NCBI GenBank assembly: GCA_900088475.1
Contig: FLMG01002084.1
Span: 1 to 47,879, forward strand
Origin: Hyphochytrium catenoides
Taxonomy: Eukaryota > Protista > Hyphochytriomycota
DNA: 47,879 nucleotides
Direction: 5' to 3'
Part shown: piece after piece, positions 1 through 47,879 of the stretch
Position numbering within the stretch: the stretch's first letter is position 1
Layout: the number at the start of each line of letters is the position of its first letter
Made by a program: the position numbers and the translations under genes
The notes under the pieces: model-generated
The model's input: the letters and a program-made list of their open reading frames with translations, nothing else
What the model was told of the DNA's origin: nothing
Databases searched by the model: none

Positions 1-1648
1 GCGAATATACACTCAGAGGGAAGACATACTATGATGGGAACTACTATCAGGCAAGCGGCGACGCCAAGCTTACTTCTTGTCTCCTCCGTACCTGCTCTCG
101 TCATCGTCCACCATGGCCTCTCTCCACTCTCGTGTCTGTCTCCACCAGTGTTCCTCTGGCCCACTTTCTCTCCACGCTGTTCGTCTTCTGTCTTCTTACC
201 CTGAACTGCTCGATCCAGGATAAACTATATGGCGGACTGTCCTGCGAAGTCTTCATAGAGGAAGAAGATGAGTGGTTGGAGGCCCAGATCGAGAGAGTGG
301 AGGAGACTGTGGTTCCTCAGACATCTGTCATTCTCCGGAAAGTGCTGGTGGCCTACGATGCGGAGGGAGAGAGGAGAAAGGTAGACAGCCAGCATATTGA
401 CGGCGGAAAGGGTATCTGAGTCCTAACGCAGGAAGGTTAAGGGAAGTTTTCCAGCGTCGATTCGTCATGAAGCCGGAAAGGAGGAAGAGAAGAGAATGAG
501 AGAGAGGGAGAGAGAGAAAGAGATCCCAGAAGATAGAGTACCTTCTATATTCTTCTATGGCCTACATCGTCATTTCAACTAACTCTTTTCTTCCAACCTA
601 TACGCAGCGGAAGGTGTCTCCGGACAACATCCGCATTTTAAAGGCTCCAGACGGAAAGAATCCCTTCGAGGCAGCAAGTAAGCTCATCCTGTTTTCCGAC
701 CCTCTGCTCAGCCCATCACATTTCTTCGTTTGGACCGTTTTTCTCTTTCTTCCCCTTTCCATCCCGTCTTCGTCATAGTTTTCTCCCCTGTTTCTTCAAC
801 CTCTTTCTTTGTTGTCTACCTGCACTCTTCCTTTTTCTCTTCGTGGCACTATTTCCTTTTCTTGATGGGTTCTCTCACTCTCGGTACTGACCGCTCCATT
901 TCGCTCTTAAGCTGTGTTAGCCGTAGAGGAGACTCCAACAGGATTGGGCGCATGGACCACAGTTTCGGTGAGGACGTACGATGAGGAAGAGGAAGCTCGA
1001 CAGGTGAGAGAGTTAACCTCAGCGCTTACATAGAAGGAAGCAGAGGATACGGAAACAAGTACGATAAGGAAGCGCTGGTTGTTTCTACCTCTAGCCTCTC
1101 ACGCCTCTGCCGGTCTCATTCTGTTAGGCTGCTCTTCTGGCGGAAGAAGCTCGAGCAGCTCAGGAGAAGGAGCTGAAGAAGCTACCAAAAGTCTTTGGAG
1201 GTGATCGACGGTTCCCCTGTTTCTTCCTCTTCCTTGAAGAGGAAAGCACCTGCGTAACCCTTGAGACTGTTGCCGCTAGAGGCTAGCCTTTCACAGGGCT
1301 CTCTCCTAAATTTGGCTACTCTATCCGTCTGTCTTCTCCACTTTTCGTTTGGTCTGGATGGTGGCTCCCTTGCTCCCTTCCCTGGTATTGTCCAGTGTAG
1401 GTGGATGCACTTGCCACTCCGCGGTCGGACTTAATTGAGCTTCCTTATCCGTCTTGCGACTTCGCCCATCTTTCTTGCCTGTGCTAGGAGGAGAGGATGA
1501 TGACGATGCAGGAGATGACGCTCTCGGGGCGTATAATCCATTTGGTGGCTCTTACAAGGGCATTGATCTCAGCGCGCAGGCGGAAGAAGCGACTCATCAC
1601 TGGCAGATGGAGCAGAGAATGGAGAAGGTACGTCACGAAGAGGCATAG
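1..1648 (+). CDS. 5'-truncated multi-exon gene; C-terminal part of a probable U1-zinc-finger/WBP4-like spliceosome-associated protein with a Tudor-like domain
   Basis: Exons about <1-50, 219-380, ~608-677, ~921-1002, ~1128-1200 and ~1488-1627/1648 join in frame: EYTLRGKTYYDGNYYQ|DKLYGGLSCEVFIEEEDEWLEAQIERV...LVAYDAEGERRK|RKVSPDNIRIL...|...TPTGLGAWTTVSVRTYDEEEE...|...DALGAYNPFGGSYKGIDL. The family call rests on recalled motifs (TGLGxWxTV, YNPxGGxYKG). The 3' end is ambiguous: stop at 1648, or a further intron 1628-1674. Confidence 0.6.
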
Positions 1649-2204
1649 CCTTTCTTTTCCTGATTGCTTTTCAGCGGTCAATATATTCAAAAGGAACAGT
1701 GGTGGTAGAGGCGAAGAGCACTAGAGCGAGAGAGAGGGAGGGCATAGATAAACCCACAGGAAAGACATAGAGAGAACAAGGCGTGTGGCTGAGAGACAAA
1801 AAGGAGTGGATTGCATGAGGGCCAATCTAAGTTTGCTCTTCCATATTCGCATGTTAGGACTCTCATGGACCCGTGGCGTTCAAGAAGAGAAAGATCCATA
1901 ACAATAAAGGCAGGCGGAGGACCACAGCCGACTAGCAATTGGAGCAAAGAGTGGGAGAAGACGAAAGAATAACGACGGAGAAGCGTATGCACCTCACCCG
2001 AGTATATATGAGAGAGAGAAAGAGAGAGAGAGAGAAAGAGAGGAGCATGAGGCTAGCAATACATCTGCCAGAGTAACCAAAACTATTTATTTTTTTATAT
2101 TTAGATGCAAGGACAAAAAGCTGTTGTCGAGATGTCGCTCCTCGTCTCCAGGAAATGATCACTTGATGAGGGAAACAGACATCGAGAGAGAGACGGCGAG
2201 GTAG

Positions 2205-3482
2205 TTACATCCATAGAATATCGGAAGAAGGAAGAGACAGATCGTTTGCCGCCATCGAACTAACGGTCGCGGCGCTGGAAAGGGAGAGAGAAGATGAGGA
2301 TGACGTGAGAGAGACACCTCCCTGAGGGTTTAGAGGAAGACTGTCAATCATCGTCACGTTCTCATCAAAGAGAAAGGGGCTCCCAGCCTCTGCAGCATCC
2401 ATATTTCCAAAATCCAAATCCAGATCTCCAGCTAAGAGCTCAATGAAGCTCTGGTCCAGGTCCTGCATCAGCGGATAGAGCTCCTGCCAGGAGGAGCTGC
2501 GGGAAAGGCCGTTGAAAGAGGGCTCGGACTTCACAGGTGCTACTTGGCAAGACAGATCCACCTCCTGAGAGAAAGAAGCCGTAGGAAGAGAGAGAGACAT
2601 GCCGGTTGCTCTTCCTGCCACTCTTGCTGCCGAGCAAGCTGAGGTCCTCAGGAGCTGATCCTGGCTGATTGAAGCAAGAAAGGCCTGCTCAAGCTGCTTC
2701 AGCTCCTCCTCCGTGGCGGTCATCACTCTCGGGTCCACAGTCTTCGGCGTGTAAAGGAGCTTTCCAATGCGATCTGCGCCCACAAACTTCTTAGAGATTC
2801 TCATCGGCGGACAGTTTAGCTTCTTGGCCAAGAAAGCACGAAGGGTTGTTCCCTCTTCCAACTTCAAAAGACCTTTCTCAAAGGCCCAGATAAGGCGATG
2901 AGCATATGCTTCTTCCTCTTCAGTCCATTGACCCTTACGCGTGCCGTTGGCGTCACAAGAGGAGCGAGGACGTGCAAGCTGTGAGACGCAGGTAGGAGAG
3001 CGTCTTCCTGCCTCAGGAGAGAGAGATAGTGACGAAGAGACCGTGGAGAAAGTCTCCTCACTCTTGACAGAAGAGGAAGACGATGGTGAGGGAGACTCTG
3101 GGAGCTTTTCTTCAAAGAACAAGCTTGGGTCCTTGGCTGCCTCTTCTCCTTGAGCGAGAAGAGCGGGAGGAGGGACAAGCTTAGGCCTCTTCAGAGTCTG
3201 CTTCTCCATCTCGACAGCCTTTCTCTTGGCAGCACTGCAGCATCGTCCAGTGCTGAGATACTTCTTGACATCTTCTCCCATCTCTAGAAGAAGAGGCTGC
3301 CAGATTCTCTTTCTCGCATTGACGAACCAGTTGAGCACCTGCTTTGGGTCGATGCCTGCCTTGGTGGCCAGCTCATGTCTCTCTTGGATGGTCGGGTAAG
3401 GATGGGCAAAGTGCTCTTCAGAGAGCAGCCAGGCCTTCAGCACGTCCGTGGCACGCTTGTCGATGTTCCTCTTGGCTACCAT
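2205..3482 (-). CDS. TALE-class homeodomain transcription factor fused to a stramenopile-type Myb/SANT-like domain (425 aa, intronless)
   Basis: N-terminal LKAWLLSEEHFAHPYPTIQERHELATKAGIDPKQVLNWFVNARKRIWQP has the HPYP loop and WFxNxR helix 3. Central RKGQWTEEEEAYAHRLIWAFEKGLLKLEEGTTLRAFLAKKLNCPPMRISKKFVG. C-terminus is acidic and Ser-rich. Confidence 0.92.
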   Translation of the reverse strand: MVAKRNIDKRATDVLKAWLLSEEHFAHPYPTIQERHELATKAGIDPKQVLNWFVNARKRIWQPLLLEMGEDVKKYLSTGRCCSAAKRKAVEMEKQTLKRPKLVPPPALLAQGEEAAKDPSLFFEEKLPESPSPSSSSSVKSEETFSTVSSSLSLSPEAGRRSPTCVSQLARPRSSCDANGTRKGQWTEEEEAYAHRLIWAFEKGLLKLEEGTTLRAFLAKKLNCPPMRISKKFVGADRIGKLLYTPKTVDPRVMTATEEELKQLEQAFLASISQDQLLRTSACSAARVAGRATGMSLSLPTASFSQEVDLSCQVAPVKSEPSFNGLSRSSSWQELYPLMQDLDQSFIELLAGDLDLDFGNMDAAEAGSPFLFDENVTMIDSLPLNPQGGVSLTSSSSSLSLSSAATVSSMAANDLSLPSSDILWM

Positions 3483-3489
3483 ATTGTCC

Positions 3490-4027
3490 GAAAGAGAGAG
3501 AGAGAGAGAAAGAGAGAGACTCTCGGTTGCGGTGTCTTAAGGTTAAAGAGTTTAAACTAGGAGAGGGAGAGAGAGAGGAACAGGGGACGTCTAGTCGCCG
3601 ACGGTCTGGCCGATCACCTTCAGACAGTCGATGAACACAAGGTAGAAGGACGGGTTGACCATGTTCAGGGCCCCAGGCGGGGGCGTCAAACGGAGAGAAA
3701 GAGAGAGAGACTTGAAAGTTGAAAACTGGGAGAGACGAACTTCCCAGTCCTGGCCGAGGAGAAAGACGGTCAGGCCTACCTCGTTGTGAGAAGAGAGAGA
3801 GAGAAAAAGTGGGAGAGATCCAAGAAGAGCTAGCTGCTAATATTTCTTGGTCCTTGGCGAAGGGAGAGCTCTAAGAGAGAGAGAGAGACGCAGGGAGAGA
3901 GCACTCGTTTGGAAGAGAAAGGGACAGCTCACCACTGGCTCCGGGAAATCTGGAAATGACCAGCGAGGAGGGGACTGCGGATCTTTTGCTGGGCCCGACG
4001 GCGGAAAGCACAGGCCAATAGAAAAAC

Positions 4028-4058
<31 letters not shown>

Positions 4059-4292
4059 TTGAGAGAGACAGAAGAGGTAAATTAGTTAGACAGGCGAGGG
4101 GCTACTGCTGATGATGTCATCCAGATGTGTGATACGAGAGAGAGAGAGAGAGAGACAAAGGCCGTTGGTCCTTTGCTTTTATTCGTTGTTGTCTCCCCGT
4201 CACGCCCCTTCTAGGCCCACTCTTTCTTGTCCAACTCCTTACTATTTATTCCCTCATCCTACCTCTCTCTCTCTCTCTCCCTCTCTCTCTCT

Positions 4293-4324
<32 letters not shown>

Positions 4325-4491
4325 TATCCATGGTTGGTTGCCCTCTTGTGTGGTCAGGAAGGAGGCGGAAGAATCCTGGTGGAGGGAGATTCTCCCAGTA
4401 GAAATGTATAGCAAAAGAACCAGTGGGGTCTCAAGGGTAGGAGAGTGCAACAGACAGAGCGTGAGACTTCATAACGTAATGGCCTGAAAAA

Positions 4492-4562
<71 letters not shown>

Positions 4563-5662
4563 GCGGTTGATTGAGAGAGGGAGCAGAGTGGTAAAGTGGA
4601 AGAGGAAGAGACATCCCAAACCTGCCAGGTCCAGCTCTTTGCCCTTCTGTTTCGTGGAAATACTTCCATTCTCTCGAACGTATTCCCCATGGCTGTAGGA
4701 CTACTAGCGGTTGGAAGCACTAGATTCCTATAAACTAACCCTTATTGTACCGTATAGTATGGTAGAACCTCAAAAAATACCGGCTTCGATAATCTAAGCC
4801 TCATCCGTCAGCTGTCACTATTGGTAGTAGTATAATGAATATTTAACCTAATCCTTAGCCGCGTCATTGTTATTGTAATCGCCCTTATGGCTGGTGTCGT
4901 ATCGTCTAGACCTCATCCTTCACTCTCTCTGTCTAGAGGGTCAGCCGCCCTTCTTCAACTGAGAGATTCCGAATGTGAAGCGTTATACTGCCTCTCATAC
5001 CCAATATCCAGAATATCATTCTAAACACGTGATGTCACAAGGTAGATTGGATTCATTGGTAGCTGAGAGATATTAGAGGTGGCACATAAATCCACTTCTG
5101 AGCTTGGAGAGACAGAATAGGAATATATCACCGAGGTCAGAGTGGTGAGATGTCGAAAATGATGGATAGATAGTCTGTCTCTCTCTCTCTCCCTCTCTCT
5201 CTCTCTTTCCCCACTGTTTTCCTCACACGTCCCCCATCTCTCTTCTTGTGGCGGATGTGGCGCTTTCAAGGCTAAGCAGGCGCCTGTGTGTGGTTTGGGC
5301 AGTGAGAATGTTTGGGGCAAAGAGAGAGAGACACCTTTGGTCAGCCTTTGGCTAGATTCTTTGAGATGAGGCGAGAGAAGTCGACGGCTGGCAGCACTGG
5401 CACGTGGTTGGGCGGGCCCCTGTCTGTCTCTGTCTCTGTCTCTCACAAGTAGCAGGTGCGAGGAAATGAGAGAGGATGCCAAAGATGTGGCTGGGAAGAG
5501 GAAGTCCAAGGGATCTAGCAAGGTGGGTGAGGATCGAGACAGAGATAACAGAGAGATTGCTATCTATGGAAGACGCTTAGCTAAAAATATAGACAGAGTC
5601 CTGAGAGATTTTCTAGGAAGCAAGAGGAGGAAGCGGTTTGGACATCTTTGTGTGGCTGCTAG

Positions 5663-5708
<46 letters not shown>

Positions 5709-6323
5709 CTTTCTCTCTATCCGTGCCGTACAGTGCAGTTGAAGCAGGCGCACTTCGGTAGCCAAAACGGCCTAAGACATGGGTAAATTTTACTCTTCCC
5801 TTTCCTCATCTCTTCGTCTTTTGACCCTCTTCCTCCTCTCTTCCCAAGCTCCCTCTCCCGCCTGTCCAAGGTCGAAAGGACCTGCTAGTTCAACTGGCGC
5901 AACCAATGAGAGGTAGCGGGAAGAGAGAGACTGGCGCCAGTGCAGAGATTAACTAGCCTGGGAGAGAGAGAGACAGGATGAGAGAGAGAAAGAAAGGGAA
6001 GAGAAAAGAGAAGACTTCCTCAAGCGTGTTCGTCAGAGAGGACCCACCCTTTGTACCGCACGCTGACGCTAAAGCAACAGGTGCACTTGAACTATGAACC
6101 CGCAACGCTTCGATGGATGAACTTCTCTCTTCTCTCTCCATTTATGTGCTTGTATGTGAAGGCGGCGAAGGGCACACCTCCGCCAGTCATTTCCTTCGAA
6201 TCTCTGTTCGCTCTAAAAGAGAGAGCACAAAAATGTCCACAAGGGAGACAAAGCCTTTCACGGCAGCAGCCTCCATCTTTGAAGGGGAAGGATCAACGAA
6301 GCTTAATGAAAATGAGAACGAGG

Positions 6324-6370
<47 letters not shown>

Positions 6371-6490
6371 GGGAGAGGGAGGAGAGAGGAAGGCGACACG
6401 TAGATACGAATAGTAGCAGGTAAAACAGGAAGAGAGAGAGAAGAGAGAGAGGGAGGGAGAGAACGAGAGAGCTAGGGAAGAGAGAGTGAC
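3490..6490. repeat. Cluster of (GA)n and (CT)n microsatellites in both orientations upstream of the homeobox gene
   Basis: GA tracts at ~3490-3520, 4028-4070, 4136-4155, 4497-4561, 6330-6390. CT tracts at ~4262-4325, 5176-5206, 5664-5706. Confidence 0.9.
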
Positions 6491-7636
6491 ACCTGCTGCA
6501 AGTCCAGGAAGTGCAGCGCTTGTGATGGAGGCCTCTTATACAGCGCAGGTGTGAGTTCACGACAGAACACCAATGGAAGGCTGGAAAGGTTTATAGAGAA
6601 GAGAGACGACTTAGCCCCGCAAGAAGAGGAAGAAAGAGCCAGACAATCAGAGGACGGAACCTAATAAAGAGAAGTGAAGAACAGAGAGAACTAACCGTTG
6701 CTGACGATGAGTGGATGCGACCAAGTCCGGCGCCACTTCCCGTCATTCACTTCCCCTGTAGAGCAACTACCCATACCTTAGTTCCTCGTAGAGAGATCAC
6801 TCGCATGCTTCTTCCGTTTACTGTCGTGACTGTGGCGCGGGGGCCAAGGAGTGAAGAAGGATCCAAGAACATTGTGATGAGCAGGAAGCAAACCATCATC
6901 GTGTCGCCATCCAGGATATATCACCTCAGTTCCGCGGCGAAACATTCCTCGCGCCAACCTCTTCCTTCCGCCCTCTTCTCGGCCTCGTAGGATGGAATCT
7001 TCCTTTCTCGAATTTTCTGCATGCGATCGACGTGCTCCTGGCAGTCCTCACTGGCTGCGATGGGCTTCACCTCTTTCACCAATATCCTCATCTACTACTA
7101 AGCCTAAATTCATAGCGCTCCTGCTGCCAAGAGAAGGCCCAGCAACAGATTCACTCAACATATTTAGTCTCTTCCCCCTTTGACCGCTCCTTCATGTCTT
7201 AGCAGCATTATACCTTTCATTGACTAACCGACTCGACAGCTAGCTGTAGGCAACCCCGCTTTAGGAATAAATGGGTTCCCGTCCGGGACTGCGGTGCCTT
7301 ACTCTAGAGTGTACTTGTCAGTTACCGCGTTGAGAAACTGCATCCCGACAACAACGGTCTGCAAATGCAATTCAGACATGAGATGGTCTATATAACTAAG
7401 CGGCAGAGCAACGCTGAGTCAATGACAAGGGGAAAAGCAAGATTAGGTTGTTGCATTGAGTGTTATAGACTCTGAACTCCTTTTGCGGCCAGAGTGTGAC
7501 TAGTAACATGAATAACGCCTAGGACAGAAACGGATAGACATAGGGCATGTGGACAATGTTAGGCCGAGCTCTAAGGAGTTGATATGTCCATCTTGCTTCC
7601 GCTGTTGCTACTCCCGGGCCTTCCTCAAATTGGACC

Positions 7637-7708
7637 GGGAGCGGGAGAGAAGATGGCATTGGGAGCGCAAGATGGCATTGGGAGCGGGAAGAGAAGATGG
7701 CATTGGGC
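7637..7708 (+). repeat. Three-copy imperfect tandem repeat GGGAGCG(n)AAGATGGCATT
   Basis: Units 7637-7660, 7661-7679 and 7680-7704 share GGGAGCG...AAGATGGCATT. Confidence 0.85.
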
Positions 7709-8303
7709 TACAGATGTTCCTCTTTCAATACACTTGCCCTACCATCAATATCACGAAATGACTGTCTGCTATGGGAAGGACTCAGTCCTGTGGCAATCGT
7801 CCCCGCCTGTTTAATCCAGCACATAAAATTGATCCCCCAACGGGCAAAGAGCGTACACCCGAGGAGTACCTTTCTTCTGAATGACCTTTCGCTGAAGTCG
7901 CCCCAACACTTCGCCATCACCTTTCCCAGCAATTGCTGGCCGCAAGAACAAAGGAAAGACTACCTCGTCGACCTCCCGCAAAATGACAGGTGGTCACGGT
8001 GGATAGACTCTAGACCGCACTGCAAGTGCACTGTGCAGTCCTCGGGCCAGATATAGATTCTGGAGCAGATGCAGGATTGGTTGGAGACTCATGATCTATG
8101 GGATGACTTATGAGGTTTACTACTGGTACTAATTTATAATAGGCGTCTGTAAGAGTGCAGGTCCACCCGCGCTAAGCTACTCTCATCCTGCTTGGCTTAG
8201 CGTGTAATGTGTGCAAGCCACTGATAAAGGAGAAATGAACGGAGAAGTATTTATAAGAGGGAGATATCTTGGAAGCCCACAAGCAAGGCGGAGGATCGCC
8301 ACG

Positions 8304-9008
8304 TTACACAGCATTGTGCGCCCGATACTGGTAGCTGTCCTTGCTATGGCTCTCATGCGAGAATCCTCGCGCCGTACGGGTAAACTGTATGAACATGCCT
8401 GCCAGAGCTAGGACAATTGTTGCCGCAAAGTACGCCCACCAGCTGTCCCGCACTCCTGGGTTCTCGCCACTAACAGCCTCCTCCACGTCATTCTTGTTAG
8501 GGAGGCCATAGCTTCCAATAAAGAAGCCAGCGCCAGCTACCGCATAGTAGGCGCCTTCCCAAGAAGAGATGATGATGATACCAGGCCGGATGAAAAGCAG
8601 AACCAGCACGCCAATTGCCAGTGCGCACACACCTATGGAGACCCACATCACGACGTCCTGGTGGCCGGGAGAGATCTTGTAAAGGAAGCTGTCAAAGAGG
8701 AAGCGACCGAGAACTGCGCCGCCCAGCGCACCTAAGACAAAGACTGCTAGTTTGAAAAGGGTGAAGGCCAACACAGCGCCGACCACACCACCAATGGCGA
8801 AGGCAATCCATGAAGCTGTGTCGTTAGCGTCTGTTGCCTCATACGTGATGGCGTAAGCAATAGATCCCAGAAGCAGGAAGCCAGCGATCGCTAGCGTAAC
8901 TCGATATATTCTATATCCAAAGAAGCATATAATCAACCCCACAGGGATGATGATGCCCGCGGCAACATTGGCGGGCACGCCTTCGATCTGGATGTCGGCG
9001 CCAGCCAT
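8304..9008 (-). CDS. TM7S3/TMEM198-like (DUF4203) multi-pass membrane protein, 234 aa, intronless
   Basis: About 7 Gly-rich hydrophobic helices. Family-like motifs GLIICFFGYRIYRVTLAIAGF, FVLGALGG, IIISSWEGAY and LALAGMFIQ. Confidence 0.8.
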   Translation of the reverse strand: MAGADIQIEGVPANVAAGIIIPVGLIICFFGYRIYRVTLAIAGFLLLGSIAYAITYEATDANDTASWIAFAIGGVVGAVLAFTLFKLAVFVLGALGGAVLGRFLFDSFLYKISPGHQDVVMWVSIGVCALAIGVLVLLFIRPGIIIISSWEGAYYAVAGAGFFIGSYGLPNKNDVEEAVSGENPGVRDSWWAYFAATIVLALAGMFIQFTRTARGFSHESHSKDSYQYRAHNAV

Positions 9009-9299
9009 ACTTCCTTGCTACTTATTGATAAAGCACCTCCTCTTGGCCGATAAGTTGATTGGGAGCCTTTCCTCTATTAGTTAACCTCGGTGCCACGCCA
9101 CGGAGAGTGAAACTTTGCTAATGAGGAGCTGGATGTCAATGGCTTTTGAATAGATATGGTAAATCTGAGACTGGCCTTGACCTTTTCCTTGGACAATTCA
9201 GTCGGCGCCCAGACTGGGATGATGCCTGGAAAGATCTTTCAGCTTCTGAAAGCAGTACAGTACAGTAGCAGAAGGTTCTGAGGACATGAGAGACAACGC

Positions 9300-9300
<1 letters not shown>

Positions 9301-9338
<38 letters not shown>

Positions 9339-9509
9339 AACGAAGAAAAAGAGAGAGCAGTAAGAAAGAAAGACAGAGGGAGAGACGGAGAATGAGAGAA
9401 GAGAAAGAGTGAGAGAGAGTGAGAGAAGGGGAGAACGAAAGAGAGAGAGAGAGAGACAGAGAGACAGAGAGAGAGAGAGAGAGAGACAGAGAGACAGAGA
9501 GAGAGAGAC

Positions 9510-9550
<41 letters not shown>

Positions 9551-9590
9551 AAGAAAAAGAGACAAGAGACAGCAAGAGACACGAAGGGAG
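9301..9590. repeat. (GA)n/GACA compound microsatellite (CT-rich on the sense strand of the TMEM198-like gene)
   Basis: Seen directly. Confidence 0.9.
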
Positions 9591-9801
9591 GATGACGGCA
9601 GTGGTGGCGGCGGCAGACATAGACACAAAGTAGGAACGAAATGGGCAAACTGGATCTAGTTATAAGCTTTGTGAAGTAAGACACTAAACCATTCCGATCG
9701 AGGATCAGCGGGCTTCCTCTGAGTATATTCCTGTTACCTCTCGTTCTTATTAAGAATATGATGAGCAATCTGTTTTATGTCCTTGGGTTTGAATCTCGCC
9801 T

Positions 9802-9886
9802 CTGATTGGCTACAAGTATTTACAATTTACCCAATAAGATGGAGCTAGAGACTTAGTCCGCCCTACATCCTGAACCTGATTGGCTA
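9802..9886 (-). promoter_or_regulatory. CCAAT-box cluster, putative NF-Y promoter of the TMEM198-like gene
   Basis: Identical 11-mer CTGATTGGCTA (TAGCCAATCAG on minus) at 9802 and 9876, plus CCAAT at 9831, just upstream of the CT-rich leader. Confidence 0.5.
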
Positions 9887-10767
9887 ATGCTTCCCCTGCG
9901 TCTTAGGCCATGTCCAGGACAGAGGAAAGGGAAATCTGGTGATGGGACGGAACGCGCTGTCCACCGTGGAACGACCTTTGACCTCTAACGACCGTTAGCG
10001 GCTCCTCATCCACCACCTAACGACCGATCCTTTCCCCTCCTCCTCCGTCCTCCTCTCTCCCTTGGGTGGTCGGGGTCGGGCTGCTTATCATCCTGTTCCA
10101 GTCTAATGATCAAGGAAAGATAATAAGGCATCGCCTCCGCGCCGTCAAGAACCTTATCATCTTTTGTCCATCCTTTCTTCTGATACTTCTATAGAAGTGG
10201 TTAGAGGCCCCACGGGCACAATCGGCACGGCGTAACGACGCCCCCGAATTAAAGTAACTTGTTATCAAACGTCCTTTCCCAGAATGGTAGTAGGATTTTA
10301 TTAGCACAAGAATTAATGATATAACGTATGTAGCGTTGTTGCGCGCTCTTAGTCGTTAGACTCCATGGCAAGGAGGCAAAACCATAGAGAAGGAAGCAGC
10401 GGTCACCCAAAACTTCTCTTCCTTCTCAACCTCCTTCCGGCCTCGTAATACCCGGGATGCAAATGAAAGTCAAAGGATACAGATAGCCTTTGTCTACCAA
10501 TCATACACCATCAACACAACGTCATCCCGAAAAAAGCCCTAATAGCTTTGAATTTTTATAGATTAGATGAACTGTTGTCCCATTACTAAACGTGTCAAGG
10601 AGCAACGGGGTGGTGGAGATGGAGATTGGTTGTTGATGGTGGTGATGGTTCAAGACTCAAGCAGAGTCCGCCGACGATCAGAACCCCTTGGCAAACGGGA
10701 TGGGGCATGGAAGGAAAGTAGGGAAGGAAGCGTACACCCGGGAACAACCGGAATAAGTAGCGCTCGT

Positions 10768-10846
10768 CGACACCGAAAAAGATACAGAAAATGACCAGCA
10801 AGAGCAGCGCCCGCCGACACAGAATAGATACAGAAAATGACCAGCA
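10768..10846 (+). repeat. Short direct duplication with a 21-bp identical core and 46-bp period
   Basis: AGATACAGAAAATGACCAGCA at 10780-10800 and 10826-10846, each preceded by CGACAC. Confidence 0.85.
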
Positions 10847-11959
10847 GCGTCATGCTGGTGTTTCCCTGGCGTCCTCACATTGTGAAGCCCACTCGTCCTC
10901 CTATCAGATCTTCCATACAGGTATGAAAGTATACTACCGCAGGTTACCCTTAGGTTATTTCCAATGCCCATGAAACCTCAAGTGAAGAGGGATGCGATTG
11001 AAGCGCTACGAGTCCCTCTCTTGTACACGATCAATTAATGATGGCGTCCCTCTCCAAGACGAAGAAACCCTGCTATTGTTGCAAGGGAAGAGGAGCAGCA
11101 TACAGGAAAATAAAAAAAAAGAAGAGAAAGGAATGCAGAGGTGCTGCAATGGCGGGCAAGCGCGCCTTTGGCTGCATGTCAATCTAGCCCACTCGGACAA
11201 CTTACTCGAGCGCAGGAGGCGTAGCACAATTGGCCAGGCATAACTGGGTAGGGACCGCTGCAGTGGTAGTGGACAAAGAGGATAGAGACTAAATTATCCG
11301 CCTCCTCGTTTCAGTTCGGTCCAGGTAGGAGAGCAACTCAATACCTCCTTAGAACGAACGTGCAGAGTATACATCATTCACGTGCAATACTTGCGCAGTC
11401 AATTACTAGAGAGGAGGCACTCACAGAAACCATGTAAGCTGGGACAGACCGGGGAGGAGCAACAGACCACGTCTGTTGAAGACCAGATCTGCAGCTGGTA
11501 GCAGCGGACACAGAGAGCTACATCTAACGGAGGCAGAGACCAAGTGGATGCGAAGAAGAAAGAAGAGGAAGGTCATGAGGTGATGGACCACCATGAAAGG
11601 ATCCAGGCAGGACAATTCCTATGACGGTGCAGTGAAGCGGTGGATATTCCGTAATAGAGCCCCATATATTCTTGATAATAATCAATCTGGAGAGCTTTCG
11701 GCTTCAAGTGAAGAAAGATCTGGCTTGAGGGTACCGGTGGATGGGCTGAAAACCTTTGGGGCGTAGCATTATCTCTTAGGGGATGGGTGGGTCCAAAAGG
11801 TTGTGGCTCAGAGGTGAATGAAGGTCAAGGCCTCAAAAGATCCAGTGGCGCTACCTGTAACAGTAACAGGGTTATTATTACTGGGGATGACGGGCCCCAG
11901 AGCAGAAAGGCAACTGAAGGGCAACCAAGGGGATGCGGCGATCCTAAGGTACAGAGCGG

Positions 11960-11979
11960 GTGAGAGGGCCAGAGAGAGA

Positions 11980-12025
<46 letters not shown>

Positions 12026-12320
12026 GAGAGAAGAGGGAGAGAGAGAGATTGATTGATTGGGGTCGAGACAGAGGGGAGAGAATTGGAAGAAAGAGGGGAG
12101 AGAACGGCGAGTAAGTGATAGAGAAGAGAGCAAGAGAGAGAGAGAGATCGCGGTGACTGATAGAGGATGAGAAAAAGAAAGGAGAGAGAGAGAAAGAGGA
12201 GCGAGAGAACGTGAGAGAGAAATAGATCATGGCTATAAGAAGGGTTGACGCAGACAGAGGAACGGTAGAAATACATGCAAAGGGGAAGGAGAGCGAGAGA
12301 GAGAGAGAGAGAGAATAATA
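11960..12320. repeat. (GA)n-rich purine tract upstream of GST
   Basis: Seen directly. Confidence 0.85.
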
Positions 12321-12595
12321 GAAGAGCCTTCGAGAAACGGAAGCAAGCAAGAAGGAGAAGCCTGCGCCTTTGCTGGCTCCTTTCCCTTCCGTGTATTTTT
12401 TATAGTTTCCTACAGGGCAGAGGGAAGTGGGAAGGAGCATTAGAGGTAACGAAGAAGCTAGTAGAACATTCAATTTCTGGGGTCCTCATTAGCTCTGGCA
12501 GCTTATCGCATCATCGAGCTCATCGTCATTTCTTTGCTTGCCGCAGACCTCCGAAGCCTTAGTAAGCCACAAAGATCTTCAGCGGAAGACTCAAT

Positions 12596-13686
12596 ATGGC
12601 GCTCAATGGCAAAGTTACCGTCCATTACTTCCCCATTCGGGGCCGTGGAGAGCCTATCAGACTCTTCTTGGCGGAGCTTGATGTCAAGTTCGAAGCTGCC
12701 ACTCCCGCCAATTGGCCGGAGATGAAGACTAACGGTCTGCAGGATGGATCTCTTCCCTTTGGACAGATCCCTATGGTTGAGTTTGCCAATGGGCTGAAGC
12801 TGGTCCAGATGAACCCTATTCTAAGGTGAATGGCTCTCTTGACCTCTGACCTTTATGAGTCCTCATCGTCGCTCTCTGTGCCACTCTCTACTCTGCATTG
12901 GTGCCATGAGTGCTCATGATGGAATAGCTGTATTGGCCCGCTCTTTATGTCTCTTTCCTTTGCTCTTACTGCGTAGATGGACGCCATAGTGGGTCGGATG
13001 TGCCTCTTCAACTAGATTGCTTGTTTGTTTGCTTTCCTCCTGACGGTCTCAGAAAGTCGCACGGCAACCTAACTCTCTCGTGAGCAGATACATTGGTGCC
13101 GTTAGTGGAAGGGACGGTAACACGGCAGAGGAGAAGGCCGTGATAGATATGTACGTGGAGGGCGTAGAGGACTGGCGTTCCAAGTACGTGGAGCTTATCT
13201 ACAAAGACAAAGTGGCTCCTGAGAGGTTTGAAGCCTATAAGGAGTTTATCACCAAGGCGCCAACTGGTACGCTACTGAGGGTTCTACCTCTTCTGCCTGT
13301 GTCTCTCGTGTCTTTCTCTCTTGTCTTTCTCTCTCTGGGATGTATCTAACTCTCTCTATATATTACCTCTCGTCCTGTGGACTAACCCTTTCGCCTCTCT
13401 TCTCTCCCCGGCCATCGTCGCTCTAGGTAAAGTACATTTGTGGGAAGAAATCCTTCGGCGTTCAGGAGGCGAGTACTTGGTAAAGGGCGCAGCAGCGCCT
13501 TCCAGCGCGGATATCTCTCTGTTCGGCGTAGTCGATGACCACCTGCACCTAATTCCCGAGCTGCTGGCCAACTTCCCCTTGCTTAAGAGCTGGTATGGTA
13601 GGATGAAGGCGCGACCTAACATTGCCGCTTACTTGGCCTCCGACCCAGCTTGGAGGAAGAGTATCAATGCCAATGGCCTGGGCTAA
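12596..13686 (+). CDS. Glutathione S-transferase, Tyr-type (Pi/Sigma-like), 3 exons
   Basis: Exons 12596-12825, 13088-13266 and 13427-13686 join in frame via GT-AG introns with CTAAC branch sites. Motifs HYFPIRGRGEPIR, LPFGQIP, LVQMNPILRYI, IDMYVEGVEDWR, SSADISLF, FPLLKSWYGRMKARPNIAAYL, SINANG. Confidence 0.93.
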
Positions 13687-16619
13687 GGGTCCATACCTTA
13701 TTATAAATTATAAACACAGACAGTGAACTCATCTTTGCTCCTTGCCAAACCCATTGTAACCTGCCGTCTGTGAGGGTGATACCCGTTGATAGACGTTGGC
13801 TGGAAGACACATAGTGATACCACTGATCGGAGCCGCAAGTAAACAATAACAGCTGGCAGGCTAGAGCTTTAGCAGGCTCACTGCAAGAATGTAACCCTGA
13901 TCGTTAAGGGGCCATACGGCTTGGTTATGACCTTCTCCTGATCAGACTACCCTCAATTTTGGTAGTCCATGCTCAGGAGGGAAAGTGCTCTTTAGCCCGT
14001 GATCTCATGATGAATGTGTGTCACACGGTAGCGATAACATTTTAAGTGATGACAGCAATGGAGGAAGTCACTGGCTGCTATGTAGGCAGGTGTGACCTTG
14101 TTTTTATATAAAGATGTATGTGGGATCCGCAAGATCCGATCCTGAGCTTGATCACTGTCTGCAAGGAGAAGTAGATGGTACGAAAGGGCAGTAGGGCCGG
14201 CCGACTCGTTGTCCGTCTTATAGACTAGCCCCAAATCGTCCCTTATCCCTTGCATAGGGGAGGATCGCGGAAATGGTCGGACGCCATAGGATAGCAGATG
14301 CGCTAAGGCAACTGACTCAGAGCCCCATATCTTCGGCCAGGGGTTGACGCTAAGCCAAGCAGACCCTGTCCACTGCCTTCACACTTCAGCAGGCTCGTGT
14401 CGGAGCAGTGCTGCAGGCCCTAGGAGGACCTGAGTAGTGCAAAGCGCAACAAATGCTAGGAGACTAACAGTAAGAGTATGAGAGGAACATTAGACTTCCT
14501 CACTCTGGAGTAAGTGCCCGACAATGGGCTGTGACAGGATCACAGAGGTAACCCTCGCTTCCTTCTTGCTCACGCCCCAATCATCGTCTTTCAATAGACT
14601 CCCAACCTCAACCAACGGGCTTCTGGTTACACTGCAAGTTCTCTAGAGGACACTGCAATGGCGGCCAATGGCTAGGGTGGCCAGAGGAGGAGAAGAAGTG
14701 ACATCGTCAACGATACCAGGGGTGCTTGGTTATTAGTTGACTGTGTATTCTTCATTATAATAAAGGTTGAGGTCCCTTTCACTCTCTTCTTAGACCCAAA
14801 GTGCCCTTGCTTCACGCATGCCGGCCATCCCTCCTCCGGTTCTAGTAGCATGACGATGCTATCATCGTCCTCTATAGCTCCTCAGCTGCTACTATCTCAT
14901 CTCACCCTGAAATTGATAATAGACGAGCTAAGAGCAAGAGAGCAAGAGAGTTCCTTTGCTTCGTACTATTTTGCCTGTTGACGACACCCATGAGACTTCC
15001 CAGTCGGCTTTTACCTTGGCCATGAAGTCTCAATAGTAAGGTATGATCGACCAGGCTGTACTGTCTGCTCAAGGTCTTGAGTGCCAGTTCCAGTGCGGTT
15101 CTGAGGATTGCAAGGCGACAGGTCCCGGAAAGCACTCTTCGAAGGAACAGTAACTAGACGAGTGCAGATGAGTCCTCATTGAAGGAGACAAACCAGCAGA
15201 GCCAGGCCACTCTTATCCTCCCTCGTCTCCTCCATCAAAGGACGGTACCGCAGATACTATCACGTATCAGTGGCATGTGCCAGGCCTGCCAGCCGATGCT
15301 TGCTTCTCAGGTGGGTCTATGCTTTGGCCTCGGTCTCCTCCTCTTGTGGTGTGCCCACTAGTTGAGCAGTGATGAGTCCATCACCTGTTCGCTGCTTCGC
15401 CGCCTCTAAAGATTACCATGAAGCTTCTCAACCCCTGATTCTTCTCAATTGGCAAAGGAGAAGAGTCTGTTGCGCTATAAACGCAGGAAGACCAACTATA
15501 TTTGTAGCGTCTGCCACTTTGTTGTAGGGCTCCCCCTAGGTATTCTCGGACTAGATGGTTCTGACTGCATATAATGCCTGTCTTGGTTGCACATTGTACT
15601 TCTTACTTTGGGGACGACTTTGATTTCTTGTGTCAGCCCGGAGCTACTTTCGTGTTCACGACTTTCCGTTACATGGCACAGTGCATTGGTGAGACTCTAT
15701 CATTAGCAGGGAGTTCTACTGATAGGTGCAGACAGGGTCGAGAGTGGGAGGACATGCTTGGGCTGCCAATGGATAGCAGACCAGGAACTGGCTTCCGGCA
15801 AGGAGTGACAGCTCCTAAAACCTCCTAAAAGTAAGAATAACTCTTGGGTTTTCGGCCCCAAATATGATGGAACTTAGCACTTGTGGAGGCTAGACAGAGT
15901 TTCCTGCTGAACTACCGAAAGAGGAAAAGGATAGGAACAGCCAAAGGCAGCCAAATATATTGCGATTATGTAGGGAAGACTCTTCCTATCTTTCCAGGCG
16001 AACTAGTTCTACTCCTTGTTAACCTCGCTATCATCTTCTGAGAGATAACAGAGCTGGAGTAGAAGTTATCGTCCAATGCTCCCTCTTGTCCCTAGCCTTC
16101 TCTTCACAAAGAAAGGAAAGGACAAGAGGATGACCTAACTAATCTTGGAAAGACTTGGATGGGAGGACAGTGATTCACACCCATAATGAACTAGAGCCAT
16201 GCAGCTTAGGAAGTTAGCCCTCGTTAGTGAGGCTGAGGATTGGGTTCGTCGGACGGCAGCCTTGAGAGCGAAGAGATACGTACAAGGCCGAACAGACCAA
16301 GAGAGAAGCAAGGAAGACAGAGCAGGAGCCAGGTCACGATCTCTGGGGACAGTAATACAAATGCTGCATTGCTCGTCTAACAGATCCTTTCCTTGTTGAA
16401 GGTATCGCAAGTGGTATTTTCCCTGATTATAAGCATCGGAAAGGTATTTGAAATAAACACCTACAACTGGAAGTTTTCAACTTGATGTTTCTGTGTTTGG
16501 CTTGGTCTTGGACTATCAGCGTGTGTTTGAGGGTTAAATGTATGGGTAAACAGAGTTGTGTGTAGCCGTTGCTACAACACGGTTCAGAACCCAAGAACCT
16601 ATTCCAATACGGGTACAAG

Positions 16620-16656
16620 CAAGGAGAGAGGGGGAGTGAGGGGAAGAGGGAGAAAA

Positions 16657-16694
<38 letters not shown>

Positions 16695-17060
16695 NNNNNN
16701 NNNNNNNNNNNNNNNNNAGAGAGAGAGAGAGGGGGAGAGGGAGGAAGGAAGACAAAAGGAAGAGATGTTCCTACTAAGAAATGGAAGGAGAGAGCAAGAG
16801 AGAGAGAGAGAGAGAAGAAAGAGGCTGACTGAATCTGCAAGAAAGTCTAGTGAGATTTGATTTGAAGGCAAAGAATGAGAAGAGAAGAGACGGAGTGGTG
16901 TAGAAGAGGAGAGAAGAGGACAGGAAGAAAGACAGGAACAGACAAGAGATGACAAGGAAAGAAAGACCATAGTCAAGGCAAAGAATGAGAGAAAGTGAGC
17001 AGAGAGAGTGGACATGCCCCACCATGAAAGAAAGAACCAGGAATAGAGAGGAGAGAGCAC
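16620..17060. repeat. (GA)n-rich tract with assembly gap (N 16695-16717)
   Basis: Seen directly. Confidence 0.85.
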
Positions 17061-17645
17061 AGCAGCAAGGTATGAGGTTGAGGTTTATGATGGCACGGCC
17101 GGAGAGACAGATTGGAGAGACAGAGCTTGAAGTGGGCTAAGGGTTGGGCTTACGGCAAAAGGAACAGGCTTCCTACCACGAAAGACGAGCCCTAACACGC
17201 TTGGTCTTACCCACTTTCCTCCTCGCTTGTGCACTGGAAAGAGGACAGTCGGAAGCGGTTGAAGGACTTACGGACACAGATCATCCTTCACTTCTAATCA
17301 GCAGAACCAGAGGAGGACAGGAAACAACGCTAGGGAACTCTTAAGCTTGGCTCTCCGTGCCGTCTTCCTCTACTGCTGACATCCTCTTCAACCAGCACCC
17401 TGATAAGAGAGAGGGAACCACTTCTTCACACAGAAGACAAAGGAGTTTCAGACTTTCAGCCATTATCGAGACTTTTCTGAGAGTATCCTTCCAGAGGTCA
17501 TTGCCACATTGATGAACTTCCTCAACGGCCCAGCAACCCCACCGCACAGTACAGCAGCGCCTCGACTCTGAGCAGTCCATATTATCTGTCTGCTACTCGC
17601 TCCTCGCGATTCTGGGCTGTGCGCTGTATCAACCACAGGTCAAAG

Positions 17646-18014
17646 ATGCATACAAGTCAAGAATGGAAAGCGACATGCTTCATCTTGGAGTCATCGCCCA
17701 ACAGTAACTCAACCTGCCGTATGTGCAACAAAGGCATTCACCAGAATATCCTGCGGCTAGGGACAATGTTCACCCATGACGACGGGCACATCCTGCTTGA
17801 GTGGAGGCATCTAAAGTGCACCAGTATCGTCCCGCCCAAGTTCCGTCTGAGTCTAAAGGAAAGGAATCAGTTTTCTGCTGATCATCTGGCAGAGATTGAT
17901 CTATGGCTGGCCTCCAGGGCTACCTCTAAGCCGGTTGGACTGGATGCCAGACGGCCAAAGTTCATCAAGGCCCAGCAGCAACAGTGCACATCGGCTATCG
18001 TGTCTGCCTCATGA
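17646..18014 (+). CDS. Small protein with a single PARP-type zinc finger (122 aa from ATG 17646)
   Basis: FILESSPNSNSTCRMCNKGIHQNILRLG...EWRHLKC gives C-x2-C-x27-H-x2-C with LRLG and WxH, matching the zf-PARP pattern. The frame is closed upstream by TGA at 17478; an upstream exon cannot be excluded. Confidence 0.75.
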   Translation: MHTSQEWKATCFILESSPNSNSTCRMCNKGIHQNILRLGTMFTHDDGHILLEWRHLKCTSIVPPKFRLSLKERNQFSADHLAEIDLWLASRATSKPVGLDARRPKFIKAQQQQCTSAIVSAS

Positions 18015-18422
18015 CCAGACAACGAAAAGCCCCAAGAATGGCTGCAAACCCTATTTATACCTTTGACCTGCCTCCCTGATGAAGGCCAAATCTCTCTCTC
18101 TCCTCTCTCTTTGTGAAAGAGCGGACAAGCGCTTTGTAGTCTGTCTCTGGACCTCTGTACATAGACTTGCCGGGGTTTTGTTCGAAAGCTTTGTTACGCT
18201 TTCTTCCCGCGAAGGTTATCGCCGTACTATTTTATTTAGAAAAGTCGTAAGTTATCAGGCTCTCGTCAATCTTTATAATATCTTATTTAATTTATAGGAG
18301 TTTAGCATCACTTCCTCCTCCGTAGCCTTTATCTGGATAAGATGGTAGATATGGCTCTTGTTACTCTTGCTGCGTGAGTACACCGGCTATAGGAAGTTGA
18401 GATTTTGAGGCGGTGGAGCGGA

Positions 18423-20144
18423 TCATAAGCCGAGCTTGGTGGCAGCCTTCTGCGCTTGCTCCCAGAAGACAAAGGTAAAGATAGTATGCGGACCAAGCCG
18501 GAGGTAGTGGGCCAGCCAGCCCTTGTAGAATCCTTTCACGCCTTCAACGCGGGCTGTCTTAATAAAACAATCGAGAAAGCCGTTATACAGTGTCCCTTTG
18601 CCATTTACCACCTACAAAGCAGCGAAGTCTTAGAGGAAGGAAATTGTTATGGAAAGCAGCTGAAGCTCCCAGTTTACCTTTTGACTGTATAAGCGCGTTG
18701 ATACAACGTCAAATGGATTCATCGTGGTAGTGACGACAAGACCAGTGATAAGGCTTGCTGTGAGACGCGGAAAAAGGACTTTAGCAAGGGCAGGGGATGC
18801 TTCCGAAGCACATTCCTCTGAGCACTACCTGCAAAATGGGCGTATACGTTGTCCTCAAAAAACGGCGTTTTCAGCACCATGTGCTTGATAAAATCATAAG
18901 AAGAGAGCTGAGTGGCAGAACCAACCTGTGGCGGAATAAATGTCAGCATCATTTTGTCGCTCTTAGGACGATGAAGCTCTGATCTTACCGCAACACGAGG
19001 CACTGCAGCCGTGACACCGCGAAAGAGACCCGCCACCCCATCAGCCGCATAGACCTGCCGAAGTCCGTCTACCTACCAGTAGTGTTGATAGGATAAACGA
19101 AGGTTGTTTATGCCAAGGATCAAGCACCAAGTTATGGCCAATCAAGCGAGCGTACCAGTCCTTTATAGTGGTATTGCTTCGTGTCTGCAGTTGCTGCTGA
19201 GCCCTGCGCCTGTAATCGTGCCTTGATTAGGAAGAAAGGAGACCCCACAACGGCTCCGGCGGACCCTAAACGGAGAAGTGTGTCAATAATATTCGGGAAT
19301 GACGTCTCCAGTCAGGTGAAGCCTAGCACATACCAGATAGTGCGGCTGCAAGCATATTCTTCAGTAAGCTAAGGGCTGTGCCCTGCTCTGTAGAGCCGAT
19401 GGCCTTCTTCAAAGGCCCATACATACCCAATCTCACGCCGTTCATCATGGACTTTAGGGTACATCAAGAACACATAAAATGGGTAACATTAGTCATTGAT
19501 TGGAGCTTGTCACTACTAGGAGTGAGGTCAATACGTGCGAGGAGATGAGATAAGGCAGCGAGACATGGATGACAGAAACAATACGAGCCAGAGAGATGTC
19601 AGATATAAAGATAGCTGTGGAAGGGATAAAGACTATTATGAAAAGGTTACAAGTCTAGAGCCGGAGTGAGAGCAGGGAGAGGAACGAAATGAGGGAATCC
19701 AGAACAACGTCGACGTAGTAATAGAGCTCGAGAGTGGAGGAAACAGGATCCAAGACAAGGTCAAGGGTCACCTGATAGGCTATTCCCGGGGTGAGACCTC
19801 TTTGGATACCTCTAACCCCTTCAGTCTTTGTTATGACGTAGAAGGCATGAAGGGCATTCCTATACGGTCGAGCGCCTCCAGCCGCTACTAGCTCGCCCTA
19901 CGAAACATATCTATGAGAGACACATACGTTGTTTGATTCACACCCTTGAAGATCAAACCTGAAGCTGCATTCGAGTCTTGACAGTTTCAAAGGGATTGGA
20001 GAATACGCAAGCACAGCTGGTTGCGACGGCACCTAGCATGAATTCTACCATCAATGATCTAGGTTGTTTCACCGTGACGGGGCCTTGGGAAGGCGCAGCC
20101 TCGCCCGGGGAAGGGCCTCTGGCGGATAGCGCAGTGGAGGACAT
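18423..20144 (-). CDS. Mitochondrial carrier of the OAC1/SLC25A34/SLC25A35 (oxaloacetate/sulfate) subfamily, 8 exons
   Basis: The spliced product has three carrier signatures (NPFETVKTRMQ, SPFFLIKARLQ, NPFDVVSTRLY) and subfamily motifs AYQSMMNGVRLGMY, RVAVGSATQLSSY, GFYKGWLAHYLRLGPHTIFTFVFWEQ. All 7 introns are GT-AG. Confidence 0.92.
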
Positions 20145-21115
20145 CGTGACGGCTACCCTGCGAGTGCCTTTTAAAGGAGCGTCGCAGACAGTGCCTCCGA
20201 AGATGAGGGATGTTCGAAGGGATGCCGATGACAAAGGTTTATAGACAGAAAAAGTTTCAACAGGTATTCCTTGCACTCATCTTCCTTCCGACAGTCATGT
20301 CCACGGGAGATCCTTGAAAGTTGCCACTAGCGAAGCCTAGTAATAGAAAGACTGAGAGGCGCCCGGCAAGAGCTTGAGATTCCAATGGGACTAATGTTGA
20401 GCTCAAGAAGCGAGACTTCACGGTGGTTGATGCGGAGCTTCCAGCTTTGTGAAGCTTCAACATTATTTGGGGCGAATCCGTCCATCATCGTTATGATGAG
20501 CCCCGATGTCCCGGAGGAGGTCTGGTGAGCCTTCAAGATCTGGATAAAGGTATGGGTCAGTGCTGCTGATAGTCCTATGGTTTCCGTCACTTTGGCTTAT
20601 TCAAGGTTAACGTGGATAATTTAACTCTAGCTAAAAAGCACTAAAGGAAGACTCCATTAACATATCTGGATAAGCCACATATTTGTCGGTTAGCGGCTCT
20701 CCATCAGAAAGTGAAGGTTGAAGGACCAGGAAAAGAAGAGTGGGGTACGTGGTCATGGAACCTGATAATACTCCGAATAGGAAGCCTCACTGATAACATT
20801 ATTCACTCTTTGTCTCATTTCTTACCCAATCCTTCGCCGGGGCTGGTGGTTTTGTTGGTCAAGCTCTGTGTTCCTGAAGATTTATCGCGATGTCCGCGCT
20901 CCGTTATCACTCGCGGCAGATGCAGTTTGCAGACCCCGCAGTCAGAGCAGCGCGGCTCGGTATTTATCGGTATGTTCGCCCAGTAGATATTATCGCCACC
21001 ATGAGCTCTAGACGAAGCTTGCAGTCTGCAAGTTCTATCTATGCGGTGTGAGGAGCAACTCACTAACGAGACAAGGGCGGGTGATGCAAGTGTTTAGCAG
21101 TGAGGAGGGCTCTTA

Positions 21116-23270
21116 ATGGGTGTTTGCGCATCTAAGGACCATGAAGGCCTGGATGAGGGCCTTCGTATTCCTCGCCATGAGTTAAGAAGCTTGCTCCGGC
21201 TGCGTGATGCGACTGAGGGTGAGAGCACAGACTGGACCTATCACCACATTATCTGGCACGGTAGCCACCATGTAACCGATATTGGGTGGAAGGATAACGA
21301 TGATCCTGCCACCTGGAATGGCATCGTACTTTGCTCGGACCCACCCTACCATGTGAAGGAGATCAAGTTCTGTGATAGAGGGCTTACTGGTTAGTGCTGC
21401 CAGCTTCAGCTCGAAGGGGTCTGGGTTAGACCTGTGTCCATGTCTTTATGCCTACTCTTCTGGAGATCTTCGAGGAAATGCAATGAACTTGTTTAGCTCA
21501 GTTTGCTCATTCTATGCCAGGCAAAATACCGAGGCCTTTCCCCATCGGGATGGGCGAGTTGCTTGTGCTCAACCTGTCAAATAACAGACTGGAAGGTACG
21601 CAAAGGAAGTGGGTCTGCGAAGGAAGAACGCCCTAATCAAGACAAGAACGAGGCAAAGCACAGAGATAATTCGAAGCTTTTATTGACGAGGAACGAAGAC
21701 AGGCTTAGCGATGACGGCGGAACGGAACAGTAGGGAGAGAGGCAATTGGAAAGGGAACAAAGAGAAAGAGATGCACGCTGAGCATTGCTGCAGGGTCAAG
21801 GGAGAGTTGGAAGCTTTGTTGACTTGAAACAAAAGGAACCTGACAATGACTTTGCCTTCACGCAAGGCAACATTCCTCGGTCCATTAGACACTGCCGAAA
21901 GCTCCAGGTGTTGAACGTGCGGTGCAACAAACTTTCAGGTAAGGCGCAGCAGGCTGTTGACAGGTTGTCTCTTCAGGCTTATCCCAGCTCGTCTTTCGCC
22001 TGCTTCCTTTGGCTCTTGATCTACTACGGCGCTAAGGAGTTCCGTAGCGCACTCTTGCCTCAGCAGAACCTTCTCTCTCTCGCACTATGAACGGGCGAAG
22101 GCGCAATGCTTATTCATTCGCGGGTCTCTGCTTTCCGACAGGTTATTTTCCTCGCACTGTTTTTAATATCCCAACGCTTAAGGAGCTCTACTTGGGGTAC
22201 AACCTCATAACAGGTAAGCAGGCGTCTTTCAGGTGTACCTCCTTCGTTCAGGTCACTATTCTTTCTCTGGGGTCCCGATTGGCACCATTGGCGCCTGCGA
22301 CTCTCCTTCATTCTCGCAGTTTGCTTTGTCCGTTTGGTATCCTCTTTTTGTTACCTTCTGCTTTCACGTCTCCTGAGACTGTGTCTGCAGGGGACATATC
22401 AGATAGGTTTGACGCCTTGCCGCACCTGGAGGTATTTGAAGCGTGCAGCAACAGACTGACAGGTGAAGTGTGAAAGGGAAGAGTCTGTCGCTTCTTTTGC
22501 TTACCTTTCGCAAAGCATGCGTTTTCCCTCTACTTCCGTGGGTGTCCTTCTAATGCCGCTTTCCACAGGCGACATTCCTTCCTCTTTGGGCTGTTGCAGA
22601 GGCCTTAGAATCCTATCTCTCGCCTCCAACCTGTTGTCAGGTAAAGACAACAGATTTGACCCCCGACCATGTCTTCCGGCATAACTAAGCCAACGTCTCG
22701 TCTCTCTACTTCTTCGCGTTCAGCAATCAGTAGCCTTACCTTACCCTCATTTGGCTTTACGGCTCAATGTTTTCATTCCCCGTCTTGACTGTGGGTCTTC
22801 TGACGCCTAGCGCCCTTCGGTTTCTTGTAGGTAGTATACCTTCGTCCTTTGAACAGTTGGCCGATCTGGAGGATGTCCGGCTGCACAATAATAGGCTAGA
22901 GGGAGACATACCGCTCTTCCTAGGATATCTTCCACACCTAAAGTACTTGTATCTTACACGGAACAGGTTAAAATGTAAGATCGCGCTTGAGCTCGTTCTG
23001 ACCTTTGTAACCCCTAGCAAATGACCTCTGCCCTGCCTTTTCGTAGATTTTCGCAACGTGGGCGGGGACGGAAGAGCTGTCATTCGCTGTCTGCAGGGAA
23101 AGCTTCAACTCCAGGGGATGAAGTTCTTCCGTCTTCTCTACCTCCAACAGTGCGAACAAGGATTGCTACCTCTTTCTCTTCTTTCTGAGGATCTCATAGA
23201 CTGCATTCTCAGCTTCTTGCAGCTAAATGGAGCTATAGACCCGGATAGCTCTTGGCCATCGCAGCGATAG
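21116..23270 (+). CDS. N-myristoylated/palmitoylated-type LRR protein with plant-type 24-aa repeats and a C-terminal F-box-like motif, 8 exons
   Basis: Exons 21116-21389, 21521-21595, 21867-21938, 22142-22213, 22391-22462, 22569-22640, 22831-22974, 23047-23270, all joined by phase-1 introns. Repeats follow LxxLxLxxNxLxGxIP. N-terminus MGVCASK, N-cap LLRLRDATEG..W...GW...TWNGI, C-terminus LSLLSEDLIDCILSFL. Confidence 0.9.
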
Positions 23271-23624
23271 CGATAAAGACAGAGCTCACGCAGAAGGACC
23301 AAGGAAAGATTGCCTTAGGAGCGCTGCTCAAGGCTATTTATTCGTCATAGACTTATTTAACCTTACGACCTTAGTATGCCCCAATTTTCTCGGACTAATA
23401 ACAGCAGCATCGACTACTTTTCCTTGAACTTTTATCTCCTTCAATGCACTCAAACAGCTCTAACAGGTCAGCAAAGGAGTTATCCAGCCTCTCAGTGCTT
23501 CTAGCGTATGATGAAAGCGCCAGCGGTCGTCAAATGAACGCTAGGCGGAGGAGAGAGGCTACCTGCTACGACCAGATTGCTGCATTGATTGATAAGATAT
23601 CTTTTTCCTTCCTCTTTTCTCTTG

Positions 23625-26600
23625 CTACGTGAAGCGCACCACGCCTGCTCTCTTGGTGTTCTCCAATGATATCTTGTGCCCGAAGAGGTCTCTAATGTTG
23701 CTAATCTTATACTTAATCATTGTCGGCCGCTCCAGAGAAAGACCCCACGCAATCACATTCACGTCTTCCGGGAGACCCATGGGCCGAACCATCTCCGGCC
23801 GGAAGATGCCTGTAGATGCCAGAGAGAGAGAGAAAGAATAAACAGATGTGATGGATCGAAGATGTGAGACGACATATGGGACATCAAAGGAAGAGGCTAA
23901 GCTATCTCTCCTGATTTTTATGGCGCTCTGTCTTCTGGCTCTTCACTGGCTTCTAAATCCCCGCATCACACTCACTTCCTCTATCTCCTTTCCCACTCGT
24001 CTCGTCACCTTACCTGAGTTTCCTAGCTCCATCCATTTCTTCAACTCGTTAGAGTAACCAAAGATCTCCATGGAAGGCTCGGTGTACGGGTTGTATGCGG
24101 GCTTGAAACGGAGCTCGGTGATCCCAGTCTTTGCGAAAAAAGTCTGAATGGTACCAATCAAGTCTCCGAGGGAGAGATTGTAGTCCGCTACCAGCCCTTC
24201 AACCTTAAGGACCGATGAGAAACAGAGAAAGAGGAGAGAGATAGGACGTGCAAAGGAGAGGGTGAAAGGAAGATTGAGGGGTGAGATATTATATGTATAT
24301 ATATAGAGAGAGAGAGAATGACAAACAAAGTATAAGACAGAGGACACGGATGAAGCGGAGGAGAATAGGGAAAAGACGGTTCACGACGCAATGGCGACTG
24401 TTCAACATGCATACCAGCTGGCAGCCTTAAGGGGGGCAAAGGCTATGAAAGAGAACATGACATGGGGAACAGCGGCACACCACCTCCTCACCTGGTGGAA
24501 CTCGGCCAAATGGGTGGCATCCATCGTCTCGTTTCTAAAGACTCTATCGATACTGAAGTACTTCTTAGGAGTGAAGCCTCCGGGTTGCTAAGTTCAAATC
24601 AAAAGAGAGACTTGTCAAAAGACAACGACAGCAGCTGTGCAAGGAAGCCAATTCGAGCGAGAAGAGAGAGAAAGGATAATGCAGGAGAAAGGACACTAGG
24701 AGGGCTGCTTGACAATAGGAATGGAACACGTTTCGTAGAGTGCGTTGCGCGTGAAAGTCAGATGAGATTTCCAGCTTACGTTTGCGAGCTTGTACAGCAT
24801 CTGAGAGGAAATGGCGGTCGTGTGCGTCCTCAGAATATTCTTGGTCGCCTCTTCCCGCTTGAAAGGAGTCTGATATCTGGACAGGAAGGGAACAGGGTGT
24901 TAGATCCTTAACAGCTTTGGCCTCGCGCGTCCACGGGAAAGGCGCTTCGAGTAAAAGGAACAGAAAACCTAATCAGAGCCTGCTTTTCTTACCCTATCGA
25001 GCCATATCCTCCTTCCTCGTGGACTCTCTTCACTCTCTCATAATAGTCCTCGGGGAAGCTGATGCAGTGCTCTGGCTCTGTATAAAGAGAAAGCGTGCAG
25101 AAAGAGAGACGCAGCCAGAGAGATGAGATGATTCGTAACCACTAGCCTGAGGCACTTGACAATGTACGAAACAGAAACAGGGAAAAAGAGCATTGTAAAC
25201 AAAATAAGGCTAGAAGGTTCTTAGACGGCTGTGGCTAGATGGTTCCTTACTTTTGAGGAAAAATGTATCGTGCGCGTCTCTGGCTGGGTGGCTTTGCGGC
25301 TGGAATAAAGAGTCGAAGTTCCAGAAACTACTTTCTACCCAGCGTTGGGTCGGCATCTCCTCAAACCTGTACCGTACGTAAGAAAGAAGTTAAAGTCTCT
25401 AGTTGCCGAACTCCATGCCACCTTTTGTCATCCAACTCCCCGTTGCCTCTCTTGCTCTCCTTGGGATGTGCCCTACTCTGTCACATTTCCTTTCAGCAGT
25501 ACTTACCCCATCTCCATCAGGATTCTTCTGAACTCTGCTCGAACCTTCATCAAAGGATGAAGATAGCCACCGCCCACCTCTCGGCCAAGCGTCTTCAGAT
25601 TATACTCCTTGAACTTTGAATCTTTCCAGCTGCCACTGAGAGAGAAGACACCATTGAGGAACCCGGAATATAGGCAGCATTATTGATTAGGCGTCCGGGA
25701 AAAGACGAACGGGAGGTATAGGGCGGTAAAGCGGCCGAGATAGGTCACAAAGTACGCTCATCGTTCACGTTATGACGGGTGTGCTAAGTGGAGGTAGCAG
25801 TCTAGGCAGAAGGCAGTGGCCGCGGATGATCTGGAGCGCGAGAGATAAGTGCACAAAAGGCAAGCCGTAACTCAAGAGCTGGAGCTGCCGGCCGTGCTAA
25901 GAAAGATGGAGATAGGAGACACGACGTCGAGGAGTGATTGAGAGACATGGGGACCAGAAGCTCCATACTTGTCAAGCATTTCCTTGGTCAGATCTGCAGG
26001 CTGTTTCTTTCTTTCCAACGAAAAGTTGGGACCCTTCTTCACCGCATAGCCTTTCCGAGTCCTGTAGCAATATGTGAGGAAAGCTGACATAAGTGACCCC
26101 GACTTTGTAGGGAACAAGACTCTTTTCTAGCAGCCATTGACGAAGTCCTCTTCCTCTACTTCTCCTTGATGTGTCTCTCTCTCTCATAAGCCGTGCTCCT
26201 TTGAATGTTGGTCCTAGCTACTTACACTAATGTCACCATCTGTCTTCGCTTAAGAGTCTTTGCTTGCTCCCCATTGAGAGTATTTGGGTCGCCTCCTGAG
26301 ACCTTCAGTCGCTTAAGCAACTCAGCAACCTCGTCCACTACATCCTTCGTCTTGATGCCATGGCAGTGGGATCCATGAGCAAATAAGCATGAGGGAGGAA
26401 GAAGAAAGTAAGTAAACATGGGAGAAATGTTGGCAACGGTCAGCACCGAACAAGTGCATCTAAGGAAGACACAGTTTCCGATCGGTAAGACTAAGCGTCA
26501 AGGGTTATCAAGAAGTTGAGCGGTAAAACTGCCCAAGGACTCGCAAGATCAGGGCATCCTCCACGAGGAGTACGCCGAGGAAGTGAGAGATGGACCAGGA

Positions 26601-27180
26601 AGAAGGGGGCAAGCAGCGCAGCGAGAAGGAAAACCATCCATCTTCCGCCGAAAGACTCTACGCTTGCTATACCTGGGGGTAAACCTTCTTCTCTGTCTTC
26701 TCAAGCTTGAGCCATTTGTTCTTCATACATTCATTGTAGCCAACCTTGTGCACCGCCTTTCCTACGCTGGCTTCCACGGACTGAGAGAAAGGAAGAGCTT
26801 AGCAGAATGGGGATGGAGAGAGCACAGTAGACACTTGAGAAGAGTGCGGGAAACCATCTATCAACGGAGAAAGAAGGTACGAATAGTGGGGCATTCACCG
26901 GGAGCTGTGAGAGAGACAGTCCTTCCGCCGGAATGGCCTTGAAAACCCGGACTTCAGGTGATCCCTTCTCCACCACCTCCTCTCCTTCTTCTGTGAGCGC
27001 GTAGGAGGAGCTGGAGATAGGGTCAGCAACGACATACTGGTCGACCAGGAGAGATTTGATGACGCCAACTAGAGCCGTATGTGGCTGCCCGAGCTTCTCC
27101 GCAAAGGAGAAAGAGTCAGATATTTCACCCTCCTTTTGCAGAGTGGTAAGGATTGCCTTCTCAATATCAACTTCGGCCAT
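23625..27180 (-). CDS. FARSA: Cytosolic phenylalanyl-tRNA synthetase alpha subunit, 11 exons
   Basis: Spliced motifs [129 protein letters not shown]. Stop TAG at 23625-23627. Confidence 0.97.
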
Positions 27181-27789
27181 CCTTGCGAAGCCACCGGTGC
27201 AGCACTTTGCTCTGACACTCCTGCACTGGTGGTCTCGTGCTCCTCGACAGCACTAACCAAGCAGACAGAGAGAGCTTCTTTCCGTGATTGTGTCTCTCTC
27301 CTTTTCTTGTCTGGCAAGCGCGTAGGGAGGAAGACCGGACGGTGATGGATGCAGATGAAGAAGATCTTCCAATAATTGTGAAGCTTTTTGTCTTCAGCTT
27401 CGGTCTTCCGCGCCTGCTCTTGAGGTCGGAGCTCAACATTATTGCGATGATCGATGGACAAGACAGAGTAGGATAGAGAGATTGGCACTACGGAAAAAGA
27501 GATAGGACATATTGTGGGGGACTAGTTTTTTCTAGGTGCGAAGAGATGTTAGGTCAAGCGAGACAGAGGGGAGAGAGATGCAGGAGAGACAGTAAGGGAG
27601 GGAGGGGAGAGGGAGGATTCAGGGTAAAGTTCCTGTGGCTGGTGGGAAATAAATCACAACCATCAAATATGGTGATAACCAATGTCTATTACAAAATGAT
27701 AACCGATAGAGGATATAAACTAGCCGTTAAGGGCTATTGATTCGTAAAGAGACTTGAAGACTCCTTGAGATTGATGAGCCGTTTCGGGG

Positions 27790-27929
27790 TGACAGAGGGG
27801 AGAGAGAGAAGCAGAAAAAGAGAGAGAGAAAGAGAGAGAGTGAGGGGCAGAAAAAGAGAGAGAGGGGGCAGAAAAAGAGAGAGAGAGAGAGCGAAAAAGA
27901 GAGAGGGAGAGAGGGGCAGAAAGAGAGAG

Positions 27930-27960
<31 letters not shown>

Positions 27961-28090
27961 GAGAGAGGGGCAGAAAGAGAGAGAGAGTAAGAGAATGAGA
28001 GGGAGAAAGAGAGTAAGAGAATAAGAGGAGGGAGAAAGAGAGAAAGAGAATGAGTAGAGGGAGAAAGAGAGAAAGAGAGAGAGGGAGAAC
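27790..28090. repeat. Compound (GA)n tract with a recurring GGGGCAGAAA unit
   Basis: GGGGCAGAAA recurs at about 27844, 27865, 27913 and 27967 inside GA runs. Confidence 0.85.
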
Positions 28091-29137
28091 GAACGCTCAG
28101 GAGGAAAGAGACAAGCGAAGGTAGAGAGAATGTCAGGGGGAAGCAGAGAAATGGGAGCTGAACAACAAGAAGGAAAGAAGCGAGGTCTGGGGCTGCAGTG
28201 GGAGGAGGAGAGATGGACGGAGGAAAGGATCTTATCCGACAACGCAAGCAGAAGCTACTCGCAGGCTTGGCCACGGTTAACCATTATCATCTCCTTCTGC
28301 CTCTTGATCGCCCGCCATCACCACACTCCTCGCCGCAGCTGTTGGAGGGAAGTGGGGGATGAAGAATGATCTTCTAGGACGAGCAACATTGGGGAACAGA
28401 CCAAGGGAGACGAGACGGCAGGACAAGGAAAGAGAAGGAGAAGGACCACATAGAAGATGATGATGGCGCCACCAGCGATGGAAGCAAACAGGCTTAGTAG
28501 ATGAATAAAGGGGAGAAGAAGAGAAGGTAAGGAGGCCGCCCTGCCGATAGATACTTCATGTGCATGCCTTGTCTTCTACAACTTCTATCCCTGCCGCCCA
28601 GGACATCTAATGAAAATGGCTCTCACTATAGCTCAGCTGTCCGCTGCAGCACTGGTCCTCTGCTTCTGGTGTCCGCTCCTGATGATCGCCTAGCTATTGG
28701 TCCGTTCCTTTGAGTGGCAGCATCAGTAGCTTCGTCCTCCATCCTCTCCATCCTCCTCCTCTCCTTCTCTTCTTCTCTCACCTAGCTTCTCCTATGTCTC
28801 TTGGTCTCTAAGCTTTCTGGCGCCTTGTTCAACGAACTCCTTTAGCTCTTACTGTCCACTCTGATAGGAAGATGAGCACTTAAAGACCAGCAGAAGGCCT
28901 GCTTGCTGCTAATGATCCAAAGGAGAGCGCCTTTAACTAGGGAATAATAAGCAACGTTGAGAGAGATGCTGAAAGCCATCCGGCTGCTTGCTTCAAGGAA
29001 AGAAGATAAAGGACAGGATCATGATAGACGAAAGTCCGAAGAGGTTAGTCATCAGGCGCGCTCCCCTATATCAGCCAAGGAAGGGAAGAGGGAGATGAGG
29101 ATATGTCAGTCCGAGAGAGCAAAGCTTATCTGACCCC

Positions 29138-32100
29138 ATGGTCCTACGGCAGAAACGGAAGCCCACGACGGCATCAGTCCCTTCTCTTGCGAGCGAGCTT
29201 TCTGATCAGGATGAAGACGACGACTTGGAGAGGGAAGAGAGCGAGCAGGAGGAGGACGGAGATGATGAAGAGCTTGAAGCTGCAGTATACGACGATCCAG
29301 AGATAAGGAAATCTGTGGAGGTAGGTAGCTACCGGGATGAAGAGATTAGGAGGTTTAGGAGACAGGGGCGCCGCTGCAGGCTGAACTGAAGCATTGGTCG
29401 CGCTCTTGCAAAGTAGATGGGCAGCCCCGGACGATATCGCACTTCGCATCGTCCTCAAACATGTAGAGAGTTAGGGAGCGGAGCATGCGACCTCATGAGC
29501 ATGGGACTTGCAGTCTCTCTACTCTCTTCTTTTTTATTAAACCCTCACCCTATGTGTGGTGGCGACTCCTCCCTGTCCTATCAACTTAGGGCTGGCTTAT
29601 TGCTGAGAGTCCGCGGACTCATCAGTTCTGGCGCCGGATAGACATCCGTCAGCTGAATAGAGTGCAGTTGACTGCCGTCATGGAGCACCTCGGTCGGTAT
29701 ATTGCACTTAATAAGCCTCTCATGAGTCTTCTTCTTCCTTCTGATGTTCTATCCACTTTTTCCCATTTTTTTACTTGTTTCCAACACCCTTCCTGTCATC
29801 ACGGCTGTCCCCTCTCCGGCCGGGCACATCTCTTTCTCTCTCTCTCTCCTTCTCTCTCCTGCTCTCCTCTCTCCAAATATTCCTACCAAGCCTTAGGCTT
29901 ATGTCTGAGCCTCTGACTAGCGCTATGTATTTTCCTCCAGATCTGCCGTGTGAAGGCCGAAAGACGGAGCTGATAGAGCGACTGCAGCAGTGGTTAGAGG
30001 AGACACCGCAGAAGGAGGGTGCAAAGAAAAGAAGAGAGGAAGAGGATGAGAGGAGCGAAGGTCAGATTGTGCTCATGTTTGTCCGTGCATCCTTTGCCTC
30101 TTCGTTGTTCCGTGCATCAGAAGAAGAGTAAATTCTGTGGACAACTCCTTTCCAGGCAATTACTTCGTCCATTATACCTCGTCCTTCATCGCCGCATGTC
30201 AACCACACGCGAGTCACATCTCTTTTCATCTCCTTTCTTTCTGCCTTCCTTCTGCTGATCCCCGCATTCAACAGCCTCAGGTACAGTCTTCTCCTTTGGC
30301 CGCAATGATCAGGGGCAACTTGGTAAGGAAGACACCGGGGAAAGTTTCTTCGCTAGAACATTTTTGCTTCTCCTATTGGCGCTCTATTACTTTCTTCTGT
30401 CCCGTCTGCTGAAGTCTGAATAGGACCTTGTCCACAGAATGGTGACACTTCTCTCTAACCAGCTTCAGCTTTTCGTCCGTCACTCCTACTCTATCTTCAC
30501 ACTTCTTCCCTTCTAGTTCCTCGGTCCTAGTCTTCTTGTTAGTTCTTGTCGCTATAATACTTGCGCCGCTGCTGCGTGCCTCTTATACTTCTCTTCTAAT
30601 GGTGTTGGCGCAATCTAACGTGTTGTTTTGCCATGACGAACCAGGTCTTGGCGATTTGACAGATAGATTGCGGCCAGAAGCAGTGAGCGCATTGACCGGA
30701 AAAAGAGTCCAAAGAGTGTTTGCGGTCGGTAGCATGAGAAAGGAGCGCAATCAATAGCTAACACCTCCCCGGGGTCGCCCCTGCTGTTTATGGCTTCGGG
30801 TCTTTTGCGGCTGTGCGTCCTATCTTCTTCCTTCTCCCCGGAGACGCACCCCTTTATCGCACTTATAGGCAGCTTCCTCCCTCGTTCTTGTTCTTCACCT
30901 AGCTTCAGAACTATTCCGTTCGTCTTTATCTAGGCTAAGGTACTGTCCTGTTAGGCCCAAGATGCAGCAGCGGCATGCGCGGTAACGGAAGCACACGAGC
31001 TCTACCAGTGGGGAAAGGCAGCTCAAAGGCCCACGAAGCAAGAGGTCGACGAGCGGAACAACAAGGAACAAGCTCATGAGGACGATGGGGAAGACTACTG
31101 TGAAAGAGATGAAAGAACAGAAGAGAGGAAGAAGTGCAATGCCTCCGGTGAGAGAAGCCTTGTCAATCTCTCCTGCCAGTCCGCGGATCATGAGCTAGAA
31201 GATCCGACGAGGCCTTTATTCGCGCTGCCGCTGTCTATCTCCTTCTCGCTGCGGAGAGGAGGAGTGGCGGAAGGAATAGCAGAAGTAGCGCTGTCGAACG
31301 TGAGATAATAAGCGCTGAAAGAGGCAATTAACCCTCCGAGGGATTGGTGTTTGACTCTGTTCACTTTGTTGATCCTTCTATGCCTCTTGCCATGGTGGCC
31401 CATTCGGCCTAAGTGTTCATTCTTTCTTCACTCTCATCTTTAACCACTCTCTTCCTCCTGAGCTTGCATCTCTGTGTCTCTCTCCCTCCTTCTCTCTTTC
31501 TTCTTCTTTATAGCGTCCGGATAATTTGTGTTCTCCTCCACTCACCTCTCTGGGTTTGCTCATCTTGTCCGATTTTAGGAGCGAGGGCATACTTTGGCGG
31601 TCACTACCTCTGGCCACTGCTTCGCATGGGGTTCCAATGACTGGGGACAGCTCGGCGTTAACACTACTTTGCAGGACAAAGAGGTAAGGCAAGCGCTGTA
31701 TGATTAGGGCTTGAAACCCAGAAAAGAATATAAGGGAAATGCATCAAAGATGCAAAATGGAGGAGACCTAGTAGAGGCAGTAACATCGGATCTTAGCCCG
31801 ACGACACTCTCGGTCTACTATGCTGACTAAGGTTACTGTCTGGCTGCCTGGGTAAATCTTCGTCATCTCCTCTCAGATCATAGCACGACAGGTTCTGCGG
31901 CTTGGCGGTCGAATATCCAGTGTGGCAGTCGGGCGGGCGCACAGCGTCGCCTTGACGTCACACGGGAAGGTCTTTGCTTGGGGTCAGACTTTAAGGTAAG
32001 GGATAGGAAGGAGAGGTGGAAAAACGACAGCTAGCGCCTTCTTCTTTCATTCCGTCCGTTGATGCTCCCCAGGCTCACTGATGCAGGGAGACAGCTCATT

Positions 32101-35100
32101 ACTCTTGTCTTACTCATTGCTCTTTCCTTCTGCTTCGCAATGACAGCGGCGCGCTTGGTGTGCAAGAAGTAGCAAGAGAAGGAATCAAAGACAAGAGACA
32201 AAGGTAAGAGCTTACGAACGATAGGAGGCGTCAGTGCATCTATCATTTTCGTCATCAGGAAGGGGAGGTACTCTGACCCAATGGAGGTTTCTGTTCCTCT
32301 TCCTCTTCTTGCCTTCTCCTCTTCACTATTTGTTTGCTATGGTCCTCTTCAAAACACCTCTCTACTATCTATTGACCGCTTAGCCGTAGCTCTCCCATCT
32401 TTTTTCTCGGGCTTGCTCCTCTTGCTTGCTGGCTGACTTTGCTCGGCATCTTGTTTTCCTTCCTTCTTTCTCGTTCGTTCCCACACTCCTCCAGATACTC
32501 ATGCGTGGTGCCGACGCCTGTTCTCGTCCTGCGAGGCGAGCTTGGGCCTCCTCTCTCTGTCCACCGAATCTCTTGCGGACCTTCTCATTCTGCGTGCATC
32601 ACGTCAGATGGGGAGCTCTTCACCTGGGGAAGTGCAGATGGCGGCAGGTCTCCCTTAACCTTCGCGCAGCTTCAACCTCGTTCTTCTCTCTCTTTCTCTG
32701 TTACCTTTCCTTCAGATCTCTCCTTCCCTTCCTTTCTTCTTCTTATATCTCTCTCGCTACTGAGTCGTCTGTCTGCAACTTTTGACCCGCGTTTACAATG
32801 ATTGTTGACTTCCGCTTTCTGTCTGCATTTCTGATTCTCGCCATAATACCTCTCACCTTCGTCTCTCCTTCTCTATAATAAAGGCTTGGGTTCACTCCTC
32901 CGGCGTCCCCTCAGTGGCAGCCTCGCCGTGTGCCTTATTTTGAAGGACTGAGAGTAATTGATATTGGCTGTGGGGCACAGTGCACGCTCTGCCTTGTACT
33001 CCCTTCTTCCTCCTCATCCTCTCTGGATCATCGTTCTCTTACTGGTGGGGCGGCGGCAGTATCATTTAGAGGCGCAGGATTATTTAGCGGTGACGGGGCT
33101 AACCATTCTGGTGGATGGGTACGTTCGTCTTCAGTTTTCTTCTCTCTGAGCGTAGGCGACTATCAGTATGCCTTCTATTCTCATTTCTACCGGGACTAAC
33201 GCCTTTACCTGGATGCTGCTTTCTGCTATTTCCTCCTATCACTCGCACAGACATTCTTTTTCTCTTTTCTTCCTCCAAATCTTTCCTTCCTATCTCGCTT
33301 ATTCTCTCTCTCCCCCTCTCTCTTTATTCTCCCAGGTCTACGCCTTTGGAACTGGCTCTCATGGCGAGGTATCTCACGACATTGAGCATTCTCTCTGCCG
33401 AATCACCTGTCTCACGAGTGTCGTTGAGTTCAGCATGACTTGCCTTCTTCGGTCTTATTTGGCTTGTTTAACCGGTCCTCCTTACCCTCTCTAGCGCATC
33501 TCTGCTACCCTTTCCTCGTGCTCATTATAATATCCTTATCTATTTTCTTGTGGTGAACAACGCCTGGCGGGTAATACACCGTTCTGAAGCTTGGACTGGG
33601 CCGATCTAGGATGTCCACATCCCAACCAGGTCCGTAGTTGATCATATCTTGTCAATGACCATGGCCCTTCGACTTCTCCTCTGTCTTCTTTCCCTATTCG
33701 TCCTCATTCTTGGACTCTCTTCTATGTCTCCGGGACGCTCCTGACGTCTGCAGAGATTGTCCTACTTCCACTTATTATCTCTTTGCCCCCTTTGTTGGTC
33801 TACCTCATAGAGTTACTTCAACGATTTGTCGCAAGTGGGACACGGGTCAAGCAAATCGCGGTGGGAGCAGATCATTGCGCAGCTATCTCAGCCTTGGGCC
33901 AGCAGGTAGGGACACAAAGGAACGAAGGCTGGGACCGATGGGACGGAAGAGAGAGGCCAAGCAAATAAAGCCAGCCGACGATCAGGTGAAGGAGAAGAGA
34001 GAGGGAGGGTGGGGGCAGAGAGCAGAGAGATGTGACAAAGTATGGATGTACCAAAGGATATCTGTTGCTGCTAGCGGGCAATAAAGCCTCGGCACACAGT
34101 CATTGAGGTCGCGGCATTTGACAACTGGTGGCTTGTTATGCTACGCCGCCGTTACTCTTACCTCGCAACTCTCGTCCGTATGTGATGTGTGAATAAAAAA
34201 GCTGTTTACATGGGGTAACAACGCCTGGGGAGGACTAGGACGAAAGACAAAAGATGTGATCGACGCTGAACCAGAGGTAACGTCATGCTTTGAGTTCTTC
34301 CCTGCTCAAGCTTGTTAGAGTTATCTGAGGTTGTTAGCGCAATTGAGATTAACTATTCGTTTCTCTCTCCTCTCTCTTCTATCCTTCCTATCTCTCTCTC
34401 TCTTTGTCAGGTCGTGCCACTGTCTGCCCTGGAGACGTCCTGGGCCCGTCAGGCGCCAGTAATATCCGTTGCATGTGGACACGGGTTCACTGTGGCTGCC
34501 ACGGTAAGCAACAAGGCCTGATCTTATACCGTCTCCCTCCTTTTTCACCGCCTCATGCTCCAAGTCTTTTGTCTCCCGACGATCAAAGCCGTACCTCCCA
34601 CTATTTCTTTCTTCTCCATTGTCGCTGCTAGGACTACTGTTCAGTGATTGAGCCTGTTCCGTTCTTCATCATGACCCAGAGCACCCAACCCGTTAGCCAA
34701 ACGTTCTCTCCACAACCTGGTGTTGTTGGCAGTTCTTGCTTGCTCTAGTGAACGTCTCTTCTTTCACACTTAGATCTTTTTATGGCCCGGCTGCTCACCA
34801 CTGTTGCCAATAACACTCTATAAACACTAGGGACAGTGGCAAGGGATGTCGAAAAGCTCTCACAACGCTTTAGTTAGCCAGTTGATGCAGGATGAGAAGT
34901 CAAGTCCATCCTCCATGCTCTCCTTTCAGGCAGAATATCGGCCTTTCTCCTCTTCTGTTCAGAGCGCTTCCACCGGCTTCACTCCTTTCCTGGCTTCCAG
35001 ACAGAGTGACAGAATGGCAACCGCGGCAGGCATTAGCAGAGGAGGGACAGCGACCTCTTCGTCACATGAAAGGAGAGGAGAGAGTAGAGCTTCTTCCAGC

Positions 35101-35427
35101 TATTCACAGCCCAGGCCGGGGCTGAACTCGGCGGGACAAGCCTCTCTGCTCTCCTATAAGTCCTCTTTGGGTCAACCGGAACACAACGGAGCAATTCAGG
35201 AAGAAAGACGACGAGCAAGGGAAAGGGTAGACGATACGCAAGGAACAGGAGATGAGGAACAGACTGGAGAAGACGAGGAAGATATCAGCCAATACTTCCA
35301 TCGTCCGCGATGCAGATTGGACAACTCTTGTCCTGGTTTTGAGCTCAACGGCCTGGCACCGACCGGCTACTTTCTATGTACGCACTGCGGCCATCGTCGA
35401 AGGGACCACACGGTCAAGGATACCTGA
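29138..35427 (+). CDS. RCC1-repeat (7-blade) protein with N-terminal acidic tract and SAP domain and a C-terminal Cys/His zinc-finger-like motif, about 17 exons
   Basis: Exons join in frame. SAP-like IDIRQLNRVQLTAVMEHL|DLPCEGRKTELIERLQQW. Blades VFSFGRNDQGQLG, LYQWGK, CFAWGSNDWGQLG, VFAWGQTLSGALG, LFTWGSADGGRLG, VYAFGTGSHGELG, LFTWGNNAWGGLG, with VAVGRAHS/ISCGPSHS/IAVGADHC/VACGHGFT. The last exon (34831-35427) ends CRLDNSCPGF...CTHCGHRRRDH. Confidence 0.88.
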
Positions 35428-36246
35428 TTGATGACAGGAGTCGCTGCTGGGAGAAAGTAAAGAGAAGACGGCAAAGGAGGAAGAGACGGGCCTGGGAGAA
35501 GTAGGTTTAAGAAAGTCTAACAAGGCCTAACTAGAATAACAATAAGAATAGAGTTCTCACAGCGTACTTCCTCCCCTTTGCTGGTTGGCTAGTGGTTGGG
35601 ATGGAGGAATGAAGGACTTCTCCATCCTCCGGATCAAGAGATGCTATTGAAGCGCATCATGGAGACGGGCAGGCTATCCCAACGAGCAACACACTGAGAC
35701 AGTAGAGCATACAAGTTGAGCAAACGATTGTGTCATCATCGAGTCATCAACTACCGACAGACACATCTTTCACTCTCTCTTCAAACCAATATAAGGGCTC
35801 AACGACGACCACATCCAGGTCCGTCGTCGTGTCATGAAGCTAATAAGATGACTCCCAGTTTAGCTTATTATGATGAGTGCTAACAGAAGATAGTAAAAGA
35901 GTCGCCTTCGCTTCCAAGAGGCCCAACATCATCTTCTAGTTGTGGACACAAGGAAGAATATCAGTCACAGACTTCCTTCTTATTCTGTTTCTCTATTTGT
36001 TGCTCCTTGCAAGGTCGAGCTTCGGTGCGTGCTACTCCACCAAATGTGGATCACTGGATTGTCAACAAGACAATTCTTCTTAGGCTTGCGGGCATGGCCG
36101 GCAGCAACTTTGCTTCCGCGGATACCGACGCTATTTGGAGAAGTGCGTTGACTTGCGTTCTATCTGAATGTGCATGTACTGATGTTTAGTTCAGAAGAGA
36201 AGTTTGGCTCATGCCGCTTCCTTTAGATAGCATCTATCCCCCACCG

Positions 36247-36938
36247 TCATGTTGGATGGTACTGCTTGTCGAATCTATGGATGGCCCAAGCCAAATCCTG
36301 TGCTGCAGCTTTTGCCTGTTCAATTCCTGCTGCCCCCCATGAGGGGTTCTCCATCACCTTTTTCAACGATTCCCAACGTTTGTCCATGTTATCGGACATA
36401 TGTGAAGTACACGTAGTGAGACTCCATCACCAGCAAGAGTGAGAGCTTCTTTCAAGTCCTTCCCGGCTTGCTGTAACCCCCGGACGGCTGGGATTAGTTC
36501 ATTGTTGAATGAGGACCTTACTCCATCCAGTGTCAGAGATTCAGACCTCAGCTTGTCCTCCATATTACGTATATGGAGAGTAGCCTCTTGCTCTTTCGTG
36601 AAAACATCATTCCACGCATCTTTGATTGCCCTCTCTTGACGTCTTCTTCTGCCGGGTATGCGGTTGCGCAGAAATGCCACGACTGCTCTCGTGGCCTTTG
36701 ATAGCCCCTTTCTGATAGGATTTATTACCGAGGTTCTTGTTGATGATAATTGTCCTTTACGGATGAAGGTTGGCCGCCAAGCAGCTTGTGCAGTCCTGAC
36801 CTCGAAAGAAGAGAAAAGAAGAGAAAGGGCAAAAAAGAGTAACAGCCACAAGGTATAGCGGTGTCTCCGGCAGCTAGTCGTAGCTCTTGGCTTTCTTCTG
36901 CTTCCTCCACTATCGTCTTGCGCTTTATAAGTGGTCAT
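36247..36938 (-). CDS. Hypothetical protein with signal peptide/anchor and helical coiled-coil-like region; 3' structure uncertain
   Basis: ATG 36938 opens MTTYKAQDD...RYTLWLLLFFALSLLFSSFEVRTAQA, followed by ~120 aa of amphipathic sequence. There is a probable short intron near 36358-36430; the stop is at 36320 or 36247 depending on the donor used. Confidence 0.55.
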
Positions 36939-37149
36939 TATTGGAGAACAATCGAGAGAGAAGGAGAGAGAGAGAGGAAAAAGAGCAGAAAAGGTACACA
37001 GAGATTCGAAAGAACCGGGGCAGCGCGGCACGTCGTTGGGTTTGTGTTGTCCTAATTTTGAGCAGTCGTCTATTTTCCTCAAGAAAAAAGAGACTGACAC
37101 CTGAAGGTACACTGCTTCAAAGAGCAAGCCAGCAGCAGAAGATGGATAG

Positions 37150-37320
37150 GGAAGGAGAGAGAGAGAGAGGGAAAGAGAGAGAGGGAAAGCGAGAGAGGAA
37201 AGAGACAGAGAGAGAGAGAGAAGGAGAAAGAGAGAGAGAGAAGAAAGTAGAAGGGGAGAGAGGGAGAGGGGGAGAGAGAACGAGCGAGAGGCTCAGAGAC
37301 AAACACGAGGGCAGACAGAC
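37150..37320. repeat. (GA)n-rich tract
   Basis: Seen directly. Confidence 0.85.
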
Positions 37321-38899
37321 AGAGAGCAGCGTTCTAATATCATCGGTCTTCTTCTGTCACCTCTTTCTCTAGTCTCTTGCGGTTGCCCTTCTTTCTTCCC
37401 TTTTCCTCCTTTTCATCTGTCGCTTGTGTTGCAGAGTTAGGTTAGGTAGGTCTCGGAGGCTATCGATCAACCATATTTCGGGGCACGACGATACGTGTTC
37501 TGGTCTGCTCTGCTTAGTCAGTGTTTCCCGGCGCAGTCTTCTTCCATTTTTGCCGCCGCCCTCTTTGTACCACTCACCACTGCCATTCCTTGATGTAAAG
37601 GCCGGGCTTGGCATGCTCGAGAGCGTACACTAGGAGTACCTCCTCCTCCTTCTTTGCCATGATGCCGGTGATGTTCGTTTCTTCTCTGGTCTCTGATCAC
37701 TGACCACTTGCTTTCTTTTTCCCCCTCCATTGCCGAGTTGCATCTTCTTCTCCCATGATGCCGCCGTGGACAGCCGTCAACATTGCTTCGGGTCGAAATC
37801 TCCTCTAGCCTGGCTCCTTGCTGTACTACGGAGCAGTGGAACCCTCCTTCCCTTTCTTGGTTGCGTCGTCCTCTAACACCTATGTTCGGATCTCGTTTCT
37901 CTCTCCCTCACCACGGTCTGTCTCTCTTTGCTTCTTCTTCTCTCTTCTCTTGGTCCTCTCATCTCGCTGCTCCCCTGCCGCCCTCGTCCGTTCTACGAGT
38001 ACTAAGAAACTCTTCGGGTTGCTCTTCTGCTGACCTTCTGATGCCCTCACAGACCTCGTCAGCCAAGATCCGGAGGTCTTTTTTGCCCGAAGATGAGTTC
38101 TAAACGGACCGGACCGGACTGTACTGAAGCGGTGAGGGCGCTCATCGGCGAGCGGCAGCGGTATATTCGGCACCCAATCGATGGGCTAGGCTTATTACTG
38201 GAGAATGTACCCAAACTTTCGGGATCCAAGGGGAGGAAGGAAGCGAAGAATTGTACTAACAGTCATCTACTATGGTATGTGAGATGCTGTTCTGGTCAAG
38301 CCCTCAAGACAGATATTTTCCTGTTGTGCCGCATAAGACACAACCGGTCAACCCTTGTTCCTAAATTCGTGTGGTCTCTACTAATCTATGAAATAAAGGT
38401 CCTATGTATTGACTAAAACAGTAGTGTGGAACTATTGACCATCATATGCATCACACCTTTACTGTAGAACAATGCGGTAAAACACAGTAGTAGGAAGCTC
38501 CAACAAAAGACGGAAGCACCAAATGAAATAATAATGTAGCCCCAAATTGTCAGACGCTGGCTCTCTAGGAACATTAACTTTTGGCTTTTTTGCTCACCTC
38601 ACCCCAATTTGACGACCTATACGCCTTCGGCCTACCCATCCTGGACCACCTCGAGCACTACAGATGTAATAGGTAATACCTTGAAAACGCAGAGTCTGTC
38701 TATTTTTTTGGACCTATTCAGTATTCATAGAGTAGCTAACGGCCAATCTTACCTGGAGTTTTTTATAAAATTCTTAGGCAGCCATCGTGAACTGTGCGTG
38801 TAGCCGTTAACGTACGTCAAGGATAAGTTCCTCCAGCACGGAACTCCTGGGGGAACCTTGGAACTGGTTCAGGCCGTTACATTTTCGGCTTTAGAAAGG

Positions 38900-39250
38900 A
38901 ATAGGGGAAGAGGGAGAGCGGAGGAGGGACAGGAAGGGTGGGAGAGAGGAGGGAGGTAGGGGCCAGTATGGGGAGAGAGACAGAGCGCGAGAGAAGGAAG
39001 AGGACGGGGAGAAAGGGACAGGGAGCAGGGGAAGAGAGAGAGAGAGAAAGGCCGCATCGAAGAAGAGAGAGGTACAAGGGAGAGAGAGCGAGAGAATGAC
39101 TGCATTGGAGAGAGAGAGAAAGAGNNNNNNNNNNNNNNNNNNNNNNNNNNNNNNNNNNNNNNNNNNNNNNNNNNNNNNNNNNNNNNNNNNNNNNNNNNNN
39201 NNNNNNNNNNNTCAGAACAGGAGGAGGAGGATGTGTTGGAGAAGAAGAAG
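38900..39250. repeat. Purine-rich tract with assembly gap (N 39125-39211)
   Basis: Seen directly. Confidence 0.85.
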
Positions 39251-39825
39251 GAGGCAAGCAGGCACGCACTGGGATAACATTAGAAAAGCAGGTCCTAGGA
39301 CAGGTGCTTGCCTAGGTCTCGGGTAATAGCTGATGAATAAGAGCAGAAGAGGATAAGAGGTGGAGAGAGAAGAGACAGTGAATTAAGAAAAGAGCAGACA
39401 CTGTCCTTCTTTCGTTCCTTTGTTGCTTTGAGAGATAGTGTGGACCCACAGCATTGCAGGCACATCGCCTTCCTTGGAAAAGTTCCTGCGCAGCGGCGCT
39501 CTCTTTTTTCTGTTCAACAAATGTCTCAGGAAGCATCGGGGCCGAGAAAGCTTCACTATTATCATCGTTCTTTCTAAACGAGGTGTTATCCAGCTCTTTT
39601 GCACCACGTAAACTTGCCAGGGCCTCAATATAGCCGTCTCGTTCTTTGCGCTGTGCCTCCTCTTTCTGCTCTCGCGTCACCCGACAAGTCAGTCGTAGAG
39701 CTGTGAAGTGCCTCGATTGCTTAGACACAATATCTCTGCCGGTCGAGGTCTACTTCGACCCGGTCTTGTTCTGCTCACTCCTCTCCTCGCTCTGTCTGTG
39801 AGCGCCAACCTATTATCTCGTCATC

Positions 39826-41231
39826 ATGTATACAAAGAAAGAGCTCAACAAGAACATCAGCCAAAGTTATCTGCACGTGGGAGATCCCTATGCAGATCCG
39901 GGGAAAATCGGTATGTAAGAGTCCTCGCCCAGCTCTGGCCCTCACTATAATGAAGGACAGTCCACAGCCATGCTATTACCTCTATCTCCTCGTCCTCTCT
40001 CCTCTCTGCAGGCTCTGTGCCGCTCTTCTCGCTCACACCGAGTCACTCTTGCTGCAGGCAAGAACTCCCGGTGGTCGGGCAAGCAGTTCCTTACATCTCC
40101 AGCCAAGGACACTTCGGGAGGCGGTGGTCTGTTTACCAAGTTATCTTATGTCTCAGACAAGTTTGCGGACACCAACTGTAAGTAAGGAGAGGCGAAAGAG
40201 ACACGTTGCAAGTGGAAGCACGAAGAGGAGAGAGGAGAGAACTATCAAGCACATTCTACAAGAGTGATCAAAAAGAAGGAAGAACGTTATGGGCTTTGTT
40301 CTTTCAAAGGAAGTAAGGAAGAGAGAACGTTGATTGTCTGGTGGTCAGAGGAGAAGAAAAGCTTATAGAGCGAGAAAGGCATGGGCGCTACGTTTTCCTG
40401 ACCTTCTTCTCCGACACTTCAGCCTATATAAAAACCCAGCCTCTCGAGGATAGACGGAATGGCTTCGGGTCACACGATGCCAGCCGCAGAGACGAGTTCA
40501 TGAACAGGATCCGCACAGAAGTCTACAGAGAAGTCCTCAGGGTAAGACCGTTCTCTCTTCTTACCTCTTGGCATTACTCACTGAGAGCTCATTAGACTCC
40601 TCCTATCGTCGATCCCACGGTCTTTGCCTCTGTACTGACAGTCCATCTGCCTTCCTCTTTGCTAATCTCTTCCACTGACTTATCACTCTCTTCGTCTACC
40701 ACGACGGCAATACCGATTAATAGAAAGAGCAAAAGGTCCAAGGCAAGTCTCTCTCGCAACTCGCCGAGACACTGGAGAAGCTCGAGAACCAGAAAAAAGC
40801 GAGAGAAGAGAGTGAAGGAAGCGCTGGATCAGGAGCAGAGAGTCCAGACAAAAAGAGAAGACCACCTTCTCCTCAGTTCCTCTACGACCTCGGCCGCAAT
40901 CGAGAGACGACCTTCGACCCCAAGACTAAGAGAGACACGTACTATAAACTCCACGGACAGGATCATCAGCGGGTGAGTGTGACTTTAACTACTTAAAGGG
41001 AAAAGAGGAAAGAAAGATCGATAAGGAGATGACCGGCACAATGACAATGCTCTCTCTTCTTTCCCCATTTCCTAACGTTTGCAGAATGTCGGGCAGTATC
41101 ATCTCTCCTCTCTCACCTACGGAGAGGGCTGTGAGGTCGTCGATGAAAGCCAGAAGAGCAAGTATTCCCGACTGAAGGCCACAGACAAGTTCTTTGACAG
41201 AAGTCACCTCGGCTTGCCTGGCAAGCAATAA
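39826..41231 (+). CDS. Conserved hypothetical, probably cilia/flagella-associated protein, 5 exons
   Basis: Exons 39826-39910, 40058-40177, 40423-40541, 40724-40972 and 41085-41231 give MYTKKELNKNISQSYLHVGDPYADPGKIGKNSRWSGKQFLTSPAK...YIKTQPLEDRRNGFGSHDASRRDEFMNRIRTEVYREVLRKE...FLYDLGR...DKFFDRSHL. The ciliary assignment is from recalled motifs (GDPY, GKQF, GFxSxDxxRRDEF) and is not verified. The ORF track does not show it as a single ORF. Confidence 0.8.
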
Positions 41232-41595
41232 CAGAGTCGTAAGCTACCACCCACTAGTCATTCATACGAAGGACAGACGCCGCTTTGTATAGAGGAGGAG
41301 AAGAAGAGCAGGCACACAGACCAAGACGAGGGAATCGGGCGGTAGAGACAAAGTGAAAGAGACAGTTCTTTCTATCACTCTTCGCTCGCTCTCTCGGTGC
41401 AAAAAAAAGTGATGTTCATATAGCTAATGAATAGCCTTCATATACATTTGCTATTATTAGAGTCTAGCAACCATCAGGAACAGTTTACATGGGTGATCAG
41501 AGGCAAATAATGGGAAATGATGAGGGAAAGAAGAGAGAGAGAGAGGCAGCAAAGATGGCAAGAGGGAGGACGACGACTCGCAGGCTGCCCTGTGT

Positions 41596-43065
41596 TTATA
41601 GCTTTTGATATGGTCTTCTTAGGTTCTCTTCTGGAGCAGAGTCCTTCCTGTTGGTCCCTTGTACGATGATCCCTTGAGAAGAGCCGACAGAGGAACCTGT
41701 GCTCTCTGAGAACACGACAAACCCCTTTTCGCGGTCTCTTAGAGGTGGAGAACCCTGCACATATCCCAGGACTTCCGCGGGCGATCTATAGTCCGAAGAG
41801 TCTTTGGGGGTCCGCTGCACTGCAGCCTCTTCTACGCTCTCTCCCCGCGCTCTCCCACTTGAAGAAGAGACTTTTACGCAGTACTTGGCAGCCACACCAA
41901 CCACGACAACCACGGCAACAAGAACGAGGAAGACTTGTCCAATGAGCAGAGGCACCGGCGCACTTCTCAAGCTGCTCTTCCCTCCGCTGGCATTGGCGGA
42001 TTCTGCCTTTTTCTGCTCATCTTCTGAGGTTCCTGTCGAAGACTGAGAGGGCGACGCTGGAGGAGTACGAGCGGCAGAACCTCCTGCTCCTGTCTTGCCT
42101 GCGGGCCCGGAGATGTCGGTGCTGAGAGACGAGGAAGAGGCAGAAGAAGAAGATGATGATTGCCATGAAGGGGAGGAAGAGGGAGAAGGGGTTGGACGTG
42201 GCCTGAAGCTCGTCGGCGCCGGTGTTGGAGAGAAGAGAGGAGCCTGGTCCACGACAGGAGGAGCGGGAGTGGCTGGAGGGGTAAGTAGAGGCGGAGCAGG
42301 GGCCACAGAAGAAGGCTGAGTCGCAGGCGAAGGAGAAGCAGCCTCGGTCGGGTTTTCTTTCTTCGCTTGGCCCGGAGGTGTTCCTTTGGGACCTTGTCCC
42401 TGCTCTTTCTCTTTCTGCTTCTCTTTTTCCTTTTCTGCCTTTTCTTTTTCTTTCTGTTGCTGTTTGTCAGTTGCGCCGCTGTCGATGGGCGGTGGGAGGT
42501 TGACGGGAGCTCCAGGAGGAATGCCTAAGGGAGGATCCTGCGGTTGGTCTGGGGCGCCTCCACTGCCTTTCTCTTTCGTCTTCTCTTTCTCTTTCCCGTC
42601 AGGAGAACCTTCTCCCACCCCTCCTCCGACGCCTCCTCCTTGTCCCGCAGAGGGCGCTGCTCTTCCTCCTGTTTCCTCATTAGCTCCCGTCACCGGGGGC
42701 GCGGTAGAGCTGAGAACTCTCTTTTCTCCTTCAGCTCCTGGTCCTGCCGTGGTTTCCTCACTAGCAGTCGCCCTTTCCCCTTCCCCTGTTGTTCCTCTCT
42801 CTTCTCCTGCACTGCGGCTCGCCACTTCCTCTTTCTCCTCTCTTCCTGGCGCTGCTGGCTGGTTCACCTCTTCCTGGTTGATCGGCCCCTCGGAGGGTAA
42901 AATGACTGGTGATGGAGACTCCTGCTGGGCAAAGACTGCTGGGGAAGAGAGGAGGAGGGAGAGAGCAAGAAAAGAGAGAATGACAAAGAAAGCTCTTTGT
43001 CTTCCCATTCTTCTTAGAAGTTTCGCCCGTATCTTCTCGCCACGTCTCATTATGCCGTACGACAT
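41596..43065 (-). CDS. Mucin-like type I membrane protein (signal peptide, Pro/Ser/Glu/Lys-rich ectodomain, one TM helix, tail ending YQKL), intronless
   Basis: 489-aa ORF. Signal AFFVILSFLALSLLLSSPAVFA (alternative ATG at 43008), low-complexity ectodomain, TM LLIGQVFLVLVAVVVVVGVAA followed by KYC, C-terminal RRPYQKL. Confidence 0.82.
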   Translation of the reverse strand: MSYGIMRRGEKIRAKLLRRMGRQRAFFVILSFLALSLLLSSPAVFAQQESPSPVILPSEGPINQEEVNQPAAPGREEKEEVASRSAGEERGTTGEGERATASEETTAGPGAEGEKRVLSSTAPPVTGANEETGGRAAPSAGQGGGVGGGVGEGSPDGKEKEKTKEKGSGGAPDQPQDPPLGIPPGAPVNLPPPIDSGATDKQQQKEKEKAEKEKEKQKEKEQGQGPKGTPPGQAKKENPTEAASPSPATQPSSVAPAPPLLTPPATPAPPVVDQAPLFSPTPAPTSFRPRPTPSPSSSPSWQSSSSSSASSSSLSTDISGPAGKTGAGGSAARTPPASPSQSSTGTSEDEQKKAESANASGGKSSLRSAPVPLLIGQVFLVLVAVVVVVGVAAKYCVKVSSSSGRARGESVEEAAVQRTPKDSSDYRSPAEVLGYVQGSPPLRDREKGFVVFSESTGSSVGSSQGIIVQGTNRKDSAPEENLRRPYQKL

Positions 43066-43859
43066 TTATTCAAGAAAAGAGAGTCAGAGAGGGAGAGAAA
43101 GGACAAAAAGCAGAGAAAAGAAGACGTTGTAGAACGCCTGAGCATGAGGAGTACCAGCTCTTGTCTCCACTTGTTCTCTCTCGGATATGGGAAAAACGAG
43201 AGCAGTAGCGAGAGAAACCTCGGTCGTCCGGTGTATGCCTTTTTCTTCTTTTAGAGTAGCCCTTTTGGAGGAAGAAACGAAGAAATGACAAGTGTGGAAG
43301 GCGAAGAAGACCGCAAGAGGGAGAGAGAGAGAAAGAGAGAGAGTAAGTATGCTTCCGGTGTATCTTTCCGAAAGTGCTATTGAGCTTGCTTTCTTCTTTT
43401 TCTCTGGTGACGCGGTCACCAGGCGGCGGCGTTGCTGCAGAGGCGAGAAGATCAGAGGAAGAGAGAGAGAGGGGCAGAATGTAGAAGAGAGGGAGAGTTT
43501 CTGTTCACCAGTCTGTGGCATTGCCCTTCTTCACCGTTCCTCCTCTCTCTCTCTCCTTCTCTCCGTCTTCTCCTCTCTTGCCCTCTCTCTCCGCCGTCTT
43601 GTCCTGTCTCTCTACTCCTCGTCCTCGAGCCATCTGGATAACGCTGCGCTGTGGGGGCAAGCCCGCTGTACGCAGAAGTGCAGCTACGGGAGATGGAGGA
43701 TCCTTTCTCTCCTGTCTCTCTCTATCTCCCGTCGTCTACCTTATTATTTATGGCCTTCTTTTCTCTATCTCTTTCTCTCTTCTCCGATCACAACCTTGGC
43801 TTAGCAACTTTCGAATCAGGAGAGGAAGACGTTTAAAACAGGGCAAAAAGAGAACAAAC

Positions 43860-44044
43860 AGAGTGAGGGAGAGAGTAAGGAAGAGAGAGTAGACTGGGGA
43901 GAGGCAGAGCGCGAAAGTGAGATGGAAAGAAAGGATAGAAAAAGGAGAGAGAGTGAAAGAGAGAGAGAGAAAGTGAGAGAGAAAGTGAGAGAGAGAGAGA
44001 GAGAGAGAAAGCGAGAAAGAGAGAGAGACAGAGAGAGAACGAGA

Positions 44045-44090
<46 letters not shown>
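43860..44090. repeat. (GA)n tract between the CCAAT array and the membrane-protein gene
   Basis: Seen directly. A second tract lies at ~44390-44570. Confidence 0.9.
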
Positions 44091-44172
44091 GGTTGCTATC
44101 GTCCGCGTTGCTGTAACGGTCAGCGACACGATAAATGTTGACGGACTAAGATTTAGAACAGAATCCCGGCCT

Positions 44173-44257
44173 CTCATTGGCCAGAACAAATAGCAATGAG
44201 CAGCGATTGGCTGTACACTCTGATGATCCTCTCTGATTGGCTCGTCTCTGAATGGCT
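44173..44257 (-). promoter_or_regulatory. Array of three phased CCAAT boxes (putative NF-Y promoter)
   Basis: ATTGG at 44176, 44206 and 44236, exactly 30 bp apart and each followed by C. A variant CTGAATGGCT lies at 44248. Confidence 0.6.
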
Positions 44258-45419
44258 GGTCATGTCCTGTCGCTCGAGTCAGAGCCTTGGCCTGTTTCAT
44301 GACCTCTCACTCCTCCTGATGGCGGCGCGGCTGTTGCTGCCGCCGCGGCCGGAGTGAGCATCTCTGGACAGGTCACAGGCCTTGGGGAGACAGAGAGAGA
44401 AAGAAAAAAGAGCGGAAAGGTGTGAGAAAAGGGTTGAAAGAGACAGACACATTCGCACAGAGAGGGAGAGGGAGTGAGAGTGACAGTGAGAGCGGAGAGC
44501 GAGAGAGCGCGAGGGAGAGCAGGAGAGAGAGAGAGAGAGAGAGAGTGAGAGAGTTAGAGAGAGAGAGAGATGCAAGGAAGCCAACGTTAATGGAGATCAT
44601 AGCTTCAGACAGGGAAAGACATCTATTTCCTTTTTTCTGCAGCTAAGTTTGTCAGACCGTGAAAGAGCCATTATCGGGCGAGATCAGGGTGAGACGGAAG
44701 ATAAAACTGTGGATGGAGAGAGGGATGGACTGTCTAGTTCTGTCCGTACTTCGATTCCTTAGGGCTGCTGGTGGGAGTGCATGCGAGGAAAGTGAACAAG
44801 GAAGTCATTAAGTTACCCTTATGAATGAAAGACATTGAAGAACTGTCGTGATGGAGCACTCTTTACTTGCGGCACTTTGAACAGAGGGCGCGGCCTGCCT
44901 TATCTTCTGGCGGACGATAAATCAAAAGCTGACCCATGTTCCCGCCAAGGTGTCAGGAAAGGCTGGACAAAACAAAAAAAAAGTAGCACAGAAGGGACGT
45001 ATCGTGGCGCTGGGTTATGATCTTCTCTGAAAAGAGAGAGAGAGAGAAAGAGAGAGAGAGACGGACTTTGCTTGAGAAGGTAGACAAGCGCGGCCCCCGG
45101 GTAGATAAAAATAGAGAATGATGTTGCTTAGAGAGGAGGCAGTAAGTGTAGCGCTGGAGGACTGGAAAGCCCGGTTACCATTGGTAGAAGGTTGCTACCT
45201 ATGTCATCAATCATAGCTCGGATGCCTCAACAAAGGCGGATATTCCAGCTGGAGTAACAAATGAGAAGATAGGCCCTGCTGCCCGTCCCAACCTAGGATG
45301 CAGGAGGACAAGTGTACTGAGCTATTCATCGGCTGCTAATAAGATGAGAGTGACCAACAATAGCTCTCTTAAATTGTTCATCGCTGTATGTTGTATGCTC
45401 CTAGTAGAAGTGGGGACGG

Positions 45420-45650
45420 GAAAGATGGAGGAGAAGAAGGGGAGACAAGGAACAGAGAGAAAGGGAGAGAAGGGAGAGAGAGAGAGACAGAGAGAGGCAG
45501 ATAGAGAGAGAGAGACAGAGAGAGACAGAGAGAGACAGAGAGAGNNNNNNNNNNNNNNNNNNNNNNNNNNNNNNNNNNNNNNNNNNGGAAGAGAATGATG
45601 TGGATGGAGAGAGAAAAAACGAGAGAGAGACAGAGGAGAGAGGGAAGAAA
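45420..45650. repeat. (GA)n/GACA tract with assembly gap (N 45545-45586)
   Basis: Seen directly. Confidence 0.85.
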
Positions 45651-47879
45651 GACGTGGTGCCATTATATGGGTCAGACTCGGATGGTGAACCCGACCCTAA
45701 CGGAGAATGGAGGGCGCCCTTTACCTGCCTATTGTTAGTTGGACCAACAGTGTCGCAGAACGACAAGCAGACCTTATCAGACAGGAAGAGGATCCTTGCC
45801 AAGCTTGCACCAGAAAGGAATACCTTAGCTATTTCACTTCTTAGTATGCGCTTCGCTAAGTAGTAGAACCCCTTATTCGAGGCTCGGCTCAACCGGTTCT
45901 ATATATTCATGGTCATACTGAGCGGATAGGGGAAATGCTGGATGTCTGCGACTGTGTGAGCTCGATAAGCGTTCTTCATAGTACCACACAGCCTACCTTC
46001 AAGGAGGTGAGGTTATTATGCAACTGAGGTATGCCGGGATGAGAAGATGACAGAAGAAACTTCCTCTGAGAGGAGCTTTTAGAGGATTGACGCTCATCGC
46101 CAAGAAGAGACAGGACCGAGGACGTTGAGCTAAAGCTGAGAACCCCTTCTGAAGGTTGTGATGCACTGCATCTTACTATCCAATGCTGATTTCTTTCTGA
46201 GTTATCTGGATGACGGAGCCCATAGTGGCGGCATTAGTCAATGTCCTTACTTGTCAGGCAGGTGATCAGCTGCTGGAGACATATCTCAGGAGACAGTTCT
46301 CTGGCTCTGCAGCTCTACTATCTACTCGACTTGATATCCTTTCGCTGGCAGGCCATGGCTGGAGGAGAGAGACTTTCTCTGGCTTTGTGATCAGACAGTC
46401 AGACAAGGTCATGACCTCACGTTGAGGTGCAATGTTTGCCTAGTCTAGGTTGGCTATCAACCTCAACCATCCTATTGCTGCTAGGGTCAGTACTGATTGA
46501 TGCCTAAATAAGGATGACTGTCAAGCTCTTCAACTAAACAGTCAAGCTCTGTCGTATAGGCGACTGCGGCTATATTGACTTCTCATAACGTGAGCCTGTT
46601 GAGCTCTTAAAGCTCTGTCGTCACATGTCAGCAATATCCCTCAAAACGACTTCAATGTCCTCCTACCTCCACTGCTATTGAGTTCGAAGACCTTCTAGGG
46701 TGAAACCTTGGCAGCTCTGAGACTGCTTAGTACAAGTCGCCTAGGCATATGTCAGTGAGAGGCCGCTTGCGGCAATCTGTTAGACGCAGCAGTAAGAAGG
46801 CGATGATGTAGAATTGATGATGGTCACCGAGAAGCTGAATGGTCATATGATGACTAGCATGACCTTGTCTTGCTTGCTCTAGGATATAAGAAGAAGTCAA
46901 GTGTCAAGGACTGGGTCCCAAGCAAGGCTGATGGAGTCTATCGCCTCATAGACTCTTGACAGGGCAGCGGATGCAACCAGGCCTCAAGCCCACCGCTAGC
47001 TGCAAAGAGATCCACTCTTCTTCATGGCTCTCCCTTCCATGGGTGACGTCACAGGACTTCGGATCTGCAAGTATCGTCTCGCTCCAAGAAGAGCTAAGCA
47101 TTAGCCGCGCAAGGGTTCTATTGCTATGACCTGAGGTAATAGGAAAGGGATGTATCCTTGTCGAGCTCAGTATTTCAACACAAGATGGCATCATTGCCAG
47201 AAAAGAAGACTGAGAAAGAGAGCAGAGAGGCTAGGTAATCTTAGCTACAGAAGACGATAATTTCTTAGGAGGCCTCACAGAGGAGAGGAGAGAGTGCACT
47301 TCGCCCAGACCTTCTCTGCGAAAGGCTTTCCCTGAGGATAGTCCGACCTGCAAGTCGGTCAAGACACGCGTAGCGAGATCGAGATCTCATCTAAGACTAT
47401 ACAACCGTCAGGCTACCGAGGGTGGCCGCATGGGGCAGGAAGAGGACCATCAGCTGTAGATAGATTCAATAAGTAGACCAGTGTCTCCTTTGCCGAACTC
47501 CTCTTTGATTATCCGGGCTCGGGACAGCCCCAATCATCACTCTGAAAGTGCAGTCTCTGCTCTGGTCGCATGCCCTGTGGGTCTGCCTTAGCTCTAGGAA
47601 CTACTATGCCCACGTCGACATCTCACATGCTAGCGCCGCGTCAATGGTCATCCTCAAGTGATGCAGCTGGGCCCGCGCCGCCTTGGCAAGCAGAAGAATC
47701 TTGGGCTTGGAGGTTGGCGGCAACTGAACCTGCAGCCTGAGCCAAGATCAGAACCTGCAGGGCGACTCTTAAATTTACAACACAAATGATATTATGCCAA
47801 ACAGCCACGATCCACAGAAATTGACGGCACTTTATAACAAGCAATCTCTGAGTCAAGTAGAGGGAAATTTGTAGGTACC

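Follow-up and report, generated by a model that had tools for sequence, protein, structure and literature searches.

Does a small LRR protein of the soil protist Hyphochytrium catenoides carry, at its extreme C-terminus, a working handle for SKP1, or is it a plain scaffold held at the membrane by lipids? The question is raised by a gene within the 47,879-nt stretch of DNA analysed here (the window), for which an earlier note had proposed a cytosol-facing, lipid-anchored LRR receptor whose C-terminal F-box-like motif recruits SKP1 and cullin. To answer it, we consider in turn the gene and its repeats, the N-terminus, the predicted tail exon, the likeness of the tail to F-boxes and the modelled complex of the tail with SKP1.

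Judged from its sequence, the hyphochytrid gene is real and lineage-restricted, with eight exons that code for a small LRR protein. It spans positions 21116-23270 on the + strand, with GT-AG borders throughout and all seven introns in phase 1, and its encoded product has 334 aa (Table 1). The reading frame starts with the ATG at 21116, preceded by an in-frame TGA 15 nt upstream (21101-21103), and closes with the stop codon at 23268-23270; the next gene follows approximately 670 nt downstream on the opposite strand. The LRR units are 24 residues long, each corresponding to one exon length of 72-75 nt.

Table 1 Features of the LRR gene, with exons in order of their position in the window
Feature	Position	Strand	Length	Content and remarks
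Exon 1	21116..21389	+	274 nt	Residues 1-91 and first base of codon 92; acylation motif, hydrophilic linker, LRR N-cap; open frame from ATG, donor G/GTTAGT, in-frame codon log-odds +0.135
MGVCASK	21116..21136	+		Candidate N-myristoylation (Gly2, Ser6, Lys7) and candidate S-palmitoylation (Cys4)
Exon 2, LRR 1	21521..21595	+	75 nt	Acceptor AG/GC, donor G/GTACGC, phase 1; unit text GKIPRPF...LNLSNNRLE
Exon 3, LRR 2	21867..21938	+	72 nt	
Exon 4, LRR 3	22142..22213	+	72 nt	
Exon 5, LRR 4	22391..22462	+	72 nt	
Exon 6, LRR 5	22569..22640	+	72 nt	
Exon 7, LRRs 6 and 7	22831..22974	+	144 nt	2 x 72 nt; donor T/GTAAGA
Exon 8	23047..23270	+	224 nt	74-residue tail and stop codon; predicted exon
F-box-helix-1-like helix LLPLSLLSEDLIDCILSFL	23163..23219	+	19 codons	Segment predicted to contact SKP1

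Seven LRR units of the form GxIPxx-LxxLxLxxNxLx follow one another in register, each beginning with G-x-[IF]-[PS] and finishing with N-x-L-x, and exon 7 matches the Pfam families LRR_4 (9.4e-07) and LRR_8 (5.9e-06). The plant-specific (PS) LRR class is defined by tandem 24-residue units LxxLxLxxNxLxGxIPxxLxxL, and the repeats found here belong to it, in agreement with the earlier description of seven plant-receptor-type units. The N-cap that had been described along with them is visible as a segment resembling plant LRRNT ahead of the repeats (W-N-G-I-V-L-C ... V-K-E-I-K-F), but it is not scored by LRRNT_2, it lacks the first Cys of the disulfide pair of such caps, and exon 1 as a whole returned no Pfam family at E<=10. 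Relatives were not found on either side of the repeats: phmmer with exon 1 against 1.84 billion representatives gave two spurious matches only, both to internally repetitive proteins, scans of metagenomes confirmed no relative for either exon 1 or the tail, and in the genome itself neither of the two recurs, exon 8 being unique, and exon 7 has a single distant LRR match.

Substrates of N-myristoyltransferase (NMT) have Gly2 followed by a residue 3 that is small and uncharged, by Ser/Thr at position 6 and by a basic residue at 7-8; a Cys nearby allows S-palmitoylation. MGVCASK, read directly at the N-terminus, fits this N-myristoylation/S-palmitoylation pattern, and the genome contains an NMT gene (NMT_C matches above the cut-off on contig C625). 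The N-terminus is hydrophilic and no signal peptide or TM helix was seen; the highest Kyte-Doolittle mean over 19 residues, 1.59, is located on the charged C-terminal helix and does not indicate a TM segment. Both earlier observations, the acylation pattern at Gly2, Cys4 and Ser6 and the lack of a signal peptide or TM helix, are thus borne out, and with Lys7 and the NMT gene they fit the reading of a cytosolic LRR protein that fatty acids probably anchor to membranes.

In plants, LRR proteins of this type with an LRRNT-like cap are typically extracellular, and the protein would likewise be secreted if a signal-peptide exon had been missed upstream and MGVCASK were internal or untranslated. Weak AG dinucleotides that such an exon could be joined to are present between the upstream stop and the ATG. 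We nevertheless regard secretion as quite improbable, given that the in-frame TGA lies just 15 nt upstream, that the AGs are not preceded by a pyrimidine tract, and that the disulfide pair of the plant cap lacks its first Cys here while the remaining cysteines are scattered and unpaired, which fits a reducing compartment. Moreover, stramenopile ROCO genes are known to encode cytosolic PGIP-like LRRs, one per exon (PMC3341825).

Everything that concerns the F-box depends on the splice from 22974 to 23047, which creates the 74-aa tail, residues 261-334, and is predicted from sequence only. In repeat position and phase, the donor of exon 7 agrees with the six others. The acceptor of exon 8 (ccttttcgtag/AT) has the best pyrimidine tract, with a branch-point-like CTGAC 45 nt upstream, and opens a frame of 81 stop-free codons that score as coding-like (codon log-odds +0.081, compared with -0.37 and -0.27 in the other frames). 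These features argue against a wrong 3' end of the gene model, in which the F-box-like string would never be translated. Such an end could arise in three ways: intron 7 might be retained, with the protein ending in ...RNRLKCKIALELVLTFVTPSK at the TGA at 23022-23024; splicing to the AG at 23016-23017 might shorten the intron to 43 nt and run into a stop 9 codons later; or the AG at 23095-23096 might be used, leading into another frame with a stop near 23187. Alternative AG acceptors do occur in the sequence, exon 8 has no backing from any homologue or paralogue, a search for RNA sequencing runs listed none, and some introns of the gene reach codon log-odds of up to +0.06 in one frame, near the value of the tail. 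On the other side, the frame opened at 23096 scores -0.03, and introns in this organism are reported to average 208 nt (PMC5795050), far more than 43 nt. An untranslated tail is therefore unlikely in our judgement, though appreciably less so than secretion.

The single-sequence AF2 model of the tail (pLDDT 62) places helices at tail-piece residues 8-22, 26-36 and 47-59, with coil after the last one. It is this last helix, LSEDLIDCILSFL, in which the earlier note had recognised the first helix of an F-box, and it does match F-box helix 1 throughout the hydrophobic register, Ser standing in place of Pro. The motif comprises 19 codons, not the 18 quoted, and its likeness to helix 1 is, as far as sequence comparison goes, real in register and statistically weak. 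A pattern for the register, written post hoc, was found in 0.24% of shuffled tails. In an HMM built from 12 F-boxes of this genome, the tail aligned over 17 residues only, all in helix 1, with 1.3 bits, a score reached by 49 of 1000 composition-matched shuffles; hhalign of the tail against the same genome's F-boxes likewise covered 17 columns (probability 5.5%, P 0.007). With an HMM of helix 1 only, the tail ranked 104th among 181,463 residues of six-frame ORFs. One non-coding-looking site elsewhere in the window scores 11.5 bits in the helix-1 HMM.

As a claim of family membership, the earlier F-box reading did not hold. Pfam hmmscan of the tail returned no family at E<=10, and with it no F-box, F-box-like, PRANC or SOCS-box match. 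When the whole genome was scanned in six frames, PF12937 (E<=0.01) gave 20 sites and PF00646 (E<=10) gave 36, none of them in contig C773, which carries the gene. Sequence search of the PDB with the tail gave no match at E<=10, and Foldseek of the tail model against the PDB gave none at E<=0.001, the weak rows being free of F-boxes. In the ESM Atlas, the second- and fourth-ranked named clusters for residues 36-73 were F-box clusters, with 0.82 and 0.78, below the 0.9 needed. An F-box has three helices, the first with the L-P motif and the other two with conserved V-[CS]-K-x-W and L-W positions; here the Pro is lost and only helix 1 aligns, and since the protein terminates 16 residues past the motif it has no helices 2 and 3. 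We thus take the tail, on these comparisons, to be F-box-like in one amphipathic helix and not a true F-box domain or a member of the family; the shared likeness to helix 1 may be convergence or a remnant. Three other ideas were considered and dismissed. A downstream exon supplying helices 2 and 3 would need a GT donor past the motif, which is lacking, and the sequence up to the next gene contains no F-box-like frame; a circularly permuted F-box is not consistent with hhalign aligning helix 1 alone, and for a remnant of a ROCO linker there was no supporting match.

The tail was further modelled together with the genome's own SKP1 (contig C3415), entered as two exon pieces, a test by complex prediction that the earlier note had asked for. 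The prediction cleared its mark by a wide margin: the three runs gave ipSAE values of 0.86, 0.83 and 0.80 (median 0.83) against 0.08 for the best control, with a partner pLDDT of at least 62 and agreement between runs in at least 84% of contacts. In the calibration of this type of prediction, 51 of 78 solved complexes and 2 of 108 mismatched pairs came up to the mark, the passing mismatches scoring 0.34-0.59; the SKP1-tail job differs from the calibration in having three chains and a predicted exon. The predicted interface involves residues 41-60 and 19-34 of the tail piece and residues 64-75, 83-99 and 102-106 of the SKP1 exon-2 piece. We take the contacted SKP1 residues to be helices H5-H7, as named in the Skp1-Skp2 structure, and the groove that receives the tail helix to be the F-box-binding one. 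No listed contact on the 130-residue exon-2 piece lies beyond residue 106, which leaves its C-terminal stretch, presumably helix H8, unengaged. What stands of the proposed SKP1 recruitment is thus that the modelled score shows likeness to an SKP1-F-box interface, not binding.

On this basis the tail could be a working, minimal SKP1-docking module, whose helix-1-like helix would sit in the SKP1 groove with the two preceding helices as support. A remnant of one F-box helix and two unrelated upstream helices would then form a non-canonical docking module on a dual-acylated LRR protein, which might act at the membrane as the substrate receptor for an SCF ligase or for some other, non-SCF complex of SKP1. 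Besides the predicted score and the position of the contacts, the conservation of every hydrophobic position of helix 1, the hhalign P value and the ESM Atlas clusters, even if these fall under the threshold, point in this direction, as does the presence in the genome of SKP1, cullins and approximately 20-36 canonical F-box sites. Several observations speak against it. The score may reflect the predictor's memory of solved SKP1-F-box complexes, no profile reaches significance, and strings resembling helix 1 arise by chance, as at the non-coding-looking site mentioned above. In addition, the near-invariant Pro, which in F-boxes also touches CUL1, is replaced by Ser, the C-terminal stretch of SKP1 stays free in the prediction, no homologue or paralogue shows conservation of the tail, and the splice that creates it is itself predicted. 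The order of the parts, with repeats first and the docking motif last, would be inverted as in poxvirus ANK-PRANC or SOCS-box proteins. Truncated C-terminal F-boxes of poxviruses do bind Skp1/Cul1, yet even these retain the first two helices (PMC9414399), whereas helices 2 and 3 are both missing here. We consider docking to SKP1 possible but doubtful, and somewhat more probable than an untranslated tail; a role in defence and the degradation of bound targets, both part of the earlier proposal, would be pure inference.

The same helix might instead recruit Elongin C and a Cul2/Cul5-type ligase as a BC-box-like element. In known BC-box proteins a single helix suffices for binding Elongin C, and the loose BC-box pattern [STP]Lxxx[CSA]xxx[AILV] is present at residues 41-50 of the tail, PLSLLSEDLI. 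That pattern, however, also occurs in 7% of shuffled tails, and there is neither a SOCS_box match in Pfam at E<=10 nor, by eye, a Cul2- or Cul5-box after it, which makes this the least probable of the readings considered, even less so than secretion.

The explanation that we prefer, with a rough probability of 40%, is a plain lipid-tethered, cytosolic scaffold of 334 aa with plant-type LRRs, whose tail is not an F-box. The protein would be held at the cytosolic face of the membrane by N-myristate on Gly2 and palmitate on Cys4; there, the concave face of the seven-unit LRR arc would bind a protein partner, and the 74-aa helical tail would close the open C-terminal end of the solenoid and could offer a second contact surface. 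The scaffold is favoured by the GT-AG, phase-1 gene model with its coding-like codon usage, by the LRR matches in Pfam, by MGVCASK and the NMT gene, and by a tail that matches nothing in Pfam, the PDB or Foldseek, scores weakly in the F-box HMMs and is devoid of helices 2 and 3. Against it count the ipSAE of 0.83 for tail and SKP1, with contacts on the presumed F-box-binding helices, the complete hydrophobic register of helix 1 and the rarity of its pattern in shuffles, and the length of the tail, which at 74 residues exceeds what an LRR cap needs. SKP1 is the only concrete candidate among partners of the LRR protein.

If the tail does bind SKP1, a single helix resembling helix 1, devoid of the Pro and of helices 2 and 3, could serve as an SKP1 handle, and receptors of this kind would be invisible to profile searches. 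The gene would then provide a cellular example of the repeats-first, docking-last layout known from poxviruses and SOCS-box proteins, in which it would mirror prenylated FBXL2 and parallel, as a cellular gene, the poxvirus ANK-PRANC proteins, and would place the recruitment of a ubiquitin ligase on a lipid-anchored plant-type LRR protein in a sister lineage of the oomycetes. If the tail does not bind, this is an ordinary orphan LRR protein gene, which would still illustrate neatly how one LRR can be encoded per exon and how an LRR type found mostly outside the cell in plants can occur in a cytosolic, acylated form.

Compared with known systems, the protein shares with FBXL proteins (Skp2, FBXL2) an LRR solenoid and a helix with the register L-x-[DE]-[DE]-L-I-x-x-I-L-S-F-L, as well as the predicted docking on SKP1 helices that we take to be H5-H7. 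FBXL2 is lipid-anchored too, via a C-terminal prenyl group. In FBXL proteins, however, the F-box is N-terminal, has three helices in about 40-50 aa and is detected by PF00646/PF12937, whereas here one helix, with Ser for Pro and no profile match, stands at the extreme C-terminus. The LRRs differ as well, being of the 26-residue Cys-containing type in FBXL proteins and of the 24-residue plant-specific type here. With SOCS-box and BC-box receptors the protein has in common an order in which repeats for substrate binding precede a short C-terminal helix for an SKP1-fold adaptor, together with the loose BC-box pattern, which is expected by chance in 7% of shuffles; those receptors are distinguished by the SOCS_box profile and the Cul box. 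Dual-acylated proteins beginning with MGxC include the calcium sensors of plants (CBLs) and the flagellar calflagins of trypanosomatids, which resemble the present protein in their N-terminal Met-Gly-x-Cys-x-Ser-Lys and the hydrophilic sequence after it. They carry EF-hands or kinase domains where LRRs are found here, and in our protein the acylation is predicted.

The layout of poxvirus ANK-PRANC proteins, to which the earlier note had likened the gene, agrees in that the repeat solenoid lies ahead of a truncated, F-box-like element at the C-terminus; the likeness does not extend to the PRANC domain (PF09372), which comprises two helices there, compared with one matching helix here, and which gave no match at E<=10. 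The repeats are ANK in the viral proteins and LRR in ours, which is encoded by a cellular protist gene with seven introns. From LRR-ROCO genes of the brown alga Ectocarpus, another stramenopile, the gene differs by its acylation motif and its orphan helical tail of 74 aa in place of ROC-COR or any other Pfam domain after the repeats, and it stands alone where Ectocarpus has an expanded family. It shares the architecture of the repeats with these type I LRR and LRR-ROCO loci, in which PGIP-like LRRs, presumed to be cytosolic as in our protein, lie in successive frame-keeping exons of identical length and can for that reason be shuffled (PMC3341825).

At 21116-23270, where a long ORF by bacterial criteria is lacking, the window holds a genuine eukaryotic gene with eight exons on the + strand, because the regularity of its exons and intron phases goes beyond chance. 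All seven introns (72-271 nt) run from GT to AG and lie in phase 1, each of exons 2-6 carries a single complete leucine-rich repeat (LRR) of 24-25 residues, and the spliced coding sequence of 1005 nt gives a protein of 334 aa. Scored against a reference of approximately 4,700 codons, taken from open frames with Pfam support in this genome (Hyphochytrium catenoides, scanned as 61.0 Mb in 4,759 contigs), the entire coding sequence reached +0.11 per codon in frame vs -0.28 and -0.61 out of frame. As exon 7 has exactly the length of two LRR exons (2 x 72 nt), its structure suggests that two repeat exons were joined by intron loss; intron 7 is also exactly 72 nt long, and its translation contains no LRR.

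Exons of the LRR protein gene in the window
Exon	Position	Strand	Content	Remark
1	21116-21389	+		
2	21521-21595	+	one LRR	
3	21867-21938	+	one LRR	
4	22142-22213	+	one LRR	
5	22391-22462	+	one LRR	
6	22569-22640	+	one LRR	
7	22831-22974	+	two LRRs	144 nt
8	23047-23270	+	tail	predicted splice

The genes flanking it on the opposite strand, judged by eye to be a mitochondrial carrier exon (19953-20276, containing ..FSNPFETVKTRMQLQ..) and a phenylalanyl-tRNA synthetase alpha exon (23943-24347), have no apparent functional link to it. Elsewhere in the window, long (CT)n/(GA)n microsatellites (9136-9768, 11808-12473, 16599-17060, 27720-28274, 43833-44300 and 45401-45892) give rise to spurious LSLSLS... 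ORFs, two of which (16599-17060 and 45401-45892) contain X runs and therefore stretches of N in the DNA.

The ATG at 21116, with an in-frame TGA 15 nt upstream, opens the N-terminus MGVCASK, whose Gly2, Val3, Cys4, Ser6 and Lys7 conform to the substrate rule of N-myristoyltransferase with an adjoining palmitoylatable Cys. As this enzyme is encoded in the same genome, the acylation pattern proposed in the earlier note holds as a candidate modification. The proposed absence of a signal peptide or transmembrane helix was likewise borne out, since residues 1-20 are hydrophilic and no 19-residue window in the protein reaches TM-like hydropathy, except on the charged C-terminal helix (maximum 1.59); a missed signal-peptide exon upstream is a marginal alternative. 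Residues ~20-91 have the layout of a plant LRRNT cap (helix, W-N-G-I-V-L-C, first beta strand), although Pfam gives this N-cap segment no score and it lacks the first of the two Cys that form the disulfide in plants. The seven plant-receptor-type LRR units follow G-x-I-P-x-x-...-L-x-x-L-x-L-x-x-N-x-L-x in perfect register, and Pfam LRR_4 and LRR_8 match exon 7, in agreement with the first description. Plant proteins with this 24-residue "plant-specific" type of LRR are for the most part extracellular. The sole other match to the exon 7 LRR pair in the genome (locus L027, G000:C2734:10021-10155, 44% identity, E 7.7e-5) sits within 1,720 aa of uninterrupted frame, pointing to a giant LRR protein whose gene apparently has no introns.

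Our preferred reading, with a probability of about 0.4, is a cytosolic LRR scaffold held by an acyl anchor, in which the helical C-terminal tail of 74 aa would cap the LRR solenoid and perhaps bind another partner. The donor at 22975 (T|GTAAGA) shares repeat position and phase with the other six donors, which at the sequence level favors use of this splice site over read-through to the TGA at 23022. Of the candidate acceptors, the one at 23046 follows the best pyrimidine tract, has CTGAC 45 nt upstream and opens a stop-free frame of 81 codons, in which the tail scores +0.081 per codon, inside the coding range of 0.04-0.23 (other frames, -0.37 and -0.27). The modelled tail is probably correct. 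In favor of a wrong 3' end of the gene model, other acceptors are available, one at 23017 leaving a 43-nt intron and one at 23096 opening a different frame, and certain introns of this gene approach the tail's score (up to +0.06 in one frame). Such an error appears unlikely given these donor and acceptor features and the score of only -0.03 for the frame opened by 23096. AF2 without an alignment placed helices at 8-22, 26-36 and 47-59 of a 73-residue tail piece, followed by a 14-residue coil, with a mean pLDDT of only 62.

The earlier note saw in this tail a C-terminal F-box-like motif. Searches at E<=10 returned no Pfam family for it, hence no F-box, F-box-like, PRANC or SOCS_box, and no PDB sequence; Foldseek with the tail model gave no meaningful match, and when the whole genome was scanned in six frames, PF12937 hit 20 sites and PF00646 36, none of them on this contig. 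A profile built from 12 F-boxes of the same genome matched the tail through helix 1 alone, over residues 43-59 (1.3 bits, equalled by 49 of 1000 shuffled tails), hhalign against these F-boxes yielded P 0.007 and a probability of just 5.5% over 17 columns, and a helix-1-only HMM ranked the tail 104th across 181,463 residues of six-frame ORFs. What stands of the helix 1 match is its register: the last helix (23163-23219) keeps all conserved hydrophobic positions (L-S-E-D-L-I-x-x-I-L-x-x-L), a post-hoc pattern found in only 0.24% of shuffles, while Ser replaces the near-invariant Pro. Just 16 residues follow the motif before the protein ends, and helices 2 and 3 (V-C-K-x-W and L-W positions) are absent. 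Judged by these comparisons, the tail is not an F-box family member, and in the suggested poxvirus ANK-PRANC precedent the F-boxes retain two helices (PMC9414399), whereas the tail has a helix 1 look-alike only. The profile negatives count weakly against a function, because a 17-residue helix is too short for profile significance; the missing helices and the lost Pro are genuine deficits. A BC-box binding Elongin C is a marginal reading, since its pattern occurs in 7% of shuffles.

Docking of the tail onto SKP1 is the more serious rival, though a doubtful one overall. The genome encodes SKP1, cullins and canonical F-box genes, and among three SKP1-type loci (L003 on C3415, L004 on C1210, L005 on C1638; PF01466 102, 70 and 46 bits) the best copy, C3415, has two exons, separated within the acidic loop by an intron of 82 nt; the weaker two may be divergent paralogues. 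Controlled complex prediction of the tail piece with the products of both SKP1 exons gave ipSAE of 0.86, 0.83 and 0.80 vs 0.08, 0.02 and 0.00 for three controls (partner pLDDT at least 62, contact agreement among runs at least 84%), a score that indicates likeness, not binding, and may reflect memory of solved SKP1-F-box complexes. In calibration, 51 of 78 solved complexes reached the mark, as did 2 of 108 mismatched pairs (scoring 0.34-0.59); this job, with three chains and a predicted exon, is unlike that set. Two parts of the tail, the helix-1-like helix (residues 41-60) and residues 19-34, make confident contacts with residues 64-75, 83-99 and 102-106 of the SKP1 exon-2 piece, which we take, by alignment to human SKP1, to be H5, H6 and H7 of the core F-box groove. 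Given tail translation, this prediction lifts SKP1 docking from improbable to somewhat short of even. Against it stand the incomplete F-box and the lack of predicted tail contacts with the presumed H8, a helix that usually wraps around F-box helices 2-3. Helix-1-like strings also arise by chance, e.g., RFPDLLLRHFSLY (~40382-40430, +), with 11.5 bits in the helix-1-only HMM, equal to true F-boxes of the genome. This string lies outside every ORF of at least 40 aa, was missed by the PF12937 and PF00646 scans, and represents either a coincidental hit or the small first exon of an F-box gene that has gone unrecognised.

A search of 1.84 billion representative proteins returned no relative of exon 1, in a library that seemingly does not include the H. 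catenoides project's predicted proteome, because the gene fails to match itself there. Neither exon 1 nor the tail had relatives in the metagenome contigs searched or a paralogue in the 4,759 contigs of the genome, and hence the paralogues sharing the tail envisaged earlier did not appear. What is new is that one protein joins a dual-acylation start to an N-capped, cytosolic plant-type LRR and an orphan helical tail bearing a look-alike of F-box helix 1, and the significance of this combination rests almost wholly on the reality of SKP1 docking. The arrangement of the repeats resembles that in the brown alga Ectocarpus, where ROCO and type I LRR genes, with products presumed to be cytosolic, encode PGIP-like LRRs in runs of equal-length, frame-preserving exons (PMC3341825), with one repeat per exon and the frame kept as in exons 2-6 of the gene described here.
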